Source: Candidatus Uhrbacteria bacterium RIFCSPLOWO2_01_FULL_47_25 (GTDB lineage Bacteria > Patescibacteriota > Patescibacteriia > GWA2-46-9). From it: 64,000 nucleotides of DNA. The stretch spans positions 8,566 to 72,565 of the forward strand of contig MGEK01000004.1 in assembly GCA_001791325.1 (NCBI GenBank). Direction: 5' to 3'. Position numbers and translations under genes: made by a program. How positions within the stretch are numbered: the first letter of the stretch is position 1; the number at the start of each line of letters is the position of its first letter. Below, in pieces: positions 1-64,000 of this stretch. The notes below the pieces were generated by a model, which ran no database searches, was not told the origin of the DNA, and saw only the letters and a list, made by a program, of their open reading frames with translations.

Positions 1-339
1 CCAGCCGTTGCCAGTGACTTGCTGACGCCGTCGCCTCAAGAGGCAGTTCTCATGCCGGCATCTTCAAAGAGTCAATTGGAAAAGGAAATAGAGGACGTAC
101 TAGCCGAAGATCTTGAAAAATTGTATTGGGAACTGCCGGAACCGGAACGTTTTATTTTTAAGTACAAAGGAGAAGAAACCGCTTCAAAAATTCGTCTGCT
201 TTTAGGAGAAACGGTTGTACGCGCGCAAGAGATATTCCGCTTAATAGTGGAATGGCTTAAACTTTTACCCGGTGTAAATAATTTTTTTATTGAACAGGAA
301 GCAAAGATTAAGACTGATAAATTGTTAAAATTTCGCTAG
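1..339 (+). CDS. hypothetical protein, probably 5'-truncated at window edge (frame open from position 1; listed ORF starts at TTG 19)
   Basis: Open frame 1..339 with no upstream stop; no recognisable motifs. Confidence 0.3.
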   Translation, partial: PAVASDLLTPSPQEAVLMPASSKSQLEKEIEDVLAEDLEKLYWELPEPERFIFKYKGEETASKIRLLLGETVVRAQEIFRLIVEWLKLLPGVNNFFIEQEAKIKTDKLLKFR

Positions 340-357
340 CTTTTTGGTTTTTCTGAA

Positions 358-2916
358 ATGTTAGAAACTATTGTACCGCCACCACCGTCATTGCCGGATG
401 ATTTAACCGGTTCGTTTATGACTTTGGTCTTAATTGTATTGCCCTGGCTTTTGGCGGGAATTGTTTTGGCCGCGCTGTTCATGATTGGGCTATGGATAAT
501 ATATAAGCGCTTACACCATCGTTGGCTGTCAGCTTTTGGACAAGTCATTTTATTAGTAACCGTTCCTAAAGATAGCGCGAAAGAAAAGGAGCGGCAGGAA
601 ACACAGGAAGCAGTGAGGGAAGATATTTCAGTGGCCGAAACCTTTTTTTCTGCCATCGGCGGTATGCGGGCTGAACGGGGCTTAGGGGCTATATTTTTTG
701 GCCGACAGGATCATCTTGCTTTGGAAATAGTGGCGGCCAAGGGGCTTATTTCATTCTACGCGGCTGTGCCAAAACATTTACAGCGATTGATTGAGCAGCA
801 AATAGAAGCGCAATATCCGGAAGCGCAGATTGAAGAAGTGCATGACTATAATATGTTTGTGCCGCGCGGCGCGGCAGTTGGCGCAGTATTGAAATTCCGT
901 CGCCCTTATATTTTCCCCATTAAAACATACCGTGAAATTGAATCTGATCCAATGTCCGCGATAACGAACGCCATGAGCCGGCTGGGGGATGCTGGCGCGG
1001 CTATTCAAATTATCGTGCGTTCGGCCAAGCGTCGTTGGCACTGGTACGGCAAAAAGGTGGCTTCAGAAATGCATCAAGGCAAAACCGTGCTGGAGGCCCT
1101 GCGCCTTGGCCATCCCAACGCTTTTGTGAGAGGATGGTGGGCTGTCATTAAAACCTTGACCGCCAAACCAAAAAAGAAAGAAGAAGCGGAAAATATAAAG
1201 TCGCATCAACTGACCGCTCTTGAGCAAGAGATGGCTAAACGTTTGGAAGAAAAAACCAGTAAAGCCGGCATGGATGCCAATATCAGAGTTATTGTTTCAG
1301 CTGGCACTAAATCGGAGGCGGAACACAATCTTCGCAACATTTTAAACAGCTTTACTCAATATAATCTTTATCAATACGGTAACAGCTTTACCATACAGCG
1401 TCCCCGTAATCAGAAAAAATTGATGCAAGATTTCATTTACCGGCATTATGCAAAGCGACAGCGAGTATTATTGAATACGGAAGAACTTGCCAGTCTGTTT
1501 CATTTTCCTCTGCCCAAGACAGAAACACCAAATATTCGCTGGTTGCGGGCCAAAAAAGCGCCAGCCCCCTTGAATCTTTGTGCCGATGGAGCGATTTTGG
1601 GGCGCAATACTTATCGCGGCGTGACCCAAGCTGTACGCATTGGCCGCGATGACCGCCGCCGCCACGCTTATATTATCGGTACAACCGGTTCAGGTAAGTC
1701 AGTTTTAATGGGAGAGATGGCCAAACAGGATATTGCCGCCGGACATGGTGTTTGCGTGGTAGATCCGCACGGTTCTTTGGTTGACGACATTCTGGAATGT
1801 ATTCCCAAAGAGCGGACCGAAGATGTAATTTATTTTGATCCCTCTGACACGGAGCGCCCCATTGGTCTCAATATGTTGGAAGCGCGGACTGACGCGGAAA
1901 TGGATTTTGTCACTCAAGAAATGATTTCTATTTTCTATAAATTAGTGACTGATCCAGCTATGATTGGGCCGATGTTTGAACATAATATGCGAAACGCGAT
2001 GCTAACGTTAATGGCTGATAAAGAATATCCAGGAACCATTGCCGAAATTCCGCGGATGTTTACTGATCAGGCTTTCCAGAAGTATAAAGTCGACAAGCTT
2101 ACTGATCCTGTGGTCAGAGCCTTTTGGGAAAAAGAAATGGCTAAAACAACCGATTTTCACAAATCAGAAATGCTTGGTTACTTAATTTCAAAAGTTGGTC
2201 GCTTTGTGGAAAACACTATGATGCGCAACATCATCGGCCAGCCGGTTTCCGGTTTCAATGTTCGGCAGATTATGGATAACGGTAAAATATTATTGGTGAA
2301 TTTATCAAAGGGCAAAGTAGGGGAGATAAACAGCAATCTTTTGGGGCTTATTATTGTGAGTAAATTACAAATGGCCGCTTTTGGCCGCGCCGACCGGCCA
2401 GCCAATGAGATTAGCGATTTTTATCTGTATATTGATGAATTTCAGAATTTTATTACGGACTCTATCGCCGTTATTTTGTCTGAAGCTCGTAAATATCGTT
2501 TGAACTTAGTAATGGCTCACCAGTATCTCGGCCAGCTCTCGCAAGGGCAAGATACTAAGATTCGTGACGCTGTTTTGGGTAACGTTGGAACGATGGTGGC
2601 GTTTCGCATCGGGGTGGAAGATGCCGAGGTTTTGGCTAAACAGTTTGATCCGGTTTTTAATGAGTATGATTTGGTGAACATAGATCGGTATCATGCCTAT
2701 GTTCGTCTGCTTGTCAATAATTCAGTAGCTCGGCCGTTTGACATTGATACCTTGCCGCCAACTATCGGGCGGCGAGATCGTGCGGCGCTCTTAAAACAGA
2801 TTTCCCGCTTAAAATACGGCCGTGATCGGGCTATCGTGGAGGCCGAAATTCTTGAGCGCAGTAATTTAGGCGAGGTTAATAGGGCGCCCCAACTCACCAC
2901 GGAGAGCCGTTTATAG
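358..2916 (+). CDS. membrane-anchored P-loop ATPase, TraG/TraD/VirD4 (type IV coupling protein)-like
   Basis: N-terminal TM helix; Walker A IIGTTGSGKS; Walker B-like FYLYIDEFQNF; C-terminal AHQYLGQL...GNVGTMVAFRIG resembles the T4CP Q-x-x-QL / TraM-recognition region. Confidence 0.5.
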   Translation: MLETIVPPPPSLPDDLTGSFMTLVLIVLPWLLAGIVLAALFMIGLWIIYKRLHHRWLSAFGQVILLVTVPKDSAKEKERQETQEAVREDISVAETFFSAIGGMRAERGLGAIFFGRQDHLALEIVAAKGLISFYAAVPKHLQRLIEQQIEAQYPEAQIEEVHDYNMFVPRGAAVGAVLKFRRPYIFPIKTYREIESDPMSAITNAMSRLGDAGAAIQIIVRSAKRRWHWYGKKVASEMHQGKTVLEALRLGHPNAFVRGWWAVIKTLTAKPKKKEEAENIKSHQLTALEQEMAKRLEEKTSKAGMDANIRVIVSAGTKSEAEHNLRNILNSFTQYNLYQYGNSFTIQRPRNQKKLMQDFIYRHYAKRQRVLLNTEELASLFHFPLPKTETPNIRWLRAKKAPAPLNLCADGAILGRNTYRGVTQAVRIGRDDRRRHAYIIGTTGSGKSVLMGEMAKQDIAAGHGVCVVDPHGSLVDDILECIPKERTEDVIYFDPSDTERPIGLNMLEARTDAEMDFVTQEMISIFYKLVTDPAMIGPMFEHNMRNAMLTLMADKEYPGTIAEIPRMFTDQAFQKYKVDKLTDPVVRAFWEKEMAKTTDFHKSEMLGYLISKVGRFVENTMMRNIIGQPVSGFNVRQIMDNGKILLVNLSKGKVGEINSNLLGLIIVSKLQMAAFGRADRPANEISDFYLYIDEFQNFITDSIAVILSEARKYRLNLVMAHQYLGQLSQGQDTKIRDAVLGNVGTMVAFRIGVEDAEVLAKQFDPVFNEYDLVNIDRYHAYVRLLVNNSVARPFDIDTLPPTIGRRDRAALLKQISRLKYGRDRAIVEAEILERSNLGEVNRAPQLTTESRL

Positions 2917-2919
2917 TCA

Positions 2920-2945
2920 CCCCGCTCGGCGGGGCAATTTCTTGC
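2920..2945 (+). terminator. putative intrinsic terminator after the ATPase gene
   Basis: GC hairpin CCCCGC-tcg-GCGGGG followed by caatttctt. Confidence 0.35.
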
Positions 2946-3044
2946 AGAAGCTCAGATACACATTCTGGACTTAGTCGGCAGTTTGTTTTATACTGCTTTG
3001 GCGTAATTTATTAACTAAAATGAAGCACACATGGATTTACGCCC

Positions 3045-3893
3045 ATGGCATCCTTCATTTTTTCGGCGGAATCCGCCGAAGCACCCTCCTTTGCTCATCA
3101 GTGTCGGAGGGTCCGCCATTCGCATTCATCCACGGCTTTACAGCCTTGGTCTTCTGCAAAGGCGGATAAATTAAACAAAAAGCGTATGGTTAGCCAAAAA
3201 ACACAAAGCAACGAGGAAACAAACATTTTACAGAACACGAATTCATCGGACGAATCAGTGGATAGTCCTGATGCTAATACTAATAGCGAAATAACAGCTA
3301 AGACGGCTAGTGCTAAATTGGCTCTTGTTGTGGAACTCATGACGCAAGCCGAGAATATGCTTGTTCAGGCGCGTCAGCTTATTCAAACAACGGTATCATT
3401 GCCGTTGCCTAAAATTGGCCGAACTATTGAGTCCGCTGATATAGGCAACGACGATTCTCCTGTGATTGAAGGAGTTTTTGACGGTCAGCAAATGATCGGC
3501 CCGGACGGCAAGCATTATTCCGTGCCAGCCAATTATGCTTCTAAGTCCAAACTGGTTGAGGGCGATCTCATGAAATTAACTATTACTCCCAAGGGAGCTT
3601 TTGTTTATAAACAAATTGGGCCGATTGCTCGTCGCCGCTTGCGCGGTATTTTAGTGTGCAATCAAGGGGGGAACGATTATTCAGCAAAAGTCAATGATCG
3701 CCTTTATCGTATTTTGACAGCCAGCGTCACTTATTTTCATGGGCGTGAAGGTGATGAAGTCATTATTTTAGTACCGGAAAACGGAGAGAGCAAATGGGCC
3801 GCGGTGGAAAATATAGTCAAGTCGTCAGAGCAGCTGGGGACCACGTTGGCTACTGGACAAGCAGTGTCCGATGAAGAAATAGATGGTATTTAA
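3045..3893 (+). CDS. hypothetical protein (low-complexity N-terminus; real start possibly ATG 3186)
   Basis: 282-aa ORF, no recognisable motifs. Confidence 0.45.
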   Translation: MASFIFSAESAEAPSFAHQCRRVRHSHSSTALQPWSSAKADKLNKKRMVSQKTQSNEETNILQNTNSSDESVDSPDANTNSEITAKTASAKLALVVELMTQAENMLVQARQLIQTTVSLPLPKIGRTIESADIGNDDSPVIEGVFDGQQMIGPDGKHYSVPANYASKSKLVEGDLMKLTITPKGAFVYKQIGPIARRRLRGILVCNQGGNDYSAKVNDRLYRILTASVTYFHGREGDEVIILVPENGESKWAAVENIVKSSEQLGTTLATGQAVSDEEIDGI

Positions 3894-3984
3894 TTAAATC
3901 CCGCGCCACCCCTGCCTGACGGCAGTCAGGGGTGGCGCGGTACTCCGGACGGATGACTTTCTAGAATACGGGACAAACATGTCA

Positions 3985-4020
3985 TATCACCTTTTGTCGC
4001 AATTGCGACAAAAGGTGATA
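3985..4020. repeat. perfect 36-bp palindrome TATCACCTTTTGTCGCAATTGCGACAAAAGGTGATA
   Basis: Checked base by base; sits upstream of the dnaX region. Confidence 0.8.
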
Positions 4021-4059
4021 ATTAATCGCCATTGACTCGTTTTATAGCCTAGTGCTAGG

Positions 4060-4330
4060 ATTATATCGGCTTCTGGAACGGATGCGATTGCGTAGCGCAC
4101 GAACCCCACGAACGTGGGGAGTGGGGCGTCCGCTCAAGAAGCGAAGGGGGGTTCGTTGGTTTGCCCCAACGGCAGCACCGCTCGACGGGGCGTCGCGCAA
4201 CACGCAACACGCGACACCAACGCAATCCTCTGGCCCGGCACCATTCTCTTCCTCTGGTGCCGGGCCCCTTCATTTTGGACATTCCTTCGCTTTTCATAGT
4301 AATATAATGGAGCTTAATCATTATAGTTAA
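4060..4330. ncRNA. GC-rich structured intergenic region; candidate small RNA (SRP RNA/ffs is one possibility given its position upstream of dnaX)
   Basis: About 60% GC in an otherwise AT-rich genome. Several hairpins (CCCCACGAACGTGGGG; GGCCCGGCACCA...TGGTGCCGGGCC). The 5' GAAGGGGGG can pair with 3' CCCCTTC. Only overlapping both-strand ORFs without protein features. Weak resemblance of GGGGGGUUCGUUGGUUUGCCCCAACGGCAGCACC to the 4.5S RNA 5' region. Confidence 0.25.
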
Positions 4331-4333
4331 TTT

Positions 4334-5449
4334 ATGCCAACGGCAATTTATCAAAAATATCGTCCTCGCGTTTGGGCCGAGCTGGCTGATCAAAACCATA
4401 TTAAGACCACGCTGGAACATGAAATTTCCCGCGGTCAAATTACTCACGCCTATTTGTTCGTTGGACCGCGCGGCGTAGGCAAAACAACAGCCGCGCGGCT
4501 GCTGGCCAAATCCGTAAACTGCCAGAATCGCAAGCCGGGCGTTGCTGAACCGTGCAATGAGTGTGAAGTATGCGGTCGCATTCAGGCCGGTCGATCTTTT
4601 GACATTATTGAGATAGACGCCGCTTCGCATACAGGCGTTGATCACGTTCGTGAGCATATTTTGGAAAGCGCCGAGGTGTCCGCCGGGCATGGGACTTATC
4701 GTATTTTTATTATTGACGAAGTGCATATGCTCTCTACGGCGGCTTTTAACGCCATGCTCAAAATTTTAGAAGAACCGCCAGCGCACGTCATTTTTATATT
4801 AGCCACGACCGAAGTGCACAAAGTGCCAGCTACCATTATTTCCCGTTGTCAGCGTTTTAATTTCAAAAAAATTCCGGCTGACGCCATTCGCCAACGTTTG
4901 CGCTCAATCACGCAGGCGGAAAAAATGAACGTTGACGAAGAGGTGCTAAATGTTATTGCCGAACATTCAGACGGCTCATTGAGAGATGCCGAGAGTATGT
5001 TGGGGCAGGTGCTTGCTCTGGGCGGCAAAAAAATTACCATGCTGGAAGCTTCGCTCGTGATTCCTCGCTCCAATCTTAATGAAGCGGCAAATTTAGTAGG
5101 ATTAATTTTGAAAAACGACGCGGCTGGCGCTTTGTCATTGGCCAATAACTTAGTTGAGCAGGGGATATCAGTTTCGGTGTTTATGCAAGATATTATTGTC
5201 TGGTTAAGAAATATGCTTCTGGCTAAAGTAGGGGAACGATTGGATCTTTTTTCTCGCGACACTTTAGGAGAGTTGCAGAGTCGTCTGTTAAAAGACGCGG
5301 TTGGCGTTTCGGCGCGTGAGGCGCAGGAGCTAATAGACATTTTTTTGAGGCGACGACAGAATCTGGGAGAATCGCCCTTGCCGCAGCTGCCCCTGGAGCT
5401 TGCCATTATTGAGGCCTGTACTTTGAAGGCTGATGGAATGGAGTCATAA
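4334..5449 (+). CDS. dnaX: DNA polymerase III subunit gamma/tau (N-terminal ATPase part)
   Basis: YRPRVWAELADQ...LFVGPRGVGKTTAARLLAKSVNC...CNECEVC...IIDEVHML, the canonical DnaX Walker A/zinc module/Walker B. Confidence 0.9.
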   Translation: MPTAIYQKYRPRVWAELADQNHIKTTLEHEISRGQITHAYLFVGPRGVGKTTAARLLAKSVNCQNRKPGVAEPCNECEVCGRIQAGRSFDIIEIDAASHTGVDHVREHILESAEVSAGHGTYRIFIIDEVHMLSTAAFNAMLKILEEPPAHVIFILATTEVHKVPATIISRCQRFNFKKIPADAIRQRLRSITQAEKMNVDEEVLNVIAEHSDGSLRDAESMLGQVLALGGKKITMLEASLVIPRSNLNEAANLVGLILKNDAAGALSLANNLVEQGISVSVFMQDIIVWLRNMLLAKVGERLDLFSRDTLGELQSRLLKDAVGVSAREAQELIDIFLRRRQNLGESPLPQLPLELAIIEACTLKADGMES

Positions 5450-5483
5450 CCGAGCTCTTCTTCTTTTTTCATAAGGTGTTTGA

Positions 5484-5610
5484 GCTGGGAGATCGTCTAA
5501 CTGGCCCCGTTAGAATTTACAAGGACTTCCTCCTAAAGCTGCCGGGTCGTCTAACGGTAGGACGCCAGGTTCTGGCCCTGGTAATCTAGGCCCGCCCCCA
5601 CACTAATAAG
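5484..5610 (+). pseudogene. tRNA-Gln-like 5' fragments. A 5'-fragment CTGGGAGATCGTCTAA is interrupted by a CCCCGTTAGAA element end. B is the 5' two-thirds of a tRNA-Gln(CTG)-like gene ending in the T-stem, followed by stem arm CCCGCCCCCACACTAAT
   Basis: Sequence identity to the intact tRNA-Gln at 5792; anticodon arm CCAGG-TTCTGGC-CCTGG. Confidence 0.5.
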
Positions 5611-5652
5611 ATCATCTCATAAATTTGTGGTGAAATGTAATAATGTAATGTT

Positions 5653-5726
5653 GTACATATGCCTGCGGGGTCGTCTAATGGTAGGACACGACGCTCTGGA
5701 CGTCGGTATCTAGGCACGCCCCGCAC
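5653..5726 (+). pseudogene. tRNA-Gln(CTG) 5' part (acceptor, D and anticodon arms, T-stem 5' strand) followed by stem arm CACGCCCCGCACC. Its 3' partner is at 5881-5920
   Basis: CTGCGGGG...CGACG-CTCTGGA-CGTCG...CTAGG; acceptor complement CCCCGCAG is found at 5901-5908. Confidence 0.5.
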
Positions 5727-5791
5727 CAATTTAACTTTGTCTAGATGTTATTGTATTATACTTTTACATAAAAAGATCTAAGAAGCCGATC

Positions 5792-5863
5792 TGGGAGATC
5801 GTCTAATGGTAGGACACGACGCTCTGGACGTCGGTATCTAGGTTCGAATCCTAGTCTCCCAGA
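5792..5863 (+). tRNA. tRNA-Gln(CTG), intact
   Basis: TGGGAGA/TCTCCCA acceptor, D-arm TCTAATGGTAGGAC, anticodon arm CGACG-CTCTGGA-CGTCG, T-arm CTAGG-TTCGAAT-CCTAG. Confidence 0.8.
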
Positions 5864-5880
5864 TTGGTTTCTTAGAAATT

Positions 5881-5979
5881 GGTGCGGGGTGAAAGTCCTA
5901 GCCCCGCAGGCATGTGTACAATTTGAGAAAGTTGTTAATCTGAACGATTAGTGTGGGGGTGAAAGTCCTAGTCTCCCAG
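5881..5979 (+). pseudogene. tRNA-Gln 3' fragments: GGTGCGGGGTG-AAAGT-CCTAG-CCCCGCAGG (5881-5910) and AGTGTGGGGGTG-AAAGT-CCTAG-TCTCCCAG (5950-5979)
   Basis: Each is a T-stem 3' strand plus acceptor 3' strand, preceded by the complement of the stem arms at 5713-5726 and 5591-5607. Confidence 0.5.
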
Positions 5980-6251
5980 CTTAGCCACTTTATGAACAGT
6001 TAATTAGTGCTGGGTAAGATAGTCTGATTTCAAAAAATAAAAATGAAAGGGCTTGGCTAGAAAATGATATTTTGCTAAAATAGTCGCAGTAATTATTAAT
6101 CGTATAACGTAATCTTTATGGGTGGAAACAGCGCCAAGCGCGCGAGAATGAAGCAGGAAGCAAAACGAGCCAAAAAGCGGCGAGCCAAAAAGTAGTTTTT
6201 GATTATTTTTTTAAATGTCATTGACCACAGAATCAATGGCAAAATTGACTT

Positions 6252-7304
6252 ATGCTATATAATCCTAACCTCTATTCCGTAGAAAGCGTTACCGACGGTC
6301 ATCCTGATAAAATTTGCGATCAAATTTCTGACGCTATTCTTGACGAATGTTTGCGTCAAGATGCCAATAGCCGTGTAGCCATTGAAGCTTTTGGCAGTCA
6401 TGGCATTATTATTGTGGGCGGTGAATTAACGACAAAAGCATGGGTTGATGCGCCAGCGATAGTTAATGGGGTATTGAAAGACATAGGATATGATGATCAT
6501 TATGGCGTAATTTCAAATATCGTTGGCCAATCGCCAGATATAGCAATGGGCGTTGATACTGGCGGCGCTGGTGATCAGGGAATAATGTATGGATATGCCA
6601 CCAATGAAACGCCGGAGTATCTACCTATCGGCGTTGTGCTGGCGCACAAATTGACCAAAGGGCTGGCGGAACTTCGCCAGAGCGGGAAATTGAAATGGTT
6701 ACGGCCGGATGGCAAAGCAGAGGTCATCATACAAAACGGACGAGCGCATAAAGTATTGGTCAGCTGTCAGCACGATGAAGGTGTAAAACAAGAAGAGCTC
6801 AAAAAAGCTTTGATTGAAAATTTAATCATACCCACAATCCGTGATTCATCCGGCGTTGATATTTTTGTAAATCCAACTGGTAAATTTGTGCGCGGCGGTT
6901 TTGACGCGGATACGGGCCTGACTGGTAGAAAAATTATGGTTGATACTTATGGAGGTCTCATTCCGCATGGCGGAGGGTGTTTCTCTGGCAAGGATCCTAC
7001 AAAAGTTGACCGTTCTGCCGCCTATATGGCGAGATTCGCGGCAAAAAATATTGTCGCGAATGGCATGGCGAAAGAATGTTTAGTGTCGGTTGCTTATGCC
7101 ATCGGCATGGCCGATCCTCTAATGCTTGAGGCCGTGAATGAAAAAGGAGAAAGCGTGGTAAAATTGCTTAATCATAAATTTGATTTTCGCCCCTTGGCCA
7201 TTATTGAGCGGCTGAACCTTAGACGGCCGATTTATCGTCAAACCGCGGCTTATGGCCATTTTGGCAAAGCAGGTTTTCCTTGGGAAGAAATAATTAATCT
7301 TTAG
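6252..7304 (+). CDS. metK: S-adenosylmethionine synthetase
   Basis: SVESVTDGHPDKICDQISDAILD, GLTGRKIMVDTYGG, GGGCFSGKDPTKVDRSAAY: MetK signature motifs. Confidence 0.9.
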   Translation: MLYNPNLYSVESVTDGHPDKICDQISDAILDECLRQDANSRVAIEAFGSHGIIIVGGELTTKAWVDAPAIVNGVLKDIGYDDHYGVISNIVGQSPDIAMGVDTGGAGDQGIMYGYATNETPEYLPIGVVLAHKLTKGLAELRQSGKLKWLRPDGKAEVIIQNGRAHKVLVSCQHDEGVKQEELKKALIENLIIPTIRDSSGVDIFVNPTGKFVRGGFDADTGLTGRKIMVDTYGGLIPHGGGCFSGKDPTKVDRSAAYMARFAAKNIVANGMAKECLVSVAYAIGMADPLMLEAVNEKGESVVKLLNHKFDFRPLAIIERLNLRRPIYRQTAAYGHFGKAGFPWEEIINL

Positions 7305-7387
7305 TTCGGAATCTTGGGCGAATCCCGCACTGCGGGGCGAAGAGCATATAGAGTGACCTTGGTTATAATTTAGTTGATGAAACGTCA

Positions 7388-7425
7388 TATATACAAATTG
7401 TGACGATCGTCACAATTTGTATATA
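7388..7425. repeat. perfect 38-bp palindrome TATATACAAATTGTGACGA|TCGTCACAATTTGTATATA
   Basis: Checked base by base; lies between metK and the giant gene. Confidence 0.8.
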
Positions 7426-7542
7426 AATGATTTTGTCTGGAATAATAGAATAGTAAAAATGGAGGAGTTTTTATCCCTATCCCCCGGGGCGGACTGGTTC
7501 GGCGGCAAAGTGCTGGATAAACAAAAAATATGTTATAATATA

Positions 7543-7663
7543 CCCCGTTAGAAGTCTGACTTAGCATAATAATTGCGGCTCTAGTCATGAATAAATACAT
7601 CAACCAGTTAAACACTATAATCATCACAGCCCCGCATAGCGGGGCCGAGGACTTCTAACGGGG
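7543..7663. mobile_element. MITE/RPE-like palindromic element, family 1 (TIR CCCCGTTAGAAG...CTTCTAACGGGG), copy 1
   Basis: 12-bp perfect terminal inverted repeats; internal GCCCCGCATAGCGGGGC hairpin. It is the reverse-orientation relative of copy 3. Confidence 0.65.
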
Positions 7664-7685
7664 TAGATTTTTAAGGTTAGTTCTA

Positions 7686-10600
7686 TTGGTGAAAATGTCT
7701 AAATTATTGGGGGCAAAAAAAAGAAAAAACCCCGCACATCACGGACGCAATAAGCCAGTGGCGCGGGGCCAAAGACAAGAAACTCGCGCAAAAAAACGCC
7801 TCAAAGAACGTGTTTTGGGCGTTATTCAGCGTCAGGTCAAATTAAGGGAACTAAAAGTTTTGGCGCGGCGCGGCGTCATAGGTACGGTAGTGGTCGTTTT
7901 GTTTATTTCCAGTCTTTTTGTCAGAGCCGAGCCCAATCCGTTGCTTGTTCATGAAGTAATTTATCCGCAGTCTTGCCGTGGCACTTGGCAGGGGATGAAT
8001 AATATTTTTACGCAGGAGCTTGATGCCAGAGCCGAGGCCGATGATTTTAATAAGACCAATAGCGCCATGCCCGCCTTGGGCGAACCAACTGTTGCGGCAG
8101 TGCCGGGCAAGGAAGAGTACAACGCTTTCACGGTGTCATTGCCAATTCTTGACCAGCAGTCAAATGTTGATACGTTGATGGATCAGCCGTCAGATACAGA
8201 TCAGGATTTACAATTGATTATTCCACCCATTATTCCTTCTCAAGAGGAGTCGCCCGTTGAAAACGCGCCTTCTCAAAATACACCCATTGAAGATAATGAC
8301 AATAATAGTGAAAATAAGAGTTTAGAAAACGCTCCTTCAGAACAAGTTCTTGGGGAAGAGGACAAAGCAGATGATTCCAGTCAGCCGGTAACAGACGAAC
8401 AGCTGTCAACGGAGAAATCCAATGAGGAACAGGAACAGCCGTTATCGCCACCCTCACAACCTCAACCCCAAGAGCCGCTAGATACTCAATTATTTCCAGA
8501 ACCTGAAACAAAGCCATTGGCGCCACCCGACGATACGTTGCCAATGCCGACAGAACCGCCGGCAACAGAACCGTCAGGAGCGGAACCGTCGTCAACAGAC
8601 CAGCCGATAATCAATTTCAACAATTTGTTGGATAAACTGATTAATAAAGCTTTGGCCGAGGAAGACGCTATCCTGAATACAGATACCAACGCGAGTACGG
8701 CAGATACAAATGGCGCCGAAACTAAAGTTGATTCTAATAGCGAGGCAGACGGCTTTAGTGTTGAAGACATAGTGAAATCAGTGGCGGAAAAGATTGGAGA
8801 TATTGTTAGCGATTCTGCCGATAAGGTGAGTGAAATCATCGCGCCAATTACGGCGGAGCCAGTGGATATACAAAATTTAACACCCGGCACCCCGTCCCTA
8901 GAAACAAAACCGGAGGCTGAAGATTCGCCGTCTTTGCTCGGCACTTTATTTGATGCGGTGGGGCAGGCAATATCTGCAATTACGGATTTAATTTCGCCAT
9001 TGCCGCCGTCAGTTTTAGAGGCTCCATCATTCGCGATACAGGATAGTAATATCTTAAAAACGGAAAATGGCACAATGGCCTGTGCAGACTTCACCCCTCC
9101 TGCCACCACGCAAATTGAACAGGCGTCGCTCGGTCTATCATATACTTTAAAAGATCAATCGCCATTGCCAAACGAGCAGTCTGGATTTCTATGGGCTGAA
9201 TATACTCAAGATAGACAGAATTGGATGATATTAAGTTCCATTGAAGACACGAACTCATCAGTTGAATCGGCTTATCATTTATTTAATTTTCCTCCCGACT
9301 TTGACGCTGGACGCATAAGCGAGACCATTGTTCGTTTGCGCTGGTTTGGCAAATATGATGAGCCGGAAATTTTTATAGATAGTTTATGGCTAGATGTTGC
9401 TCGCCTTGGCGACAGTGAGCAGGAAAAGCCTTCGGAATTAAAAACCGCTAAAAAAGATTTTGCCGCTTTTGAGGACCCGGTTTTTAATTTAAGCTTTGAT
9501 CCGCAAGTGCCCCTATCAGCAAAGAGAGGCGTCATATTTGATAACAGCCAGTCGCAATCAATCATAGAAAAGTATAAAGAAAGATATAAGCAGTGGCTGG
9601 AATCATGGGCGAATTTTATTATTCAAAAACCATTGTCATTCGCGCGTAACGCGCTGGCGCAATCTCCGTCGGCTGATCAAGCGACGCCAAACGACGCGGC
9701 TCTATGGCATGAGACTAATCTGGATATTTCCGCGCGTCTATTGACTAAGGATTATGGACCCACTGACATTGTTCCAGAATTATTGCGCTTAAATTCCGGG
9801 CAATTCAAAATATCGCTTGCCGCGCGCGCCTTCCGCCCTGGCGCCTATATTTTACAAACAACAATTCAAAAAGGGGAGAGTGTCCAAACCCTAGAACAAG
9901 ATTTCACTTGGGGGGTACTCGTCGTAAATACTGACCAGTCGGTTTATAAAACCGGCGACGAAGCTTCATTCTTCTTTGGGGTCTTGAACGATAAGGGAGA
10001 GACTGCCTGCGACGCGACGCTTGAAGCGAAAATTACGGATCCTGCAGGACAGGCGGTGACACTAGCCACGGCTGACGGCACCATCAAGTCCTCTAGTTCA
10101 TGCGCGAAAAACAGCGTCACTGATACGCCTGACTATGGGGCGACTTATCATACAACCACGGCAGGCACCTATGCACTGGCAGTGACGGCTACGACGGTTG
10201 AGGGGAGCCACACCATCACTGACACTTTTTCAGCACAAGATGACCTTCCGTACCGCGTTCGTCGCAGAGGCGCGAGTCGTATTTATCCTTTGGCCAAGTA
10301 CGAGATGTCAATTGAAGTTACGGCACGCAATGATTTTAAGGGAACTGTTACCGAGCGCGTTCCGTTAGATTTTATTGTCACGCCGTCGTCGAATTTTGTA
10401 ATTACTGCAGTAGAAGACGCCCAAGCATTAACGTGGGATGTTGCGCTTCAAGCAGGAGAGAGCCAAAACTTCACGTACGAGTATAACGCACCTGACATTT
10501 CTCCAGCCATTTTTCATCTGGGAGAATTTTCTTTAACCGCTTCCGGCGCCGATCAGCCGATATTTATTGAACCCAATCAGTGGGAAATAGCGAGCGACGG

Positions 10601-13600
10601 ACTTGACCCAGTTATTATCCACGCGCCAGAGGTGGCGCTCCGTCCAGAAGTGCGCGGAAAGGCCGAGCGATTAGCAAGAGAGGTGCCGCTTCCCGAGAAC
10701 GTTCCGCATCACACCCGTTCAATGGAAGGAAATTTTGAAAGCCGGAAAATGAATAGACCCGTCAGTCTTGCTCTGGCTCGCGAGCAGGTGCCGCCAAACG
10801 CAAAGATTTCTGTTGTTGACGCTTATGGTAAAGAAATTACTGACGGTATCGTAGTAAATACAGAAGAAGATACTATGACCGTGGATATTAACCCCGATGC
10901 TAAAGGTATGCGCCCGGGAAAATATACTCTTTATGTGACGGATCCTGACACCGAAGAAGTGCTGGCTGAACAGGATTACACTTGGGGAGTGTTGGCTTTC
11001 AACCCTGATTATGCCGTGTATCCGCCTAACACAACAGCCAATCTCTCCTTTGGCGTGCTTGATGATGCCGGGCGGGTGCTTTGCGATGCGGCCTTGGTCG
11101 CTATTATTGCCGATCCTAGCGGGAATGAAACAGTGCTTGGCACTGGCGATGGTTCGATACGGGTAAACGAGGAATGCTATCAAATGGAAGATACGCAGAA
11201 ACCAGATTATGAAGCCAACTTTGACACAACTATTCCCGGTATCTATCAAATGACCATCATCGCCAAAAGTAAAAACGGCGAGCGGACGCTCAATGATTCG
11301 TTTTCTGTTGATCCAAACGCCGCGTTTTACCTCAAGCGCACAGGGCCGACCCGCACATATCATCCAGCCACTTACAATTATTCCCTCGACTTTACCGCCA
11401 AAGAGGCTGGCACTTATGACATAACGGAAAAAGTTCCTGCTTCATTTACTATAACGGGTGATGGTTTTACCGTAACCGAACAAGACCAAACAAAAATTTT
11501 ACACTGGCAAGTAACGGCCGTGGCGGGGGAAACTAAAACACTGGCTTATCGTTTCAAAGGACCGCCGCTCTCGCCGTATCTTTTTTTACTGGGAGCGGCG
11601 GAAGTAAAAACATCCAGCCCAAATCAAACATGGGTTGAGCCCAGAGAGTGGATGCTGGCCTCTGACAACGCTTGCTCTTCCGACGTTGATCCTTCTGGAA
11701 ACTGGAATACAGCTGGTTCATGGACCTCATGCGGTGGCGTGGTACCGACGACAACTGACACCGTCGCCATTGTTGACGGCGATACTATCACGATCGACTC
11801 CGCGCCTAATTCTGTCATTTCCGTCAACATCAATCTCGGTGGTACGTTAAATGGCGGCTCGGCGACTCTCAATATCAACAATACCGCCGCATCTGGCACT
11901 TCTTTTACCAATAGCGGTACGTGGACCTCCTCAACCGGCACCGTTAATTTTGGCAGCGACGTTGCGTTAACAATGCTTTCAGGAAGCTTTATTGGTTCTA
12001 ATAATTTCAATAACATTACCCATACTTTTACTCCCACTGCTGCAAGAACATACACCGTGGGCGCGGCAGTTGAGATTGGTGGTAATTGGACGTCAACTCC
12101 GGGGTCTACCAGTAACGCCCGCGATTTAACCATTAATTTAAGTGGAGCAACTACTGTTACTGGGACACTAACTCTTGATGGTCGAGGTTGTAATAATGGC
12201 GCTGCTGATGGCACCGCTTCTACCACGCAATTTTCTACCAATGGCCAGAACTTAACAGTTCGCGCGATAGTTGTTGATGGTATTACGAATGGGGATGGTT
12301 GCCGATTTACCACAGCTAACTCTTCTGTTGTTACGTTTACGGGGACGGGTACTACGACGCTTTTCACTTTAGGTCAGACAGGTAGCACCGCCTTGATGAC
12401 TACCGGGACTACTACTGAATGGGATGTTACTTCCGTGTCAGGCACCCCGACGCTTTTTTCCACTTCCGGGACAACAATTACCGTCCACATTTTAAAAATC
12501 GCTGCCTCCGCAACCATTGTCAACCTTGGCGCAGCCTTTACGATTGACGCCAATTCTGGAAATAAATTATGGATTAATTCTGGCATTTTAAATCAGGAAA
12601 ACAGAACTATTACCGCCGGAGCTAGCGCAACTCTGCAGATTGATTCTGGCGGCACTTTGTGCTTGGGCGGGACAACTGCTTCCACCACGGCTAATTGTGC
12701 GTCAGGCGCGACTCAAGCTACGGCTCAAGCAATGCCTTCGTTTACCACCTATACTTTTGACGCCGCCTCAACCGTTTCCTACCTTTCTAACGCTAACGTC
12801 GTGTTTTCCAGTACCCCGAACTATGGCAACTTAACGCTCAACCCGGTCTTGATCAGCACCAACCGTACCTATACACCTGGAGGAGCCATGACCATTAACG
12901 GTGATTTCACTATCAACCCTAATGAGTCGTTTACCGATACTCCCTCGCTCACCGTCGATCCACTTAATAACTATACCGTGGCCTCTGGTAAAACCACTAC
13001 CATTACGAAGACCAATGCCGCCACTTCTGTTCTTATTCTGCCGTTAGCAGTGAGCCAATACCTGTCAACAGGTAAGTTAGTCATTGCCAGTGGTGGAACA
13101 CTCAATGGTGCTATCAGTTCTGCCACGATTATCATTAAGGACACCGGCGCGGCTTTTACCAATAGCGGCACTTATACTTATGGCCTCACAAAAGTGTCTT
13201 ATACGAACACCACTAGCTCCACTGTGTTAGGCATGACCGGCACCAGTGGCACGAATGGATATTATGATTTAGACATAAATGGCACTGGAGGAACCCATAC
13301 GCTGGGGGCCAACACCACGGCCAATAATGCCACCACCATTACCGCCGGCACCTTAAACACTTCGGCAGCCAGCAGCTTCACTTTGACCACTAGCACCTTG
13401 AGCATCACGGGCGGTCTAACGGCCAATGCCTCGTTTATCAATATAACCGGAGCCGGCGCGGCTTTTACTAAGTCTGGCACATTTACTTATGGTACTTCAA
13501 CAGTTGAATATACTAATGCTACGGGAGCGACTGTTTTGTCTATGAACAATGTTGGCAGCACCAACGCCTATTACACTATTTGGGTTGCCAATGGCTCTCA

Positions 13601-16600
13601 TACTCTCGGAGGGGATATCCGAGTTTATGGCGATTTAGCATCAGTATCTGGCACCCTTTCTGACGCGACTGATAGCGTAACGGTAGTTGGTAGTGTTACT
13701 TGTTTTGCTGCGTTTGCGTGTGGAACCATTACATTTACGGGCGGCACTTTTACCCAGATCGTCGCTGCTAATCAGACTTTTGGCACGAATGCATCAGATA
13801 GTACTATAGATTGGACTTTTAATAACCTGACTTTTGATAGTTCTTCTGGATCAAACACTATTACTTTAGGTAATATAGGTTTGACTGGTACCGGTCAAAT
13901 TATTGTTAATGGAACATTAACAATTGGCACAGGGGGCACAATGACCACTCTGCAGGCTGATACCTATGACCGCATCATTGACGCGAACATCGTGACCATT
14001 ACCTCAAAAGGAATCTTGTTCGCCTCGTCTTCGGCGTTGTTCACCGTTGCCGGAGCATTTACTCATACTTCCGGCGGCACTTTCACTCACAGCAACGGCA
14101 TTGTCACATTTGACGGCACCGCGGCCTTGAATTTTGTAAATAATACAACGACTTTTTATGATGTGGTGGTTGCTACCGGGGTAACAAGAACAATTACCGC
14201 AGGAGCCAGCAATGTTCTTACTATAGCCAATACTCTGACAATTAATGGAACAGGAAGAATGGTCTCATTTTCTTCCGAACAATTGTATCTTACAAAAAAT
14301 GGTGAAACGCCGCTCATTGTGGGCGGGGCAACAGCAGTGAATGGACTAACCCTTGTTGTATATAGGCCAGCTGGCACGGCCACTAACGTCGCCGCCACGA
14401 CTTATAATTACCTCTATATATTACCGACCGCGGCGACGACATTAACCCTTCTCGGCGCAACCACAGTCAACGTCAACCTTTTAGTGACAGGTCCTGGTGC
14501 CGGTATAGTTGCCACTCTGGACACGAATGGCCAAACCCTCAATGTCGTCGGCGCTGTCGTCGCCGGTTTTGGTACACCGGGTGCTGTTATTATAGGCGCG
14601 AGCACAGTGGATGTGGACGGGGATGTATTAATTTGGGATGTTTCCGGAAGCTATATCAGCATGACTTCGGGCAGCTTGAATGTTGGCGGCAACTGGTCTA
14701 ATGGAGCGAATTCAGTCTTTACTGCCGGCACTGGCACCGTTACTTTTGACGCCGCGGACGCCGGTAACACCATCGCCACGGGCGGAACTGACAGTAACCA
14801 TGATTTTTACGATGTCATCTTTGATAATTCAGCCGGCTCTTGGATATTCCAGACAAACGACGTCTTAATCTCCAATAATTTAACCGTCACAAATACATCG
14901 GCCACAGGAGTTAACGCCTCGGTGAATGTGACGGTCAACGGCAGTGTTACTGGAGCGGGTGTAATTAACATTACTAATAGCGTGACCTTTACCCAAAAAG
15001 TGGCAGCCGTCAGTAAGACTTTCGGCACCACCTCTGGTGCCAATGATTGGACATTTTATAACTTAGCCTTTGAAAACTCCTCGGGACCCCGGACCATTGA
15101 TACTAATGGAGGGTCGGGACAAATTATCGTTTCCAATACCCTAACTATTGGTAATGCCGATGATTCCACGGTGACCACTCTTGACAACAACACTACTAAT
15201 GACCGCATCATTGACGCGAACATCGTGACTATTACCTCTAAAGGAAGCTTGACCGCTTCTTCCTCGGCTTTATTCACCATTGCCGGCGATTTCACCAATA
15301 ACGGCACCTTCACGCATAGTAGCGGCACAGTTACTTTTGACGGCGCGAGCGCCAACATTAACATACCAGACGCGGGCATAACATTTTATAAGGTTATTAT
15401 TGATATCAGTAGCCCCAATGCTAAAACCTTAGTGAACGGTGCCACGATTGCCGTGATGACTGTGGCTAACACCCTCACCGTTAATGGCACTGGCGCCTTG
15501 ACTTCCGGAGGAGGCAATGAACAGGTTAAGCTCACCAAAGACGGCGATACCGGAGGAGTGCCTTTAACGGTTGGCGGTGCCACAGCCGTTTCGGGGGTGG
15601 CCGCTTTTATTTACGCTCCGGCCGGCGCCGCCACCACGGTTACCGGAACTACTTACAGCTCTCTTACTATTAACCCTACTGCGGCTACCACGTTGACGTT
15701 AGGCGAGGCTGTCATAACAAGTGGCGCTTTGTATGTCTTTGGTCCCAATAGCACTACCGCCGCCACTCTAAATACAAATAACTACGACCTGACAGTTGGT
15801 GGAGCCTTGTTTGTCGGTGCATGGTATTTGGGTTATGCCGATGGAGTGGTTAATTTGGGAAGCAGTACGGTTACGGTGAGTGGGGACGTTTGGATAATGC
15901 AAGATACGGGATCCGAACTTGATGCCGGCTCATCTACCCTGACGGTTGGCGGAAACTGGGTTTGGTTTTCCGCCTTTAGCTCCGGCGGTATTTTTACGGC
16001 GGGCACGAGTACCGTCAAATTTAATGCCGGTGATGCAGGGAATACCATTGATGCCGGCGCCGGCGCGTTTAACAACGTTATATTTGACAACGCCGCCGGC
16101 TCCTGGACGTTTCAGACCACGGCGGCGACAATTTCTGGAGATCTCACCATGACCGCGGCCACGCAGGTTAACGCTTCGGTTAATGTTACAGTGAACGGCA
16201 ATGTATCGTGCGGTGTGACATGCGGAACGATTAATATCACAAACGCTGTTACGTTTACCCAATCCGTTGACGCGGCTAAGAATTTTGGCACCAGCGTTGT
16301 CGATGACGCAACAGTCTGGACATTTAGCAGTCTGACCTTTACAGCCACTACAGATACCATAACTACTAGCTCCAATGGCACCGGCAATATAAATGTTACT
16401 GGCACCTTAACTATTTCCGGCTCAACTACTCTGGATGCCGGCGATCGTAATTGGGTTCTATCCGGCGCTGGCACGCCCTTCGCGCGAACCGGAACTTTCA
16501 CCGGAAACACATCCACTTTTAATTATACTTCAACCACCGGAGTTGACGCCCTTTCCTCGGCCGCCATGACCGGTTCTAATGCCTACTACAATCTCACTAT

Positions 16601-19600
16601 CAACTCTTCCGGCGACACCTTCACGGCTGGTGTGGCTGTTGCGGCTACTAACAAAGTGCTCGTAACCGCCGGTATCCTTGCCATGGGTGCCAATGCTTTG
16701 ACCGCAGGCTCCACAGGTGTCACTGACTCTGGCCAAATTAGTGTGGCTTCCGGTCATTCTCTAACCTCAAGTGGCACCGTCACCATCGTTAGCTCGGCCG
16801 CAAGTACAGCGAGTTGCCTTGGCGGAACAACCCTGCCGGGGTGCACTGGCGCAGTGGGCACACTCACTTTATCCACTCTTGTTATCGGTGACGGAGCCAC
16901 CACCATGACCACGGCTTTTGGTGGTACCACTCCGAGCATGGCCATTTCTACGCTTCTCAATATCACTACGAACGCCACCTTCACCGCCGGTACGGGAAGT
17001 ACTATTACTTTGTCAGCGGCTGGCACTCCCATTACTCGAGACGGGAACTTCAGATGCGGTACAAGCACGGTTGCTTATACTTCCTCCACCGGAGTTGACG
17101 CCCTGTCTTCGGCCGCCATGACCGGTGACTGCACAACCGGAAACGCCTTCTACAACCTAGTTATAAACGGTACAAACAATTTTCCCGTTACTAACGATAT
17201 TATTGTTACTAATAATTTAACCGTGACGGCAGGGTCACTTACTGGTACAAGCAATGTAACCGCCAACAGTAATGTTGCCTGTGGCGTTACTTGCGGCTCG
17301 ATTACTTTGACCGGCGGCACGTTTCTCCAATCAGTAGGGGATGCCAAAAATTTTGGCACAAATGTAGACGAAGACGATACTTGGACATTTAACAATCTTA
17401 CTTTTACAGCCACCACAGATACCATAACCACGAGTTCCAATGGTACTGGCAACATAAATGTTACTGGCGACTTAACTATTTCCGGCTCAACCACTCTGGA
17501 CGCAGGAGACAGAACATTCGTTTTGTCAGGTAGTTCCGGCTCGCCGTTCGTGAAAACAGGCACTTTCACTTACAATACTTCCACGATTAAATATACTGGT
17601 ACGACAGTAACGGTATTATCTATGACCGGCACCGGTGGTAGTGATGGGTACTATAATCTCACGGTGGACGGCACCGGGCCATTTAACGCCGGCGGAGCAA
17701 TTGTAGCAAATAACGATGTCACGGTAACGTCCGGCACACTGGCTATGGGGGCGAACGCCCTCACAGTGAACGGCGGCGACATCTCGGTCAGCGGTATCTT
17801 CTCGCAAACCGCGGGCAGCGCCACCACAGTTGTCACTACTGGCTCCATTGGAGGCGCGGGTACTACGACCTTTGGCGAGCTTAACATTGGCACTGGTTCA
17901 AGTGACCAAACTACTACGGCTGGCGGCGACTTCACTGTCTCCGGCGTTCTGACCACTGTCTCATCTTCCAGCACCAACAATTTTGACGCTTCTTCTAAGA
18001 CCATCACCCTCTCGGGCACAGGCACGCCGTTTGTGAATAACGAGACGTTTACTTATGGGACTTCCACTATAAAATACACTGGCAGTGATACCACCACAGT
18101 TCTTGCGATGACTGGCACCGGTGGGACAAATGGATATTATAAATTGATAACTCAAGGCACAGGTCCGTTTAACGCTGGCGGAAGTATCACAGCCAACAAC
18201 AATATCAACATTACGAGCGGCACTTTTGCCGTTGGCGGAAACACCTTAATTGGTGCCAATATCACTGTTGACGGCGGTTCGTTGTCGGCAACAACGAGCG
18301 GCGGAAAAATTAAAATTTCCGGCGGCGGAGATTTGTCCGTCACGAGCGGAAGCATTGTTACGGCTGATGTGGCGACCCCGGTTGAAATCACAAGTTCTGA
18401 TACCGCTACGCCAACCTATGTTGGCGTGAGCGTTACTGGCGCTTCCAGTACAATAAATATCCCCGAATTGGATATTGATTATTTAAAGAGCACGGGATTT
18501 GTCGTTGGCGCGAGCGTTACCGTCACGGCCATGGATAAGGTGAGATGGGGCGGGAGCGGTGGAACATGGAATGGACAGGCGGCGGTGGGCGAAGTGCTGT
18601 TAGACGCCACGAGTTTAACTAAGACGCTTGATGGTCATGTTTTTCCAAATACATGGGCGAGCCAAGGCGGTTCTGATTGCAACGTCAGAGCGAATACTGA
18701 TGGTACTGTCACCATGACAAATTTTTCCGGAACATATAGTGGCGAAGACTATGATTGCGATAATGGCGGTACGGTAACATGGGTCAGCGGGCTCTCGATA
18801 GCCGGCACGGTTTATACTGACGAAGGGTCAACTCGTATGACCACTGGACCGACCGTGCGCGTAAAAGTTGATGGAGCAGGGGACTTCAGTGATGTGGCAG
18901 ATACTACCAATTGCCCGGGGAGTAGCCCCTGCGGTGAATACCTTATCACAGGTGTCACTCCTACGGACAGCGGAGCAGTGCTTACGATTTATCTTGATGA
19001 TGAAACAGAGAATGCCACCACTGTCACCATATCGAGCGGCTTGGATTTAACGGGCATAGACCTTTACCAAAATCGTGTCATCGTGCGATACGAAACCGGC
19101 AGCAGTATTACTAATACCAATTTAGACCAATATGACTGGGTTAACGAAGGTGATGCGAATATTGATGGAGACATTGGTTTCCAGGTGACAGCCGGCGCTT
19201 TGACAGTCTCTAAAGACAGAGAACTCCACATCTGGACAGGCAAGACTTTCACGCCGGGCGGAAGCGTTACCACAAATACCGGAGGCAGTGGAGTTGGTGG
19301 AGACGTCCATATTGTGGGAATTTTTACAGCCACGACTACCGAGAGTCATTCGGTCGGCGGCTCCTGGACTGATACTGGCACGTTCAATCCCGCCAGCTCA
19401 ACGGTCACGTTTGCCGCCACCTCTGGCACGAAAACCATCACTTCAACCGGCTCGTCATTTTATAATTTGATTATCAACGGTTCGGGCGGCGAGTTTCAGC
19501 CACAAGACGCCATGGTTGTTACAAACGACCTTACTATAACCGCGGGCACGCTGTCGGGAACGCAAAACGTGACGGTTAACGGCCATGCTGTAGGTACCGC

Positions 19601-21356
19601 CGGAATAATCAGTCTTACGGGGGGCACATTTGAGCAGCGAGTAATCGCTAACAAAAATTTTGGTCCAACGACCGCCAGCACCAGCTGGACGTTTAGCACG
19701 CTCATTTTTTCTAACAGCAATGCTGGAGCCACGGAAATTATGATTTTTACTGAACCCTGTAGTACTTGCGGCGTGACCGTTAGCAGTATTCTTTATATTG
19801 GAAAATCTGGCGATGCGGTTGACGCGACAACTACTCTAAATGCTGAAGACAAAATTTGGACACTATCGGGCACGGGCGGCGATCCTTTCCAGATTTTGGC
19901 CTCACCAGCGGGCGATTTAGCGCCAGCTGCTGCCACTTTTGTTTACACTGGCAATAACGAGGCGGGTAATACCACAGTGCAGTCCGAAACCTACATTGGG
20001 TTAGAGTTTAACAACGGTTCAGAAATATATGCCTTGGAAGGGGAAACTAGTGGCAGCACGACAGTGACAATTACTGCCGGCACTTTGAATCTTAATGGAC
20101 AAACATTAACTTCTAACGGCAATCTCATTGTCAATGGTACGTTGTCAGGAGCAACTGATGTTATGGTGAATGGCAATGTTACTGGCAGTGGCATAGTAAC
20201 CTTGACCGGCGGTACGTTTGAGCAGGTTGTGTTTACCGACAAAACGTTTGGCTCAAGCTCTGGTACGAATACGTGGACTTTTAGTGGTTTGAAATTTAAT
20301 AACTCTAGCGGTGCGGCTGGCCGCACGATTACGCCAAACGCCGGTACGGGCGATGTAGTGGTTTCTGGAACACTGACGCTTGGCGACAGCGGAACGCAGA
20401 TAATTACCTTTAATAATGATACTAATGATAGAGTCTTTGACTTGAATGGCGCGATTCTTATATCAACCCAAGGCTCCTTTACTGCTTCAAATAGTGTCGC
20501 GTTCTCTGTAGCAAGTAATTTTACCAATAACGGCGCCTTTGCCCATTCCAGCGGTACCGTGACATTTGACACGACAGGCATAAGCATTCTCGCTGGCACC
20601 GGTTCGCCCGCCATAACTTTTTTCAATTTCACTTCAACCACGGCCGGAAAAACAATCAATTTTACAGCCGGACAAACTTTTAGAATAAACGGCAAATTGA
20701 CTATTTTGGGCGCTGACCTAAATCCGGTTAATCTTCATTCAACTTCATCTCCGACGCTATGGACAATAAATCATCAAGGAACAGAAAGCGTGCAATACGC
20801 CGATATAGACGATAGCGCTTGCGACGGTAGTAGCAACATCAGTCTTGATAGCACGTCCACCGGCACTAACGATGGGACTTGTTGGCTTTTCCCGAGTTTG
20901 TCTTTCACCATCAGTCCGACAAGCGTTAGTCTTAATTTAACATCCCCGACTTTTACTACGACGGCCACTAATACATTGACCGTGACCGCGCGAGCTGAAT
21001 TTGGCTATACTTTGACTGCGTATGAAACTGGCGTGCTAACACATACGGCATATCCGAGCAAGACCATAGATGATTGGACTGGCATCCATCCAACTGGTTC
21101 GGCTTGGTCAAGTACTTGTATCGCGGCAAGTGAATGCGGTTTTGGTTATAATACGAGCGACGCTGATATTGGCATGAGTACTAATTATTCCGCTTTTGCC
21201 GGTTTATTAGACGCGCCCGGCGACGCCGTGGCGAGTTCCTCGGGACCAGTCACTGGCGAGGCCACCACCATCACCTACCGCTCTTCAGTTAGCGCCATTC
21301 AAGCCGCTGGGCCATATCAGACGACCATTATATATATAGTGACGCCACAGTTCTAG
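7686..21356 (+). CDS. giant (4556 aa) cell-surface protein: basic N-terminus plus signal-anchor TM, acidic linker, Ig-like domains, long Thr/Gly-rich parallel beta-helix-type repeats, WxL-like C-terminal domain (likely ATG start at 7695)
   Basis: Single uninterrupted ORF. TM GVIGTVVVVLFISSLF; repeated DFTWGVLVVN.../DYTWGVLAFN... domains; many repeats of ...TFTxxGTxTxSGTVTFDG...; C-terminus shares W...GFGY...AGxYxxTIxYIxTPxF with ORF 23614..24882. Confidence 0.8.
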   Translation: MVKMSKLLGAKKRKNPAHHGRNKPVARGQRQETRAKKRLKERVLGVIQRQVKLRELKVLARRGVIGTVVVVLFISSLFVRAEPNPLLVHEVIYPQSCRGTWQGMNNIFTQELDARAEADDFNKTNSAMPALGEPTVAAVPGKEEYNAFTVSLPILDQQSNVDTLMDQPSDTDQDLQLIIPPIIPSQEESPVENAPSQNTPIEDNDNNSENKSLENAPSEQVLGEEDKADDSSQPVTDEQLSTEKSNEEQEQPLSPPSQPQPQEPLDTQLFPEPETKPLAPPDDTLPMPTEPPATEPSGAEPSSTDQPIINFNNLLDKLINKALAEEDAILNTDTNASTADTNGAETKVDSNSEADGFSVEDIVKSVAEKIGDIVSDSADKVSEIIAPITAEPVDIQNLTPGTPSLETKPEAEDSPSLLGTLFDAVGQAISAITDLISPLPPSVLEAPSFAIQDSNILKTENGTMACADFTPPATTQIEQASLGLSYTLKDQSPLPNEQSGFLWAEYTQDRQNWMILSSIEDTNSSVESAYHLFNFPPDFDAGRISETIVRLRWFGKYDEPEIFIDSLWLDVARLGDSEQEKPSELKTAKKDFAAFEDPVFNLSFDPQVPLSAKRGVIFDNSQSQSIIEKYKERYKQWLESWANFIIQKPLSFARNALAQSPSADQATPNDAALWHETNLDISARLLTKDYGPTDIVPELLRLNSGQFKISLAARAFRPGAYILQTTIQKGESVQTLEQDFTWGVLVVNTDQSVYKTGDEASFFFGVLNDKGETACDATLEAKITDPAGQAVTLATADGTIKSSSSCAKNSVTDTPDYGATYHTTTAGTYALAVTATTVEGSHTITDTFSAQDDLPYRVRRRGASRIYPLAKYEMSIEVTARNDFKGTVTERVPLDFIVTPSSNFVITAVEDAQALTWDVALQAGESQNFTYEYNAPDISPAIFHLGEFSLTASGADQPIFIEPNQWEIASDGLDPVIIHAPEVALRPEVRGKAERLAREVPLPENVPHHTRSMEGNFESRKMNRPVSLALAREQVPPNAKISVVDAYGKEITDGIVVNTEEDTMTVDINPDAKGMRPGKYTLYVTDPDTEEVLAEQDYTWGVLAFNPDYAVYPPNTTANLSFGVLDDAGRVLCDAALVAIIADPSGNETVLGTGDGSIRVNEECYQMEDTQKPDYEANFDTTIPGIYQMTIIAKSKNGERTLNDSFSVDPNAAFYLKRTGPTRTYHPATYNYSLDFTAKEAGTYDITEKVPASFTITGDGFTVTEQDQTKILHWQVTAVAGETKTLAYRFKGPPLSPYLFLLGAAEVKTSSPNQTWVEPREWMLASDNACSSDVDPSGNWNTAGSWTSCGGVVPTTTDTVAIVDGDTITIDSAPNSVISVNINLGGTLNGGSATLNINNTAASGTSFTNSGTWTSSTGTVNFGSDVALTMLSGSFIGSNNFNNITHTFTPTAARTYTVGAAVEIGGNWTSTPGSTSNARDLTINLSGATTVTGTLTLDGRGCNNGAADGTASTTQFSTNGQNLTVRAIVVDGITNGDGCRFTTANSSVVTFTGTGTTTLFTLGQTGSTALMTTGTTTEWDVTSVSGTPTLFSTSGTTITVHILKIAASATIVNLGAAFTIDANSGNKLWINSGILNQENRTITAGASATLQIDSGGTLCLGGTTASTTANCASGATQATAQAMPSFTTYTFDAASTVSYLSNANVVFSSTPNYGNLTLNPVLISTNRTYTPGGAMTINGDFTINPNESFTDTPSLTVDPLNNYTVASGKTTTITKTNAATSVLILPLAVSQYLSTGKLVIASGGTLNGAISSATIIIKDTGAAFTNSGTYTYGLTKVSYTNTTSSTVLGMTGTSGTNGYYDLDINGTGGTHTLGANTTANNATTITAGTLNTSAASSFTLTTSTLSITGGLTANASFINITGAGAAFTKSGTFTYGTSTVEYTNATGATVLSMNNVGSTNAYYTIWVANGSHTLGGDIRVYGDLASVSGTLSDATDSVTVVGSVTCFAAFACGTITFTGGTFTQIVAANQTFGTNASDSTIDWTFNNLTFDSSSGSNTITLGNIGLTGTGQIIVNGTLTIGTGGTMTTLQADTYDRIIDANIVTITSKGILFASSSALFTVAGAFTHTSGGTFTHSNGIVTFDGTAALNFVNNTTTFYDVVVATGVTRTITAGASNVLTIANTLTINGTGRMVSFSSEQLYLTKNGETPLIVGGATAVNGLTLVVYRPAGTATNVAATTYNYLYILPTAATTLTLLGATTVNVNLLVTGPGAGIVATLDTNGQTLNVVGAVVAGFGTPGAVIIGASTVDVDGDVLIWDVSGSYISMTSGSLNVGGNWSNGANSVFTAGTGTVTFDAADAGNTIATGGTDSNHDFYDVIFDNSAGSWIFQTNDVLISNNLTVTNTSATGVNASVNVTVNGSVTGAGVINITNSVTFTQKVAAVSKTFGTTSGANDWTFYNLAFENSSGPRTIDTNGGSGQIIVSNTLTIGNADDSTVTTLDNNTTNDRIIDANIVTITSKGSLTASSSALFTIAGDFTNNGTFTHSSGTVTFDGASANINIPDAGITFYKVIIDISSPNAKTLVNGATIAVMTVANTLTVNGTGALTSGGGNEQVKLTKDGDTGGVPLTVGGATAVSGVAAFIYAPAGAATTVTGTTYSSLTINPTAATTLTLGEAVITSGALYVFGPNSTTAATLNTNNYDLTVGGALFVGAWYLGYADGVVNLGSSTVTVSGDVWIMQDTGSELDAGSSTLTVGGNWVWFSAFSSGGIFTAGTSTVKFNAGDAGNTIDAGAGAFNNVIFDNAAGSWTFQTTAATISGDLTMTAATQVNASVNVTVNGNVSCGVTCGTINITNAVTFTQSVDAAKNFGTSVVDDATVWTFSSLTFTATTDTITTSSNGTGNINVTGTLTISGSTTLDAGDRNWVLSGAGTPFARTGTFTGNTSTFNYTSTTGVDALSSAAMTGSNAYYNLTINSSGDTFTAGVAVAATNKVLVTAGILAMGANALTAGSTGVTDSGQISVASGHSLTSSGTVTIVSSAASTASCLGGTTLPGCTGAVGTLTLSTLVIGDGATTMTTAFGGTTPSMAISTLLNITTNATFTAGTGSTITLSAAGTPITRDGNFRCGTSTVAYTSSTGVDALSSAAMTGDCTTGNAFYNLVINGTNNFPVTNDIIVTNNLTVTAGSLTGTSNVTANSNVACGVTCGSITLTGGTFLQSVGDAKNFGTNVDEDDTWTFNNLTFTATTDTITTSSNGTGNINVTGDLTISGSTTLDAGDRTFVLSGSSGSPFVKTGTFTYNTSTIKYTGTTVTVLSMTGTGGSDGYYNLTVDGTGPFNAGGAIVANNDVTVTSGTLAMGANALTVNGGDISVSGIFSQTAGSATTVVTTGSIGGAGTTTFGELNIGTGSSDQTTTAGGDFTVSGVLTTVSSSSTNNFDASSKTITLSGTGTPFVNNETFTYGTSTIKYTGSDTTTVLAMTGTGGTNGYYKLITQGTGPFNAGGSITANNNINITSGTFAVGGNTLIGANITVDGGSLSATTSGGKIKISGGGDLSVTSGSIVTADVATPVEITSSDTATPTYVGVSVTGASSTINIPELDIDYLKSTGFVVGASVTVTAMDKVRWGGSGGTWNGQAAVGEVLLDATSLTKTLDGHVFPNTWASQGGSDCNVRANTDGTVTMTNFSGTYSGEDYDCDNGGTVTWVSGLSIAGTVYTDEGSTRMTTGPTVRVKVDGAGDFSDVADTTNCPGSSPCGEYLITGVTPTDSGAVLTIYLDDETENATTVTISSGLDLTGIDLYQNRVIVRYETGSSITNTNLDQYDWVNEGDANIDGDIGFQVTAGALTVSKDRELHIWTGKTFTPGGSVTTNTGGSGVGGDVHIVGIFTATTTESHSVGGSWTDTGTFNPASSTVTFAATSGTKTITSTGSSFYNLIINGSGGEFQPQDAMVVTNDLTITAGTLSGTQNVTVNGHAVGTAGIISLTGGTFEQRVIANKNFGPTTASTSWTFSTLIFSNSNAGATEIMIFTEPCSTCGVTVSSILYIGKSGDAVDATTTLNAEDKIWTLSGTGGDPFQILASPAGDLAPAAATFVYTGNNEAGNTTVQSETYIGLEFNNGSEIYALEGETSGSTTVTITAGTLNLNGQTLTSNGNLIVNGTLSGATDVMVNGNVTGSGIVTLTGGTFEQVVFTDKTFGSSSGTNTWTFSGLKFNNSSGAAGRTITPNAGTGDVVVSGTLTLGDSGTQIITFNNDTNDRVFDLNGAILISTQGSFTASNSVAFSVASNFTNNGAFAHSSGTVTFDTTGISILAGTGSPAITFFNFTSTTAGKTINFTAGQTFRINGKLTILGADLNPVNLHSTSSPTLWTINHQGTESVQYADIDDSACDGSSNISLDSTSTGTNDGTCWLFPSLSFTISPTSVSLNLTSPTFTTTATNTLTVTARAEFGYTLTAYETGVLTHTAYPSKTIDDWTGIHPTGSAWSSTCIAASECGFGYNTSDADIGMSTNYSAFAGLLDAPGDAVASSSGPVTGEATTITYRSSVSAIQAAGPYQTTIIYIVTPQF

Positions 21357-21360
21357 TGAA

Positions 21361-21516
21361 GAATATGGAATATTGAATATGGAATATAGGGATGTGCTGT
21401 GAAGAATATGGAATATTGAATATGGAATATAGGGATCGTTGATTTGAGAAAATTAATTGAAGAATATAAAATTTAGAATATAGGGATCGAACGGTGGAGA
21501 ATATTGAATATACATT
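21361..21516 (+). repeat. promoter-proximal block: (GAATATN)4 - 15 bp - (GAATATN)4 - spacer - GAATATAAAATTTAGAATATA - GGGATCGAACGGTGGAGAATATTGAATATACATT. It is near-identical to 26901..27056
   Basis: Direct comparison: 21389-21516 is identical to 26929-27056; the first heptamer arrays differ at 2 positions. Confidence 0.85.
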
Positions 21517-22953
21517 ATGAAAAGTGAGATTAAGTCATTTAGAGATTTGGTGGTATGGCAAAAAGCATCTGCTTTGGCAACTTTGCTGTATAAAGTTACG
21601 GAAAATTTTCCTAAAACAGAAATATATGGAATAACAAGTCAGATGCGACGGGCAGCGGTATCGGTTTCTTCTAATATTGCCGAGGGATTTAAAAGAAATT
21701 CAAAAAAAGAAAAAGTGCAGTTTTATTCAATGGCTTATGGGTCTCTTTCGGAATTGGAAAGTCAAATAGAAATTTCTTTTCGTCTGGAATATTTAACAAT
21801 TACTAACTACGATCAAATTTTATCCGCAATCAACGAAGTTTCTCGACTCCTAGACGGTATTATTAGGTCCACTAATAGAAATTATCAAAGTAGGTTTGAT
21901 GTTCTCGTTGCTGTATCTATATTCTATATTCTATATTCTATATTCCCAATCTCACCGGCTAATGCTGGTGAAATTGGTCTGGCTGTCACAAGAAACCGCT
22001 TTGATATTGAGATGCTCTCGGGCGACACATACAAGGGTGATTTAGCCGTGTATAATAAATCAGCAGACGCCGCCTTGCCTGTGCACGTGGAATTGGCGCT
22101 CTGGAACATTAAAGAGGATTCTGAAGATATTGAGTTTGTTCAAGCGGAGTCATTGCTTAATGCCACACGTTGGTTTGAGGTTCAGCCGAAAGATTTTATT
22201 TTAGACCAAGGCGGCGATAGGCAAATTAAGTTTGAGATCACGGCTCCCAAAGACGCTTCGCCCGGAGCGTACTTGGTAATGATGCGTTTTCAGGCGGTTT
22301 TGCCGGAACATTATTTTTTGAAAGAAGGTCCAAGATTTTTGCCCGAGATTGGCGTTTTGTTTTTCATCAATGTCAGAACACTGGCCATTGACAGCGCGGC
22401 AGAAAATAATCGCTTAAATATCGTTTCATTTGAACCCGAAGGGACGCATCGCTTAACTTTTATTGACCGTTACGTGGTAAGTCCTGCCAATGCTGGCGTA
22501 TTTGACGAAGCAGTAAAAAAATTAGTGGCTAAAATTGAAAATAAAAGCATCTATTATTTTAAAGCCTCCGGCTTTGTCGTTATTAAAAACTTGTTTGGCC
22601 AGACAGTGTCACTCATTAAAATTCCCGAAAAATTTTTACTTCCCAACCGTACTCGCAGCATCCCCATCACCGTTATCACACCACCAACGGAACAATCAAA
22701 ATCCAATATTCTATATTCCATATTCTATATTCTTCAACAACAAACATACCTCGGCCCCTACACCGCGACACTAACGCTCAACGTTCCATCAAGCAATGGG
22801 GGAGTAGAGCCAATTTCAGAATCAATCAATTTCTGGATTATCCCATGGAAGTTTTGGTCGGCCGTTATTATTATAGCGTTGTTAATCGCGTTCATTATAT
22901 TAAAATTGCGGCGTCGGCTTCGGCCGGCACTAAGTGCGCTGATCGGACGCTGA
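21517..22953 (+). CDS. four-helix-bundle (23S rRNA IVS protein / Avd-like) domain fused to TM segment, DUF916-like surface domain and C-terminal TM anchor
   Basis: N-terminus FRDLVVWQKA...FPKTEIYGITSQMRRAAVSVSSNIAEGFKRNS matches the TIGR02436/PF05635 signature. Downstream WFEVQPKDF...VPKDASPGAYLVMMRF and the terminal hydrophobic helix + RRRLR resemble CscA/DUF916 proteins. Confidence 0.7.
   Translation: MKSEIKSFRDLVVWQKASALATLLYKVTENFPKTEIYGITSQMRRAAVSVSSNIAEGFKRNSKKEKVQFYSMAYGSLSELESQIEISFRLEYLTITNYDQILSAINEVSRLLDGIIRSTNRNYQSRFDVLVAVSIFYILYSIFPISPANAGEIGLAVTRNRFDIEMLSGDTYKGDLAVYNKSADAALPVHVELALWNIKEDSEDIEFVQAESLLNATRWFEVQPKDFILDQGGDRQIKFEITAPKDASPGAYLVMMRFQAVLPEHYFLKEGPRFLPEIGVLFFINVRTLAIDSAAENNRLNIVSFEPEGTHRLTFIDRYVVSPANAGVFDEAVKKLVAKIENKSIYYFKASGFVVIKNLFGQTVSLIKIPEKFLLPNRTRSIPITVITPPTEQSKSNILYSIFYILQQQTYLGPYTATLTLNVPSSNGGVEPISESINFWIIPWKFWSAVIIIALLIAFIILKLRRRLRPALSALIGR
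21918..21945 (+). repeat. (TATATTC)4 heptamer array inside the CDS at the 4HB/TM junction (inverted relative to the upstream GAATATN arrays)
   Basis: Read directly; encodes IFYILYSIF. Confidence 0.85.
22705..22732 (+). repeat. second (NATATTC)4 heptamer array inside the same CDS, just before the C-terminal TM anchor
   Basis: AATATTC TATATTC CATATTC TATATTC. Confidence 0.8.
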
Positions 22954-23030
22954 ATATGTGGAACGCTGAATTTACGCTGATAACGACGCTGATCGGACGC
23001 TGAATATGTGGAACGCTGATATTTACGCCG
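22936..23030 (+). repeat. array of about 8 ACGCTGA/ACGCCGA heptamer units (two 45-bp direct repeats) overlapping the last codons of the preceding CDS and ending 1 bp before the GxxExxY start
   Basis: GCGCTGATCGG ACGCTGAATATGTGGA ACGCTGAATTT ACGCTGATAACG ACGCTGATCGG ACGCTGAATATGTGGA ACGCTGATATTT ACGCCGAATGG. Confidence 0.85.
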
Positions 23031-23031
23031 A

Positions 23032-23463
23032 ATGGATATGAACAAGGTTAAGGATTTCTTGTATGAAAAGGAGTCGTATCAGATTAGAGGAGCGTGTTTT
23101 GATGTTTATAAAGCATTTGGTGGAGCATTTAAGGAAAAAATAGTGGATCGGGCGCTTACTAAATCTCTGGCTAAACGCGGATTAAAAGTGGACGAACAAA
23201 AACGTATAAACATTTTGTATGATGGTGAAAAAATTGGTACCTATATTCCCGACAAAATCGTAAATGATGCTATTATTTTAGAAGTGAAGGCAAAAAGTTT
23301 TATCACCAAAGATGATATAGATCAATTTTGGAAATATTTGAAAGGGTCAGACTATAAATTAGGATTCCTTGTAAATTTCGGTCCGGCAAAATTAGAAATA
23401 AAAAGAGTGGTATATGATTCAGCCAGACCAGTTCGGCGTGTTTCGGCGTCCTTATCGGCGTGA
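23032..23463 (+). CDS. GxxExxY family protein (PD-(D/E)XK nuclease-like)
   Basis: YEKESYQIRGACFDVYKAFGGAF...LEVKA...FLVNFGPAKLEIKRV: the family's diagnostic motifs. Confidence 0.75.
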   Translation: MDMNKVKDFLYEKESYQIRGACFDVYKAFGGAFKEKIVDRALTKSLAKRGLKVDEQKRINILYDGEKIGTYIPDKIVNDAIILEVKAKSFITKDDIDQFWKYLKGSDYKLGFLVNFGPAKLEIKRVVYDSARPVRRVSASLSA

Positions 23464-23506
23464 ATCAGCGTTTATATCAGCGTATTCATCAGCGTAAGTC
23501 GGCGGT
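23428..23506 (+). repeat. array of TCGGCGT x3 + TCAGCGT x3 + TCGGCGG (reverse complement of the upstream ACGCTGA/ACGCCGA array), overlapping the GxxExxY 3' end
   Basis: TTCGGCGTG TTTCGGCGTC CTTATCGGCGTG AATCAGCGT TTATATCAGCGT ATTCATCAGCGT AAGTCGGCGG. Confidence 0.85.
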
Positions 23507-23613
23507 ATTATGGTTATCCACAGGCGGGCTTGTGTCAATTCTATTACTTTTATGATATAATTCATTCAATATTAATAAGTCCTAATTATTAAAAATCGTA
23601 ATTCATTCTAAAT

Positions 23614-24882
23614 ATGGTCAAAAAACTACGCAAATATCAACGATTTACAGTAGTTTACGTTTTAATTTTTTCAATAATAACTTTCTTTTCGGGCGCGCAT
23701 ATTTGGGGGCTGTTGCCGCCAGCTCGTGCGGCTGCTCTCACCAGTGTGAAAGACGTGCTCTCGACGTCAGAGTCGGGCGCCAACGCGAACCATACAATTC
23801 AGTTCGTAACTCCTTCAGGAGTACTACTCTCAACCCATACAGTGACACTCACATTTGACGGCTCACCATTGTTTGACGTTAGCGGCCTTGATGAAGATGA
23901 TGTGGATATGAGCGAAGACACTACGGGTGATATTGGCGATTGTGGCTCATTTGCTACGGCTAAGACCACTATAGCTGGAGCACCTGACGGCACCAACTGG
24001 GGTGTTACTTTCTCCGGTCAGACCATTGTATTCACACATCCTTCTGGTGATGATAACCAAGACATTGCCGCCGGTGCGTGTGTTCAGATAAGGATCGGCG
24101 ATGGTACTGTGGCTATGGACTCAGGCACGGGCGATGCTCAGATTAATAATCCGGCTGGTAACGGCGATGGTGTGGCTGAAATTGAAACAATTGACATTGC
24201 CACCGATAGCACCGTAGACGACAGCGGCACAGCTATGACCGCCACCGTAGAGGGTGTGGCCGTGAGTGTTACTGTTGATGAAAGTTTAGCCTTCTCTATA
24301 GCGGTCGTAACATCCGGTAACTGTACAGAAGGCGGAGGCGGGACCGCGGTTACCACGACAGCAACAACCGTGCCGTTTGATAGTATCGCGCTTGCCGTGA
24401 ACACTTTTTATAGAGGTTGCCATGATTTGACGGTGAGCACTAATGCGGCAAACGGCTATACCACAACTGTCGAAGAAAATAAAAGTTTAATTCGCACCGG
24501 TACTGATGGGGGCGACAAGACAATCAATGATGCTATTTGTGATGCGGGTGACGACTGTACCTCGGCCATTGGTGCTGGGACGACGTCGCCTTGGGCCACG
24601 GCCACTGCCAATCACGGTTTTGGCTATACATGCAGTGGCAGCGCTTGTGACGCTGCTTTCGCTACAGCTGCTGAATTTAATGCCTTTCCTTGCCGTAGTT
24701 CAACAGCGTCAGATTGTGATCCTGTTGATGGACCACTGGCTCTGGCTACCCCGATTTCGTCAGGAGGAGTTCCCGTCAGTGCTCAAACTTCAAGAATTGT
24801 ATACAAGCTTTCGTTTTCCGCCACTCAACCGGCTGGAACTTACGGTAACACTATTACCTATATAACAACCCCGACATTTTAG
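23614..24882 (+). CDS. secreted surface protein with WxL-like C-terminal domain (CscB/CscC-like)
   Basis: Signal peptide/TM at N-terminus; C-terminal ~100 aa align with the giant protein's C-terminus (HGFGY...AGTYGNTITYITTPTF vs CGFGY...AGPYQTTIIYIVTPQF). Confidence 0.55.
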   Translation: MVKKLRKYQRFTVVYVLIFSIITFFSGAHIWGLLPPARAAALTSVKDVLSTSESGANANHTIQFVTPSGVLLSTHTVTLTFDGSPLFDVSGLDEDDVDMSEDTTGDIGDCGSFATAKTTIAGAPDGTNWGVTFSGQTIVFTHPSGDDNQDIAAGACVQIRIGDGTVAMDSGTGDAQINNPAGNGDGVAEIETIDIATDSTVDDSGTAMTATVEGVAVSVTVDESLAFSIAVVTSGNCTEGGGGTAVTTTATTVPFDSIALAVNTFYRGCHDLTVSTNAANGYTTTVEENKSLIRTGTDGGDKTINDAICDAGDDCTSAIGAGTTSPWATATANHGFGYTCSGSACDAAFATAAEFNAFPCRSSTASDCDPVDGPLALATPISSGGVPVSAQTSRIVYKLSFSATQPAGTYGNTITYITTPTF

Positions 24883-24959
24883 TTGAGCATTGGACGGTAT
24901 TGAATAATTTAATATCATTATCAACTCCGCCCACATGATACTATAGCGGTAATGTTGTC

Positions 24960-25904
24960 ATGAAAATTCGCTACTCGCCATCATCCTTTATTGCTTTTTT
25001 AGTCGGTGGATTAACGGTGGGCGTGATCATGTCGCCAACCGCAGTGATGGCGCAAGCAGTAAAAACTCTCACTATCTCACCCCTCACTTTTGAACTAACC
25101 GCCAATGCGGGCGAGACTATATCTAATGTCTTAAAGATATATAACAATAACGATTTTAATATATCAGCCAACATTGATGTTGAAGATTTTGCTCCGGCCG
25201 GAGAGACCGGTCAAGCAGTGGTTACCGAACCGCAGGAGGATAATACCTATTCTTTGGCTCGTTGGATTACGGTTGAGGAAGAAACATTTGAAATAGAGGC
25301 ACAAAATTTTCGGCCGATTACTTTTCATGTTAACGTTCCCCTGAACGCCGAGCCGGGAGGGCACTACGGAACAGTACTTGCTTCTATCGCCGATGGTGGT
25401 GGCGAGGGCGGAGTTAGCGTGGCATCTAAAGTAGGCGCGCTTTTACTGCTTCAGGTGGCTGGTACGGCTAAAGAGTCTCTAAACGTCGCCAGTATGGGAG
25501 CGCCGAATTTTTCCGAATACGGGCCCGTAACCATTGCCACGAGATTCCAAAATACTGGCACTGTCCATTTAAAGCCGCGGGGGTTTATTTTAGTGCAAAA
25601 TATGTTTGGCCAAGAAACAGCCAAATTAAATTTAGACCAGAAAAATGTGTTGCCTAACTCGGTGCGTAGGATAGAATCAAAATTAGACGAGAAATGGCTA
25701 TGGGGTAAATATACGGCGACCTTGACGGCGATTTACGGTTCAACCAATGAGCCACTTTCTTACACCACAACTTTTTGGGTGATCCCTTGGCGGGTGAGTT
25801 TGGCTGTCGGCCTCATACTATTGATCGTTTTCATTATTCTTTATCGGGCTCGTCGGCGGATATTTTTGGCGCTCAAAATTCTCTTAAAGGGTGAACATAG
25901 TTGA
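24960..25904 (+). CDS. DUF916/DUF3324-like cell-surface protein with C-terminal membrane anchor (CscA-like)
   Basis: Signal peptide; WITVEEETFEIEAQNFRPITFHVNVPLNAEPGGHYGTVLAS; C-terminal TM LAVGLILLIVFIILY + RARRR. Paralogous to the C-terminal half of 21517..22953. Confidence 0.55.
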   Translation: MKIRYSPSSFIAFLVGGLTVGVIMSPTAVMAQAVKTLTISPLTFELTANAGETISNVLKIYNNNDFNISANIDVEDFAPAGETGQAVVTEPQEDNTYSLARWITVEEETFEIEAQNFRPITFHVNVPLNAEPGGHYGTVLASIADGGGEGGVSVASKVGALLLLQVAGTAKESLNVASMGAPNFSEYGPVTIATRFQNTGTVHLKPRGFILVQNMFGQETAKLNLDQKNVLPNSVRRIESKLDEKWLWGKYTATLTAIYGSTNEPLSYTTTFWVIPWRVSLAVGLILLIVFIILYRARRRIFLALKILLKGEHS

Positions 25905-25974
25905 AGAATATAGAATACAGAATCTAGAATAGAGAACTTGGAACATGGAATTTAAAACATGGAATTTAAAACAC
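25905..25974 (+). repeat. ten tandem 7-bp units (AGAATAT AGAATAC AGAATCT AGAATAG AGAACTT GGAACAT GGAATTT AAAACAT GGAATTT AAAACAC) between the CscA-like gene and the dockerin gene. The dockerin gene start codon lies within the array
   Basis: Strict 7-bp periodicity read directly. Confidence 0.8.
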
Positions 25975-26894
25975 AGATTATCATTTTTTGCGGTTGTGTT
26001 GTCGTTGGTTCATTTTTCGTCATAGCGAGCAACCACGTTATTGCGCAATCAAATTCGCAGGGCGTAGGCGTTTCCATTACTATTGAGCAAACAACAACGC
26101 CGCCTCCCACTCCGCCGCCTAGCGGTGGCGGAGGAGGTGGTGGTGGAAGTACAGTTATTGTTCCATCGCCAACGGATATCGCCACATTTGTAATGAAAGG
26201 TAAGGCTTATCCAAAAGCGATAATAACGATACTGCGCAACGGCGCAGTTACTAAAACGCTGATTGCTGGAAACGACGGATTATTTGAAGCGACCATCTCC
26301 GGATTGCCTGCTGGTTTGCAGACTTTTGGCGTGTACGCGCAAGATACTGAAGGGAAAAAATCCGTCACTTTAAGTTTTACCTTAAGCCTATTGGCTAATA
26401 TGACGACCACGCTGGAGGGCTTAATTATACCGGTAACCATAGAAATATCTTCGCCGGTCGTAAATCAAGGTAATCCATTATTTATATATGGTCAGTCGTT
26501 TCCGGAAAGCAATATCAGTCTTTTTATTCAATCAAAAGAAGTAGTTAAAACGACAGCCACTAAGCCGAGCGGCAATTGGCGATATGAATTGGATACGGCG
26601 CCATTGGATTTGGGCGATCACGCGGTTCGCGCGAAAGCGCAGGCCTTAACCGGCGAGCAGAGTGAGTTTTCAGAAACCAAATTTTTTCGGGTAATACCGA
26701 AAGGAGCTCATGGGACGCCCGGCAGTTGTCCTGCGGATTTGAATGATGATAATCGTGTAGATATTACTGATTTAAGTATTTTATTGTATAATTGGGGCAC
26801 GCCAAAGAATACTCGCGCTGATTATAATAAGGATGGCAGGGTTGATATCGTTGACTTTTCAATTCTGCTTTACTATTGGGGAACGTGTGTATAG
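25959..26894 (+). CDS. secreted Ig-like-domain protein with C-terminal type-I dockerin module
   Basis: Signal peptide; Pro/Gly linker; duplicated calcium-binding segments DLNDDNRVDITDLSILLYNWG and DYNKDGRVDIVDFSILLYYWG. Confidence 0.7.
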   Translation: MEFKTQIIIFCGCVVVGSFFVIASNHVIAQSNSQGVGVSITIEQTTTPPPTPPPSGGGGGGGGSTVIVPSPTDIATFVMKGKAYPKAIITILRNGAVTKTLIAGNDGLFEATISGLPAGLQTFGVYAQDTEGKKSVTLSFTLSLLANMTTTLEGLIIPVTIEISSPVVNQGNPLFIYGQSFPESNISLFIQSKEVVKTTATKPSGNWRYELDTAPLDLGDHAVRAKAQALTGEQSEFSETKFFRVIPKGAHGTPGSCPADLNDDNRVDITDLSILLYNWGTPKNTRADYNKDGRVDIVDFSILLYYWGTCV

Positions 26895-26900
26895 TTGTAA

Positions 26901-27056
26901 GAATATGGAATATAGAATATTGAATATAGGGATGTGCTGTGAAGAATATGGAATATTGAATATGGAATATAGGGATCGTTGATTTGAGAAAATTAATTGA
27001 AGAATATAAAATTTAGAATATAGGGATCGAACGGTGGAGAATATTGAATATACATT
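26901..27056 (+). repeat. second copy of the promoter-proximal block (heptamer arrays + 128 bp identical to 21389-21516)
   Basis: Direct comparison with 21361-21516. Confidence 0.85.
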
Positions 27057-28595
27057 ATGAAAAGTGAAATTAAGTCATTTCGAGATTTGATAGTTTGGCA
27101 AAAATCTTCCAATTTAGCAACTTTAATATATGGCATTACTAACGATTTTCCCAAGAGCGAAATGTATGGTTTGACCAGTCAAATGCGCCGAGCTGTTGTA
27201 TCAGTTTCATCTAACATTGCAGAAGGCTTCAAACGAAACTCTAGAAAGGAGAAGGTACAATTCTACACAATGGCCTATGGTTCTCTTTCAGAATTAGAAA
27301 GCCAGATTGATATTTCAAAAAATCTTCACTATTTATTGGAAAGCCAATACCAAACAATAATTGAGGCAATTAACGAGGCGTCAAGGCTTTTGGACGGTAT
27401 TATTAGAGCCACTAACAGAACTCACAACGATCGTTTTTTTTCGCCTGCCATCTCTGTACTACTTGCCGTTGCGATCTCTGTATTCTATATTCAATATTCT
27501 ATATTCCCAACAGCGCCTGCCGGCGCTGTTTCGTCCGTGCGGCTTTTTTTTATTCCGGAAAATTCCGAGGTCGTTGCCGGTGATATTATAAAAAGTGACA
27601 TTTGGGTAGACACGCAGGGAAATACTATCAATGCGGTGGATATTAGTGTTTCTTATGATTCAATGGTTGAGCTTTTAAGCGCGGAGAAAAATGATTCAAT
27701 TTTGAATTTATGGGTTGAGGAACCGAGCTTTTCCGATACTACGCGCCGCGCTAAATTTACCGGCGGCCGTACTGGCGGGTTTGAGGGTCGGGGAATAATT
27801 GGGCAGTTGTATTGGAGAAATGAAAACGCCGGGGGAAAAGCAACTTTAGGCTTTGATGAGTCGTCTGTTGTTTTATTAAATGATGGATTGGGTACTCCAG
27901 CGGAGCTAGAGAGACGACAATCGGATTATAATATATTGGCCAAGGGAGAGGGTTTATTGAATTTATCTTCGGCCTCGCACCCGGATGAAAATAAATGGTA
28001 TAATCAGCCGTTTGTGCGTTTAAGTTGGCCGACAATAGAAGGCGCGATTTACAGCTATTTAGTTACGAGGGATCCGGCTCAACTACCAGATGACACGTTG
28101 GACGAGCCAGTAGGCAATATTAAGCTAAGCGACCTGACGGACGGCGTATATTATTTTAAGCTTAAACAAAAAAAACTCGGCGAAGAAGGGTGGTCCAGTG
28201 TTGTTTCCAGACAAATTAAAATTGACAAAACGCCGCCGGAATTTATTGAGGCAAAGATTTCACGTGATTCGGAACTTGTTCAAAATAAGTATTTCGCGAG
28301 CTTTGCCGCTAACGACAAGGCATCTATAGCTCGTTATGAAATAATTGAAGGGGATAGCGCTCCGGAGCCGATATTGCAGCCGCCATTTATTTTAAAAAAT
28401 CAAGATAGAAGCGTGGCCGTTACAATTAGAGCCATTGACGCGGCCGGTAATTACAAGGACATAATTATACCGGCCCTGACTTGGTGGCAAAGGCCGTCAA
28501 TTATTTTATATGTGAAAATAGGGCTTATTGTCGGGCTAGCTCTAATTGCAGCGGTGATAATAATTGTGATTATCAGGAGAAAAAAATCAATATAA
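27057..28595 (+). CDS. four-helix-bundle (Avd/23S-IVS-like) domain fused to TM, cohesin-like domain, Ig-like domains and C-terminal TM anchor
   Basis: N-terminus FRDLIVWQKSSNLATLIYGITNDFPKSEMYGLTSQMRRAVVSVSSNIAEGFKRNS. Cohesin-like INAVDISVSYDSMVELLSAE...LWVEEPSFSD. (TATATTC)4 at 27479-27506. Terminal TM + RRKKSI. Confidence 0.65.
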   Translation: MKSEIKSFRDLIVWQKSSNLATLIYGITNDFPKSEMYGLTSQMRRAVVSVSSNIAEGFKRNSRKEKVQFYTMAYGSLSELESQIDISKNLHYLLESQYQTIIEAINEASRLLDGIIRATNRTHNDRFFSPAISVLLAVAISVFYIQYSIFPTAPAGAVSSVRLFFIPENSEVVAGDIIKSDIWVDTQGNTINAVDISVSYDSMVELLSAEKNDSILNLWVEEPSFSDTTRRAKFTGGRTGGFEGRGIIGQLYWRNENAGGKATLGFDESSVVLLNDGLGTPAELERRQSDYNILAKGEGLLNLSSASHPDENKWYNQPFVRLSWPTIEGAIYSYLVTRDPAQLPDDTLDEPVGNIKLSDLTDGVYYFKLKQKKLGEEGWSSVVSRQIKIDKTPPEFIEAKISRDSELVQNKYFASFAANDKASIARYEIIEGDSAPEPILQPPFILKNQDRSVAVTIRAIDAAGNYKDIIIPALTWWQRPSIILYVKIGLIVGLALIAAVIIIVIIRRKKSI

Positions 28596-28601
28596 ACATA
28601 T

Positions 28602-29996
28602 ATGCGAGGGTGGGCGCTTAAATTATTCGTTTCAATTTGCCTAATAACGCTAACGAGTGTCACTGAAGTAAATGCTGCTGGCACCGCTTCTCTATCCCTC
28701 TCGCCGTCACAGGGCGCGTTTATTGTTGGCAACTCTTTTGATGTTTCCATATTTGTTAATACCAATGGCAATGATATTAATACGATAGAGGTTAATGTAA
28801 AATTTTCGCCAGATACCTTGCAAATAGTCAGTCCCAGCGCCGGTCAATCATTTATTTCGGTATGGATTACCCAACCTACGTTTTCCAATGAGCAGGGGAC
28901 TATTCATTTTGCCGGAGGGCTTCCTTCGCCAGGCATTAATACCACGGCTGGACTTGTTTCCACTATAACATTTAGGGCAAAAGCTCCGGGCACTGGCACC
29001 ATAGAAATTTTACCTAACTCAAAAGTTCTCTTGAACGACGGAAAGGGAACAAATATTTTAACTTCAGTTACCAAGGGCTCATACAGTCTAACTTTAGCGG
29101 CTCCTGGCGGTCCAGAAATTTCGTCCTCTACTCATCCTGACCAAAACGCCTGGTATAAAAACAATAATCCGGTTTTTAGCTGGACACGAGGTTTAAGCGC
29201 GGCGCAACCGGTTGAAAATATGACGGAATTTAGCTGGTGGTTTGATCAGGATCCAAGAGGGTATGCTGATAATAAAGCTGACGGAACGGGCTTAAACGCT
29301 TCATATAGCGACGTTCAGAGTGGTATTTGGTATTTCCACGTAAAAGGCAAAATTAGCGATTTATGGGGGCAACAAAGCTCATACGCGGTGCGTATAGATA
29401 ACACGCCGCCAGCCGCTTTTACGCCAAACATATCGCCGGACGGATCAAAGCCAAATGAGCGGCGCATCGTGTCATTTACTACTACTGATCAGCATTCCGG
29501 CCTTGATCATTACGAAGTTAAAGTATTGCCGCTTGATGAAAATACTGGCGCGGAGCCATTTTTTACTGAACATACGAGTCCGTGGCTGACCACTTCTTTG
29601 GGTATTGGTCGCTATCAAATAATTGTGCGCGCTTTTGACAAGGCTGGGAACTGGCAGGATGGGACTTTGACAATCACGAATGAACCGCCGCCGCCAACCT
29701 TAAAAGAGAAATTCAATCAGGGTATTATAGTGAATGGAAGATTCATTGCCTGGTGGATGATTCTTACCGGCAGTATTATTTTATTGCTGTTACTGCTGCT
29801 CATTTTGATATTGTGGCGCCGCGCGCATGAGGATGTTTCAGAGCAAATACAAGAGACTTTGGAAAAAGCGCACGAGCGCTTGCGGCGCCAGCATGGAAAA
29901 ATTGCCGCTGAACTTAAAGAAGAAGAGGAGGTTAAAGAAGTGTTAAGTCAGGAATTAAAAGATTTAGAAAAGGACGATCACGATAAGGGAGAGTAG
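28602..29996 (+). CDS. cohesin-like-domain surface protein with C-terminal TM anchor and charged coiled-coil tail
   Basis: Signal peptide; IEVNVKFSPDTLQIVSPSAGQSFISVWITQPTFSNEQGTIHFAGGLPSPG...TITFRAKAPGTGTIEI resembles the cohesin fold signature; THPDQNAWY domain; TM LTGSIILLLLLLLILILW. Confidence 0.55.
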   Translation: MRGWALKLFVSICLITLTSVTEVNAAGTASLSLSPSQGAFIVGNSFDVSIFVNTNGNDINTIEVNVKFSPDTLQIVSPSAGQSFISVWITQPTFSNEQGTIHFAGGLPSPGINTTAGLVSTITFRAKAPGTGTIEILPNSKVLLNDGKGTNILTSVTKGSYSLTLAAPGGPEISSSTHPDQNAWYKNNNPVFSWTRGLSAAQPVENMTEFSWWFDQDPRGYADNKADGTGLNASYSDVQSGIWYFHVKGKISDLWGQQSSYAVRIDNTPPAAFTPNISPDGSKPNERRIVSFTTTDQHSGLDHYEVKVLPLDENTGAEPFFTEHTSPWLTTSLGIGRYQIIVRAFDKAGNWQDGTLTITNEPPPPTLKEKFNQGIIVNGRFIAWWMILTGSIILLLLLLLILILWRRAHEDVSEQIQETLEKAHERLRRQHGKIAAELKEEEEVKEVLSQELKDLEKDDHDKGE

Positions 29997-30020
29997 CGGG
30001 TAGTGGCAGTTTTGAGTTGA

Positions 30021-30126
30021 AGAATATAGAATATTGAATATGGAATATGGGTATTGAACCGCGAAGAATATAGAATTTAGAATATGGGTTTGAAATTAGA
30101 AGATATAGAATTCAGAATATAGGTGT
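30021..30126 (+). repeat. heptamer arrays (AGAATAT AGAATAT TGAATAT GGAATAT; AGAATAT AGAATTT AGAATAT; AGAATTC AGAATAT) upstream of 30127
   Basis: Read directly; same family as 21361-21431. Confidence 0.8.
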
Positions 30127-31527
30127 ATGAAAAGCGAAATTAAATCGTTTAGAGATTTGATTGTGTGGCAGAAGGCAGCCGCCCTTGTGTTGATCGCTAT
30201 ATTCTATATTCTATATTCTATATTCCCAATCTCGCCAGCTAACGCTGGCTCTGCCTCACTCTCATTGGTTTCCTCAAAGCGAACTTACACCGTCGGCGAA
30301 AATGTCGCGGTTAGCGTTATTTTGAGCACGGGAGATGTTAGCATTAACGCGGCAAGCGCTACGATTACGTTTGACCAAAAGAAGCTCTCAGTAGTAAGCG
30401 TTTCTCGTTCCGGTTCAGTCTTCACTTTATGGGCGGAAGAACCAACCTTTTCAAATTCTCAAGGAGTAATTAGTTTGGGCGGAGGGTTGCCAACGCCGGG
30501 TTTTTCCGGTAGGGGAGCGATTATTATCAGAATTACTTTTCGGGCAAAAGAAGAAGGCACAACGGCTGTCAGATTTGCCGGCGGAACGGTTTTGGCGAAT
30601 GACGGACTGGGCACTAATGTTTTAGCAGGACTCACTGGTCTTGATTTAACTATTCAGGGAAGGGCGGTCGTTACAACGCCGCCGGAGAAACCCCTAGAAA
30701 GAGCGCCGGTTGTTACCCCACCAGGTCAAGTGCCGTTGGCGCCGGTTATTTTGTCGCGTACGCATCCTGACGAGTCTGGTTGGTATCGCAATGCCCAGCC
30801 GGGTATTATTTGGGAATTACCGTCTGATGCTAAGGGAGTAAGTGTTAGTATTGATCAAAACGCGAATGGTGATCCCGGCACAACCTCTGAAGGGCTATTT
30901 AACTTTTACAGCGCCAAGGAGCCGCTTAAAGATGGCGTTTGGTACGCCCATGTCAGGGTAAGCAATAGTCGCGGTTGGGGGGCGATTGGTCATTACCGCT
31001 TAGCTATTGATACCGCGCCGCCGATGATTACAACGGCAAAATTGGTGTTTGAAGCAGCCAGAACCAAGGCCATAGAATTTGCCACTAGCGACCCCTTATC
31101 ATCAACCGACTATGTATCTATTTTAGTCAATGGAGAACAGGTCGCCTCGCAAGCTAGCTCGCCATACACCTTACCGTCATTAATTCCCGGCAATCATGTG
31201 ATTACAGTAATAGCCTATGATAAAGCAGGCAATAAAGCGTCCCAGGATCTCTATTTGAGCATTTTGAGCCAAGAAATATCAAGCGCGCCAAGAACAAGTC
31301 TTTTAATCATTATCATTCTTATTCTCGCCTTGATTTTGCTGGTTATATTTATCATCTGGCACTTCTATGAACGCCATCATCGCCGGGCCATTTTGGAAGA
31401 ATTAGCCAAAACCAGGCGAGAGCTTAAAGGAATGTCGCAAAAGTTACGCTCACTGGAGGGTAAATTAAATGCCCATGCTAATGCAAATGTCAGTGAAAAG
31501 TCCCAAACAACAATTAAAAAAATATAG
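30127..31527 (+). CDS. cohesin-like-domain surface protein whose N-terminus retains only the first ~19 codons of the 4HB module (MKSEIKSFRDLIVWQKAAA) joined directly to the (TATATTC)4-encoded TM segment
   Basis: Compare MKSEIKSFRDLIVWQKAAALVLIAIFYILYSIFPISPANAG with the 21517 protein; heptamer array at 30198-30225; cohesin-like ATITFDQKKLSVVSVSRSG...LWAEEPTFSNSQG. Confidence 0.65.
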   Translation: MKSEIKSFRDLIVWQKAAALVLIAIFYILYSIFPISPANAGSASLSLVSSKRTYTVGENVAVSVILSTGDVSINAASATITFDQKKLSVVSVSRSGSVFTLWAEEPTFSNSQGVISLGGGLPTPGFSGRGAIIIRITFRAKEEGTTAVRFAGGTVLANDGLGTNVLAGLTGLDLTIQGRAVVTTPPEKPLERAPVVTPPGQVPLAPVILSRTHPDESGWYRNAQPGIIWELPSDAKGVSVSIDQNANGDPGTTSEGLFNFYSAKEPLKDGVWYAHVRVSNSRGWGAIGHYRLAIDTAPPMITTAKLVFEAARTKAIEFATSDPLSSTDYVSILVNGEQVASQASSPYTLPSLIPGNHVITVIAYDKAGNKASQDLYLSILSQEISSAPRTSLLIIIILILALILLVIFIIWHFYERHHRRAILEELAKTRRELKGMSQKLRSLEGKLNAHANANVSEKSQTTIKKI

Positions 31528-31578
31528 GTCGTAAGATGTCAGATAGTAGTTAGGAGTGTTTGTAATTAATATCAACCA

Positions 31579-31610
31579 GAAACTATCATACTATATAGTA
31601 TGATAGTTTC
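31579..31610. repeat. perfect 32-bp palindrome GAAACTATCATACTAT|ATAGTATGATAGTTTC, with an imperfect second copy at 51294-51325
   Basis: Checked base by base. Confidence 0.75.
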
Positions 31611-31698
31611 CGCACAAGAGGTGCTAGAAACACCCACAATGAACATGGGCATTCGCGTGCCTTGACTGTATCGTTAGGTTTTTGTAATATGTATGAAT

Positions 31699-31802
31699 CC
31701 CGCACCATGGCTTAACGGCCATGGTATCTGATTAACACTCTTCGGGAATTTTTTAGACATTATGACCCACGCTGATGCGTGGGGTATCCTGCATGGTGCT
31801 GG
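31699..31802. mobile_element. MITE-like element family 2 (TIR ATCCCGCACCATG / CATGGTGCTGGAT), copy E1
   Basis: Terminal inverted repeats; internal CACGCTGATGCGTGG hairpin shared with the copy at 52163. Confidence 0.55.
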
Positions 31803-31833
31803 ATGAACTTAAACTCGCATTATAAATAAAGAT

Positions 31834-32148
31834 ATGAATACAGCCGTCATCAAAACTGGGGGTAAACAATATTTGGTTAAGCCTGACCAACGACTTAAGG
31901 TTGAAAAACTAACCGGTGAAGTCGGCGCGGAGGTAGTTTTTAGCGACGTTTTGTTGGTTGCCAATAATGATCAGCTTATAGTCGGTCAACCAGTGGTAAA
32001 AGAGGCAAAAGTGACAGCCACGATTGCCAAGCAGGGTAGAGGCAAAAAAATTATCGTGCAAAAATATAAACCCAAAGTTCGTTATCAAAGGAAGCGCGGT
32101 CATCGTCAACCGTTCACAGAGATCGTTATTGGAAATATAGAGTATTAA
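31834..32148 (+). CDS. rplU: 50S ribosomal protein L21
   Basis: AVIKTGGKQYLV...KVTATIAKQGRGKKIIVQKYKPKVRYQRKRGHRQPFTEI. Confidence 0.9.
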   Translation: MNTAVIKTGGKQYLVKPDQRLKVEKLTGEVGAEVVFSDVLLVANNDQLIVGQPVVKEAKVTATIAKQGRGKKIIVQKYKPKVRYQRKRGHRQPFTEIVIGNIEY

Positions 32149-32253
32149 CCCCATTAGAGAATGCCCCGCCCCGCTACGCCACGGCGGGGTGCGGGGTGCA
32201 ATTTTCCCATACGAGCACGGGGTCTAATGCCCCGTGCGAGTTCTCTAACGGGG
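32149..32253. mobile_element. MITE/RPE-like element family 1, copy 2 (CCCCATTAGAGAATGCCCCGC...CTCTAACGGGG)
   Basis: TIRs; flanked by TTAA / TTAAC direct repeat; begins immediately after the rplU TAA. Confidence 0.65.
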
Positions 32254-32259
32254 TTAACT

Positions 32260-32319
32260 TACGAAAATACGAAATAATACGAAAGTACGAAATTGATCTT
32301 GACTTACGAAAGTACGAAA
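32260..32319 (+). repeat. six TACGAAA units with 8-10 bp spacing
   Basis: Units at 32260, 32268, 32278, 32286, 32305, 32313. Confidence 0.7.
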
Positions 32320-32322
32320 AGA

Positions 32323-32970
32323 TTAGATTTCTTTTCTATTAAGGAAAGCGCTTTGCAATGTTGCTTCATCCGCGTATTCCAGCCGTGAGCCAGTGGGCAG
32401 GCCTCTGGCTAGACGCGTAATTTTGATTTTAGTTGGTTTTAATAGTTTGGCTAAGTATAAGGCCGTGGCGTCTCCTTCTAAATTGTTATTAAGCGCTAAA
32501 ATAATCTCAATAATTCCGTCTGATTTAATTCTTTCATAAAGCTCTTTAAATCTAAGCTGTTTAGGATTAATGCCCTCAATTGGGTTAAGTAGGCCCCCTA
32601 GCACAAAGTATAGCCCGTGGTAAAGATTTGTTTGTTCAATGGGAAAAATATCGCGCCCTTCGGCAACCACGCATAATTCCATCTTGTTTCTTTTGACATT
32701 ACCGCATATAGAGCAGATTGATTTCTCGCTAAATTGTCCGCATTGTTTACAGGCAGTGACTTGTTTGTGAAGATTTAAAATTGAAGTAGCCAACAGCGCG
32801 GCTGTTTCTTGTTTGCCTTGCAACAGCGAAAAGGCAAATCTTTCCGCGGTACGGCGTCCAATGCCGGGTAAAACCATAAAGGCTTCAATGGCGCGACGTA
32901 ATGGTTCTGGATAGCGAGACATACCCCGTATATCAACATTCATAGGCAAACACTGCACGGCGTTTGCCAA
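32323..32970 (-). CDS. recR: recombination protein RecR (probable true start at Met 17, near 32922)
   Basis: YPEPLRRAIEAFMVLPGIGRRTAERFAF; C4 zinc finger CKQCGQFSEKSICSIC; Toprim domain. Confidence 0.85.
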   Translation of the reverse strand: MANAVQCLPMNVDIRGMSRYPEPLRRAIEAFMVLPGIGRRTAERFAFSLLQGKQETAALLATSILNLHKQVTACKQCGQFSEKSICSICGNVKRNKMELCVVAEGRDIFPIEQTNLYHGLYFVLGGLLNPIEGINPKQLRFKELYERIKSDGIIEIILALNNNLEGDATALYLAKLLKPTKIKITRLARGLPTGSRLEYADEATLQSAFLNRKEI

Positions 32971-33093
32971 TCAATATAAGCTGATACCCAATGTTTATTA
33001 GATATTGGTAATCAGCAAAGAAGTTCATATGATAACAATTTTGTAATGAATGTTGTATTACGGGGCATAGCAGTTGGAGCTATAAGCCGTAAG

Positions 33094-34479
33094 CTAAAAT
33101 ACCGGCACTCCTTGATCCTGCTGCCGCTCAAGATTTTGGAAGCTTACTCGGCCTTCGTCAAAGTATAATTCCACGACACCAGTCGGTCCATTACGGTGTT
33201 TTTCTATTCTAATTTGAGCAATATTACGTTCCTCTGGCGATACATCGCGAACGCTGCGATCCATGGCCTTCCTGTATATAAATAAAACAACGTCCGCGTC
33301 TTGCTCTATGGTTCCAGAATCGCGCAAGTCGGCGAGTTTAGGAATGGCCGGACTACGAGCTTCCACCGCCCTAGACAGTTGCGACAACGCTAATATCGGT
33401 ATATTTAACTCACGCGCCAAGCTTTTAAGGGCTCTGGTGATTTCAGATATTTCTTGCACGCGGTTGTCTGATTTGGTGCGCGATTCCATAAGTTGTAAAT
33501 AATCAATTATCAGTAGCCCCAGTCCTTTTTCCATCTGTAAACGGCGGGCTCTGGCGCGTATTTCCATAATATTAGCCGTGGCTCCGTCGTCAATATATAT
33601 TGGAGCATTAGATAAAACATCCATAGCGTGACCAATTCGGCTAAAATCATTATCGTCGCCTTTGTCAGAAAGACGACCAGTGCGCATTCGCCAGAGATCA
33701 ACGCCCGCCTCAGCGCACAGCATTCTATCCACAAGCTGTTCTTTAGACATTTCCAGACTAAAAATACCAACCGGTATTTTTGACTGAATAGCGGCATGGC
33801 GAGCTATATCCAGAGCTAATGAGGTTTTACCAACCGAGGGCCGCGCGGCAAGTATAATTAAATCTGATTTTTGCATACCAGCCAGCTTAGCGTCCAACTC
33901 TTTAAATTGCGTTGGTATTCCCCTGAGCTTCCCTCCTTCATGATGTAATTCATCAATGCGTTCAAATGCTTCGTTGAGCAGTGATTTTATTGATATGAAG
34001 ACATGGCGAAGATATTTTTGAGTGACAGAAAACAATGTTCGTTCGGCTTGATCTAAAGTGTTATCAATATCTGGTTCCTCTTCGTATCCTAGACCAGTAA
34101 TTTTTACACCCGCTTCCAGTAGCCGCCGAAGAGTCGCCTTCCGTTGAACAATACCAGCATAGTTATCCGCATGGGCGGCCGTGGGCACGGCGTTTACCAA
34201 GCTGACTAGGTAACTTTGACCGCCTATAATTTGAAGTTGCTTTTTTTCATCCAGACGGTTGCTGATGCTTAGTATATCTATTGGTTCATGTTTTAAGAAA
34301 AGATCCATCATGGCCTCATAAATAAAGCGATGAGCATCCCTGTAAAAATCTTCTGCCGTGACAAGATCAATAACCCTAAAGACCGCTTCTTTGTCCAGCA
34401 ATAGGGCGCCCAGTAAGGACTGTTCAGCCTCCAAATTTTGGGGCGGTACTTTGATTACTTCATTTGTATCTGCGGGCAT
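33094..34479 (-). CDS. dnaB: replicative DNA helicase DnaB
   Basis: N-terminal DnaB domain; Walker A LIILAARPSVGKTSLALD; RecA-like C-terminal domain. Confidence 0.9.
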   Translation of the reverse strand: MPADTNEVIKVPPQNLEAEQSLLGALLLDKEAVFRVIDLVTAEDFYRDAHRFIYEAMMDLFLKHEPIDILSISNRLDEKKQLQIIGGQSYLVSLVNAVPTAAHADNYAGIVQRKATLRRLLEAGVKITGLGYEEEPDIDNTLDQAERTLFSVTQKYLRHVFISIKSLLNEAFERIDELHHEGGKLRGIPTQFKELDAKLAGMQKSDLIILAARPSVGKTSLALDIARHAAIQSKIPVGIFSLEMSKEQLVDRMLCAEAGVDLWRMRTGRLSDKGDDNDFSRIGHAMDVLSNAPIYIDDGATANIMEIRARARRLQMEKGLGLLIIDYLQLMESRTKSDNRVQEISEITRALKSLARELNIPILALSQLSRAVEARSPAIPKLADLRDSGTIEQDADVVLFIYRKAMDRSVRDVSPEERNIAQIRIEKHRNGPTGVVELYFDEGRVSFQNLERQQDQGVPVF

Positions 34480-34480
34480 A

Positions 34481-34602
34481 CCCCGTTAGAAGCCCTCGGC
34501 CCCGCTATGCGGGGCTGTGGTGATTAAAATATTTAATTGGTTGATAGATTGTACCATAACTATAAGGATTGATGATTATATTAAATTAGGCTTCTAACGG
34601 GG
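34481..34602. mobile_element. MITE/RPE-like element family 1, copy 3, abutting the dnaB start codon (element...GGGG-T-ATG on the minus strand)
   Basis: TIRs CCCCGTTAGAAG / CTTCTAACGGGG; CATA direct repeats at both flanks. Confidence 0.65.
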
Positions 34603-34713
34603 CATACTGTTAACTTTATAACGGGCTTATGCTTTGGGCAAGAGGAAAGAATGGGGGCTGTCTGTGGATTATTGCGTTTATGTGCCTTATGCTATCATAT
34701 AAAGCAGTAATAT

Positions 34714-35397
34714 ATGTATGAACACACATTGGGGCAAGTGCTTTGGTTGGCCTTTCGAGATACAATTGAAAGCCTGCTTATATATTTGCCTTTAGTTTTT
34801 GGGGGATTATTGATATTTGTAGGCGGATGGGTGGCGGCTGGATTGATTGGCCGAGGGGTAGAGCGTTTAGGGGAATATTTGGGGCTAGATTACGTTTGGG
34901 AAAGGTTACGACTGAATGAGCCATTGATGTATATATGGCCAAAGCAGGCCATATCTCACGCTTTGGGGATGCTTGTTCGCTGGCTTTTGATCTTTTTATT
35001 GCTATCGGCCGTAGCTGAGGCGTTACATTTGTCTGCCGTGACAGGCTTCCTGCAATCACTAGTTAGTTATCTGCCGCACCTCGTGTCGGCTATAGTAATT
35101 TTAATGATCGGCGTGCTAGCAGCCGGTGTTTTGGATAAATTGACGACCATTGGCGTGGTGGCTACTCGCTTTGGGCCGAGTGATTTGCTTGGGGCTGTTA
35201 TTCGCTGGAGTGTTTTGATTTTTTCTTTCTTGGCCGCCGCTAGAGAACTGGGCGTTTCTAATGATTTAATCCAAACGGTAATAACAGGATTTGTGGCTAT
35301 GTTGGCTATAGCCGGAGGCATTGCTTTTGGTCTTGGCGGTAAAGATTATGTGACTGGTCTTATCAGTAAAATTAATCGTGACTTCACGCGCCAATAA
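34714..35397 (+). CDS. small membrane protein with two 'conserved TM helix' (MscS N-terminal-like) repeats
   Basis: Two hydrophobic repeat units; no channel domain. Confidence 0.4.
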   Translation: MYEHTLGQVLWLAFRDTIESLLIYLPLVFGGLLIFVGGWVAAGLIGRGVERLGEYLGLDYVWERLRLNEPLMYIWPKQAISHALGMLVRWLLIFLLLSAVAEALHLSAVTGFLQSLVSYLPHLVSAIVILMIGVLAAGVLDKLTTIGVVATRFGPSDLLGAVIRWSVLIFSFLAAARELGVSNDLIQTVITGFVAMLAIAGGIAFGLGGKDYVTGLISKINRDFTRQ

Positions 35398-35431
35398 TTA
35401 AAACTAAAGCTTATCTTTATGCGCTTAATTT

Positions 35432-35533
35432 ACCCCGTTAGAGAATGCCCCGCTCCGCCCCGCCGCGGCGGGGTGCAATTTCCCCGTACGAGCACGACGG
35501 GGTCTAATGCCCCGTGCGAGTTCTCTAACGGGG
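35432..35533. mobile_element. MITE/RPE-like element family 1, copy 4
   Basis: CCCCGTTAGAGAATGCCCCGC...GTGCGAGTTCTCTAACGGGG. One frame translates without stops to NPVRELARGIRP...GAFSNGV (spurious ORF 35425..35649). Confidence 0.65.
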
Positions 35534-35571
35534 TTTGCTAGATTATTGGCATCTGTTTTATATTCAGATCC

Positions 35572-35647
35572 GTGGGTCCGTAGCTCAATGGTAGAGCAAG
35601 AGCCTTTTAAGCTCGAGGTTCTGGGTTCGAGTCCCAGCGGACCCACC
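35572..35647 (+). tRNA. tRNA-Lys(TTT)
   Basis: GTGGGTC/GACCCAC acceptor; anticodon loop CTTTTAA; T-arm CTGGG-TTCGAGT-CCCAG. Confidence 0.8.
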
Positions 35648-35771
35648 ATAGATAGAGATATAAATAAAATAAAAAGTTCTAGTTGTGATATTATTTTTTA
35701 TAATATGACACTATGGGGCGGGCATAGGGTATTCTGGAAGGTGCGGGATAAATCTATTTAGTAATTATCAA

Positions 35772-36446
35772 ATGGCATTTCTTGATAAGCTTATTCTTAA
35801 TGAAGGCGAGGAGCTTGTCAGCGTCACCAGAGCGCATTGGTTGGCGGTGCTTGCGCCTTATGTGATTATCGCGCTAATTTTCTTAGCGCCGTTCTTTTTT
35901 CTCTGGCCATTGTTTCAATTTGGCTCTATTGGAGTTTATGTTTTTTTCGTTATTATTTTTATTGCTATATTTTTGGCGGCGCGAGAAAATCGTCGCTGGC
36001 AACGCAGTATGCTAGTTTTAACATCAACCCGCCTTTTATGGTTTGAACAAAAAGGCTTTTTTGATCGTACGGTAACTGAAACTTTTTATCAAAACATCCA
36101 GGATATATCTTATCGCATTAAAGGATTTTTTCAGACTATGGCTCATTTCGGGTCATTGCGCGTTCAGATTGCCGGAGCTAGTGGGCCGCTTGAAATCAAA
36201 TATTTGCCCAATCCTGATAAAATTCAACATGTGATTCTTGATTTTCGGGAACAAAAAAGAGCAGTTGTATCTGGCGCCGATAATGAATGGTGGGAGGATC
36301 GTATATCAGCTATGAGTAAGGAGGAGCGGCAAATTTTTTTTAGCAATATTCGCAATCAAATTGGCGAGGAGGCTTGGTATAATTTATTCAGACCAAAAAC
36401 TCAAAGCAGTGTTAAAGACAGAAACTTGCCCGAGGCGCTCCTCTAA
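35772..36446 (+). CDS. membrane protein with bacterial PH (bPH_2, YdbS/YdbT-like) domain
   Basis: Two TM helices then LVLTSTRLLWFEQKGFFDRTVTETFYQNIQDISYRIKGF. Confidence 0.5.
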   Translation: MAFLDKLILNEGEELVSVTRAHWLAVLAPYVIIALIFLAPFFFLWPLFQFGSIGVYVFFVIIFIAIFLAARENRRWQRSMLVLTSTRLLWFEQKGFFDRTVTETFYQNIQDISYRIKGFFQTMAHFGSLRVQIAGASGPLEIKYLPNPDKIQHVILDFREQKRAVVSGADNEWWEDRISAMSKEERQIFFSNIRNQIGEEAWYNLFRPKTQSSVKDRNLPEALL

Positions 36447-36460
36447 AGTAAAATATCCGT

Positions 36461-36874
36461 ATGCATGTGGTCAATCGCCTAGGCGATCTTAAATCGTGGC
36501 TACCGTGGATTATAGGTATTTTGATAGCCTTAATGTCGCTGGCGATTGGAAAACTGGCGGTTAAGAGGTATAGTATACAGCAGGAAATTAAGGCCGAGCA
36601 ACGGGAAATATCCTTAGCGGGCGCTAGGAATGACGAGCTGTTAACGCTTTTGCAATACGTTCAATCGCCGATTTATGCCGAGGAGCAGGCGCGACTGAAG
36701 TTCGGTTTGGCTAAACCGGGCGAGAAGGCAGCTGTTGTGCCAGATGTTAATAGCGGAAATACTGATAATGGCGCGGGAACCCTGTTTGAGAAATCAAATG
36801 GCGACATTGAATCAGGGCAACCAAATTATCAAAAATGGTGGAATTATTTTTTTGCAAGTTATGAATGGCAATAA
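36461..36874 (+). CDS. septum formation initiator (FtsB/DivIC-like)
   Basis: Single TM + coiled coil + EEQARLKFGLAKPGEKAAVV. Confidence 0.6.
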   Translation: MHVVNRLGDLKSWLPWIIGILIALMSLAIGKLAVKRYSIQQEIKAEQREISLAGARNDELLTLLQYVQSPIYAEEQARLKFGLAKPGEKAAVVPDVNSGNTDNGAGTLFEKSNGDIESGQPNYQKWWNYFFASYEWQ

Positions 36875-37853
36875 AGTAACGGAAGATATAAATAAGGCCA
36901 GTGAATCATTTGATTCAAATAAAACTGCGGATAAAGAGAAAAGCCGAGAGGCCATGCGCTCAATAGTTTTACGATGGATTGAAAGCGAGGATGAAAAAAT
37001 AAAAAAACATAATATAGAAGAAGAATCCGTTGTTAAAGATGATAGGGGAAAAAGAATAATTGAAGCGCGGTCATTTGATATCGCCACCGTAGAAAAAACC
37101 GAAAGGGAAAAAGAAACTATTCACAAAGCTCGTCAGCCAAAAGCGTTGTCGGTCAAGAAAAGAGAGCAACCATCAGGAGAAATGGTGGATCGCCGAGAGC
37201 GCGACATTCCGGAATTCCATGTTACTCCCTCATTGCTACCGCGCCGTAAAGTGACCAACGGATTGGCAGTGCTGTATTCTTTTATATGGGTTACGTTTAT
37301 CGCGGGTATAATGATTTTAAGTTTTGGTGTTTACAAACTAGGGTGGAATGACCCTTTGACCAATCAATTATTGAACTACGTGCCATTGCCGTATGGTTTT
37401 GTTCGTTATCATCCAATTTGGTACAGTATTTATCGTCAGGAATACCAAGCCATTAGTCGTTTTCGCGGTCAACAAGCAGTAAGCACTCGTTTAACTGTTT
37501 CGCCCGAAGAGATTGAAGGGATTTTATTAAGGCGAACGATTGCCAATGATTTAGCGTGGAGTAATGGTTTATGGGTTACTAGCGAAGAAGTAGAGGGTGA
37601 ATTTGACAGTATTGCATCAAGGGCTGGATCAACAGAAGAGGTTGAACGTGCCATACAATCATTATGGGGATACAGCCTTGATGAATATAAGCAACGTGTA
37701 ATTAGACCGTATTTGCTCAAAAAGAAATTATTCGCTGTTTTGGCCGCCAACAATTTATTGCGTCGTAAAACCAGTGAGGCTAACGATTTACAAGTACTTG
37801 ACGCCTATCTTGATGGGCTTAGGGCATCAACGCCAGTGGTACTGTTTCGCTAA
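36861..37853 (+). CDS. hypothetical membrane protein with SurA-N/PpiD-like C-terminal region (start set at ATG 36861 overlapping the FtsB stop; the longer listed ORF starts inside ftsB)
   Basis: TM GLAVLYSFIWVTFIAGIMILSF; no strong motifs. Confidence 0.4.
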   Translation: MNGNKVTEDINKASESFDSNKTADKEKSREAMRSIVLRWIESEDEKIKKHNIEEESVVKDDRGKRIIEARSFDIATVEKTEREKETIHKARQPKALSVKKREQPSGEMVDRRERDIPEFHVTPSLLPRRKVTNGLAVLYSFIWVTFIAGIMILSFGVYKLGWNDPLTNQLLNYVPLPYGFVRYHPIWYSIYRQEYQAISRFRGQQAVSTRLTVSPEEIEGILLRRTIANDLAWSNGLWVTSEEVEGEFDSIASRAGSTEEVERAIQSLWGYSLDEYKQRVIRPYLLKKKLFAVLAANNLLRRKTSEANDLQVLDAYLDGLRASTPVVLFR

Positions 37854-37884
37854 TCCCGTTAAAGCCCAAAGATAAAAATTTATA

Positions 37885-38011
37885 TGGAGCTGGAGGCGAG
37901 ATTTGAACTCGCGACCCATCGCTTACGAAGCGATTGCCCCGCCTGCCATCGCCTAAGCTTCCTGTTAGAATTGAACTGACGTCCGCGGTTTACCTGCCCG
38001 CCATTTGCCTA
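37885..38011 (-). pseudogene. tRNA-derived fragments: 3' two-thirds of a tRNA (anticodon arm ATCGC-TTCGTAA-GCGAT, T-arm GCGAG-TTCAAAT-CTCGC, CTCCAGC-T-CCA) without a matching 5' acceptor strand, plus palindromic stem arms
   Basis: Reverse complement read directly; required acceptor 5' strand GCTGGAG is absent. Confidence 0.45.
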
Positions 38012-38083
38012 AGCCAGCGGTGAGATTTGAACTCACGACCTCTGCTTTACGAAAGCATTGCTCTACCTCTGAGCTACGCTGGC
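38012..38083 (-). tRNA. tRNA-Thr(CGT)
   Basis: Reverse complement GCCAGCG-TA-GCTC-AGAGGTA-GAGC-A-ATGCT-TTCGTAA-AGCAG-AGGTC-GTGAG-TTCAAAT-CTCAC-CGCTGGC-T. Confidence 0.8.
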
Positions 38084-38190
38084 AAATCGCGATGGCAGGC
38101 GGGCGATACCGCTGTTCTACCACTGAACTAAGGAGGCTCGGGACATGGCGGGCAGGTCTACCGTTGAGCTACTCCGGCATGCTTTAATAA
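38084..38190 (-). pseudogene. tRNA 5'-half-like fragment (GCCTCCTTAGTTCAGTGGTAGAACAGCGG) plus stem arms complementary to 37937-37954 / 37985-38009
   Basis: D-arm recognisable; no cognate 3' half. Confidence 0.4.
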
Positions 38191-38194
38191 AATA

Positions 38195-38265
38195 AGCGGG
38201 ATACCGGGATCGAACCGGTGCTCTCAGCTTGGGAAGCTGATGTAATGCCACTATACTAATCCCGC
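38195..38265 (-). tRNA. tRNA-Gly(CCC)
   Basis: Reverse complement GCGGGAT-TA-GTAT-AGTGGC-ATTAC-A-TCAGC-TTCCCAA-GCTGA-GAG-CACCGG-TTCGATC-CCGGT-ATCCCGC-T. Confidence 0.8.
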
Positions 38266-38269
38266 AAAA

Positions 38270-38340
38270 GATACGGGTAACCCCGCTTAGCGGGGTGTTC
38301 CTAGCTTGGGAAGCTAGTGTACTGCCATTGTACTACACCC
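38270..38340 (-). pseudogene. tRNA-Gly(CCC)-like 5' two-thirds (acceptor GCGGGTG, D-arm, anticodon arm CTAGC-TTCCCAA-GCTAG) followed by a CCCCGC-TAA-GCGGGG hairpin instead of a T-arm
   Basis: Reverse complement read directly. Confidence 0.45.
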
Positions 38341-38540
38341 GCACGATACACGACCATAGCCAATCGGTTCTTCTTTTGATATAATAAAAAACAAAACTTG
38401 TCAGAATACGTTATACGTTTCTAGAGTATAGAAAATGGAGCATTTATTGGCAAGGTGTTGGGTGATATTTGCCAGTCTGCCGCTCTTTTTTATTAAATTT
38501 CACGAATTCCCGAGCATAAGTTCGGAGATTATTTAGAAGA

Positions 38541-39221
38541 ATGATTCATCTAAAAGGCGTTACCAAACAATATCCCGGCAACATAGTTGCCATCCGTAAT
38601 ATAACCCTGCACATTGAACCGGGTGAGTTTGTTTCCGTAGTTGGTCAGTCGGGCGCCGGCAAAAGCACGATAGTGCGCCTATTGATGGCCGAAGAAGCGG
38701 CTAGCCGCGGTCGTATTATTGTGGGAGGCTGGGATATCACCGGCATTAAAAGACGAGAAATACCAGTTCTAAGACGCCAGATCGGCGTTGTGTTTCAAGA
38801 TTATAAGCTGCTGCGCAAGAAGACAATTTTTGAAAATGTTTCCTTTGCCCTAGAAGTATGCGGGGAGCCGCGCCAAAAAATTAAGACTCTCGTGCCGCAA
38901 CTCTTAAAAATAGTTGGGCTTGAAAATCAGCAGAGAAGATTCCCAGATCAACTATCTGGCGGAGAACAGCAAAGAGTGAGCATTGCGCGAGCGTTAGCCC
39001 ACAGACCCAAGCTTCTTTTGGCGGATGAACCAACGGGCAATCTTGATTCGCTTAATGCTCAAGAGATTGTTGACGTATTACGTAAAATCAATGAACTCGG
39101 CACCACTATTATGTTAGTGACGCACAATCGTGACATCGTTAACGCTTTAAAAAAGCGGGTAATTACGCTTGATCACGGCGAAATAATATCTGATCAAGCA
39201 GTAGGCCGTTATGTTTTATAG
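38541..39221 (+). CDS. ftsE: cell division ATP-binding protein FtsE
   Basis: ABC ATPase with [35 protein letters not shown]. Confidence 0.85.
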
Positions 39222-40128
39222 CATCTGGCGTATTATAAAATTTAGCAGCACAAATATCTGGAGAAATTTTTGGCTGTCTTTTATTACTACCAGTACGATC
39301 ATCATCACCCTCATGAGTGTTAGTCTGGTCTGGGCACTGCAGATTGGGTTAAAACAAATTATTAGCTCGGCCGAAAAACGAATTGATATGTCCGTGTATT
39401 TTTATCCATCAATCACTGATGCCCAGGCCAATAGCGTGATTACTGCCCTAAAGACTATCCCCGGTGTTCAAGAAATTGCTTTTGTGACAAAAGAACAGGC
39501 CCTAGCCAATTATGAAAAAATGGCCAAGGACTCTCCGGAGTTATTGGACCCGCTTTCTGCGATCGGTCAAAATCCTTTTGGTTCATCAATTATTATTAAA
39601 ACCAATGAACCATCGGCGTACTCCGGCGTCATTGAGGAATTAAACAAGCCGCAGTACAAGGATTTAATTGAAGGGCAGAAAAAAGACTATGAGGAGAACC
39701 GACTATTTATTGATTCATTCTCCGCATTTACAAATAAGGTTAGACTATCAGGATTAATCATAAGTTTCATTTTTGCTATTATAGCCGTGCTCTTAATTTT
39801 TAACGCGATCAGAGTGGCTATTTACACGCAACGCGAGGAAATCGCTATTATGAAACTGGTTGGCGCTTCCAACTGGTTTGTCCGCGTGCCATTCTTAATA
39901 GAAACCGCGATTTATAGCGCCATTGCCATTATCATAAGCGGGGGTTTATTCTTTGCTCTTTTATATTTTGTACAGCCATATTTAGGGATCTATTTTGGCG
40001 GAGATGTTGACCTTCTGGGTTATTTCACTGATAATGCAGTAACTTTTTTGGGGCTTGAATTTATAGTCCTAGCATCGTTGAATGTTTTAGTGGGCAGTTT
40101 GGCTCTGCGGCGTTATCTTAAAGTTTAG
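39211..40128 (+). CDS. ftsX: cell division permease FtsX
   Basis: FtsX topology; extracellular domain; IAIMKLVGASNWFVRVPF. Confidence 0.8.
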   Translation: MFYSIWRIIKFSSTNIWRNFWLSFITTSTIIITLMSVSLVWALQIGLKQIISSAEKRIDMSVYFYPSITDAQANSVITALKTIPGVQEIAFVTKEQALANYEKMAKDSPELLDPLSAIGQNPFGSSIIIKTNEPSAYSGVIEELNKPQYKDLIEGQKKDYEENRLFIDSFSAFTNKVRLSGLIISFIFAIIAVLLIFNAIRVAIYTQREEIAIMKLVGASNWFVRVPFLIETAIYSAIAIIISGGLFFALLYFVQPYLGIYFGGDVDLLGYFTDNAVTFLGLEFIVLASLNVLVGSLALRRYLKV

Positions 40129-40160
40129 GTTAGCGGCTGGCGCGAAGTCCCGCCCTCTTC

Positions 40161-40231
40161 TCGGGGGTCGTCTAATGGCAGGACATCACCCTTTGGAGGT
40201 GAGTATGATGGTTCGAATCCATCCCCCCGAG
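40161..40231 (+). tRNA. tRNA-Gln(TTG) embedded in an ~18-bp extended acceptor helix (CCGCCCTCTTCTCGGGGG...CCCCCGAGAAGAGGGCGG)
   Basis: TCGGGGG/CCCCCGA acceptor; anticodon arm TCACC-CTTTGGA-GGTGA; T-arm GATGG-TTCGAAT-CCATC. Confidence 0.8.
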
Positions 40232-40289
40232 AAGAGGGCGGGAGAGCCGTGAACTCAATAGTTTAGAAATGGCATAGAGCTATAAATAG

Positions 40290-40793
40290 ATGAGCATGGT
40301 TAGAAGAAATTATGTTATCGCCGCAAGTATCTGGTTAATTTTAATCTTAGCTGTTTTTTTAATTGCTTTTGCAATGGCCATTAATATCATCGTGTCTAAA
40401 AAACAAAGCAAGGAAATCATTGTTAACGGCGACAAGGCAGTGGTCAGTATTGGCAATACCCAACTGGTTGTTAGAATTGCCGACACACCGGCAAAACAAA
40501 ACAAAGGCTTGGGAGGCCAAACCAATCTGGGCGCAAACGAAGGCATACTTTTCGTTTTTACAAAATCAGATTACTATTCTTTTTGGATGAAAGATATGCT
40601 TTTCCCGATTGATATAATCTGGATAGGGGAGAACGGCCAAGTGATGGGGGTCACTGAACACGTCAAGCCCGATTCATTTCCACGAACGTATCAACCGCCA
40701 ACAGCCGCCCGATATGTTCTTGAGGTTCAAGATGGATGGGCACAACGGTACAAAATTAAAGTTGGTGATTTAGTTACTATTAAAGAAAATTAA
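40290..40793 (+). CDS. DUF192 (COG1430) family protein
   Basis: N-terminal TM; MLFPIDIIWIGENGQVMGV. Confidence 0.65.
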   Translation: MSMVRRNYVIAASIWLILILAVFLIAFAMAINIIVSKKQSKEIIVNGDKAVVSIGNTQLVVRIADTPAKQNKGLGGQTNLGANEGILFVFTKSDYYSFWMKDMLFPIDIIWIGENGQVMGVTEHVKPDSFPRTYQPPTAARYVLEVQDGWAQRYKIKVGDLVTIKEN

Positions 40794-40806
40794 TTTTTAA
40801 GGTATG

Positions 40807-40952
40807 CCCCGTTAAAAGTCTGACTCAATATAATTATCGCATCTTTAACCATGACACTATCTATCAATCAATTAAATATCATCCCGCATGGCGGGACCAC
40901 AGAAGATAAAATTCTTTTGGGAATTTTATCTTCATAAGGACTTCTAACGGGG
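40807..40952. mobile_element. MITE/RPE-like element family 1, copy 5, inserted at the antiporter start codon (TATG duplicated; ...CTTCTAACGGGG-T-ATG)
   Basis: TIRs CCCCGTTAAAAGTC / GACTTCTAACGGGG; flanks AAGGTATG|...|TATGCC. Confidence 0.65.
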
Positions 40953-40953
40953 T

Positions 40954-42651
40954 ATGCCAATTTTTTTGCAATTAAGCGCCATCTTGGGCATTGCTTTGGC
41001 GGTTTCTTTTATTGTTAAACAATTACGTCAGCCTTTGGTAATTGGCTATATCATTACCGGCATTATCGTTGGACCTATGTTTTTGGGATTGGTGCGTCCT
41101 GGCGACACTATTGAGTCATTTGGACAGATAGGCGTAGCGCTTTTGTTGTTTATTGTCGGCCTCGGTCTTAAACCAGAAATAATTAAAGAGGTTGGGCGAA
41201 CATCTGTGGTGACCGGCCTTGGACAAATTATTTTCACCGCCGTTATTGGTTTCGCCATAGGAGTTGCCTTGCATTACGATGTTATTACGGCATTGTATCT
41301 TGCCATCGCTTTTACTTTTTCCAGCACCATTATTGTTTTGCAGCTGCTTTACAGCAAAGATGAGCAGGATACATTATATGGCCGCGTTGCTATCGGTTTT
41401 TTGTTAGTGCAGGATTTTGTCGCTCTTTTGTTATTTTTATTTTTAACCAGCGCTAGCGCAAACGATAGCGGTATTTATGGATTTTTTGCCGCTATGTCTT
41501 TTAAGGTTTTAGCGATTGGCTTAGCCGTTTATTTGTTGAGCCGCGAGTTAGTGCCGCGCATTGATATGGCCTTTGCTCGCAGTCGCGAGGTGTTATTTCT
41601 TTTTGCTTTGACGAGCGCCTTGAGCCTGGCCACGCTTTTTGAGGCTTTGGGATTTTCTTTTCAGCTCGGCGCCTTGTCGGCTGGCGTTATTCTCTCCAGT
41701 TCTCCTTATCAGCGCGAAATTGCCGCTCGTCTGGCTACCTTACGAGATTTTTTTCTTATTATGTTTTTTGTTATTCTTGGCGCGAGCGTATCATTAGACA
41801 TCATTCAAAATTTTTGGCCCGCTATTATAATTTTCTCCCTCTTTATTCTTATTGGGAATCCCTTAATTGTTATTATTTTGATGCGGCATTTGGGTTACAC
41901 TTTGGAGACAAGTTTTTTTGCGGGGTTAACAGTCGCCCAAATCAGTGAATTTTCCTTAATCTTATTAGCCTTAGGAGTGAGTTTAAAGCATATTGCCGCG
42001 CCGGTTATGGGGGCGGCTACCGTAGTTGGGTTAATAACGATTTTTTTCTCTTCTTATTTTATTATTAACAATCGTCGTTTGTTGCGACTAATAGAGCCAT
42101 TGCTCAGGCGTATTTTTGGCGTTGACAAAAATCAAGTCGCGACCATAACGACAGAGCAACCACAAGTGATTTTATTTGGTTGCCACCGACTCGGCGGCGG
42201 GATCGTCGCCACTTTAAAAGAAAGGGAGATATCGTTGCTGGTAATTGATCATGACCCCGATGTTGTGCAAGAGTTGGAAACCGCGCATACTTCCTGCCTT
42301 TTCGGTTCCGCTGACGACATTAATTTTTTGGAAACCCTGCCCGTGTCGCAGTGCCAAACGTTTATTTCAACAATACCAGAGGAGGATGTTAATTTCGTGT
42401 TAGTGGAGTACCTGCGTCGCCGCAATCCCACAGCCATTATTCTATGTATTTCTAATCACCATCACCAGGCTTCTTCTTTGTACACGGCCGGCGCGACTTA
42501 CGTGATTGTGCCCCCGTATCTTGGTCGACGTTATCTGATTGAATTATTGCGCGAACATGGGCTAAACAAGCAAGGGTATTTGGCTGAACGCGAATTGCAC
42601 GAGCGGGAATTAGGCTATATGCAAAACGGCATTAATTCATCTGTGCTATAA
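40954..42651 (+). CDS. monovalent cation:proton antiporter (CPA2/Kef-type) with C-terminal TrkA-N-like domain
   Basis: 12-13 TM helices; Na_H_Exchanger-like N-terminus. Confidence 0.75.
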   Translation: MPIFLQLSAILGIALAVSFIVKQLRQPLVIGYIITGIIVGPMFLGLVRPGDTIESFGQIGVALLLFIVGLGLKPEIIKEVGRTSVVTGLGQIIFTAVIGFAIGVALHYDVITALYLAIAFTFSSTIIVLQLLYSKDEQDTLYGRVAIGFLLVQDFVALLLFLFLTSASANDSGIYGFFAAMSFKVLAIGLAVYLLSRELVPRIDMAFARSREVLFLFALTSALSLATLFEALGFSFQLGALSAGVILSSSPYQREIAARLATLRDFFLIMFFVILGASVSLDIIQNFWPAIIIFSLFILIGNPLIVIILMRHLGYTLETSFFAGLTVAQISEFSLILLALGVSLKHIAAPVMGAATVVGLITIFFSSYFIINNRRLLRLIEPLLRRIFGVDKNQVATITTEQPQVILFGCHRLGGGIVATLKEREISLLVIDHDPDVVQELETAHTSCLFGSADDINFLETLPVSQCQTFISTIPEEDVNFVLVEYLRRRNPTAIILCISNHHHQASSLYTAGATYVIVPPYLGRRYLIELLREHGLNKQGYLAERELHERELGYMQNGINSSVL

Positions 42652-42689
42652 TAGTTTGTATTAATCATTATCTATAAATCTAAAAATAT

Positions 42690-43319
42690 ATGATCAAAGC
42701 TAGCATTATTATCATAACGACCATTATTTTATTATTTATTTTTTTATTTTATGCGCGTCTCAACAAGTCCAAACAAGGCCCTCCTTTATCTAGTGAAAAC
42801 ATTATAGAAAACATATCTGAAGATAATAATATGGTACAATCAACCTCAAAATATACTTTTCCCGGTATACTACCCAACGAACGTATCCATGGCAAACGCG
42901 CGACGATCGCCACTAATAAAGGAAATATCACAATTAAGCTTTTAGACGAGGAAGCGCCCCTAGCGGTAAGTAATTTTGTTTATTTGGTCGAAGCCGGCTT
43001 TTATAATGGTTTAACCTTTCATAGAGTGGTGCCGAATTTTGTGATACAGGGTGGAGACCCTGACGGCGATGGCACTGGCGGACCGGGGTATAAATTTTCT
43101 GACGAGCCGGTTAGCAAAGAATATAAGCGCGGCATTGTGGCCATGGCCAACGCCGGAGCAAATACCAATGGTTCACAATTTTTTATTGTTCTTAAGGATC
43201 AGCCAACATTACCCAAAAACTATACTATATTCGGTGAAGTTATTGATGGCATGGATATTGTTGATAAAATTATTATAGGCGATACAATGCAGACAATATC
43301 ATTAAGTAATAATAATTAG
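42690..43319 (+). CDS. cyclophilin-type peptidyl-prolyl cis-trans isomerase
   Basis: FHRVVPNFVIQGGDP...MANAGANTNGSQFFIV. Confidence 0.85.
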   Translation: MIKASIIIITTIILLFIFLFYARLNKSKQGPPLSSENIIENISEDNNMVQSTSKYTFPGILPNERIHGKRATIATNKGNITIKLLDEEAPLAVSNFVYLVEAGFYNGLTFHRVVPNFVIQGGDPDGDGTGGPGYKFSDEPVSKEYKRGIVAMANAGANTNGSQFFIVLKDQPTLPKNYTIFGEVIDGMDIVDKIIIGDTMQTISLSNNN

Positions 43320-43368
43320 GGTACAAATGTATGGAAAGATCTAAATTATCCTATATCCATCCCGCACC

Positions 43369-43497
43369 ATGCAGGATACCTTCCGCCCGAGGCGCTCGCC
43401 TGCCGGACGGGCAGGGATCGGCGCGGGAGGGAATGCTAAAGAGATTCTTGAAGGGAATTATGCCAGATGCCGAGGTCCACAAGTCATGGTGCGGGAT
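43369..43497. mobile_element. MITE-like element family 2, copy E3 (ATCCCGCACCATG...CATGGTGCGGGAT) lying in the 5' end/leader of the htrA-like gene in an open reading frame
   Basis: 13-bp perfect TIRs; ATCCAT direct flanks; internal GC-rich hairpins. Confidence 0.55.
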
Positions 43498-44632
43498 CCA
43501 TTTAGCGGCGGCTGTTTTAATTATCTCTTTTGTTTTGGGCGGTGTTTCTTTTTCGGCGCCTCCCGGGAATAAATCGCCGGCGGTGTCGGCGCCGTCTAAA
43601 GTAGCTGTCCAAAATACCAAACCGTCTGTGCCAGCGTCCTTACTGCCGGTGGCAACAGTGGATGAGGAAGAAAAAATAATCTCCTTGATTAATAAAGCTT
43701 TGCCCAGTGTTGTGAACATTGTGGGCAGCAAGCTTGACCAAAATGGCAATAAAGAAGTGATTACGAGAGGGACAGGTTTCGTAGTTGATCCAAAAGGACT
43801 TTTGCTAACGAATCGTCATGTGGTTAGTCAAGATAATCTAACCTATACTGTTTTCTTTTCTGATGGTTCTAAATACTTGGCTACTATTCTAGGACGCGAC
43901 CCCTTAAACGATCTTGCCATCGTGCAAATACTGGGCGATAAATTTCCGGCCCTACCGCTTGCCAACTCTGACAAAATTCGTATAGGTCAAACAGTTGTAG
44001 CCATTGGTAATTCACTCGGCCGTTACAGCAATACCGTTACCAAGGGTATTATTAGCGGTCTGGGCCGTTCCGTGGCAGCCAGTGATAACATTACTGGACA
44101 AACCGAAACGCTAGATGATGTTATTCAAACCGACGCGGCGATCAATTTAGGAAATTCCGGCGGCCCTCTCTTGAACTCCAAGGGTGAAGTCTTGGGCATT
44201 AACACCGCCATTGAACAATCTGGCCGCGGCGTTGGATTCGCCATTCCTATTAACGACGCTAAAAAAGTTTTGGAATCATACAGCCATTTTGGTAGAATAG
44301 TGCGACCGTACTTAGGGGTGAGATATGTCACGGTAACTTCCGATATTCAGGATGAATTCAAACTATCATATGATTATGGCGCGTTAATTAACGCCGGGGA
44401 ATTGGCTAGCGGACCGGCGGTAGTTCCCGGCAGTCCGGCCGAAAAAGCTGGCCTCAAAACAGGAGACGTGATCCTTGGGGTAAATGGTGTTTTAGTTCGC
44501 GGTAATATCACGCTCTTGAAACTTATACAGCAAAAAAAGCCAGGTGATTTTATAACCTTGCTAGTGGCAAGAGGCAAGGCCGTTTTAAATATTGAGGCAA
44601 CCATTGTGGAGTTGCCTGCCTATAAGCCATAA
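43433..44632 (+). CDS. HtrA/DegP-family serine protease (trypsin-like domain + PDZ). The longer ORF from 43331 runs through the MITE-like element
   Basis: TM anchor; catalytic triad context LLLTNRHVV, DLAIVQI, GNSGGPLLN; C-terminal PDZ. Confidence 0.8.
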   Translation: MLKRFLKGIMPDAEVHKSWCGIHLAAAVLIISFVLGGVSFSAPPGNKSPAVSAPSKVAVQNTKPSVPASLLPVATVDEEEKIISLINKALPSVVNIVGSKLDQNGNKEVITRGTGFVVDPKGLLLTNRHVVSQDNLTYTVFFSDGSKYLATILGRDPLNDLAIVQILGDKFPALPLANSDKIRIGQTVVAIGNSLGRYSNTVTKGIISGLGRSVAASDNITGQTETLDDVIQTDAAINLGNSGGPLLNSKGEVLGINTAIEQSGRGVGFAIPINDAKKVLESYSHFGRIVRPYLGVRYVTVTSDIQDEFKLSYDYGALINAGELASGPAVVPGSPAEKAGLKTGDVILGVNGVLVRGNITLLKLIQQKKPGDFITLLVARGKAVLNIEATIVELPAYKP

Positions 44633-44713
44633 TCAGCAGTATTAATCGTTGACAATTGAGCATATTTTTGGTATACCTAATCTTATTGTAGTAGGAAGAT
44701 AATAAATAGTTTC

Positions 44714-45193
44714 ATGAATAATTCCAATTTATTTACTAAAAAATATCTGACAACGGAAGGACGTCAAAAGGCAGAGGAAGAATTGTATTATCTTAAAACA
44801 GAGAAACGCCCGTTGATAGCTGAAAAAATAGAAACAGCCAAAGAATTAGGCGATCTTTCAGAAAATGCTGAATACGCTGAGGCTAAAGACGAACAAGCTT
44901 TTGTTGAAGCGCGCATTCTTGAGCTCACTAATCTTATAAAATATGCTGAAGTGGTTCCTCATCAAACTAAAGTTAGCGATATCGTGAACGTTGGTTCAAC
45001 GGTTACCATTGAAGATGAAACGGGACAACGCACCTATATTATTGTGGGTTTTAATGAAGCTAATCCATCGGCGGGGAAAATTTCTAACGAATCACCTTTG
45101 GGACAGGCCTTGCTTGGTCGCCGGGTAGGGGAGATTGTAAGTTTTCAAATCCCGAGTGGTTTTAAGAAACTTACCATAATAGCGATAAAATAA
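44714..45193 (+). CDS. greA: transcription elongation factor GreA
   Basis: LTTEGRQKAEEELYYLKTEKRPLIAEKIETAKELGDLSENAEYAEAKDEQAFVEARILEL. Confidence 0.9.
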   Translation: MNNSNLFTKKYLTTEGRQKAEEELYYLKTEKRPLIAEKIETAKELGDLSENAEYAEAKDEQAFVEARILELTNLIKYAEVVPHQTKVSDIVNVGSTVTIEDETGQRTYIIVGFNEANPSAGKISNESPLGQALLGRRVGEIVSFQIPSGFKKLTIIAIK

Positions 45194-45201
45194 AGCGTCA
45201 T

Positions 45202-46665
45202 ATGGCCACAGACGAGCTAACCGCGAGAAGGCAAAGGCTTGAACAGTTGCGCAAGCAAGGGTTTGATCCTTACCCCAGCACGATTAAGCGTTCGCACAGT
45301 ATTAAGGAAGTACGAGAGCAGTTTGGAGAATTGCAGAAAAAAGTGGAGACGATCACGGTTTGTGGACGAATTATGGCCATAAGGAAACATGGCGGGTCAA
45401 CTTTTTTTACAGTGCGCGACGACGCTCATAATTTACAAGTATACTGCAAGCGTGATGTTATCGGGCAGGATGCATATACTTCTTTGGAAACGCTTGATGG
45501 GGGTGATTTTTTAGAAATTACCGGCACCCTTTTTGTAACCCATGCCGGCGAACAGACCGTTTTAGCTAAAATTGCTCCACGTATTATAGCTAAGGCTTTA
45601 AGACCTTTGCCGGAAAAATGGCATGGCTTAAGCGACGTGGAAACCAGATATCGCAAAAGATATCTTGATCTTTTAATGAATGAAAGTGTGAGAGTCGTTC
45701 ATGAACGTCGCACAGAGATATCAAGTCTTATTAGAAAATTCTTAGAAGAGCGTGGGTTTACTGAAGTGGAAACGCCTATTTTACAGCAAATCCCGGGTGG
45801 CGCTACCGCTCAACCTTTTATGACTCACTTGAATGCCTTGGATCTTGATTTGTATTTGCGTATCGCTCCCGAGCTTTATTTAAAGCGCTTGCTGGTGGGC
45901 GGATTTACTAAAATTTTTGAGATAGCCCGGTGTTTTCGCAACGAAGGTATAGACCATGCCCATAATCCAGAATTCACGAATGTAGAGTTATATCAGGCTT
46001 ATATTGATTATCGTGATTTAATGCGACTGGTAGAAGAGTTAATGGCTGATTTGGTAAGCAAATTAACCGGTTCTTTGGAGTTTAATTTTGAAAAATATCA
46101 CCTTGATTTTACTCCGCCCTACGCGGTCAAGGATTGGATGCTGGTTTTGGAAGAAATATTGGGCGAAACAATAGAGCATATGACTGATGATTCGCTACGG
46201 CTGGTGTTGATAGAACACGGTGTTGAACTGGAAACCGCAGACGGGTATGGGGCAATGCTTGATAAGGCCTACAAAAAATTAGTGCGCCCCAATATCATTC
46301 AGCCAACATTTCTGATAGACCATCCAATTAGATTATCTCCTTTAGCCAAGCGGCATAAAGACAAACCTAATCGGGCGGAAAGATTTCAGCTGGTGTTGGG
46401 CGGAGGCATTGAACTAGTGAACGGCTTCTCTGAATTAAATGATCCGCTTGATCAACGCTCTAGATTTGATGAACAGGAACGTTTAAGGCAGGCTGGCGAC
46501 AAAGAAGCACAACGAATTGATGAAGATTTTTTGGAATGCCTGGAATATGGAATGCCTCCGGCCGCCGGTTTGGGTCTTGGTCTTGATCGCCTGGCCGCTC
46601 TTCTAACTAATAATCATTCGCTAAAAGAGGTTATCCTTTTTCCGACCTTGAGGCCAAAATCGTAA
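45202..46665 (+). CDS. lysS: lysine--tRNA ligase (class II)
   Basis: OB-fold anticodon-binding N-terminus; class II motifs including FRNEGIDHAHNPEFTNVELYQAY and GLGLGLDRL. Confidence 0.9.
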   Translation: MATDELTARRQRLEQLRKQGFDPYPSTIKRSHSIKEVREQFGELQKKVETITVCGRIMAIRKHGGSTFFTVRDDAHNLQVYCKRDVIGQDAYTSLETLDGGDFLEITGTLFVTHAGEQTVLAKIAPRIIAKALRPLPEKWHGLSDVETRYRKRYLDLLMNESVRVVHERRTEISSLIRKFLEERGFTEVETPILQQIPGGATAQPFMTHLNALDLDLYLRIAPELYLKRLLVGGFTKIFEIARCFRNEGIDHAHNPEFTNVELYQAYIDYRDLMRLVEELMADLVSKLTGSLEFNFEKYHLDFTPPYAVKDWMLVLEEILGETIEHMTDDSLRLVLIEHGVELETADGYGAMLDKAYKKLVRPNIIQPTFLIDHPIRLSPLAKRHKDKPNRAERFQLVLGGGIELVNGFSELNDPLDQRSRFDEQERLRQAGDKEAQRIDEDFLECLEYGMPPAAGLGLGLDRLAALLTNNHSLKEVILFPTLRPKS

Positions 46666-46666
46666 T

Positions 46667-47101
46667 TTGTTATTTATGCAAATTAATAATTTAGTAATGG
46701 TATTTGGAACATTTGACGTGCTCCATCCAGGGCATTTGTGGTTTCTTAAAAAAGCGTCTCAATATGGACGATTAATTGTGGCCTTGACGCCGGATAAAAT
46801 GTGCCTCAAATATAAAGATCATTTGCCATGTCATAGTTTTATCCAACGGAAAAGTCATCTAGAGGATATTATTTATTTAGATAAGGTGATTAGCGCTGAT
46901 ACTCGGGCGGGATCTTGGCAAACAGTGCAACAATTGCGCCCATCTATTATCGTTTTGGGTTATGACCAAAAATTATTGAGGCGCCATTTAGAAAAACGTT
47001 TAAGAGAGTTAAATCTAAATCCTAGAATAATCATGTTAAAAGCTTATCGTCAGCATTTTTATCAGTCATCGCGCCTGCGAGCGATAGCCGAAACAGTATG
47101 A
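46667..47101 (+). CDS. cytidylyltransferase-like nucleotidyltransferase (HxGH family)
   Basis: VFGTFDVLHPGHLWFLKKA. Confidence 0.55.
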   Translation: MLFMQINNLVMVFGTFDVLHPGHLWFLKKASQYGRLIVALTPDKMCLKYKDHLPCHSFIQRKSHLEDIIYLDKVISADTRAGSWQTVQQLRPSIIVLGYDQKLLRRHLEKRLRELNLNPRIIMLKAYRQHFYQSSRLRAIAETV

Positions 47102-48342
47102 TTGATCCGATCATTCTTAGAGAAAACTCCAAAATTATTGAAGAAACACTCAAAAAGCGCGGCTGGCGCACAGATATTACTGCCGTTCAATCGGCTGACG
47201 AAAAGTACCGGCAATTGCTTCAGACCGTTGAAAAAATGCGAGCAGCGATCAACGAACGATCAAAAAGTAAGGTGACAATCAAAGAACAGGAAATTTTGCG
47301 TGTCGATAAGCGCAAGTTGAAAGCCAGTGAAACAGCCCTAGCCAAGGCTAAGTTGAAAGCGGAAGCGCTTTTGAGGGAATTACCCAATTTGCTTAAAGAT
47401 GATGTGCCGGCAGGGCAAGATGAAAACGATAACGTGGTCATAAAAGTTGTTGGCAAGCCGCCTCATTTCCCTTTCCCTTTTAAAGATTATTTAACCTTAG
47501 CCGCCGAGCATGATCTTATTGATCTTGAGCGGGCCGCTAAAGTTTCTGGATCCCGTTTTTATTATCTTAAAAACGAAGCAGCTTTGTTAAGCATGGCTTT
47601 AGTGCATTATGGTCTTGATCTGGCGGTCAATGAAGGATTCGTGCCAATTTTACCACCAGTTATGATCGGTGAGGAAGCCATGAGTGGTATGGGCTATCTT
47701 GAGCATGGTGGTGAAGATGAAACGTATCATTTTATAAAAGACAACTTATACTTAGTTGGAACGTCGGAGCAGTCTATAGGGCCTATGCACAAGGATGAAA
47801 TCATTGAAGCCGATCGTCTGCCGCTTCGCTATGTTGCTTTTTCAACATGTTTCAGGCGCGAAGCCGGATCATATGGCAAGGACACGAAGGGCATTTTAAG
47901 AGTCCATCAATTTGATAAGTTGGAAATGTTTTCAATTACTACTCCTGAACGGTCTAACGAAGAACAAGAGTATTTATTGTCATTGCAAGAGAAATTCATG
48001 AACGGACTTGGTCTTGCCTATAGAGTGGTCAAACTTTGCGCTGGAGATTTGGGTGCTCCCAGCGCTCGTACCTATGACATAGAAACATGGATACCATCAC
48101 AGAATCGATATCGCGAAACCCACTCCACCTCAACCACGACAGATTTTCAATCCCGTCGTTTGCGTATTAGGTATCGCCGGCCGGATGGAACAGTCGCGCT
48201 CGTGCATATGCTGAACGGAACCTTGGTGGCGGTTAATCGTCCGTTAATTGCTATTTTAGAATATGGCCAGAAAGAGAATGGAACAATTAATTTGCCGTTG
48301 GTATTGAAGCCCTACCTCTTTGGGAAAGAATATATTGCATAA
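47098..48342 (+). CDS. serS: serine--tRNA ligase
   Basis: N-terminal coiled coil; class II core FRREAGSYGKDTKGILRVHQFDKLEMF. Confidence 0.9.
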   Translation: MIDPIILRENSKIIEETLKKRGWRTDITAVQSADEKYRQLLQTVEKMRAAINERSKSKVTIKEQEILRVDKRKLKASETALAKAKLKAEALLRELPNLLKDDVPAGQDENDNVVIKVVGKPPHFPFPFKDYLTLAAEHDLIDLERAAKVSGSRFYYLKNEAALLSMALVHYGLDLAVNEGFVPILPPVMIGEEAMSGMGYLEHGGEDETYHFIKDNLYLVGTSEQSIGPMHKDEIIEADRLPLRYVAFSTCFRREAGSYGKDTKGILRVHQFDKLEMFSITTPERSNEEQEYLLSLQEKFMNGLGLAYRVVKLCAGDLGAPSARTYDIETWIPSQNRYRETHSTSTTTDFQSRRLRIRYRRPDGTVALVHMLNGTLVAVNRPLIAILEYGQKENGTINLPLVLKPYLFGKEYIA

Positions 48343-48344
48343 GC

Positions 48345-49520
48345 ATGGCTGGTTTAGGTGATACTATTGAGCTATCTCTCATAAAGCAAATGGAGATGCT
48401 GGCTATGAGCCAGCCGGGAGTTATATCATTAGCTCAAGGTATTCCTTCGTTTGATACGCCAGAGCCAATTAAACGCCGTTCTGTTGAGGCTATTAATGAA
48501 GGGCGTGTTGCTCAATATTCATCCAGCTCTGGATTATCGGATTTAAGAGAGGACATTGAGGACGAGCTTGAAAGAGACGGCATGTCGTATGACTTTGCAA
48601 AAGAAATTATCGTGACTGCCGGATCAATTGAGGCTATTTGCGCGACTTTGCTGGCTATTTTAGATCCGGGCGATGAGGTGATATTGCCATCGCCAACCTA
48701 TACTTCATATGTACAAGCTATTTTGGTTGCTCGCGGAGTGCCGATTTTCATTCCGCTTCATGAAGAAAGTGGCTGGACACTTGATTTAGATTGTTTAAAG
48801 AATAAATTAACTTCAAGAACACGCGCCATTCTTTTATGCAACCCCAATAATCCCACGGGCTCTATTTTCTCCAAAAAACAATTATTAGCTATTGGAGCAA
48901 TCGCTGAATCGTATAATTTAATTATTTTGACTGATGAAGTATATAAAGATTTTATATATGATAAAGAGGCAAAAAATAATTTTTTTACCTTAGCCAGCAT
49001 ATCTGCTTTGCGACACCGCGTAGTACGTATTTTTAGTTTTTCTAAGGCCTACGCAATGACCGGATGGCGTATTGGTTATTTGCATACTGACCGCGCTCTA
49101 GCACAACGTATTCTTAGAGTTCATGATAGCTTAATTACTTGCGCTCCCGTGGTCTCGCAACATGCGGCTATGGCCGCTCTGCGGTTAAAGCCGCATGAAC
49201 TACAACATTATATTGACGAATACATGGTAAGGCGACAAATACTTTGCGATGGGCTTAATGCTTTGGACGAGTATTTTAGTCATACTGTTCCGGCGGCGAC
49301 TTATTTTGTTTTTCCGAAAATTAAGATTAAAATGTTTCCTGCCTATAATGGGTCCTTCTCTTTTGCCAAAGAGCTGCTGGAAAAAGTAAACTTGGCTGTT
49401 GTTCCGGGAATCGCTTTTGGTCCAGAAGGGGAGCATCATTTGCGATTATCCTTCGGCCGTTCACGCCATGATATAAACGAGGGGTTGCGAAGATTGAGCG
49501 TATTCATTAAGATGATTTAA
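48345..49520 (+). CDS. class I/II pyridoxal-phosphate aminotransferase (aspartate/aromatic aminotransferase-like)
   Basis: SFSKAYAMTGWRIGYL lysine-PLP region; NPNNPTG. Confidence 0.8.
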   Translation: MAGLGDTIELSLIKQMEMLAMSQPGVISLAQGIPSFDTPEPIKRRSVEAINEGRVAQYSSSSGLSDLREDIEDELERDGMSYDFAKEIIVTAGSIEAICATLLAILDPGDEVILPSPTYTSYVQAILVARGVPIFIPLHEESGWTLDLDCLKNKLTSRTRAILLCNPNNPTGSIFSKKQLLAIGAIAESYNLIILTDEVYKDFIYDKEAKNNFFTLASISALRHRVVRIFSFSKAYAMTGWRIGYLHTDRALAQRILRVHDSLITCAPVVSQHAAMAALRLKPHELQHYIDEYMVRRQILCDGLNALDEYFSHTVPAATYFVFPKIKIKMFPAYNGSFSFAKELLEKVNLAVVPGIAFGPEGEHHLRLSFGRSRHDINEGLRRLSVFIKMI

Positions 49521-49521
49521 T

Positions 49522-50250
49522 ATGCGTATCATGCTAAAAAAATTAGTGGAGCGTTATCTGCGATTTTTGACCGGTATAGTAATTTATCGCCATCAGCCAG
49601 ACATAATAGCGATAGCCGGAATTACCAGCAAAACCACCACAAAAAAATATATTGTTGATCATCTGCGTCAAATTGGTCTGGATGTAAGAGCCAATCCCAA
49701 AAGCTACAATACGGAGATAGGGCTACCCTTGGCGGTTTTATACGTGGAAGTATCAGGATATGCCTGGAAATCCTGGTTAAAAACGATTTGGCAATGTACG
49801 ACAATAGCCTTATTTTCCAAAAGATTTCCTAAAATACTGGTTCTGGAATTCGGGGTAAGCGGGGTGGGGGATATGAAGCACTTACTCAATATCGTTAAGC
49901 CACGCATAGCTGTATTTACGAATATTAGGCCATCTGATTTTAACCCAAACACAACGATTGATGAGCTAAATTCTGAAATGCTTGATCTTATGAAAGTAAT
50001 CCTCAATAACGGGTTGGTTATTTATAATTGGGATGACAATAATTTGCGTGCTTTGGCTAATCAATTTTCAGGGCAAAAGATCAGTTATGGTATCGGAGAA
50101 GGGGCAGATATTCAAGCAACCAATATTCAGCAGCATCTTGATGGGTTGTCCTGGGCTGTCTATGGTCAAAAAAGAAAGACGATAAAGTCCGGTCTGCACC
50201 ATATTTATGCTGAGTTGGCAGCCGATGCGGTGGCTAGAAGTTTTAAGTAA
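49522..50250 (+). CDS. Mur ligase family protein, short (central ATPase domain only; possibly truncated paralog/pseudogene)
   Basis: IIAIAGITSKTTTKKY...NTEIGLPLAVL...ILVLEFGVSGVGDM resembles MurF central domain; only 242 aa. Confidence 0.45.
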   Translation: MRIMLKKLVERYLRFLTGIVIYRHQPDIIAIAGITSKTTTKKYIVDHLRQIGLDVRANPKSYNTEIGLPLAVLYVEVSGYAWKSWLKTIWQCTTIALFSKRFPKILVLEFGVSGVGDMKHLLNIVKPRIAVFTNIRPSDFNPNTTIDELNSEMLDLMKVILNNGLVIYNWDDNNLRALANQFSGQKISYGIGEGADIQATNIQQHLDGLSWAVYGQKRKTIKSGLHHIYAELAADAVARSFK

Positions 50251-50358
50251 CCTATGAATAAAAAATATGCGCGGCAATATCGCGCACTGTGGCTATAATC
50301 TGGCTTCTTCTAGAAGTCTATAAAAATAAAAGGCTCCCTTTAGCTCAAATTTCTGCTT

Positions 50359-51210
50359 ATGCTGGTTTCGCGCTGGGGTCGCCAACCTATAAAGAAAAAA
50401 TGGCCAACTTTGAATTATCCAACAAATAGAAGAAACTATTCAGTAAGAGGCTTTCGGTCATTCAAGAGATATTTTGTGGCGTTATTTCTTTTATTTAGCG
50501 TCTATTTTTTTATTTATTCTTCTATTTTTGACATTAATCGTATCATTATATTGGGTAACGCCACTATAAATGCAAAAATCATAGAAGATATAGTTGATCA
50601 AATAAAAAAAGAAAAAAGATGGTTTATTTTTCCGCAGAAGAATATTTTATTTTTTGACGATAATTTTTTGAAATCTGAATTGATGAACAATATCCATTTA
50701 GATTCTGTACAAATTAAAAAACGTCCATGGGGTACGTTATATATATCTATTTCCGAAAAAACAGCCGTTGCTTTGTGGTTGAATCGTGGTCGTCACTATA
50801 CCCTTGACAAACAGGGAAAAATAATTGATGAAATTGGTTCTGTCTCCAATGATCAAGTTGATAATTTTGTAAAGATTACGAATAACTCATTAATACAAGA
50901 AACTAAAATAGGGGAGAGGGTAATGTCAGACCACGTTCTGGAAACTATCAAAAATATTAATTCCAAACTGCCGCCACAGATTGGAATTAAATTTAATTTA
51001 TTTGATATAAGTGAGGCTGAACAAGGAAAAATTATCGCTCGTACGGCTGAGAATTTTGCGGTTTACTTTAGTACCATTGCTGATGTAGCTCCTGAATTAA
51101 ACAAGCTAATCGCTTTTGTTTTAGAGAAAGATCGAGTTGATCGTAATTGGCGTGATAATATAAGCTATATTGACCTGCGTTTTGGCAGTACGAGAATTTA
51201 TTACAAGTGA
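50359..51210 (+). CDS. FtsQ/DivIB-like cell division protein (TM + POTRA)
   Basis: Basic N-terminus; TM YFVALFLLFSVYFFIY; INRIIILGNATINAKIIEDI POTRA-like start. Confidence 0.5.
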   Translation: MLVSRWGRQPIKKKWPTLNYPTNRRNYSVRGFRSFKRYFVALFLLFSVYFFIYSSIFDINRIIILGNATINAKIIEDIVDQIKKEKRWFIFPQKNILFFDDNFLKSELMNNIHLDSVQIKKRPWGTLYISISEKTAVALWLNRGRHYTLDKQGKIIDEIGSVSNDQVDNFVKITNNSLIQETKIGERVMSDHVLETIKNINSKLPPQIGIKFNLFDISEAEQGKIIARTAENFAVYFSTIADVAPELNKLIAFVLEKDRVDRNWRDNISYIDLRFGSTRIYYK

Positions 51211-51419
51211 ATCTCAGTTTGCGTCGACAGACATAGGGAAGTAACCTTTAAAATAGATTAATTTGTACTAGAATATCCGATATTTATTATGTAAAAACTC
51301 TCATACTACATAGTATGATAGTTTTAGATCATTATAATATTGTACGACACAAAAATTACTGTTAATAATTGATCAATGAGTGCTATACTGAATACAGCCC
51401 ATAATCAAGGAGGGACAAA

Positions 51420-51608
51420 ATGAGACAACAGACGGCGAAAGTTACCCGTCAAAAAACTAAGCTGGCTGGCAAGGAGGCTGATCGTACAGTAAGGCAAGTT
51501 ATGAATCGCATGGTCAAGTTCGTAGGCTGGCCTAAATCAAGGGCAAGGCGTGCCGCCCGAAATTGGGTTAAGGCAATCAATAAGGGTGAGGTGGAATTTG
51601 GCAGTTAA
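51420..51608 (+). CDS. small basic hypothetical protein
   Basis: 62-aa ORF preceded by an imperfect palindrome and followed by hairpin 51634-51662. Confidence 0.3.
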   Translation: MRQQTAKVTRQKTKLAGKEADRTVRQVMNRMVKFVGWPKSRARRAARNWVKAINKGEVEFGS

Positions 51609-51742
51609 CTGGTGCTGTCAGCCGGGCTTGTTCAAGGAAGATACCTCTAGTATCTTCCTTTATCTTCCTTATGATGTCGTAAAAGGTATATTGTGCGACG
51701 CAATATACATATTGTAATAATGTTTTTTTACCTCTCCCCTAG

Positions 51743-52150
51743 TTAAAATCGCTCAACAAACAATCTTTTGCCAGCAAAGAAAGTTATTAGAGCAACTATG
51801 GCTTGCGCTAAACTTATCACAGTGATTCCTGAAGGGGATATTAAGGCCAAGGTTATAATTATTATAAACACAGACCAACCCAATAAATCATATTGCAATT
51901 CAGCCAATGGTGACCACCGTAAGTATGTTTTTGCTTCATTCTCCCCTATTCCGGCGCCTTGCTTGGTTTGTTTGTGATATTTATAGATTGAAAACCAGCC
52001 GCTAAAAATGATGGCGGTTAAGCCCATAATAATCATCGCGGTTTTTGTCAGATTTTCTAGGGCCTCATAATAAGCGATATAAAAAACAAAAAAAGCAACC
52101 AATAAAAATAACCAAAGTAATTGTTTTATCATTTCCGCAAATTGATTCAT
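51743..52150 (-). CDS. hypothetical membrane protein (4 TM)
   Basis: Hydrophobic profile only. Confidence 0.45.
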   Translation of the reverse strand: MNQFAEMIKQLLWLFLLVAFFVFYIAYYEALENLTKTAMIIMGLTAIIFSGWFSIYKYHKQTKQGAGIGENEAKTYLRWSPLAELQYDLLGWSVFIIIITLALISPSGITVISLAQAIVALITFFAGKRLFVERF

Positions 52151-52162
52151 ATTAATTATTTA

Positions 52163-52261
52163 CCTCGCACCATGCCTGCTGAATAGGCAGGGCTTGTGCT
52201 GTGTATTTGAGTATTCCTCCTCACGCTACGCTGACGCGTGGTAATTCTGCATGGTGCGGGG
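52163..52261. mobile_element. MITE-like element family 2, copy E2 (CCTCGCACCATG...CATGGTGCGGGG), 12 bp upstream of the minus-strand membrane-protein start
   Basis: TIRs and shared internal CACGCT..GCGTGG hairpin with E1. Confidence 0.55.
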
Positions 52262-52306
52262 TTCATTTACGGCTTTACAGGCATAATTTTGGTGGTACGG
52301 GGGGTT

Positions 52307-53521
52307 TTACGGCAAAAATGGCAAAGGATCCTGGGGAATTCCGCTGAGACGCGTCTCAAAGTGTAAATGCGGGCCAGTACTAAACGGCCCGGCTCCCGGG
52401 GTGCCTGGAATGCCTCCAGACAAAGCAATTACTTCGCCCTGCGCCACAAATGAATCTTGCTTAACCATTATTTTTGAAACATGGCCATATACGGTGGCCA
52501 GCCCGCCATTGTGAATAATCATGACAAAGCCATAACCTCGCTTGCCGCCGGTTTGGACGCGGGCTACATAACCAGAGGCGGCCGTTCTAATGGGCGTTCC
52601 CTGATAAGCGCGTATATCAATACCAGAATGCTCAAACAGGCGGCGAAATGGGTAATCTGGATCATGAAATAGCGTAGATAATCCGCGATTGCGAGGCACG
52701 GGCCAGATTAAAACCGGTTTCTCGCCGTCCGTGGTTAATCCTTCTTGGCGTAAGCGTTCCCGCACTTCACGTTCAAGATTTGTTATTTCTTGATTGGTTT
52801 GCTCTTGCTCACGACGCGCCTCCTCTAGGAGAGCAGAAAAACGCTGTTCTGATGAACGGGTTTCTTGTAATAAATAAGCTTTGCTCTCTTGTTGTGCCTC
52901 AAATGATAGCTGTTGCTCTTCCAAAATGCTAAGTTCCTCAACCAGTCCTTGCCGTTTATCCTCTAATTGTTTTTTATCATCATTGAGTCTATTTTTTAGA
53001 GCTTCAACATCACTTACTAGACGCCCGATACTGATTTGTACTGTTTTAATTTGTTTCAGTTCTCCATAAAAATCAGCAAACGACGACCGTGTAAATAGGA
53101 TTTGAATTATGCTTCTGCTCTGTTCACGAGCAAGCCATCTCACCAAGGCCCCCAACTGCTCTTTATACTCCGAAATTTGTTTTTCTTTAGCACGAATGCT
53201 GTTTTCTAATCCGCTAATTTCTAAATTAGTAACCTCCACATTAGTTCGCCCCATCTCTATATCAAGAGCTGTTTTATTAAGGCGATCCGTTAGAATAGTA
53301 AGTTGATTTGATAAGGTCAGTCGTTCTTGCCTTTTTTGTTGAAGATTGATTTCGTAAATGGCCGCTTTTTTCTTAAGATCTTCTACTCTTTGCAATTTTT
53401 CTCGCAGAGTGGCTTGCAGGTCATTAACTTCCTCGGCCAAAACAATGGTTGGTAAGATAATAATAAGGGCACTGAAAGTCATTATGAATGTTGTAGAATA
53501 TCTCTGCTTAAAAATACGCAT
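52307..53521 (-). CDS. coiled-coil M23 family metallopeptidase (EnvC/NlpD-like)
   Basis: Long coiled coil then GIDIRAYQGTPIRTAASGYVA...GFVMIIHNGGLATVYGHVS. Confidence 0.8.
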   Translation of the reverse strand: MRIFKQRYSTTFIMTFSALIIILPTIVLAEEVNDLQATLREKLQRVEDLKKKAAIYEINLQQKRQERLTLSNQLTILTDRLNKTALDIEMGRTNVEVTNLEISGLENSIRAKEKQISEYKEQLGALVRWLAREQSRSIIQILFTRSSFADFYGELKQIKTVQISIGRLVSDVEALKNRLNDDKKQLEDKRQGLVEELSILEEQQLSFEAQQESKAYLLQETRSSEQRFSALLEEARREQEQTNQEITNLEREVRERLRQEGLTTDGEKPVLIWPVPRNRGLSTLFHDPDYPFRRLFEHSGIDIRAYQGTPIRTAASGYVARVQTGGKRGYGFVMIIHNGGLATVYGHVSKIMVKQDSFVAQGEVIALSGGIPGTPGAGPFSTGPHLHFETRLSGIPQDPLPFLP

Positions 53522-53522
53522 A

Positions 53523-54989
53523 TTAACTCAATTTTTTTATGGCTTGAGTAATTCTGGATAACGTTTTGGTCTTACCCAAAATAGAGGCGGTGATAAATGG
53601 GCCAGGACTTTCTTTTAAGCCGGTTAAAGCGACTCGCAGAGGCCACAAGGTCTCCCCTACTCCTAATTTTTCTTCATTGATTACCGTCTTAATAATATCT
53701 TCAAGATTGGTTTCGCTAAAATCAGATTCAGGGCAGCTCTCTAAAAGTTTAATCAAGCGCTTTAATTTTTGTAAAGTAACGGCCGGATTAGTGGTTTTCC
53801 AATTTAACAGTTTGGCCTCATAATCCGGTTGGCGAAACAAGAAACCGACGATATCTGGCACTTCGGAAAATTTTTTAGCTCTCTCGGCTACAAGTAAACT
53901 AATTTGCTCAAGCTGGTTATCTGTCAGATTTTTAGCACCAACTTGTTCAAGGTATGGTTTTGCCAAGCGAATGATCTCAAGGGTTGGTAAAGATTTCAAA
54001 TAATGGGCATTAAACCAATCAAGCTTCTGGTTATCAAAAATGGCCCCTGATTTGTTCACGGTGTTAAGATCAAATTTATCAATTAATTCTTCCCGAGTAA
54101 AAAACTCTTTTGATGTTTTTGGATTCCAGCCCAGCAAAGCCAGGTAGTTAATTATGGCCCCTGGCAGATAACCGTCATCACGAAATTTGAGAATATCGGT
54201 GCTACCATGGCGTTTGCTTAATTTGGAACGATCACGGCCTAGGATTAATGGTAAATGAGCGAAGCGGGGGGGTGTCCAGCCAAGAGCTTTGTACATAATC
54301 AGTTGTTTGGGCGTGGAAGGCAGCCATTCTTCGGCACGAATAACTGGATCAATATTCATAAGATGATCGTCAACAACCGAAGCAAGATGATAAGTGGGCC
54401 AACCATCGCTTTTTAAGAGCACCTGGTCATCAATAACGGCATTCTTAAAGTGAACACGTCCGCGTATCAAATCATTAACAGTGGTCTCCCCTATTTTTGG
54501 TATTTTCAAACGAATTATTGATAGTTCTCCAGATTGGACGCGCTTAAATGATTCTTGTGCATTAAGAGATCGACAATGACCATCATAACCTACTGGTTTT
54601 TTTGTTTTTTCTTGTTCCAGTCGTAGTTTTTGCAATCGCTCCGGCGCGCAAAAACAATAATAAGCATCCTCACTCGTCACTAAACGATCAGCGTAATCTT
54701 TATATAATATCAATCGTTCCGATTGACGATATGGGCCGTACGGACCGCCAATATCGGGCCCCTCATCATAATTGATCTGAAACCAGCGTAAAGCCTCAAT
54801 TATTTTGTTCTCAGCGCCCGGCCTCAATCTTGTTTGATCTGTATCTTCAATTCTTAAAATAAAATTGCCGTGATGGTGTTTAGCGTAAAGCCAATTAAAA
54901 AGAGCCGTCCAAATACTGCCAATATGCGGGTCGCCTGTTGGCGAAGGCGCAAAACGGGTACGAACTTTTGTGGGTTTTTTGTTCGGCAT
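53523..54989 (-). CDS. gltX: glutamate--tRNA ligase
   Basis: RFAPSPTGDPHIGSIWTALFNWLYAKHHHGNFILRIEDTD; KLSKR motif LSKRHG. Confidence 0.9.
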   Translation of the reverse strand: MPNKKPTKVRTRFAPSPTGDPHIGSIWTALFNWLYAKHHHGNFILRIEDTDQTRLRPGAENKIIEALRWFQINYDEGPDIGGPYGPYRQSERLILYKDYADRLVTSEDAYYCFCAPERLQKLRLEQEKTKKPVGYDGHCRSLNAQESFKRVQSGELSIIRLKIPKIGETTVNDLIRGRVHFKNAVIDDQVLLKSDGWPTYHLASVVDDHLMNIDPVIRAEEWLPSTPKQLIMYKALGWTPPRFAHLPLILGRDRSKLSKRHGSTDILKFRDDGYLPGAIINYLALLGWNPKTSKEFFTREELIDKFDLNTVNKSGAIFDNQKLDWFNAHYLKSLPTLEIIRLAKPYLEQVGAKNLTDNQLEQISLLVAERAKKFSEVPDIVGFLFRQPDYEAKLLNWKTTNPAVTLQKLKRLIKLLESCPESDFSETNLEDIIKTVINEEKLGVGETLWPLRVALTGLKESPGPFITASILGKTKTLSRITQAIKKLS

Positions 54990-54991
54990 TA

Positions 54992-56236
54992 CTAATTGGT
55001 AATTAAGCCCAGGCGACGTAAATCTTTGATAATAATTTTTGCCAGTGAACGGCGAACCGGATGAATAAAATCTAATAATTTATTTGGTGTTACCCACCGG
55101 AAATCAACCAATTCATGCTGGTCAACCTTGACAGTATCATTCTTGCCATCAAATTTCAAATAAAAAACAGTAACGCTCTGGCCGGCATAACCATGATAAA
55201 GTTTTCGCTTGGCGGTATCACTATCATTTTTAGACCAAATTTTTTGCCAACGGTATTTATATACGTCTGGTTTACTTTGCCCAATAATAGTTAAATTAGT
55301 AAGATTGAGCTCCTCTGCCATTTCTCTTAGCACGGCATTAGACGGCGTCTCATCCGGCTCCCGACCGCCTTGTGGAAATTGCCAATGATTGGGCACCCCA
55401 GCCCTTTCAACCAGAAGTATTTCTCCCTTTTTATTAATTATACAGCCGACCGTTAATGGTCTGTATTTGAATTTCATACTTAATAACCATCCTACCGTTT
55501 TTATCAAAAAAACGATAGTAGCTGTAAAAATTCTTCGCCAGCGACTGGGTGTATAAACGAAACGCCATGACCATTCTAATCCGATGCGTCTCATCCACCA
55601 AGGAGCTCTAACGACGCGATTGGCTAAATAATCAAGAGCGCCGCCCACCCCAATACCAACTTTAACGCTTGGACAGTAGGATAAAAATTTAGCTAACCAT
55701 TTTTCCTGCTGTCCATGTCCCAGGGCCACCACCAAAAAATCTGGTTTAACCTTATTTATGTGTTTGATTAGGCGGTCGTGCAGAGGATGATTAATTATAA
55801 AAATTTCACCCTTCATACTATAGACACCTCCTTTCGGTGGTTCGTTCGTACCGACTATGTTAATGCCATATTTAGCATGCACGTTTTTTGCCGCCTCTTT
55901 GGCCACACCATTCTCTCCGCCCAAAAAGAAAAATGACGTATCCTTTGGCACGCCAGCAAAGATCAAATTTAGAAAATCAGACCCCGTTACTCGTTCCTTT
56001 AAGCGATACCCGGCCAAGCGCAAAGCCAAGATTAAACCAAAACCGTCTACTAGCGCTAAATTAGCTCGCAGAAGAGCATCTCTGAAAGTTAAATCTTTAC
56101 TTGCTAAAACAACCATCTCTGGATTGGGAGTGACAATATAATGTTGTTTGCCGTCATTAAGAAATTTTTGTACTAATTTCAGCGCTTCATCTTGTGATAC
56201 GTTATCAACGGCTATGTTAAAACAATAAATCCGCAT
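54992..56236 (-). CDS. fusion protein: WecB/TagA/CpsF-family glycosyltransferase (N-terminal) + NUDIX hydrolase (C-terminal)
   Basis: TPNPEMVV...LALVDGFGL (WecG/TagA); NUDIX box GGREPDETPSNAVLREMAEELNL. Confidence 0.7.
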   Translation of the reverse strand: MRIYCFNIAVDNVSQDEALKLVQKFLNDGKQHYIVTPNPEMVVLASKDLTFRDALLRANLALVDGFGLILALRLAGYRLKERVTGSDFLNLIFAGVPKDTSFFFLGGENGVAKEAAKNVHAKYGINIVGTNEPPKGGVYSMKGEIFIINHPLHDRLIKHINKVKPDFLVVALGHGQQEKWLAKFLSYCPSVKVGIGVGGALDYLANRVVRAPWWMRRIGLEWSWRFVYTPSRWRRIFTATIVFLIKTVGWLLSMKFKYRPLTVGCIINKKGEILLVERAGVPNHWQFPQGGREPDETPSNAVLREMAEELNLTNLTIIGQSKPDVYKYRWQKIWSKNDSDTAKRKLYHGYAGQSVTVFYLKFDGKNDTVKVDQHELVDFRWVTPNKLLDFIHPVRRSLAKIIIKDLRRLGLITN

Positions 56237-56237
56237 A

Positions 56238-56843
56238 TCAGTTTAAACGTGCCGATTCAACGATACTGTAAATTGGGCCAGAAGCGCGTAATTTGCTTTC
56301 CATAAGATGAATTTCGTTAACTGACCAAGATATCGGTCTCGAAACATACCATTCGGTTGTCAGGGATTTTGTTTGCCGCAGGCGTCCAAGCGTGATATGA
56401 GGCACAAAACGTCGCTCATCTATAACAAAACCCAATGATTTTAGCTGATTAGATAGATTTTTATGCAGGGTATTCAAGACATGGCTCTTAATCTCTTCTA
56501 CGTTAATATACACAACTCTGGCGTTAGACGGTTGAGGAAAAGTCCCAAGACCCTTTAGTACCAATAAAAAAGGCCTTACCTTTATCGTACTCTCTTTTAT
56601 AATCTTAATAATCTCCGGCACTGTCCCCTCTTCCGTGTCGCCAAGAAAATGTAATGTTAGATGAGCTTGTTCAGGATTAACCCATTTAACATCATGGCCC
56701 GCCAACTTTTCCCATTCATGTTCTATCTCGCTGATAATCTTTTGGATAGTTATTGGCGACGGCACAGCAATAAAAAGACGTTTCATAATTCTGTTATTGT
56801 GATATATTTTTTTCATTTTGGCAAATCCAGGGATGCTTGACAT
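56238..56843 (-). CDS. 2H phosphoesterase (RNA 2',3'-cyclic phosphodiesterase ThpR/LigT-like)
   Basis: Two H-x-T-x motifs: AHLTLHFLG and PHITLGRL. Confidence 0.75.
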   Translation of the reverse strand: MSSIPGFAKMKKIYHNNRIMKRLFIAVPSPITIQKIISEIEHEWEKLAGHDVKWVNPEQAHLTLHFLGDTEEGTVPEIIKIIKESTIKVRPFLLVLKGLGTFPQPSNARVVYINVEEIKSHVLNTLHKNLSNQLKSLGFVIDERRFVPHITLGRLRQTKSLTTEWYVSRPISWSVNEIHLMESKLRASGPIYSIVESARLN

Positions 56844-56896
56844 CTATTTGGGCATTTGATAATCTAGCATTAGCACTCAAAGTATGAGAGTGCTAA

Positions 56897-57101
56897 CCCC
56901 GCACCTTTCGGCGTTACGAACGCCAGTACTAAAGCATATTTTTCTTTATGACTTATTATAATACCTATTCAATTCAACCAAGCGTTAATGCCAGCGTTCG
57001 TCATGAAGGCCGTGGCCTTGCAGTTTCAGTTATTGATTCTTTGTGGTCACCCGCGCTAGTGCGGTCAAGCCAAAGAACGCTAACGCCGTAAAGGTGCGGG
57101 G
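56897..57101. mobile_element. palindromic element family 3 (TIR CCCCGCACCTTTCGGCGTTACGAACGC / GAACGCTAACGCCGTAAAGGTGCGGGG) ending ...GGGG-T-ATG at the clpB start
   Basis: About 25-bp imperfect TIRs read directly. Confidence 0.5.
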
Positions 57102-57102
57102 T

Positions 57103-59754
57103 ATGCCGGTGAATAATTTTACGACAAAATCACAAGAGGCTCTTCAGCGCGCTTATCAATTAGCCAGCGAGCGTAACCATCAGCAAATAGAACCATTGCA
57201 CCTGTTGGCGGCTCTGCTTAGTCAAGAAGAGGGCATTGTTTTGCCGGTTTTAAAGCAATTAGAGGGACCCACAGCGACGATCAAGGAGGCCATCGCGACA
57301 GCTTTGGAATCCTTGCCGCATGTTCAATCGGGGGGTCTTTTGCAGGTTTACTTGAGTCCAGAAATGGCAGAAGTCTTGAAGCGGGCGGACGTTGAAGCCG
57401 GTCGTCTTAATGATGAATTTATCAGTACTGAACATCTGTTTTTGGCTATCTCTGAGGTTTCAAGTTCAGCCGCCGATATATTGCGGCGTTTTAAAATATC
57501 CTACGATAAAATTCTGCAGGTTTTGGTAAGTGTGCGCGGCACGCAGCGTATCACTGACGCTGAACCAGAATCAAAGTTTCAGGCCATGGAAAAATACGCG
57601 CGCAACCTGACTGCTCTGGCTCGTCAAAAAAAGTTGGATCCGGTGATCGGCCGTGATGATGAAATACGCAGAGTCATGCAAGTTTTGTCTCGGCGCACAA
57701 AAAATAATCCGGTGCTAATTGGCGAAGCGGGCACGGGTAAAACCGCCATCGTAGAGGGCTTAGCTCAGCGTATCACCGACGGTGATGTTCCAGAATCGCT
57801 GAAAGACAAAGAATTAATCGCGCTTGACCTTGGTTCCGTGCTGGCTGGCGCCAAATTTCGCGGTGAATTTGAAGATAGATTGAAGGCCGTATTGAAAGAA
57901 ATCAGCAACGCCGCTGGCAAAGTAATTTTATTTATTGATGAACTTCATACGTTGGTTGGCGCCGGCGCGGCCGAAGGAGCGATTGACGCTTCTAACATGC
58001 TAAAGCCCCCCTTGGCGCGTGGCGAACTGCATGCTATTGGCGCCACGACCTTGAAGGAGTATCAAAAATATATTGAAAAAGATCCGGCTCTAGAGAGACG
58101 TTTCCAGCCGGTTTATGTGGGCGAGCCGACGTTGGAAGATACGATCGCTATCCTGCGCGGGATTAAAGAAAGATATGAAGTTCATCACGGCGTCCGCATC
58201 ACGGACGCGGCCATTATCGCAGCGGCCAATTTGTCGGCGCGCTATATAACGGATAGATTTCTTCCAGACAAAGCAATTGACCTGATTGATGAAGCTGCTT
58301 CGTCGCTTCGTATGGAAATTGACAGCATGCCAACAGAGCTAGATAAACTCAAACGGCGAATTATTCAATTGGAGATAGAAAAACAGGCCATGCTAAACGA
58401 AACGGACGCGTCTTCATTGGAGCGTCGTCGCACCCTAGAGACAGAATTAGCTTCTTTACAGGAGAAAAATAATCAATTGGCGGTTCATTGGAAAAACGAA
58501 AAGGAAGCAATCGGTAAAATACGTGAAGCCAAAAAGAAAATTAACGCTTTCAAACAAGAGGCCGATATTGCCGAGCGACAGGCACAGTTTCAGCGTGTGG
58601 CTGAAATACGCTATGGTCTAATTCCCGATTTAGAAAAGGAAGTGAAAAAACAAGAGAACAAGCTTCTCTCTATCCAAAAAGAAAGCGGACAAAGCATACT
58701 GAAGGAAGAAATCACAGAACGCGACATCGCCCTTGTGGTGGCGCGCTGGACAGGTATACCTGTCGCTAAAATGCTTGAGGAAGAAACTCAAAAACTTGCG
58801 CGTGCCGAAGAAGAGCTGGGCCGACGAGTAGTTGGTCAAGAACCCGCTATTATATCGGTCGCTAATGCGCTCAGGCGTTCACGCGTAGGCATTAGTGAAG
58901 AAAATAGGCCGATTGGTAGTTTTATGTTTGTTGGGCCAACTGGTGTTGGCAAAACAGAATTGGCTAAAGCTTTGGCAGAATTCATGTTTAATGACGAGCA
59001 AGCGTTGGTGCGCGTGGATATGTCCGAATACATGGAAAAGCACAGTGTGGCCAAATTAATTGGCTCGCCGCCAGGATATGTTGGCTATGAGGAAGGAGGA
59101 CAATTAACGGAAAAAATCAGGCGTCGACCATATGCCGTTATTTTATTTGATGAGATAGAAAAAGCGCATCCAGATGTATTTAATATACTCTTACAAATAC
59201 TTGATGATGGCCGCCTGACTGACGCCAAGGGTCGCGTTACTAATTTCAAAAACACCATTATTATTATGACTTCTAATCTTGGCAATCAGATTATTCAAGA
59301 ATACACTTTGGGGTTTGCTGCGGCCGCTAAAAGCGATACGATGGCAAGCAAAGAAGACGAAATGGAACAAAAAATTATGACTATCATTAAAGAGCATTTT
59401 AAGCCGGAATTCTTAAACCGCGTTGATGATATTATTGTTTTTCATCATTTAACAGAAAAGCATCTCAGAGAAATAGTTGAAAAACAGCTTATAAAGGTTC
59501 AGGAACGGCTGCAGGGCAAGGGCATAATGCTCAAATTTACCGAGCAGGCTAAAATATTATTAAGTAGGGAAGGTTTTAATCCAGAATATGGAGCTCGACT
59601 ACTAAAGCGAGCTATTCAAACTCATCTGCTCGACCCTTTGGCTAAAAAAATCGTTGAAGGAAAGATGCATGAAAATATGACCATAATTGTTGATAGTGAT
59701 GGTAAAAAAATTACGATCAAGGCAGAGAACAAAAAAGCCATGGCCAATATCTAA
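57103..59754 (+). CDS. clpB: ATP-dependent chaperone ClpB (start set at ATG 57103; the listed ORF begins upstream inside the repeat element)
   Basis: Clp N-domain; two AAA+ modules ([15 protein letters not shown]; [15 protein letters not shown]); long middle coiled coil. Confidence 0.9.
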
Positions 59755-59906
59755 CTCACGTGTCTTGAATTATTAACCGTCATGGCTTTATCCCTGCCGG
59801 CCGCCTACCTGCCGCAGGCAGGGTTGGTGCGGCGCCCGAGGCGGATGGCTTTCTCAAGGCGTGGGGTAAATTTAACTTGGCAGGTGGCTTTTAATCAACT
59901 ATAATA

Positions 59907-61295
59907 TTGAGCATGAAAACCGGGATATATTATCTATTGATGTGCTTATTTATTTTTTCTGCAGCACTACATGGTGCGCAAGCGCAAGAATTGAATAATC
60001 ATACTCAAGCCAGGCCATTTAATCCAAATTTTATCATTGATGATTATGAATTTATCGACGTTAGTTCAATGTCGGTGGAAGCAATTAGAAGATTTCTTAA
60101 CAGCAAAAGCGGTATTTTAAAATCATATAGCGTAATTGACATAGACGGGGTAGAGCGCGATGCTGCAGAAATCATTGGACGCGCCGCCCTTAATTACTCT
60201 ATAAATCCAAAATTCATCCTTGCCCTCCTGCAAAGGGAACAAAGTTTAATTGAAGATTCCAATCCCTCCACTCGCGATCTTGATTGGGCTACGGGTTATG
60301 CGGTTTGCGATAGTTGCAGTACGGATGATCCGGGTATTCAAAAGTTTAAGGGCTTTGCCATTCAAGTTGATCGCGCCGCTTGGAGGCAACGATATTATTA
60401 TGAACATCCTTTTGAATTTGGGGTTCGCGTCGGCGGAACGAGTCTTATTGATAATACGCTTATCACGCCCGTCAACCAGGCAACGGCCAACCTTTACATT
60501 TACACGCCACATCTTAACGGAAACCGAAATTTTTGGACTATTTGGAATGATTATTTTTCTAGAAATTATCCCGACGGCACTATTCTAAAAGAGCGAGACA
60601 CTGACAATATCTGGCTTTTAACAAATGGGAAATTGCGATTAGTTACTTCGCGCGCCACTATGATGGCAGACTATGATCCTAATAAAATTATAATCGTTTC
60701 CACGAACGATATCATGCGTTATGACATTGGTGTCCCTATAAAATTTCCTAACTATTCACTCCTACGTTCGCCCCGGGGGACAGTTTACTTATTAGTGAAT
60801 GACGTTCGCCGAGGTATTACCTCGCGCGAAATATTCCGAGGCTTGGGTTTTAACCCAGAAGAAATCATTGATGCCTCATGGGAAGATCTAAACCTATATA
60901 GCGAGGGGGTACCAATCACTTCCACTGAAGCTCAACCGCTTGGAGAATTACTGCAAAATAAAATAACAGGCGGCGTTTATTACGTGGCTTATGGCGTACG
61001 TCATCCGATTAAATCACGAGAAATATTGCGCAATCGCTTCTCCCGCTATCCCATAAAACCTGTATCTCCAGAAATGTTGTCAAAATATTATCTTGGAGAT
61101 GCTGTAAAATTTAAGGACGGCGAGCTGGTAACTACGTCTGGTGAGACAACCGTTTACGTTATATCCAACGGACAAAAAAGACCAGTAGTATCAAGCGAAG
61201 TATTCACCGAGCTTGGCTACAGATGGTCTAATATTATCCATACGACTCCCGATGCTGTAGCAGTTCATCCTGATGGAGCGCCCATAACAGGTTAA
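59907..61295 (+). CDS. secreted hypothetical protein
   Basis: Signal peptide MSMKTGIYYLLMCLFIFSAALHGAQAQ. Confidence 0.5.
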   Translation: MSMKTGIYYLLMCLFIFSAALHGAQAQELNNHTQARPFNPNFIIDDYEFIDVSSMSVEAIRRFLNSKSGILKSYSVIDIDGVERDAAEIIGRAALNYSINPKFILALLQREQSLIEDSNPSTRDLDWATGYAVCDSCSTDDPGIQKFKGFAIQVDRAAWRQRYYYEHPFEFGVRVGGTSLIDNTLITPVNQATANLYIYTPHLNGNRNFWTIWNDYFSRNYPDGTILKERDTDNIWLLTNGKLRLVTSRATMMADYDPNKIIIVSTNDIMRYDIGVPIKFPNYSLLRSPRGTVYLLVNDVRRGITSREIFRGLGFNPEEIIDASWEDLNLYSEGVPITSTEAQPLGELLQNKITGGVYYVAYGVRHPIKSREILRNRFSRYPIKPVSPEMLSKYYLGDAVKFKDGELVTTSGETTVYVISNGQKRPVVSSEVFTELGYRWSNIIHTTPDAVAVHPDGAPITG

Positions 61296-61306
61296 TCTAA
61301 ACATCT

Positions 61307-62113
61307 ATGGCTCTGGTTTTTGCTGCTATTGTTCCCCACTCACCTATTTTTATTCCCGATATCGGTAAAGATAACCTTGCGGAGCTTCAACATACTATTC
61401 AGGCCCTCCAACAAATCAGTAAACAACTAGTTATGGCTAGCCCAGAAACGATTATATGCATAACTAATCATCCCGTCGGTAAAGACAATTTAAACAATGC
61501 TCTCGTTTTTAATTTAAATTCACACTACCAAACAAATTTTGAAGAATTCGGCGAATATGGTAATACTTTTATGATTCCCGGAGACCCGGCTCTAACTTAT
61601 CATTTGAAGCATCGCTTTGATTCAGAGCGTGATAAATACCCTATCGCTGTGACCAGCGAACAAAAATTGGATGGCAGCATAAGCTCTCCGCTTTTTTATC
61701 TTTTGAAAGGACAGCCCAATATACATCTGGTGCCAATGAGCGACACCATAGAGGATGATCGTCCAGAATTTGTGCTTGGCGGGAGGCTGCGGCGACCTAT
61801 TTATCAGGAAAAAAAAAGAATTGGGCTTTTCGCTATAATGAACTTATCTCATCGCCTGAACGATAAATCTCCGGCTGGTTATTCGCCAAAAGCTAAATCG
61901 TTTGATCAACGCGTGATCGCGGCTATTACTAAGAATAAAGTTACTACACTTCTTCGCCTCAAGAAAGAAACCTTGCTGGAAGTCAAAGAATGTGCTGTGC
62001 GTCCCCTATTGTTATTGTTCGGTATATTGAAAAATACCAATTACACACCGGATTTATTATCTTATGAAAGTCCTTTTGGCATAGGCCACGCTGTAATAAA
62101 TCTTAAACTCTAA
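61307..62113 (+). CDS. LigB/MEMO-like (class III extradiol dioxygenase fold) protein
   Basis: AAIVPHSPIF...NLSHRL resembles LigB-family metal-binding motifs; weak. Confidence 0.35.
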   Translation: MALVFAAIVPHSPIFIPDIGKDNLAELQHTIQALQQISKQLVMASPETIICITNHPVGKDNLNNALVFNLNSHYQTNFEEFGEYGNTFMIPGDPALTYHLKHRFDSERDKYPIAVTSEQKLDGSISSPLFYLLKGQPNIHLVPMSDTIEDDRPEFVLGGRLRRPIYQEKKRIGLFAIMNLSHRLNDKSPAGYSPKAKSFDQRVIAAITKNKVTTLLRLKKETLLEVKECAVRPLLLLFGILKNTNYTPDLLSYESPFGIGHAVINLKL

Positions 62114-62131
62114 TGTAGAAAACAGTGAGCT

Positions 62132-64000
62132 ATGTCAATCAGGCGTTCGTCTAATGATCAATTTGCCAGCATAGTTCCGTTAGTTTATATACCTCGCGGA
62201 TTTGATCAGGAGTTTATTTATCGCATACCACGAACAGTGGTAAACCCCGTTAGAGAACTGGCACGGGGCATTAGACCCAGTGCTCGTACTGGTAAATTAC
62301 ACCCCGCGGAATCCACCAGCTGGCGGAGTGGGGCATTCTCTAACGGGGTAAATATAGTCGCCGGTCAGCCGGTCACGGTTAATTTTCGCAAAAAAACAAT
62401 TCAAGGAATAGTGCGTCGCACGTTTAATAAGCCGGCATCTTTAAAAACAATACTAGATATTAAATCAGTACTTCCATATCTCCCGTTAACAAAGGGGCAA
62501 TTGGCGATCATAGATACATTAGAAAATTATTATGGCGCTAGCAGGACTTTAGCCTATAAGACGGTGGTTGTAAAATTCGCTATGAATCTAAGGTTGGAGC
62601 ATAAGCGATCTCATCAAAAAATTAAATATCCAGCGCTTACTGAAACAAATCAACAAACGCTCCTTTTACTTCTTCGGGCTAAACCCAAACTTACCATCAG
62701 CGGCGCGCTTTATGATCCGCGCCATTCTTTATTTATTGAGTATATACGCCAACGCATCAAAAACAAGGGCCAGATCCTTTTGCTTTTTCCAGATAATGAG
62801 TCAGCAGAAATTGTTAAAGAGTCTTATGAAAAATATTTTAATGAGGCCGCTTTGGTAATTTGGTCATCTCAAGCGCCTATTGGTCAGCTCAGTCGAGACT
62901 GGATGCGCATTAGCACGGGAGAGGCTAGCATCATATTAGCCACGCGGAGCGGGCCATTTTTACCATTTAAATCTTTGCGAGCGATCATCCTTTTTGATGA
63001 AGCCGACAATAATTATAAATCATGGGATCAACAGCCATATTACGATACAAGGCTACTTGCCGAAAAGTTATCGGAGACTGAACAAATACCTTTGCTGACA
63101 ACACGGCTTTTGCCGCCCTTACAATCACGTCACCAAGTGCTTAGTATAATTTCCAGAAAAAAAGCTGCTTTAGTAACTATTTTTGATCGTCAAACGCTTT
63201 ATAAAGAAAACCCCAAGGCTATTATCCCCGAAGAAGTAATGACCTTCATTGGAAAATCGTCGCCAAGCGAGCAGAGCTTGGTTTTTATTAATCGTCTCGG
63301 TTACGCGGCTCTTTTTTGTCGCGATTGCGGCTATATTTTTCGCTGCCAGAATTGCGATACACCGTTAATACATGTTTCAAACCAATCCAATGGAGCGAAT
63401 ATACGATGTTACAAATGCAGTCACGTTGCCATAACACCTGTCTTTTGTCCACAGTGTCGTTGTGTCCACCTGCGATATTTTGGCGTCGGAGTAGAAAGAA
63501 TACACGAAGAGTTAATTAAACAATTCCCCCATAAACGTATTCAACGCCTAGACCGCGCTTATTTAAAAACCGGCCCCAGTCTTCAGCAGTTGCTTGATAA
63601 TATTAGAAACCATCGCGTTGATATTACAATAGCTACCTCTATTATTCTGCCGCGTCTGTGGTCTTTACCTTTATTCAACACGACAGTGGTCTTACAGGCC
63701 GAAAGCTTATTTTTGACAACGGGTTGGCGGGCTTATGAAAATGGATTAACCGCTCTTCGTCAACTGCGAACAGCTACTAAAGGGCATTTTTACGTTGAAA
63801 CAAGTTTGCCCAATCATCCAGTGATTAAATCTTTGCAGTCAACAAATCTAAAAAACTTTTTCACTAGTGAGCTTGCTGAAAGAAAAAGATTTAACTATCC
63901 TCCATATTCCAGGTTGATCAAATTAATTGCCAAAAGAAGTGACGCTGGCATAAGCTCTAATGAAATTGGCAGATTGGGCAATATTGAAACGATTGAAATA
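62132..64000 (+). CDS. priA: primosomal protein N' (PriA), 3'-truncated by window end, carrying an in-frame 108-nt insertion (MITE family-1 copy 6 + target duplication) in its N-terminal domain
   Basis: Frame 2 open from ATG 62132 to the window end (not in the ORF track because no stop is reached). IPRTVV[insert]IVAGQPVTVNFRKKTIQGIVRR is a PriA 3'-DNA-binding-domain pattern. Downstream Cys4-Cys4 zinc module CRDCGYIFRCQNCDTPL...CYKCSHV...CPQCRC. Confidence 0.75.
   Translation, partial: MSIRRSSNDQFASIVPLVYIPRGFDQEFIYRIPRTVVNPVRELARGIRPSARTGKLHPAESTSWRSGAFSNGVNIVAGQPVTVNFRKKTIQGIVRRTFNKPASLKTILDIKSVLPYLPLTKGQLAIIDTLENYYGASRTLAYKTVVVKFAMNLRLEHKRSHQKIKYPALTETNQQTLLLLLRAKPKLTISGALYDPRHSLFIEYIRQRIKNKGQILLLFPDNESAEIVKESYEKYFNEAALVIWSSQAPIGQLSRDWMRISTGEASIILATRSGPFLPFKSLRAIILFDEADNNYKSWDQQPYYDTRLLAEKLSETEQIPLLTTRLLPPLQSRHQVLSIISRKKAALVTIFDRQTLYKENPKAIIPEEVMTFIGKSSPSEQSLVFINRLGYAALFCRDCGYIFRCQNCDTPLIHVSNQSNGANIRCYKCSHVAITPVFCPQCRCVHLRYFGVGVERIHEELIKQFPHKRIQRLDRAYLKTGPSLQQLLDNIRNHRVDITIATSIILPRLWSLPLFNTTVVLQAESLFLTTGWRAYENGLTALRQLRTATKGHFYVETSLPNHPVIKSLQSTNLKNFFTSELAERKRFNYPPYSRLIKLIAKRSDAGISSNEIGRLGNIETIEI
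62245..62348. mobile_element. MITE/RPE-like element family 1, copy 6 (reverse orientation of copies 2/4), inside priA, in frame, without stop codons
   Basis: CCCCGTTAGAGAACTGGCACGGGG...GGGGCATTCTCTAACGGGG; flanked by GTAAA direct repeats; encodes NPVRELARGIRPSARTGKLHPAESTSWRSGAFSNGV. Confidence 0.7.

Follow-up and report, generated by a model that had tools for sequence, protein, structure and literature searches.

What are the short-repeat arrays that enclose a four-helix-bundle (4HB) segment at the start of surface-protein genes in a CPR bacterium? In a 64,000-nucleotide stretch of Uhrbacteria DNA, here called the window, three genes (starting at 21517, 27057 and 30127) have (GAATATN)4 upstream of a 4HB segment and (TATATTC)4 downstream of it. 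The 4HB/23S-IVS protein family is widespread and is represented by two crystal structures, and we know of no function for it. An excess of heptamer repeats in bacteria has been noted since 2007 and is unexplained. A sequence-only reading of the window had taken the arrays for the ends of a mobile or invertible cassette, or else for the operators of a regulator, and the 4HB segment for a discrete DNA module.

Array-bounded cassettes in the window

The array dimer GAATATNGAATAT occurs 28 times in the window, always within 21361–30225, against 0.01 expected from shuffles, and Tandem Repeats Finder places the arrays at the same sites as the dimer count. The positions and opposite orientations given by the sequence-only reading are thus confirmed. 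The first cassette, E1, opens with two (GAATATN)4 arrays on the plus strand (21361–21388 and 21404–21431), each followed by AGGGAT, and closes with a perfect (TATATTC)4 array (21918–21945, minus strand) that is their reverse complement. The arms 21361–21389 and 21404–21432 are 90% complementary to 21917–21945 over 29 nt. The inner 5′ region of E1 (21444–21511, plus strand) carries a putative promoter-like site, the best one present, recognized by consensus match only (TTGAGA-17-TAAAAT, 21444–21472, plus strand), followed by a degenerate array (21462–21483, plus strand), a GGAG and a partial array GAATATTGAATAT (21499–21511, plus strand) that ends 5 nt before the ATG of gene 21517.

This gene encodes a 478-aa fusion (21517–22953, plus strand) made up of the 4HB domain (aa 1–122; 21517–21882, plus strand), a predicted transmembrane segment or signal peptide coded by the 3′ array, a surface domain and a C-terminal transmembrane segment. 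The 4HB domains of genes 21517 and 27057 are full-length matches to PF05635 (23S_rRNA_IVP; E = 1e-37, 128.9 bits against a cut-off of 33.8, profile positions 1–105 of 106) and also match TIGR02436 (E = 1e-34, 119 bits against a cut-off of 24), and the nearest solved structure is that of pentameric XCC0516 (2gsc; E = 8e-21). Between the two copies dN is 0.18 and dS is saturated, so the 4HB coding region is under purifying selection.

Cassette E3 (26901–27506, plus strand) has the same architecture, with 5′ arrays at 26901–26928, 26944–26971, 27002–27023 and 27039–27051, an ORF that starts at 27057 and a 3′ array of the units TGTATTC, TATATTC, AATATTC and TATATTC (27479–27506, minus strand). Its 4HB is fused with a 512-aa surface protein (27057–28595), and the sequence upstream of gene 27057 is 100% identical to 21361–21431. 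In cassette E4 (30022–30225, plus strand), gene 30127 has kept both array sets, at 30022–30050, 30065–30085 and 30100–30120 before the ATG at 30127 and as a perfect (TATATTC)4 array at 30198–30225 (minus strand), and its 4HB is cut down to the first 16 codons. E4 is a cassette derivative with an internal deletion; after its 3′ array, PISPANAG|S is fused to a cohesin-type surface protein (30127–31527). A profile search of the window ORFs indicates that the surface genes at the arrays encode cohesin, dockerin and Ig-like proteins.

A further cassette, E2 (22937–23497, plus strand), contains a GxxExxY / PDDEXK_3 ORF (23032–23463) that matches TIGR04256 with 102 bits (cut-off 35) and PF13366 with 104.7 bits (cut-off 22). 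Upstream of this ORF are about eight ACGCTGA cores with a period of 10–16 (22937–23031), and downstream are about seven TCAGCGT/TCGGCGT cores (23430–23497), the first three of which lie within the 3′ end of the ORF.

Two other arrays stand apart. Within the surface domain of gene 21517–22953, the units AATATTC, TATATTC, CATATTC and TATATTC (22705–22732, minus strand) are translated as NILYSIFYIL. This array had been read as bracketing a ‘DUF916-like’ domain. The array exists, but it is not a cassette end: the orthologue P0003, which has GxxExxY as its N-terminal cassette, also contains it, and its position shows no insertion relative to other orthologues. The domain label fared poorly too, as PF06030 (formerly DUF916) matches only a paralogue (24960–25904) at E = 0.003, under its cut-off, and leaves gene 21517 unmatched. 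The second is the array of about ten units that had been described in front of the dockerin gene. It is present at 25905–25974 in plus orientation, degenerate, with neither a 4HB nor an inverted partner, and the dockerin ATG (25959) falls inside it.

Inverted arrays around 4HB and GxxExxY genes across phyla

The same flanks occur far beyond this operon. In 77 4HB loci from GTDB genomes of Planctomycetota, Acidobacteriota, Bacteroidota, Firmicutes, Proteobacteria and CPR (the set of 80 4HB loci consists of the best-scoring matches to a CPR query, the family not being sampled at random), the best inverted flank match scores at least 13 at 53 loci, compared with 1 of 317 control windows; flank scores differ from those of same-locus control windows with a Mann–Whitney p of 3e-33. 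Tandem arrays are found on both flanks at 60 of the 77 loci. Their period is 7 in roughly 70% and 8 in roughly 20%, with a median of 4.0–4.3 units, and the unit (6–8 nt) changes from genome to genome while the arms are still complementary. Inverted arrays thus characterize the 4HB gene family in many phyla, whatever the location of the gene. Since they also flank unfused, stand-alone 4HB genes, where they are non-coding, the arrays travel with the 4HB gene and not with surface genes, and the notion that they are tied to surface-protein genes is not supported.

GxxExxY genes have a comparable layout. At 27 of 65 metagenome loci, a hexamer occurs three or more times upstream and its reverse complement three or more times downstream, where the shuffle maximum is 2. 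The modal period is 11 (range 10–12), and conserved cores are separated by variable spacers that lack complementarity. No GxxExxY relatives were found in viral contigs, and PADLOC defence models matched neither 4HB nor GxxExxY.

This distribution bears on the proposal that the arrays are operator sites through which a host transcription factor co-regulates the surface-protein operon. Several arrays per promoter region in three genes of one cluster, together with the orphan array before the dockerin gene, agree with such a role. However, the arrays track 4HB genes across unrelated contexts and phyla, half of them lie within coding sequence in reverse orientation, and the neighbouring GxxExxY cassette of the same operon has another motif, all of which makes an operator function very improbable.

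Two regularities of the arrays carry less weight than they seem to. The G-rich arm lies upstream at 64 loci versus 6, but a unit flanked by inverted repeats reads alike on both strands, so that the G-rich arm comes first (5′) whichever strand is read, and the polarity says no more than this; it was dropped as an argument against inversion. The idea that forward arrays serve as stop-codon insulators and that reverse arrays are always open proved weak (8.6 versus 6.0 stop triplets per 100 nt, p = 0.02), with open-frame counts similar between forward and reverse arrays, and such a rule is valid for the TATATTC unit only.

In the literature searched, the coverage of which is incomplete, we found no earlier link of 4HB or GxxExxY genes to heptamer arrays. 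The arrays nevertheless resemble published heptamer SSRs (GGGAATC in Xanthomonas; TAACTGA in Beggiatoaceae, cyanobacteria and Bacteroidetes; STRR in cyanobacteria), which have 2–6 units, often four. Forward SSRs often end at a start codon, reverse ones are translatable and occasionally lie within ORFs, and convergent pairs occur, the cause of which is not known (PMC4692102, PMC4679880). The main texts of these two papers differ from the present account, of which the link to 4HB genes is the chief result, in containing no term for the 4HB family. The start codon of XCC0516, the nearest solved homologue of the window 4HB, is overlapped by a GGGAATC array of four units (PMC4692102 supplementary table), which makes this gene an independent 4HB-array example.

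Exchange of cassettes and the role of the arrays

Relatives of the window reveal where a cassette begins and ends. Homology with two sister-population contigs, L011 and L012, ends at 21355, where the upstream gene has its stop codon, and restarts at 21946/21948, right behind the last 3′ heptamer. In both contigs, 21356–21947 is replaced by a GxxExxY cassette of equal size with inverted arrays of its own (ACTAAT/ATTAGT). Elsewhere the orthologous site is empty (L097 and L099), holds a separate 4HB ORF (L098), a fused 4HB (L014, as in the window), a different 4HB subfamily (L183) or a truncated remnant (L013). The arrays therefore mark both ends of a small swappable gene cassette, and the view of the 4HB segment as a discrete DNA module is borne out by the swap at the array edges and by these varied site states.

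How a cassette moves can only be inferred. By inspection, no direct repeat or target-site duplication was seen at the cassette borders, and neither a transposase nor any other trace of the mode of movement was found in the window ORFs or at those borders. A TIR transposon or MITE was considered for its inverted ends and rejected, with no target-site duplication seen and no transposase domain. Invertases, recombinases and transposases were not found among the 36 window ORFs scanned. A DGR was also rejected. The 4HB resembles DGR Avd through distant 4HB homology (PF22296, E = 3e-8; phrog_3206, E = 6e-14), but it reaches 39.4 bits against the 80-bit NF033474 equivalog cut-off, no RT domain occurs in the 36 ORFs scanned, and neither a template/variable repeat pair nor a reverse transcriptase was found in the window ORFs scanned.

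The inverton reading, in which the arrays are repeats between which a site-specific invertase flips a segment to switch genes, can draw on the 28–29-nt repeats that are 90% complementary and bracket about 530 nt with a promoter-like site. Inversion would, however, disrupt an in-frame fusion preserved across 68 protein clusters, and ordinary stand-alone ORFs carry the same flanks in most phyla. No inverted variant was seen: 11 of 11 contigs of the population have the same orientation, which is weak evidence because these contigs were retrieved by exact match to the encoded protein. With no invertase among the window ORFs either, we regard an inverton as scarcely credible.

The arrays might instead act through RNA. 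The suspicion that ORF-containing IVS elements of 23S rRNA (Leptospira, Coxiella, Brucella) are mobile or selfish is an old one. Our cassettes share with them the protein family of the ORF (S23p = PF05635) and the complementary termini around it, and the Coxiella stem, at 28 bp, has the length of four heptamers. They differ in that they lie at the 5′ end of protein-coding genes and not in an rRNA gene, in that their termini are tandem heptamer arrays, the 3′ one translated and the ORF fused in frame, and in that removal of the insert, if any, would take place at the protein level by leader peptidases. An element inserted in rRNA was rejected for this locus, given that no Rfam family, rRNA included, matched 20500–32500 at E ≤ 1 and that the flanks are protein-coding genes. 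In Coxiella, the one family member studied experimentally, the 28-bp terminal stem of the IVS is cleaved by RNase III (PMC4990558). By analogy, the array stem may be cut by RNase III and the insert removed from the host RNA.

The arms can pair as a stem of about 28 bp, the arrays are paired in MFE folds, and the predicted fold of the E4 region is a roughly 30-bp stem (z = -4.1). Folded as a whole, the RNA of 21350–21960 gains no stability over shuffled sequences (z = -0.25), and only its long-range array stem stands out. Among arm mismatches there is no excess of G·U over A·C (87 versus 125), and 271 unit variants occur in one arm only versus 135 that are shared, most of the latter in unique inner sequence adjoining the arrays. 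Exact RNA pairing is therefore not visibly selected. Duplex-energy z-scores neither separated the two families nor decided between RNA and DNA pairing. We also note that a cut by RNase III in the 3′ arm would fall in signal-peptide codons, which is hard to square with expression of the surface protein.

Sites for a protein fit better than a duplex, because the period is family-specific and the GxxExxY spacers are non-complementary. The protein may be the one that the cassette itself encodes, with the arrays as its recognition sites and the cassette propagating itself in the manner of REPIN–RAYT systems. Four to five tandem heptamers would then be the target of a pentameric 4HB ring, and cores at intervals of about 11 nt that of a GxxExxY nuclease. 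The copy that encodes the protein would act as the master, with ORF-less pairs or solitary arrays elsewhere as its non-autonomous offspring. The period of 7–8 nt for 4HB against 10–12 nt for GxxExxY fits this reading, as do the conserved cores of the latter and a median of about four units set against the XCC0516 pentamer (PMC4990558). So does the dispersal of the repeat. The genome-specific heptamer recurs in 6-kb loci, with 26 arrays in 257 kb where about 0.2 would be expected (our own calculation, with uniform base composition), and several of these recurrent arrays are ORF-less convergent pairs that form long hairpins (for example, in L017, z = -10.4). Gene 30127, with both ends present and the ORF core lost, is like a non-autonomous element, the 5′ flanks of two window copies are 100% identical despite saturated dS in the ORF, and dispersed heptamer arrays have been published for Xanthomonas and Beggiatoaceae without a known cause (PMC4692102, PMC4679880).

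REPIN–RAYT systems likewise have a single gene between inverted copies of a short, lineage-specific repeat that is also dispersed as ORF-less, hairpin-forming inverted pairs, here seen in related loci (PMC3337134). Their gene, however, is an HUH/Y1 transposase (PF01797), whereas a profile search identifies the flanked genes here as PF05635 or PF13366, that is, a four-helix bundle or a PD-(D/E)XK nuclease, and the repeats here are tandem units of 6–8 nt (or about 11 nt) and not single palindromes. Against self-recognition also stand the absence of known nuclease or transposase chemistry in 4HB, the lack of visible target-site duplications, and the 64-kb window itself, which has no ORF-less pairs and only one orphan and one intragenic array. 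To our knowledge, the distant DGR Avd is the only relative of 4HB for which nucleic-acid binding has been shown. Recognition by the cassette’s own protein is thus a real but minority possibility. A bolder version, which we hold to be doubtful, would make 4HB and GxxExxY the master genes of unrecognized pan-bacterial array-bounded elements, with the unexplained, genome-specific heptamer repeats that are over-represented in bacteria (STRR, GGGAATC, TAACTGA) as non-autonomous copies, a 4HB ring reading four to five heptamers, and CPR bacteria having domesticated the cassettes as slippage-tunable leaders of surface proteins and pili, where the terminal array of the element itself would code for the signal-peptide or prepilin leader.

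A translated array and its reading frame

In the CPR fusions, the 3′ array is part of the protein. TATATTC repeats are open in all three frames and always read YILYSIF, and translation confirmed the IFYILYSIF segment that the sequence-only reading had assigned to the array. The translated 3′ array is predicted to form the hydrophobic core of a cleavable signal peptide, and translation of the array appears to be peculiar to CPR bacteria. In each of the 68 fused 4HB proteins (counted as clusters), a hydrophobic segment lies within 22 aa, starting at +1 to +22 past the domain, and is followed by an AxA-type site or a G|F[TS]LIE prepilin motif. In pilin fusions, other heptamers, CTAAAAC and AAATACC, are translated as a basic linker just before G|FTLIE.

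In gene 21517 the leader continues into the c-region PISPANAG (21946–21969, plus strand), with a predicted signal-peptidase site at ANA|GE (21966/21967) assigned by the -3/-1 rule. The PISPANAG motif also occurs in orthologues that have a GxxExxY cassette or no cassette, which marks the c-region as native to the surface-protein family.

In the Uhrbacteria genome, the cassette lies at the 5′ end of surface-protein genes. Its 5′ arrays occupy the intergenic space and hold the best promoter-like match, and the start codon is that of the 4HB ORF. As the 3′ array codes for the leader core and 4HB provides the start, the 4HB domain would be a cytoplasmic extension at the N terminus. It would be cleaved off by signal peptidase, or in pilin fusions by prepilin peptidase, and the mature protein would be a normal one. 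The best explanation in our judgement, and one we consider reasonably probable, is therefore an inverted-array cassette with a 4HB ORF, whose 3′ array serves as a leader in CPR bacteria and whose stem function is put forward by inference.

Because a unit has 7 nt (1 mod 3), the reading frame changes when the 3′ array slips. The ORFs would be fused when the number of units n is 1 mod 3; when n = 2 mod 3, the surface protein of gene 21517 would be made from an internal ATG and carry an ordinary signal peptide; and when n = 0 mod 3, a start codon would be lacking. The alternative ATG lies in the +1 frame at 21899–21901 (plus strand) and would be the surface-protein start if the 3′ array had 2 or 5 units. 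A natural variant of this kind exists. Over 600 nt, L182 equals the window apart from a 14-nt deletion of exactly two 3′ heptamers, and it encodes a 143-aa 4HB ORF and a separate 346-aa surface protein that begins MFSLLYLYSIFPISPANAG, starting at the internal ATG with an ordinary signal peptide. A second contig, L001, has a duplication of 58 nt in the 5′ array region of gene 27057, with breakpoints in GAATAT units. Each length variant is represented by one contig. The population heterogeneity that the sequence-only reading had suggested looking for at the arrays thus exists as a change in unit number, whereas inversion was not seen. At least 24 contigs have 4 units and 1 has 2 units, and a 3-unit (OFF) allele was not seen among them; a simulation of unit numbers predicts that an OFF state would arise in all three genes.

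This variation raises the possibility that the loci are host contingency loci, in which heptamer SSRs switch surface proteins by slipped-strand mispairing and the 4HB ORF is a passenger. Three surface-protein ORFs contain, in frame, units whose length is not divisible by 3, and such units also occur in their upstream regions. The natural -14-nt allele alters start and frame, the +58-nt allele sits in the promoter arrays of gene 27057, an OFF state was simulated for all three genes, and the encoded cohesin, dockerin and Ig-like surface proteins belong to a class that phase variation typically affects. However, the same inverted arrays surround unfused, stand-alone 4HB genes where they are non-coding, four units are short for a high-rate switch, and the contigs are nearly uniform, with no OFF allele seen. 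We judge this account to be rather unlikely.

In NeuO, 7-nt units lie in the 5′ end of the ORF and their number modulo 3 decides whether protein is produced. The window resembles it in having 7-nt units in the 5′ end of an ORF and a natural length variant. It differs in that its repeat array is paired with an inverted one at the other end of an inserted cassette, has only four units, and leaves two of three frames productive, one fused and one unfused. Phase variation of NeuO by heptanucleotide repeats is described for E. coli K1 (PMC13001214).

Taken as an inverted-array cassette with a translated leader, the locus adds several things to what is established about these families. In many phyla, the genes for 4HB proteins lie between inverted arrays of some four heptamers whose sequence is specific to the genome, and the arrangement recurs, with a different period, in a second IVS-type ORF family, GxxExxY. 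Exchange of cassettes takes place exactly at the array borders, and in natural populations the arrays slip. Both the function of 4HB and the heptamer excess are now open to concrete, cheap experiments. Annotation is affected as well, because whole surface proteins are now labelled ‘four helix bundle protein’, and so is the prediction of secretion. In CPR bacteria, dozens of surface proteins and pilins have an N-terminal module whose leader, a signal peptide or prepilin sequence, is coded by a repeat array, which suggests that array-coded leaders are a means of surface variation in very small genomes.

Tandem heptamers around a four-helix-bundle domain

The heptamer motif GAATATNGAATAT occurs 28 times in the 64-kb window, always within 21361-30225, compared with 0.01 copies expected from dinucleotide shuffles, and Tandem Repeats Finder found the same heptamer arrays, which confirms the positions proposed in the sequence-only reading. 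ORF 21517-22953 (gene 21517) is preceded by two perfect (GAATATN)4 arrays, at 21361-21388 and 21404-21431. A third, degenerate copy follows at 21462-21483, and a partial array at 21499-21511 stops 5 nt short of the ATG. Their reverse complement, (TATATTC)4, occupies 21918-21945, and the arms are 90% complementary over 29 nt. The same arrangement is present at ORFs 27057-28595 and 30127-31527. Between the arrays of genes 21517 and 27057 resides a full-length 23S_rRNA_IVP or ‘four helix bundle protein’ (4HB) domain (PF05635, E = 1e-37; TIGR02436, E = 1e-34), while gene 30127 retains both array sets with the 4HB reduced to its first 16 codons. The 64-kb surroundings are ordinary chromosome (metK, dnaX, dnaB, recR, L21, tRNA synthetases and clpB) of a groundwater Candidatus Uhrbacteria genome (CPR/Patescibacteria), and the window ORFs scanned yielded no recombinase, transposase or reverse transcriptase.

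The 4HB copies of genes 21517 and 27057 share 71% nucleotide identity, with a dN of 0.18 and saturated dS, and are old paralogues under purifying selection. Despite this divergence of the ORFs, the two copies show 100% identity across 170 nt of array region upstream and about the first dozen codons, indicating that the flanks are homogenised or replaced independently of the ORF.

Arrays also occur apart from the 4HB ORFs. A degenerate plus-orientation array at 25905-25974 (AGAATAT AGAATAC AGAATCT ... GGAATTT AAAACAT) fills the 54-nt gap before a dockerin gene, whose ATG (25959) lies inside it. This orphan lacks both a 4HB and an inverted partner in the signal-peptide codons, and may be a solo end remaining after cassette loss. 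Within the surface domain of gene 21517, a reverse-orientation array at 22705-22732 is translated NILYSIFYIL and is retained in the orthologous protein P0003, whose N-terminal cassette is of the GxxExxY nuclease family. More distant orthologues carry ordinary sequence of equal length at this position (NSIVYQFKKN), and thus native codons look to have been converted into an array, rather than an array inserted.

Directly upstream of the first cassette is a giant 4,556-aa ORF (7686-21356, TTG start) ending in ...IIYIVTPQF, a C-terminal motif shared by the 422-aa ORF 23614-24882 (...ITYITTPTF); in contig L004, roughly 117 nt of the giant gene are missing (window 20597-20713). Near-perfect long palindromes upstream of the giant gene (tatatacaaattgtgacgatcgtcacaatttgtatata, 7380-7430) and downstream of gene 30127-31527 (gaaactatcatactatatagtatgatagtttc, 31578-31612) could be operator-like or terminator-like sites. 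The window starts with an 852-aa ORF (358-2916) carrying a TrwB/VirD4-type coupling-protein ATPase domain (PF10412, E = 1e-9; PF02534).

Inverted arrays in the 4HB and GxxExxY families

We collected 80 loci encoding 4HB relatives from GTDB species genomes, 77 of them usable, that span Planctomycetota, Acidobacteriota, Bacteroidota, Firmicutes, Proteobacteria, Nitrospirota, several CPR classes and others. At each locus, 250 nt of upstream sequence were compared with about 220 nt of downstream sequence for their highest-scoring inverted match without gaps. The score was 13 or more in 53 of the 77 loci, compared with 1 of 317 control placements of the same geometry in the same loci (Mann–Whitney p = 3e-33). 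Tandem arrays flank the gene on either side in 60 of the 77, with a period of 7 in roughly 70% and 8 in roughly 20% and a median of 4.0-4.3 units. The unit differs in nearly every genome (AGTGACA, GTCAGTA, TCGGTTG, AGAGACGG, GCAGTGG, TAGGCAA, AGGGACT and others), and yet the upstream and downstream arms remain reverse-complementary. The G-rich arm is the 5′ arm, on either strand, in 64 loci versus 6, and at several loci the inverted match continues beyond the arrays for a few bases of the unique sequence that they enclose. No ORF among 79 from GTDB extends more than 21 aa beyond the 4HB domain, and the arrays are therefore non-coding in most bacteria. The inverted arrays belong to the 4HB gene family and not to these surface-protein genes.

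An independent example of an array at a 4HB gene comes from a published data set. The start codon of XCC0516, a pentameric member of the 4HB family and, among solved structures, the nearest homologue of the window domain (2gsc, E = 8e-21), is overlapped by a four-unit GGGAATC array (supplementary table, Rehm et al., PMC4692102). The main texts of that study and of MacGregor's TAACTGA study (PMC4679880) contain no term naming the 4HB family that would link heptamer arrays to it.

Elsewhere in the 6-kb GTDB loci, the genome-specific heptamers form 26 further arrays in 257 kb, where our own calculation, which assumes uniform base composition, predicts about 0.2. Several of these form convergent pairs with a spacing of 70-140 nt and no ORF, and such pairs fold into long hairpins (z = -10.4 in locus L017). 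One ORF-less pair (L019 480-720; AGTTGTC / GACAACT) lies 2.3 kb from the 4HB gene of its genome and directly 3′ of an apparent tRNA gene 3′ end (…GGTTCGAGTC…CCA).

The ORF that follows gene 21517 (23032-23463) encodes a GxxExxY / PDDEXK_3 protein (TIGR04256, 102 bits). About eight ACGCTGA cores precede it (22937-23031) and about seven inverted TCAGCGT/TCGGCGT cores follow (23430-23497), the first of which fall within the 3′ end of the ORF (…RRVSASLSA); the cores are 10-16 nt apart and their spacers are non-complementary. At least three hexamer copies upstream and at least three reverse-complement copies downstream are found in 27 of 65 distinct metagenome GxxExxY loci, with shuffled controls never exceeding two, and a further 19 of the 65 have at least two copies on each side. 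Spacing in these loci is 10-12 nt (mode 11), and the cores are related to one another (CGCTGA, CGCGGA, ACGGAT and ACGAAT). GxxExxY genes show the same inverted-array principle as 4HB genes, with a different period. A more complex layout than in the window is seen at L013 7274-8608, where GxxExxY is fused to another surface protein: ACGAAT cores lie upstream, and the domain is followed by same-orientation copies (translated KPRIATNIKRIA) and then by inverted ATTCGT copies (translated IIFVAISSLFVGIRG). 4HB and GxxExxY are the two families of small ORFs known from intervening sequences (IVSs) of 23S rRNA. For 4HB, this location is documented in PMC4990558 and in a preprint on CPR rRNA insertions (10.1101/2024.02.27.582315).

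Cassette exchange and unit-number variation

Sister populations (contigs L011 and L012) encode the surface protein of gene 21517 at 81-85% identity, with a GxxExxY domain replacing 4HB. DNA homology to the window ends at 21355, the stop codon of the upstream 4,556-aa gene, and restarts at 21946/21948, right after the last TATATTC unit. The intervening 592 nt are exchanged for 589 nt comprising ACTAAT arrays, a GxxExxY ORF and ATTAGT arrays translated as SLVSISLLLVLISG. Among more distant orthologous sites, those of L097 and L099 are empty, that of L014 holds a fused 4HB and that of L013 a 5′-truncated remnant. In L098, a separate 4HB ORF overlaps the start codon of the following gene (ATGA), and the 3′ array (unit GTATATA) falls inside the signal peptide of that gene. 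In L183, the 4HB at the site stands alone, belongs to another subfamily and has (TTCAAAA)n arrays, and the old array-coded leader FYILNPIFF..LYSIFYILNP is retained. The 4HB cassette is thus discrete and exchangeable, and the homology breaks and the swapped-in GxxExxY cassette bear out the discrete DNA module of the sequence-only reading. L183 also carries, adjoining the orthologous surface-protein gene, an IS200- or RAYT-like unit: a minus-strand Y1_Tnp gene (1454-2225; IS200-like, PF01797, E = 1e-10) flanked by two direct copies of a 33-nt hairpin-containing repeat (GCAATATTTACGACATCGCAAGTCGTAAGATTA). This unit probably has no connection with the 4HB cassettes.

Clustering at 90% identity groups the 478-aa protein with a 346-aa member encoded on contig L182 (ENA ERZ27254845, MEGAHIT k141). 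Over 600 nt this contig matches the window without any difference other than the absence of exactly two heptamers (14 nt) from the 3′ array. The 4HB ORF of this allele terminates on its own, giving a 143-aa protein, and the surface protein begins in the +1 frame at ATG 21899-21901, reading MFSLLYLYSIFPISPANAG|E, an ordinary signal peptide. In simulations of unit number (n) for all three genes, n = 1 mod 3 places the 4HB start in frame; one of the other two classes leaves no start codon and would be an OFF state; and the remaining class uses an alternative start (n = 2 or 5 in gene 21517). L001, an NCBI MAG contig, is distinguished by a duplication of 58 nt within the 5′ arrays belonging to gene 27057 (window 26940-27021 versus L001 15482-15563). 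The breakpoints of the duplication lie in GAATAT units, and it copies a promoter-like TTGAGA...TAAAAT site; it reflects either genuine variation in the population or a difference between assemblies. The heterogeneity by which the sequence-only reading proposed to judge the arrays is thus seen as unit-number change (-14 nt in L182, +58 nt in L001) and not as inversion, of which there was none in 11 contigs, weak evidence from a set retrieved through the encoded protein. For the 3′ array of this population a slippage switch is demonstrated, and it may serve as a phase-variation device.

Translated arrays as leaders and the role of inverted symmetry

TATATTC contains no stop codon in any of its three frames and, because 7 is coprime to 3, the array reads as the cyclic peptide YILYSIF in all of them. 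After 4HB, the protein of gene 21517 continues ...VLVAVS-IFYILYSIF-PISPANAG|EIGLAV, a hydrophobic core containing the IFYILYSIF that had been read from the DNA, followed by an AxA site of predicted cleavage that cassette-free orthologues also carry (VSPANA|ETIGIA in L099). All 68 4HB-fusion proteins recovered by homology have either a hydrophobic window with an AxA-like motif or a prepilin motif shortly downstream of the domain. In most of them, a 15-residue window of strong hydrophobicity (mean Kyte–Doolittle 1.8-3.0) starts within 22 residues and is followed by an AxA-like motif, and at least five have the type IV prepilin motif G|F[TS]LIE. 4HB is thus fused to proteins that are predicted to lose their N terminus to a leader peptidase. 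Their C-terminal parts vary (cohesin, Big_13, pilin and others), and every fusion with an organism named by its source is from a CPR lineage. The recurrent junction peptide KSYILN[SP]IFF..LYSIFYILNP is translated array region. Two pilin fusions, both encoded within pilus operons, have a 3′ array of a different unit, which is translated as a basic linker that immediately precedes the cleavage site: DLKPKTYNLKPNSG|FTLIE from (CTAAAAC)n in L180 and SKIPNTKYHLPNTSSG|FTLIE from (AAATACC)n in L181. The L180 operon, from a CPR genome (1-3800; PilC/T2SSF), holds multiple cassettes, namely a PDDEXK_3 ORF at the left end, the 4HB-pilin fusion (1501-3366) and a short 4HB ORF (3370-3675) with arrays of opposite composition, (CCAAAT)n upstream and (GGATTTG)n downstream.

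The inverted symmetry may serve stem formation or protein binding. The arms could form a duplex of about 28 bp, and the Coxiella IVS, which encodes a protein of the 4HB family, has a 28-bp terminal stem cut by RNase III (PMC4990558). Against selection on pairing, the arms show no G·U excess (87 versus 125 A·C) and little register-matched compensation, and stem cleavage would land inside the leader codons of fused genes. Binding by a protein is favoured by a period specific to the protein family (7 nt for 4HB versus about 11 nt for GxxExxY), by conserved GxxExxY cores with free spacers, by arrays of about four units alongside a pentameric 4HB protein, and by the ORF-less array pairs dispersed in related genomes. 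Arrays bound by a protein would resemble REPIN-RAYT systems (PMC3337134), although neither 4HB nor GxxExxY is a Y1 transposase.

Already known are 23S IVS elements whose inverted termini enclose an S23p ORF, genome-specific heptamer repeats in excess, phase variation through heptanucleotides within the 5′ part of a coding region, as in NeuO, and REPIN-RAYT. New, as far as searches of an incomplete literature library reach, are inverted tandem arrays of family-specific period that bracket 4HB and GxxExxY genes throughout their families, cassette exchange at exact array borders, array-encoded signal peptides or prepilin leaders that fuse a cassette ORF to CPR surface proteins, and a natural two-unit slippage allele that uncouples the fusion. 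The arrays are very likely the ends of an IVS-type 4HB cassette that doubles here as a 5′ leader module of surface-protein genes. Judging from the encoded motifs, leader peptidase would cut off the 4HB part and leave the mature protein unchanged. Such removal of the 4HB leader would be the counterpart, at the protein level, of the removal of the IVS from 23S rRNA by RNase III.

Follow-up and report, generated by a model that had tools for sequence, protein, structure and literature searches.

The identical leader block of two Candidatus Uhrbacteria surface-protein genes is one arm of an inverted-repeat cassette and was probably copied between cassettes

A perfectly identical block of DNA precedes two genes for surface proteins in an operon of Ca. 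Uhrbacteria. Rather than being simply a promoter or leader, the block forms the forward side of a cassette with inverted-repeat arms. It is likely to be the upstream arm of a small, selfish-looking gene cassette that resembles the intervening sequences (IVSs) interrupting rRNA genes, and to have passed recently from one to the other of two such cassettes 5.5 kb apart. In this ultra-small bacterium the cassette stands before surface-protein genes and is read as part of their export signal, which is probably cleaved.

Architecture of the cassettes

The window (the whole stretch of 64,000 nucleotides analysed here) contains three cassettes with a four-helix-bundle (4HB) ORF of PF05635, the 23S-rRNA-IVS protein family; in one of the three, an in-frame deletion has removed the ORF. 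A fourth cassette, of the GxxExxY/PDDEXK_3 kind, has repeats of its own. The layout of the 4HB cassettes is GAATATN heptamer arrays, the 4HB ORF, and reverse-complement NATATTC arrays; forward arrays upstream and reverse arrays straight after the 4HB are found in all three copies. Because the NATATTC arrays mirror the upstream GAATATN arrays, the block is one arm of an inverted-repeat cassette. The cassettes directly follow the stop codons of preceding genes and precede consecutive surface-protein genes of the operon. The original prediction described a promoter/leader block, and a promoter-like element, TTGAGA (21444-21449)-17-TAAAAT (21467-21472), does lie within the block in the cassette 1 forward arm, but the block itself is a cassette arm, and the inverted downstream arrays had been missed. 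All features given here are on the + strand.

The forward arm of cassette 1 (21357-21516) begins 1 nt past the stop of a 4556-aa ORF and consists of four GAATATN arrays (A1 21357-21393, A2 21400-21436, A3 21457-21488, and A4 21499-21516). It is followed by 4HB domain 1 (21517-21888; PF05635 23S_rRNA_IVP/TIGR02436, E 1e-37; PDB 2GSC, E 9e-21) and by a reverse arm of (CTATATT)x4 at 21912-21950. A duplex with the reverse arm is predicted for every forward array, with dG from -15 to -34 kcal/mol and z from -3.9 to -7.1; compared with shuffles, cassette 1 gains no stability in its long fold (z -0.25). Cassette 2 has a forward arm at 26897-27056 (arrays 26897-26933, 26940-26976, 26997-27028, and 27035-27056), 4HB domain 2 at 27057-27428 (PF05635), and a reverse arm at 27470-27510. 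Of these four arrays, the first is the one that is not identical; 26907-26929 within it is complementary at 23 of 23 positions to the cassette's own reverse arm; the forward-reverse duplexes have dG of -35 and -44 kcal/mol. Cassette 3 (30018-30230) is decayed: behind forward arrays at 30018-30123, 4HB codons 1-19 (30127-30183) are in frame with a reverse arm at 30192-30230, and the hairpin fold has z -4.1. Duplexes of the 4HB cassettes have dG -34 to -44 kcal/mol and z -6 to -9.

The GxxExxY/PDDEXK_3 cassette (22925-23505) is built of an ACGCTGA forward arm (22925-23031), an ORF (23032-23463), and a TCAGCGT reverse arm (23420-23505), with arm duplexes of dG -46 and -63 kcal/mol (z -4.1 and -7.4), and its position is conserved in the related genome L007. 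Two heptamer tracts stand apart from these cassettes. A solo forward array with neither cargo nor reverse arm (25902-25952) fills the spacer before the ORF at 25959-26894; the orthologous spacer in the related genome L090 is just 18 nt. A reverse-type patch inside ORF1 (22699-22745) encodes SNILYSIFYIL, and other orthologues have NSIVYQFKKNSY there. Inspection around the cassettes identified no transposase, integrase, or target-site duplication, and for that reason the case for cassette mobility is solely that orthologous sites differ in having a cassette, lacking it, or carrying another one.

Extent and reality of the identical block

Ungapped comparison at an offset of 5540 gives an exact match of 146/146 bp between 21382-21527 and 26922-27067, so that the 128 bp of perfect identity first reported (21389-21516 with 26929-27056) sits within a longer exact run. 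Copy 1 runs from the last part of array A1 through A2-A4 and the spacers to nucleotide 11 of the 4HB ORF; copy 2 is identical in three assemblies (L002, L003, and L173). Near-identity, put at about 156 bp in the original prediction, was understated: about 191 bp around the block are 97% identical, the near-identical tract spanning 21357-21549 with edges of 21/25 matches on the left and 20/22 on the right. Even if per-site identity were 90%, a 146-base identical run would have a probability of about 2e-7. The heptamer pattern GAATATNGAATATNGAATAT (at most 2 mismatches) has 25 matches in the window versus 0 expected, all at 21.3-30.2 kb. The proposed Shine-Dalgarno sequence GGTGGAG (21493-21499) does not hold up as a canonical one, because its end is 17 nt from the ATG, which is too distant.

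Past the tract, identity between the copies falls to 71% (21550-21700) and then 65% (21701-21888), with only noise beyond about 21950. A simple recent duplication, in which the coding regions would be equally identical, is not what pairwise comparison finds; the coding sequences are 65-71% identical, against the roughly 70-75% originally given. The two 4HB domains share 75-77% amino-acid identity and 39% identity at third positions; synonymous sites are saturated (pS 0.78-0.81), dN is 0.19-0.21, and dN/dS is far under 1.

That the identity comes from a collapsed or mis-joined repeat in the assembly is hardly credible. The repeat length does equal or exceed common k-mer sizes, several contigs terminate in the block, and one assembly differs by a 58-bp unit: leader 2 of GCA_001791385.1 carries an extra array-plus-spacer unit of this length (a hybrid-array duplication), and an extra unit is present in L001/L172. 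Nevertheless, at least 24 contigs of NCBI, ENA, and JGI assemblies contain the locus. Long ones, obtained with different assemblers and from different samples, cross both copies, each copy within its own flanks, and agree in sequence; moreover, 146 bp is shorter than typical paired-read spans. Assemblies labelled k141 break, or overlap by 141 bp, precisely at the block, as is expected of a true repeat, which would give the same contig breaks.

Origin of the identity

A gene-conversion tract of recent date between the cassettes offers the best explanation for the identical leaders. Identity is perfect, the bounds are homologous and diverged, and the flanking divergence is much older; the tract ends inside homologous sequence on both sides, as expected of gene conversion. 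The earlier suggestion of selective, recent homogenisation of the non-coding leader is borne out by 0 differences in 146 bp beside coding sequence with saturated synonymous sites. In the proposed event, about 170-190 bp would have been transferred recently and non-reciprocally, by gene conversion or unequal recombination, between end points in a heptamer array on the left and in the conserved first 11 codons of the 4HB on the right. One leader would have been overwritten by the other, and the 4HB ORFs would be old paralogues under purifying selection. The block may also bring its promoter-like element, and the modular replacement of a promoter unit that was proposed originally may still apply to this extent. 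Recombination among the arms is further suggested by the 58-bp hybrid-array duplication of one assembly, by the 94% identity of cassettes 1 and 3 in reverse arm and c-region, and by the 4HB domains 1 and 2, which share 77% with one another but about 66% with their positional orthologues. Hints as to the direction of transfer conflict: A2 pairs best with the reverse arm of cassette 2, yet A1 equals A2 only in cassette 1. The complementary arms could act as an RNA stem (compare the RNase III substrates in rRNA IVSs), as DNA ends for mobility, or as binding sites for the cargo protein.

Purifying selection could in principle keep the leaders identical if they were a cis-regulatory module in which the arrays are operators for a DNA-binding factor, possibly the 4HB protein, and every leader base is constrained. 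The highly ordered arrays upstream of four cluster genes, the promoter-like site, and the cargo-specific repeat spacing described below, which hints at a protein-repeat interaction, fit such a module. Identity, however, also covers spacers and synonymous sites, the reverse-complement arrays are left unexplained, and the third leader of the same genome (30018-30123, cassette 3) is diverged and shorter. Leaders orthologous to that of ORF2 in the related genomes L090 and L091 are 47-55 bp long, have a different heptamer (AGAACAN), and lack the block, and because of this absence constraint by a DNA-binding factor, the alternative named in the original prediction, is very improbable as the cause of the identity.

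The same absence from orthologous leaders would suit a small, mobile, promoter-bearing (MITE-like) element that inserted independently in both leaders, as would the promoter-like site and the existence of solitary arrays such as 25902-25952. Inverted arms are indeed present in the window, and the copies are diverged except for the block. The block, though, has neither terminal repeats of its own nor a target duplication, its bounds lie within homologous sequence (an array on the left, ORF codons 1-11 on the right), and only two copies exist in the 64 kb and none at the other loci compared; independent insertion in place of gene conversion is accordingly improbable.

A reading that is partly compatible with gene conversion, and to which we give a low but appreciable probability, sees in the leader an RNA hairpin that regulates surface proteins or makes them phase-variable; selection for one hairpin would then account for the identity. 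Here, 5'-UTR heptamers would pair with the reverse arm, RNase III would process the stem, and slippage would change the repeat number, as in the 5'-UTR of Haemophilus influenzae hmw1A; there, too, heptamer arrays stand before an adhesin-type gene, and they fold with a downstream arm into a long hairpin that RNase III processes (PMC12721329). Besides this precedent and that of the IVSs (PMC4990558), the reading draws on the strong predicted forward-reverse duplexes, on the adhesin-like nature of the host proteins, on the shift of the reading frame by 1 that one heptamer unit causes, and on cassette 2, where all 3 of 3 mismatches between array A2 and the reverse arm are G.U. Across the arms, in contrast, there is no overall excess of G.U (53 G.U versus 43 A.C mismatches) and so no sense-strand RNA signal, and cleavage of the stem in fused genes would cut the host ORF from its sole start codon. 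In hmw1A a G-rich stretch of UTR serves as the right arm, a cargo ORF is absent, and the repeat number is demonstrably phase-variable (PMC12721329), whereas the arms in the window enclose a gene, and between independent consensus assemblies, which cannot reveal minority variants, no differences in heptamer number were seen, the one variant being the 58-bp unit.

The reverse arm in host signal peptides

The reverse arms are translated, as VAVSIFYILYSIFP in cassette 1 and as AISVFYIQYSIFP in cassette 2. Judged by sequence inspection and hydropathy, the translated reverse arm is the predicted hydrophobic core of the host signal peptide, with an AxA site after it; a core of about 10-15 residues, the AxA site, and an aligned mature end are the features of a Sec-type signal peptide. 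ORF1 (21517-22953) thus encodes a 4HB, a signal-peptide core, and a WxLIP-like surface protein whose C-terminus bears a TM anchor, with predicted AxA cleavage after A150 (21964-21966), between PISPANA and GEIG. ORF2 (27057-28595) has the same order of parts, with predicted cleavage after A157 (27525-27527), between PTAPAGA and VSS; its host part, a cohesin-like surface protein (E 0.11), has no homology to that of ORF1. In ORF3 (30127-31527) the 4HB codons and reverse arm of cassette 3 together supply the signal peptide MKSEIKSFRDLIVWQKAAALVLIAIFYILYSIFPISPANA, followed after the predicted cleavage site by G. The fused signal peptides have an abnormal n-region, a folded domain of about 125 aa.

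With the reverse arm as signal-peptide core, the cargo protein would therefore be an N-terminal extension of the leader. The description of the two genes as 4HB-fusion paralogs missed this placement of the 4HB in a signal-peptide leader. Orthologues of ORF1 come in three forms (4HB-fused, PDDEXK_3-fused, and unfused); the unfused ones have ordinary signal peptides, and their mature N-terminus aligns with that of ORF1. A hydrophobic segment at about residues 126-146 occurs in 65/65 fused metagenome proteins and at 17/17 fused genome loci, with AxA after it or G-F-T-L-I-E before it; in relatives a type IV prepilin site, with cleavage predicted between G and FTLIE, takes the place of the AxA site. 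Leader and cargo are probably removed together by signal or prepilin peptidase, and the mature surface protein would stay unchanged.

Cassettes in other genomes

Arms remain complementary although the repeat unit changes: besides ACGCTGA/TCAGCGT in the PDDEXK_3 cassette of the window, the pairs are CACTAAT/ATTAGTG in L007 and L008, ACGAAT/ATTCGT in L009, and AGAACAN/NTGTTCT in the orthologous cassette of L090 and L091. Cassettes also turn over at one site, where ORF1 orthologues with a host part 80-86% identical have PDDEXK_3 in place of 4HB. In a survey of 81 4HB genes, inverted sharing of 7-mers between a gene's own arms has a mean of 11.65, compared with 2.6-3.75 in controls, and 72 of the 81 loci have a clear inverted arm; the period of the forward arm is 7 or 14 in 53 of 55 arms, and the arm ends a median of 6 nt before the start. 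Mean inverted sharing for 68 PDDEXK_3 genes is 8.9 versus 3.1. In both surveys the majority of genes have inverted flanks. Repeats are spaced according to the cargo, at 7 nt with 4HB and at 10-12 nt (about 11) with PDDEXK_3.

Comparison with known systems

Both 4HB domains match the full length of the models PF05635 (E 1e-37 and 2e-36; 129 and 125 bits, cut-off 33.8) and TIGR02436 (123 and 120 bits, cut-off 24). The closest parallel is the 23S rRNA IVS with an S23p/4HB ORF in Coxiella burnetii and Leptospira, in which a PF05635 ORF is likewise bracketed by terminal inverted repeats; in Coxiella these are cut by RNase III, and two to three tandem heptamers, varying in number between strains, lie just 5' of the ORF, with a Shine-Dalgarno sequence that is weak or absent, as it is here (PMC4990558). 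The ORF is prone to decay in both settings, as in the 176-bp deletion of one Coxiella strain (PMC4990558) and in cassette 3. The terminal inverted repeats of the window cassettes could form a closing stem around the ORF, as in an IVS. A 23S rRNA IVS in the strict sense lies inside a helix of a 23S (or 16S) rRNA gene, such as helix 25 or 45 of 23S rRNA, whereas 20500-32000 has no Rfam match, rRNA included, and the cassettes lie between or within the protein-coding genes of an operon. Moreover, the reverse arm is translated here, and the ORF continues in frame into the precursor of a surface protein.

The Avd protein (bAvd) of DGRs belongs to a homologous four-helix-bundle fold family, and there are weak matches to PF22296, NF033474, and the PHROG 'Avd protein of DGR'. 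Assignment to DGR Avd was rejected: NF033474 scores of 43 and 40 bits are below the equivalog cut-off of 80, no reverse transcriptase was found near the 4HB genes (cluster genes and 10 further neighbouring ORFs, up to 40.1 kb), and no template/variable repeat was found nearby.

Related PDDEXK_3 cassettes also interrupt LepA, RecG, and GatB in frame, at sites that are conserved, in the manner of inteins and in-frame homing-endonuclease insertions, and in both cases tolerance is set by the fate of the host protein. The inserts are not inteins, as they give just PF05635/PF22296 or PF13366 in Pfam and have no Hint splicing domain; they are flanked by complementary nucleotide repeat arrays, and the cassette insert seems either to remain in the protein or to be lost along with the signal peptide.

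Concerted evolution by gene conversion is known among the 5' ends of paralogous surface-protein genes, and the short perfect tract, diverged flanks, and mosaic copies are common to both cases; the unit converted here is a cassette repeat arm, not an antigenic coding region. In cyanobacteria, STRR heptanucleotide tandem repeats cluster just before start codons. The intergenic TAACTGA repeats of Beggiatoaceae are likewise tandem heptamers concentrated directly 5' of start codons; unlike the cassettes, such repeats are not described, in the accessible part of that account, as a paired reverse-complement array around a 4HB or GxxExxY gene (PMC4679880).

A possible class of insertion cassettes

It is conceivable, as a tentative proposal that we hold at less than even confidence, that the 4HB (S23p) and GxxExxY/PDDEXK_3 genes are cargoes of a single undescribed class of mobile insertion cassettes, with the rRNA IVS as merely the niche in which it was first seen. 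If so, the class would be bounded by periodic inverted repeat arrays specific to the cargo (7 nt versus about 11 nt), and recombination between arms would swap and homogenise cassettes. In Patescibacteria, the cassettes would colonise harmless sites: intergenic spacers, loops of LepA, RecG, and GatB that are read through in frame, and the leaders of secreted proteins and pilins. In these leaders the reverse arm would encode the signal-peptide core, such that signal or prepilin peptidase removes the parasite after translation, a protein-level counterpart of the excision of IVSs by RNase III.

The Identical Leader Block

The original prediction, that a 128-bp identical leader precedes two diverged four-helix-bundle (4HB) fusion genes, holds in extended form: an ungapped comparison at an offset of 5540 places the 128 bp within a longer exact run of 146 bp (21382-21527 = 26922-27067), which lies before ORF1 (21517-22953) and ORF2 (27057-28595). 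This block is embedded in a near-identical span (21357-21549; 21 of 25 positions match at its left edge and 20 of 22 at its right), outside which identity drops to 71%, then 65%, and finally to noise past ~21950, so that the coding sequences are indeed diverged after an identical leader. The putative SD GGTGGAG is doubtful, its spacing being 17 nt.

Both ORFs start with a PF05635/TIGR02436 four-helix-bundle domain (4HB1, E 1e-37; 4HB2, E 2e-36). These domains share 75-77% amino-acid identity and 39% third-position identity, with dN of ~0.2 and saturated synonymous differences (pS 0.78-0.81), which argues that they are old, selected paralogs, in contrast to a leader with zero differences. Past the 4HB region the two ORFs are non-homologous (E 0.11), ORF1 being WxLIP-like and ORF2 cohesin-like.

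A collapsed repeat in the assembly, which would make the identity an artifact, is ruled out. At least 24 contigs, drawn from independent NCBI, ENA, and JGI assemblies, contain the locus, and long ones span both copies; k141 assemblies either break at the block or have a 141-bp overlap there, which is the behavior of a true repeat. Two 5676-bp megahit contigs (L005 and L006, corresponding to 21387-27062) have identical first and last 141 bp because both ends are the block. Repeats of this kind interrupt assemblies and can make contigs look circular, and circularity detectors could miscall contigs of this type as circular elements. In leader 2, the NCBI assembly carries one more array-plus-spacer unit, of 58 bp (positions 15383-15598 of L001 and 381-600 of L172, assembly copies of the locus that correspond to 26897-27056). 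This unit is a hybrid of A3 and A2, two of the four forward arrays (A1-A4) of the first cassette described below, and is either an unequal-crossover population variant or an assembly difference. No heptamer copy-number variants were found among contigs encoding identical proteins, the comparison being of consensus assemblies.

Cassettes with Complementary Arms

The GAATATN heptamer arrays upstream of the 4HB genes are matched by their reverse complement directly after each 4HB domain: (CTATATT)x4 at 21917-21945 in cassette 1, a similar array at 27478-27506 in cassette 2, and a reverse-complement array at 30197-30225 in cassette 3, which belongs to ORF3 (30127-31527). The 64-kb window has 25 array matches, all of them at 21.3-30.2 kb, against a chance expectation of 0. 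Each forward array and its own reverse arm are predicted to form a duplex with a dG of -34 to -44 kcal/mol (z -6 to -9); the cassette 2 array at 26907-26929 is complementary to 27485-27507 at 23 of 23 positions. The stop codon of the preceding gene lies 0-22 nt before the forward array in all four cases. Cassette 3 (30018-30230), in which forward arrays and 4HB codons 1-19 are fused in frame straight to the reverse arm, is a decayed cassette.

A second cassette type stands beside the 4HB ones. Between ORF1 and the next gene, a GxxExxY/PDDEXK_3 ORF (23032-23463) has ACGCTGA upstream and TCAGCGT downstream, and the whole cassette (22925-23505) has a repeat spacing of ~11 nt; it is kept in position, with a disrupted N-terminus, in a related genome (L007, 7480-8000).

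Arrays also occur alone. A solo forward heptamer array (25902-25965) occupies the spacer before ORF 25959, where a 14-nt duplication (ACATGGAATTTAAA x2) includes the start codon; the orthologous spacer of another relative (L090) is only 18 nt. In mid-ORF1, a reverse-type heptamer array (22699-22745) encodes SNILYSIFYIL where other orthologs have NSIVYQFKKNSY; it is common to the homologous protein P0003 and, in part, to P0004, and resembles a short patch converted from an array.

Relatives and Surveys

In related genomes the arms have other sequences. Two loci in which the ORF1 ortholog is fused to PDDEXK_3 (L007 and L008) have the same synteny after the giant ORF and carry CACTAAT upstream and ATTAGTG downstream, the ATTAGTG arrays encoding ILVSISLLLVLISGA. 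In positional orthologs of cassette 2 (L090 and L091) the leader is only 47-55 bp long and made of AGAACAN, with NTGTTCT as the reverse arm, and the arms of L009 are ACGAAT/ATTCGT. Complementarity goes with the cassette and not with a given sequence.

This holds broadly. For 81 scorable 4HB genes in 80 genome loci, mostly from Patescibacteria, 200 nt upstream were compared with 160 nt around the domain end; a gene's own two windows share a mean of 11.65 inverted 7-mers. As controls, counting direct instead of inverted matches gives 3.6, pairing arms of different loci 3.75, and moving the windows by 400 nt 2.6-3.2. In 72 of the 81 genes the arms form a clear pair without gaps, with many different repeat units, and the arm period is 7 or 14 in 53/55. 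The median distance from the end of the forward arm to the start codon is 6 nt, and that from residue 120 to the reverse arm is 12 nt. Stops occur in all three frames in 31/55 forward arms vs. 9/55 reverse arms, a moderate asymmetry only. Standalone 4HB cassettes lie on the same strand as, and directly upstream of, all kinds of genes. PDDEXK_3 genes from 80 metagenome loci gave a mean of 8.9 shared inverted 7-mers vs. 3.1 in controls. Spacing was measured by a core-k-mer method that replaced simple period detection over 90-nt flanks (too insensitive). For 4HB, 117 spacings are of 7 nt and 32 of 14 nt; for PDDEXK_3, 82 fall at 10-12 nt, with a peak at 11. Repeat spacing depends on cargo type.

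Cassettes in Predicted Cleavable Leaders

Translation of the reverse arms gives the core of a signal peptide: ...VAVSIFYILYSIFPISPANA/GEIGLAVT for ORF1, ...AISVFYIQYSIFPTAPAGA/VSS for ORF2, and MKSEIKSFRDLIVWQKAAALVLIAIFYILYSIFPISPANA/GSASL for ORF3 (slash, predicted cleavage site). Orthologs of the ORF1 host protein, the surface-protein portion after the cargo, occur in three states: with an N-terminal 4HB (P0004-P0015, ~50% full-length identity), with an N-terminal PDDEXK_3 (P0002 and P0003, host part 80-86% identical), or with an ordinary signal peptide, e.g., MKKIPFIILTFAISYTFAISSAQA/AEVGLGV. The mature N-terminus can be aligned across all three. A hydrophobic segment at about residues 126-146 is present in 65/65 retrieved proteins with a 4HB N-terminus, with an AxA site after it or, in 7-10 cases, the type IV prepilin motif G/FT(L/M)(I/V)E before it; the same pattern is found in 17/17 fused genes of an independent genome survey. 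Given this segment and processing site after the cargo, the cargo domain sits in the n-region of a leader of the kind that is usually removed, and cleavage is predicted here as well.

Some arrays encode signal peptides with no cargo between them. "Empty" forward-plus-reverse array hairpins or lone arrays at 5330-5440 of L090 and at 2165-2270 and 7630-7830 of L009 encode whole signal peptides; in L009 a basic n-region (KPRIATNIKRIAAN) comes from the forward-type ACGAAT units and the hydrophobic core from the reverse-type ATTCGT units. Another retrieved locus (L086, 2501-5351) has three tandem gene pairs, in each of which a pilin-like gene comes after a standalone 4HB gene and a TTCGTAT-type reverse arm is translated as the pilin leader (MKVKKIRNTRYEIRDTNPGFTLLE).

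In-Frame Insertions in Housekeeping Genes

PDDEXK_3 genes are fused in 22/66 distinct cases, several of them joined to pilin leaders. Other fusions lie inside housekeeping genes, where both arms and the cargo are translated in the host frame: in LepA, in a loop before LNLIDTPGH (loci L143, L149, L160, and L162); in RecG, between DEQHRFGV and MSATPIPRTL and at a second site (L144-L148, L150, L152-L154, L157/158, and L169/170); and in GatB (L159). L117 is also listed among loci with an in-frame PDDEXK_3 cassette in a housekeeping gene. Pfam places PDDEXK_3 nested in GTP_EFTU, the RecG helicase core, and GatB_N. The insertion sites are conserved motifs of essential genes, and the forward arm is read as TNAE/TRTDAD-type hydrophilic repeats. 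These positions resemble those of inteins and homing endonucleases, here without a splicing domain. The LepA, RecG, and GatB insertions support the reading that the window cassettes are among a class of insertion modules able to persist where read-through is harmless.

Origin of the Matching Leaders

Two causes had been proposed for the leader identity: recent copying, by gene conversion or modular replacement, and constraint from a DNA-binding factor. Constraint is unlikely because spacers and synonymous positions are also identical, because this genome's third leader is different, and because the orthologous leaders of L090 and L091 are without the block altogether. Both ends of the tract fall within cassette-homologous sequence, in an array at the left end and in codons 1-11 at the right end, as predicted by gene conversion or unequal recombination and not by a discrete insertion. 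Either process would have copied one leader onto the other recently. The original interpretation is upheld in part, for recent conversion and against constraint.

Several observations point to further exchange among the arms: the 58-bp hybrid unit; the reverse arm and signal-peptide c-region of cassettes 1 and 3, 94% identical despite differing hosts; the closer relation of 4HB1 to 4HB2 (77%) than of either to its positional orthologs (~66%); and the CACTAAT-type arms of both the ORF1 and ORF3 orthologs in a relative sampled in SRR22387949. On the direction of transfer the pointers are contrary: array A2 plus GGGATCG pairs best with the cassette 2 reverse arm (33 continuous pairs, 3 G.U included), while it is cassette 1 that has the A1 = A2 duplication. 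A promoter-like TTGAGA-17-TAAAAT lies inside the block and is absent from the short orthologous leaders, so spread of the block may have delivered a candidate internal promoter.

RNA, DNA, and Mobility

The arms may serve as an RNA stem, as DNA ends, or as sites to which the cargo protein binds. Mismatches in the 72 arm pairs comprise 53 G.U vs. 43 A.C, which gives no RNA-strand signal. The whole fold of cassette 1 (611 nt) is no more stable than shuffles, and fold stability is significant only for the short, decayed cassette 3. An Rfam scan of 20500-32000 at E<=1 gave no match and hence no known riboswitch, intron, or leader family, and PADLOC matched neither cargo to a defense system. No recombinase was found among 10 window ORFs outside the cluster (all before 40.1 kb), which are housekeeping genes and a VirD4-like ATPase; the latter, ORF 358-2916 (852 aa), has a VirD4/TrwB-type coupling-protein ATPase domain and housekeeping neighbors (dnaX, metK). 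A DGR was also considered and rejected: scores fall short of the Avd equivalog cut-off, and neither the cluster genes nor these 10 ORFs include an RT.

Relation to Known Elements and Significance

The 23S rRNA IVS of Coxiella burnetii contains an ORF of the 4HB family (S23p), decayed in some strains, with terminal inverted repeats cut by RNase III and two or three tandem GACAGAT heptamers, the number strain-dependent, immediately upstream of the ORF (PMC4990558); the same ORF family is found in CPR rRNA insertions (PMC11270868). Every sequence-level feature is common to the window elements except the defining rRNA location. They are at least built like IVSs and may work like them, but by its definition they fall outside that class. 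Haemophilus influenzae hmw1A offers a functional parallel, where heptamer arrays precede an adhesin gene and the repeats form a 5'-UTR hairpin processed by RNase III (PMC12721329). Literature on 4HB, GxxExxY, PF05635, PF13366, and CPR heptamer repeats, incompletely covered so that an earlier description is possible, gave no account of cassettes in protein genes, the insertions in housekeeping genes included.

The giant 4556-aa ORF (at 20757-21353) and ORF 23614-24882 (at 24283-24879) have a common C-terminal module of ~150 aa (32% identity, E 5e-9) ending in ...AGxYxxTIxYIxTPxF, an end also seen in L007 and L009; the module may serve for sorting or anchoring in this WxL-like surface-protein cluster.

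The larger result is how the cassettes are built and that they sit in leaders predicted to be cleaved, as a variant of IVS-type S23p elements. The origin and function of rRNA IVSs and of the very abundant 4HB (S23p) and GxxExxY families have been in question for more than 30 years. These loci present the same type of element outside rRNA, in many diverged copies and in filled, swapped, and decayed states at orthologous sites, and make three points testable: binding of the cargo to its own repeats, an RNA or a DNA role for the arms, and homing-nuclease activity of the PD-(D/E)XK cargo. In the host-dependent CPR bacteria, cassettes supply surface-protein genes with their start codon and signal peptide. 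This has consequences for how genes are called, signal peptides predicted, and domains annotated in CPR genomes, where "four helix bundle protein" labels really denote adhesin or pilin precursors.

Follow-up and report, generated by a model that had tools for sequence, protein, structure and literature searches.

A GxxExxY gene between inverted heptamer arrays in Patescibacteria: a putative foldback-like cassette that resembles rRNA intervening sequences

To our knowledge, it has been unsettled since about 1990 how the intervening sequences (IVSs) of rRNA genes arose and how they move, and what function the proteins of two large "IVS-protein" families, 4HB/S23p and GxxExxY, have. In Coxiella, the IVS has an open reading frame (ORF) for a four-helix-bundle (4HB) protein in the loop of a 28-bp stem, and RNase III cuts within the stem; two to three tandem GACAGAT heptamers precede the ATG, and their number varies between strains (PMC4990558). 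Among the insertions in rRNA genes of Patescibacteria (CPR), a survey names the 4HB domain and makes no mention of PDDEXK.

Here we describe a GxxExxY gene with an array of heptamers on either side, in the window (by which we mean the whole 64-kb stretch of DNA that was analyzed). We lean towards the view that this 570-bp segment is a horizontally spreading selfish cassette, foldback-like, with a PD-(D/E)XK gene between inverted arrays of 7-nt units. By analogy, it resembles the unexplained IVSs of rRNA genes. The initial annotation of this DNA suggested an undescribed mobilization mechanism behind the heptamer design. The design itself is not entirely new, as tandem heptamers before a 4HB start codon had already been noted in the Coxiella IVS (PMC4990558), but for the association of GxxExxY genes with arrays, we found no description in the literature that we searched on the family, on heptamer repeats with CPR, and on cyanobacterial STRR repeats. 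Together with its relatives, the locus makes up a defined and repeatable element: it has arms and boundaries, its sites can be filled or empty, and there are derivatives that lack the ORF as well as copies within genes. Direct tests are also within reach, for which a single purified protein of 15 kDa and synthetic arms, as DNA or RNA, would do.

Anatomy of the cassette in the window

The arrays lie where the initial annotation had put them, and a recount within the window gave the same positions and orientations (Table 1). A motif scan of the 5' arm finds ACGCTGA at 22947, 22963, 22974, 22986, 22997, and 23013 and ACGCCGA at 23025; the first unit, the variant GCGCTGA at 22936, was read from the sequence and brings the total to 8. 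The 3' arm has TCGGCGT at 23433, 23443, and 23455, then TCAGCGT at 23465, 23477, and 23489, and a variant terminal unit (TCGGCGG at 23499) for a total of 7. This 570-base segment holds 13 of the window's 33 exact matches to ACGCYGA, while about 13.4 are expected by chance in the whole 64 kb. The 13 are split by orientation, with 7 forward and 0 reverse matches upstream and 0 forward and 6 reverse matches downstream. The other 20 are scattered singles; besides the cassette's own arrays there is no second cluster anywhere in the 64 kb, which contains a single copy of the GxxExxY cassette.

Table 1. Coordinates of the cassette, its immediate surroundings, and the 4HB cassettes in the window
Feature	Position	Strand	Details
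4HB sister cassette	21361..21945	+	GAATATN arrays 21361-21515, ORF from 21517, ATATTCT array 21916-21945
Predicted long interrupted stem enclosing the ORF	22929..23514	+	Fold of the sense transcript
SALIGR codons and TGA that end the preceding surface-protein gene (478 aa)	22933..22953	+	From the first two 5' units
5' arm	22936..23031	+	8 units, spacing 11-16 nt; array stops directly at the ATG
Tandem duplication in the 5' arm	22937..23036	+	50 bp; 33 nt identical (22937-22969 = 22987-23019)
GxxExxY / PDDEXK_3 gene	23032..23463	+	143 aa; folded domain about aa 10-130; G+C 33.8%
3' arm	23433..23505	+	7 reverse-complement units, spacing 10-12 nt; first three inside the ORF
Host sequence just outside the cassette	23514..23561	+	TTATCCACA, then promoter-like GTGTCA-18-TATAAT
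Second 4HB cassette	26901..27506	+	GAATATN arrays, ORF from 27057, ATATTC array 27487-27506
Decayed 4HB cassette	30022..30225	+	Still has both arrays and its first ~20 codons

Some details of the initial description need to be revised. The "two 45-bp direct repeats" are a real repetition, but the repeat is a 50-bp tandem duplication with 33 nt identical. This duplication is missing in a sister species (locus L068), which carries the cassette at the same site, with 6 units upstream and 8 downstream, and whose surface-protein gene gets its stop from a canonical terminal unit, CCGCTGA. Also, the arrays were said to overlap the ends of both neighboring coding sequences. The 5' array does, as it supplies SALIGR and the TGA of the preceding gene, but the 3' array does not reach the next gene and instead covers the last 10 codons of the GxxExxY gene itself. 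The window's copy is intergenic rather than within a gene; of its neighbor, it overlaps only the last 6 codons. On the other side, a promoter-like site precedes a 422-aa gene that starts at 23614, 108 nt past the 3' array. Just outside the cassette is TTATCCACA, which occurs once in the window and is kept at the same place in both filled and empty syntenic loci. We considered it as a part of the cassette and rejected this, because the empty sites have it too and just 4 of about 159 cassettes are followed by it.

The ORF's G+C content is 33.8%, compared to 43-50% in the neighboring genes. Its 143-aa product matches PF13366 with 104.7 bits (cutoff of 22) and TIGR04256, or GxxExxY, with 102.1 bits (cutoff of 35; positions 2-116 of the 116 in the model). 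The PD-ExK motif consists of P73 D74 (23248-23253), E84 (23281-23283), and K86 (23287-23289), and these residues, along with E35, are invariant across 26 homologues. The structure model has the alpha-beta PD-(D/E)XK fold. There is no sequence homologue of the protein among the solved structures, and Foldseek comparisons to them gave weak and generic PD-(D/E)XK matches only (E >= 1e-3). The literal GxxExxY motif, which one would expect from the initial annotation, is not in this protein, which has G31-AFKEKIV there; a Treponema member reads GFLEAVY at that position. The motif that gave the family its name is degenerate in the window protein's subfamily. The tail (aa 131-143) is encoded by the 3' array, is disordered in the model, and varies among homologues, in which the heptamer is read in all three frames (as YQR, ISV, or KSA). 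No other ORF is present, and no recombinase is encoded by the cassette: the protein is not a transposase of the DDE, HUH, serine, or tyrosine type. As a member of PF13366 rather than the Y1 transposase family, it does not belong to the REP-RAYT systems either.

The initial annotation saw the same inverted-heptamer design around a 4HB module, and this is borne out by the motif-free test that is described below and by the three 4HB cassettes in the window (Table 1). The first of these (21361..21945) is in frame with the signal peptide of a surface protein, and what is left of the decayed one (the arrays plus about 20 codons) now forms an ordinary-looking signal peptide. The 4HB cassettes have strictly tandem heptamers, which differ from locus to locus, and they encode no nuclease.

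Cassettes in other genomes and inside other genes

The arrays are not peculiar to this locus. Other genomes have 80 homologous loci in which enrichment of the motif is about 15-fold at the two corresponding places, each in the orientation seen in the window: upstream there are 16.7 NCGCBGA units per kb, and downstream there are 13.9 per kb of the reverse complement, as compared to 1.2-1.3 per kb for the wrong orientation and about 1.0 per kb for the background. We also tested for inverted arrays without assuming a motif, and 70% of 74 GxxExxY loci were positive, as compared to 8% for arrays in direct orientation, 27% if arms were swapped between loci, and 1% for random segments from the same locus. 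So other GxxExxY loci are flanked by arrays as well, as had been expected. The gene family with its array design occurs in many bacterial phyla, including in the cultured Treponema saccharophilum, with protein WP_040842287.1. Not every member of the family has the design: a copy on a Fusobacteria plasmid has no clear arms. Among viral contigs, we found no relative of the close subfamily. The statement that GxxExxY genes lie inside rRNA IVSs could not be confirmed: none of the 80 loci has an rRNA gene within 3 kb, and the 64-kb window, which has no rRNA gene, offers no case of insertion in an rRNA helix.

Across 33 cassettes, the unit period is 10-12 nt with a median of 4 units per arm, and in 23 of them no more than 13 nt separate the end of the 5' arm from the start codon. 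The outermost units are unlike the inner ones (CCGCNGA at one end in 25 cassettes, TCNGCGG at the other in 20), which gives the cassettes terminal inverted repeats with defined ends, as in IS or MITE-type elements. The anatomy of the window and these family loci agree in supporting the original idea of a cassette whose ends are inverted heptamer arrays. The core of the unit is kept across phyla as ACGCTGA or ACGCGGA, with CACGGAA/TTCCGTG in distant members, and the type of unit tracks the relatedness of the proteins in 29 of 34 loci. At one locus (L049), the two arms are of different unit types.

Mobility of the GxxExxY cassette is well supported. The proposed comparison to empty sites turned out to be feasible, as syntenic operons without the cassette exist in related Patescibacteria (L089 and L090/L091). 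Furthermore, homologues of the upstream gene that are not next to a GxxExxY gene have no ACGCTGA array, so the array is not a repeat that is driven by the protein. The cassette shows presence/absence polymorphism and lies in several unrelated genomic contexts, as one expects of a transposable element. The nuclease is 70-80% identical across classes of Patescibacteria, and the best homologue of the neighboring 422-aa protein outside of the source organism is 56% identical. The cassette is inserted DNA, which sits at the very 3' end of the surface-protein gene and before the promoter-like site of the next gene. In 46 loci, we saw neither a target-site duplication nor a target consensus, and no pair of filled and empty sites was close enough to settle the matter; copies of the Planctomycetota type have TTAA, which is itself palindromic, at both ends.

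The gene and its arms are inherited as one unit, and the arms stay complementary, while the number of units in an arm changes quickly, presumably by slippage or duplication. For example, the 3' arm of a strain variant (L177, 97.7% identical) consists of about 4 units instead of 7. Unit numbers are unequal (8/7 in the window and 6/8 or 8/~4 in relatives), so the arms do not keep up an exact pairing. In the strain contigs L003-L008, the GxxExxY arms are unchanged save for single substitutions in L004 and L007; these arms do not show the signs of phase variation, which are unit numbers that vary within a population and shift the frame. Variation in unit number with a frame shift was seen in the neighboring 4HB array (L006).

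ORF-less derivatives and in-frame insertions in other genes both exist. Six ORF-less array hairpins are in the flanks of the loci. In-frame relatives were checked at the DNA level in recG (L179), in a GT4 glycosyltransferase gene (L180), and in leuS (L181); there are more in lepA, rtcB, gatB, and asnB and in the leader peptides of pilins, and P0223, P0227, and P0232 are proteins with such insertions. Two of the in-frame copies, in the GT4 gene and in gatB (P0232), are ORF-less array hairpins. The in-gene insertions occupy conserved sites of conserved housekeeping genes. They keep the host's frame, contain no stops, and lack a start codon of their own, as would be expected if they were translated through. 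This is also a problem for annotation: gene callers fuse the cassettes to surface proteins, pilins, and housekeeping enzymes, and the results are spurious "multidomain" proteins.

What the arms might be for

The two arms covary, with ACGCTGA facing TCAGCGT or ACGCGGA facing TCCGCGT. At 46 loci, the majority unit types of both arms agree as T-A in 17 and as G-C in 17. In 17 aligned cassettes, 94.9% of the cells pair, and the covariation score is 0.160, as compared to 0.045 if shuffled (0 of 500 shuffles reach the real score) and at most 0.044 in slid controls. One pair of spacer positions shows AU, CG, GC, and UA among the aligned cassettes. The spacers contribute to complementarity in 25 of 33 loci (P = 3e-5), although not in the window's cassette (z = +0.56).

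The minimum-energy fold of the whole cassette has the arms paired in 31 of 33 cases. For the window, we folded 22925-23515, and the outermost predicted pair is 22929 with 23514; the fold has z = -4.78, and none of 100 shuffles was as stable. Such a predicted stem of terminal inverted repeats around an insert is a hallmark of IVSs. The fold energies are -104 kcal/mol for sense and -78 kcal/mol for antisense. More broadly, the preference of GxxExxY arms for the sense strand is modest (mean of -4.2 kcal/mol, P = 5e-4). This predicted asymmetry may be weak evidence of an RNA role, but we do not accept it as proof, as it is absent for 4HB arms (P = 0.92) and the overall unit counts of the two GxxExxY arms are symmetric. 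We also considered sequestration of the start codon, which is paired in 24 of 33 folds; we judged this as not clearly above what any RNA would show.

The upstream neighbor is co-directional with the cassette in 45 of 46 loci, as compared to a baseline of 83% (P = 0.002), and just 1 of 33 cassettes has a Shine-Dalgarno-like motif. Because the cassette lacks a ribosome-binding site and is nearly always oriented like the upstream gene, it is probably transcribed by read-through. An intrinsic terminator downstream of the 3' arm is not the rule (5 of 45 loci). We propose that where the transcript is untranslated, the two arms would pair into a long stem around the ORF, which is the architecture of an IVS. 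RNase III, by analogy, probably cuts this predicted stem, and we infer that cutting would detach the cassette's RNA from the host's message and hold expression of the nuclease low. We did not find an RNase III gene in the window or the loci, which is uninformative for a sample of 64 kb. More speculatively, the nuclease, which has intact catalytic residues, would break the DNA and thereby allow copying of the cassette to new sites; the cuts may fall in the arms, as hairpins or cruciforms, or at target sites. As a general rule, the original suggestion of a nuclease that possibly acts on its own flanking arrays loses weight in view of the 4HB cassettes, which have the same architecture and varying heptamers but no nuclease.

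Could the cassette instead be purely an RNA-level module, with the arms as a double-stranded stem for excision by RNase III and with any DNA mobility left to unrelated processes such as general recombination? The stability of the window's fold, the pairing of arms in nearly all of the whole-cassette folds (31 of 33), the covariation (spacer positions included), and the better folding of GxxExxY arms in sense than in antisense would all suit this idea, as would the precedent of the Coxiella IVS and the way that the arm adjoins a start codon with no Shine-Dalgarno motif. On the other hand, the in-frame copies in recG, lepA, rtcB, and gatB would have their messages destroyed by cutting of the stem, and given that there are copies within translated genes, an RNA stem cannot be the universal reason for the arms. 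Also, the two arms have unequal numbers of units, 4HB arms show no strand asymmetry, and the CCGC...GCGG terminal units and the conservation of units across phyla exceed what pairing needs. We consider this explanation improbable, but it deserves some weight.

It is unlikely that the arrays are operators or iterons whose units bind the GxxExxY protein or a host factor and regulate the gene or mark its ends, with the pairing of the arms being irrelevant. A period of about one helical turn (10-12 nt), a unit core that is conserved across phyla (ACGCTGA, ACGCGGA, and CACGGAA), unit types that follow the relatedness of the protein, and the window's non-complementary spacers are all consistent with binding sites. 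But irrelevant pairing does not fit with spacers that covary and that add complementarity in most loci, with the locus-specific tandem heptamers of 4HB cassettes that share the architecture, or with the two unit types of the L049 arms.

We think it very unlikely that this is an intron-like element that depends on protein, in which the stem brings the flanks close, the RNA is cut by the encoded PD-(D/E)XK enzyme or by one of the host, and RtcB or another RNA ligase seals it again. Insertion at conserved sites of housekeeping genes is reminiscent of inteins and introns, and fold searches gave weak matches to tRNA-splicing endonucleases (E >= 0.16), yet the features of the in-gene copies suit translation through the insert, the catalytic residues belong to the metal-dependent DNase type, and the window's copy is outside of any gene. 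Finally, chance, or coding repeats kept for protein reasons, might be suggested by the two units that encode the upstream protein's tail and the three that encode the nuclease's tail, but this is refuted by enrichment and an orientation split that are far beyond chance, by cassette-free homologues of the upstream gene that lack the array, and by an array-encoded tail that is disordered, variable, and read in three frames.

Returning to the selfish cassette, a broader version of this idea is that GxxExxY and 4HB genes are both cargo of selfish elements that form one widespread and unrecognized class in prokaryotes; these "foldback cassettes" would end in self-complementary arrays of short units. 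We offer this joint reading tentatively, as we have our doubts about it. If it were true, then the PD-(D/E)XK protein would be a mobilizing, structure-specific nuclease, and rRNA IVSs would be copies that landed in rRNA. Other copies would fill the niche of inteins, but without splicing, in conserved loops of RecG, LepA, RtcB, GatB, and LeuRS and in the leaders of pilins or signal peptides. They would be tolerated because translated arms contain no stops and untranslated ones are removed by RNase III.

Comparison with described elements

Cyanobacterial STRRs are intergenic tandem heptanucleotides with no explained function, and they are like the cassette's arms in being tandem heptamers. We know of no description of them as inverted pairs that bracket a gene. 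The foldback (FB) transposons of Drosophila have terminal inverted repeats made of short tandem repeats, in variable number, around an optional central coding part, as does the cassette; but they are eukaryotic and kilobase-scale, and their proteins are unrelated. In REPIN-RAYT systems, as in the cassette, a nuclease-type gene lies between inverted hairpin-forming repeats, and the repeats also occur gene-free at the intergenic ends of genes. The RAYT is a single-copy HUH/Y1 enzyme, and REPs are palindromes of about 35 nt in hundreds of scattered copies. Unlike REPs, ORF-less copies of the cassette appear to be rare, and the window's array is the cassette's own alone.

Homing endonuclease genes and inteins share with the cassette a small nuclease gene and horizontal spread, and PD-(D/E)XK homing enzymes exist (I-Ssp6803I). 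Relatives of the cassette are also at conserved sites of recG, lepA, rtcB, gatB, and leuS. Unlike inteins and homing introns, the cassette has neither a Hint or splicing domain nor an intron RNA, and the window's copy is intergenic. The Rickettsia palindromic elements (RPEs), which are MITE-like insertions, are palindromic selfish DNA that is found in frame in unrelated genes and is translated (PMC10969869). Six of the cassette's relatives (L179, L180, L181, P0223, P0227, and P0232) are likewise palindromic repeats in a translated frame, and both kinds of insertion are in surface loops. An RPE measures about 150 bp, lacks a nuclease gene, and has no arms made up of short tandem units (PMC10969869), whereas the autonomous form of the cassette carries a 130-aa domain and has no visible target-site duplication.

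The 23S rRNA IVSs of Coxiella and Leptospira differ from the window's cassette in that the latter is outside of rRNA genes and its ORF encodes a PD-(D/E)XK nuclease. Instead of a near-perfect 28-bp stem, its arms have up to 8 spaced units with a period of 10-12 nt, and cutting by RNase III, which is known for the IVS, is a prediction for the cassette. Nevertheless, in both, an ORF from a small family is looped within a stem of terminal inverted repeats (PMC4990558). Both also have tandem heptamers in variable number directly before the start codon, a G+C content below that of the host, and a patchy distribution with suspected horizontal transfer. And the family that IVS ORFs belong to, S23p/4HB, is carried by cassettes of the same design in this very window.

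A nuclease gene between inverted arrays

We consider it well supported that this segment of the window is a mobile, horizontally spreading cassette, with the arms as its integral ends. The initial annotation described about 8 ACGCTGA or ACGCCGA units upstream of the nuclease gene and reverse-complement units downstream, and we count 8 and 7. The direct repeat reported in the 5' arm is indeed a tandem duplication, of 50 bp rather than 45 bp. The 570-base cassette holds 13 of the window's 33 exact matches to ACGCYGA, where about 0.1 would be expected; the orientations (+/-) are 7/0 upstream and 0/6 downstream of the gene. The array was also said to encode the SALIGR terminus of the preceding gene: the first two 5' units do so, stop codon included, and the last unit directly adjoins the ATG of the nuclease ORF. 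The gene downstream of the cassette starts 108 nt past the 3' arm, with a promoter-like site before it.

Coordinates of cassettes and in-gene copies
Feature	Location	Details
5' arm	22936-23031 (+)	8 units: GCGCTGA, 6x ACGCTGA, ACGCCGA
GxxExxY ORF, between the arrays	23032-23463	143 aa; PF13366 PDDEXK_3, 104.7 bits; TIGR04256 GxxExxY, 102 bits
3' arm	23433-23505	7 reverse-complement units: 3x TCGGCGT, 3x TCAGCGT, TCGGCGG
4HB cassettes in the window	21361-21945, 26901-27506, 30022-30225	one decayed
In-gene copies	L179 2860-3410; L180 601-2277; L181 1-520	proteins P0213, P0223, P0227, P0232, P0217, P0210
Pilin read-through	L029 3001-4146; L034 2995-4137; also L033, L037	proteins P0187, P0189, P0193

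The residues of the PD...ExK motif (P73, D74, E84, and K86) and E35 do not vary among 26 homologues. In the AlphaFold model (pLDDT 82.7), residues 10-130 are folded and the array-encoded tail, 131-143, is disordered; the model weakly resembles solved PD-(D/E)XK nucleases. Homologues at 70-80% identity are spread over the Patescibacteria, and their C-terminal tails, YQR, ISV, or KSA, are TCAGCGT in three reading frames. The nuclease ORF has a G+C content of 33.8%, versus 43-50% for its neighbours.

The sole copy of TTATCCACA in the window (23514-23522) lies 6 nt ahead of a -35-like hexamer and matches the DnaA-box consensus. We rejected it as a part of the cassette: because it is kept at the same place in L068 (a sister species), L089, L090, and L092, we take it for a host promoter-region motif.

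Arrays at other GxxExxY and 4HB genes

Across 80 GxxExxY loci from species-representative genomes, the 130 nt upstream of the gene contain NCGCBGA at 16.7 per kb, and its reverse complement reaches 13.9 per kb directly past the domain, versus 1.2-1.3 per kb in the wrong orientation and a background of about 1.0 per kb. A motif-free test, which requires two or more copies of some 6-mer upstream and two or more of its reverse complement downstream, was positive at 70% of 74 loci; the controls gave 8% (direct orientation), 27% (arm swaps between loci), and 1% (random segments of the same locus). So arrays do accompany other GxxExxY genes, as the initial annotation anticipated. We did not find a description of this association in the available literature that we searched.

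Among 33 cassettes, the units have a period of 10-12 nt and a median number of 4 per arm, the window's 8 and 7 being the most. The start codon lies at most 13 nt from the end of the 5' arm in 23 cassettes, the 3' arm starts between codons 130 and 137, and just one cassette has a Shine-Dalgarno-like motif. The outermost units are unlike the inner ones (CCGCNGA in 25/33, TCNGCGG in 20/33). Distant members have arms of CACGGAA/TTCCGTG or GCTGA/TCAGC; they come from bins assigned to Planctomycetota, Hydrogenedentota, Desulfobulbaceae, Elusimicrobia, and Bacteroidales, and from a plasmid of cultured Treponema saccharophilum. TACGAAA serves as the unit at a single locus, L092. In the Omnitrophota loci L042-L045 and L050-L052, an additional outer inverted repeat, ATAGAAGCGGAT...ATCCGCTTCTAT, lies beyond the heptamer arms.

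In the three 4HB modules of the window, GAATATN arrays form the upstream side and ATATTC arrays the downstream side, and a design common to both families had been proposed. Consistent with this, 71% of 76 metagenomic 4HB loci pass the motif-free test, versus 4-16% of controls. The 4HB heptamers are strictly tandem and, though locus-specific (GAATTA, GATTTA, TAGTAT, GTATTG, GAAGCT, GAGACA, and others), always agree between the two arms.

The ATATTC arrays of the three 4HB cassettes encode FYILYSIF, the hydrophobic core of the signal peptides in the proteins that follow. In the related L089, the signal peptide at the first 4HB site is an ordinary one, and the second site has a decayed remnant. 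A strain variant, L006, is missing two TCTATAT heptamers from a 4HB downstream array (window 21916-21929). With four units, the 4HB ORF is in frame with the surface protein, giving a 478-aa fusion; with two, the surface protein is in frame with TTG 21899 or ATG 21902 (MFSLLYLYSIFPISPANA/GE) and the 4HB ORF terminates by itself. The change resembles a switch for phase variation of surface-protein genes. An ATATTC array inside the 478-aa coding sequence (22706-22733, encoding SNILYSIFYIL and conserved in L068) and an AGAATA array between the 314-aa and 311-aa genes (25905-25931) may be remnants of further cassettes. Where the window has a 4HB cassette, the sister Uhrbacteria L068 (41-640) has a distant GxxExxY gene that lies between ATTAGTG repeats and forms an in-frame fusion with the same surface protein; this shared site is a hotspot for both types of cargo.

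Occupied and empty sites

The suggested comparison with empty sites was possible: the surface-protein operons of related organisms (L089 and L090/L091) match the window in gene order but lack the cassette, with spacers of 155 and 191 nt, respectively, and no ACGCTGA array at the ends of their upstream genes. L068 has the cassette at the same site as the window; its arms count 6 units upstream and 8 downstream, and the terminal CCGCTGA provides the neighbour's stop codon. In L177, a strain variant that is 97.7% identical, the 3' arm is shorter, at about 4 units versus 7. At the orthologous site, L092 (2700-3400 and 4488-4830) has instead an ORF-less TACGAAA...TTTCGTA element, and one gene upstream is a GxxExxY gene flanked by TACGAAA. 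Array hairpins without an ORF are also present in the flanks of surveyed loci.

In L092, the TACGAAA arrays on both sides of the GxxExxY gene are in direct orientation, and an inverted TTTCGTA array further downstream overlaps the start of the next gene. The window has a solo 6-unit array of the identical heptamer, without an inverted partner, between the convergent L21 and recR genes (32260-32325).

Cassettes are co-directional with the upstream gene in 45/46 loci (baseline 83%, P = 0.002). We found no target-site duplication in 46 loci, no transposase in the cassette, and no carrier of the close GxxExxY subfamily in the viral contigs searched. Nor was any copy rRNA-borne among the 80 loci, which does not bear out the claim that GxxExxY genes occur in rRNA intervening sequences (IVSs). 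Transcription of the cassette is probably by read-through, and where it is left untranslated it is probably processed at an IVS-like stem; more speculatively, the nuclease could mobilise it.

Pairing of the arms and copies inside genes

The two arms agree in their majority unit types: among 46 loci, 17 combine T with A, 17 combine G with C, and 4 more have a G-U combination. The unit type tracks protein relatedness in 29/34 loci. Across 17 cassettes that could be aligned, pairing in the three innermost helices is 94.9%, one spacer pair is seen as AU, CG, GC, and UA, and the covariation score is 0.160, versus 0.045 +/- 0.012 when shuffled (0/500 shuffles as high) and at most 0.044 in slid controls. 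Spacers raise the complementarity in 25/33 loci (P = 3e-5), while those of the window cassette add none. Folding of whole cassettes pairs the arms in 31/33 (z = -4.78 for the window's). GxxExxY arms fold more stably on the sense strand than on the antisense strand (P = 5e-4; -104 versus -78 kcal/mol in the window), which is only weak evidence for a role as RNA because the 4HB arms do not show this advantage. L041 and L049, from the same genome bin, have identical 5' arms (ACGCGGA type) and different 3' arms (TCCGCGT versus TCAGCGT), which suggests that cassettes have recombined with one another inside the ORF.

Many fusions appear among the best cluster representatives of GxxExxY relatives, a set skewed to fusions because the stand-alone proteins fall into few clusters at 50%. 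An unbiased sample of 78 genome loci comprises 67 stand-alone copies, 9 that continue into the gene downstream, 2 with an open upstream end, and no internal one. By Pfam, in-frame domains lie between motifs II and III of RecG, in the LepA G domain, directly ahead of the LeuRS editing domain, ahead of prepilin methylation motifs, and within RtcB, GatB, AsnB, and GT4 glycosyltransferases. Arms are visible in the DNA of recG (L179), a GT4 gene (L180), and leuS (L181); their units, ACGCAGA and ACGCGGA, are types free of stop codons. The recG copy, the sole one inspected at its junction, lacks its own start codon. Because such copies exist, we argue that the arms are primarily part of a DNA element and not an RNA device. 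The in-frame insertions, ORF-less array hairpins as well as GxxExxY cassettes, sit in enzyme loops.

At four Doudnabacteria-type loci (two of them translated, L029 and L034), the ORF appears to be continuous and in frame with that of a type IV pilin, in place of its leader. It reads through the 3' arm into a pilin-like protein (junction ..AEQG/FTLMEIVV..), and therefore the whole nuclease would stand in for the prepilin leader, and prepilin peptidase would release it.

In the IVS of Coxiella, which has been studied by experiment, the ORF is of the 4HB family, RNase III cleaves the stem, and the ATG is preceded by 2-3 GACAGAT heptamers (PMC4990558). Rickettsia offers a known case of palindromic selfish DNA inserted in frame (PMC10969869). 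The in-gene GxxExxY insertions are distributed like inteins, but they have no splicing domain.
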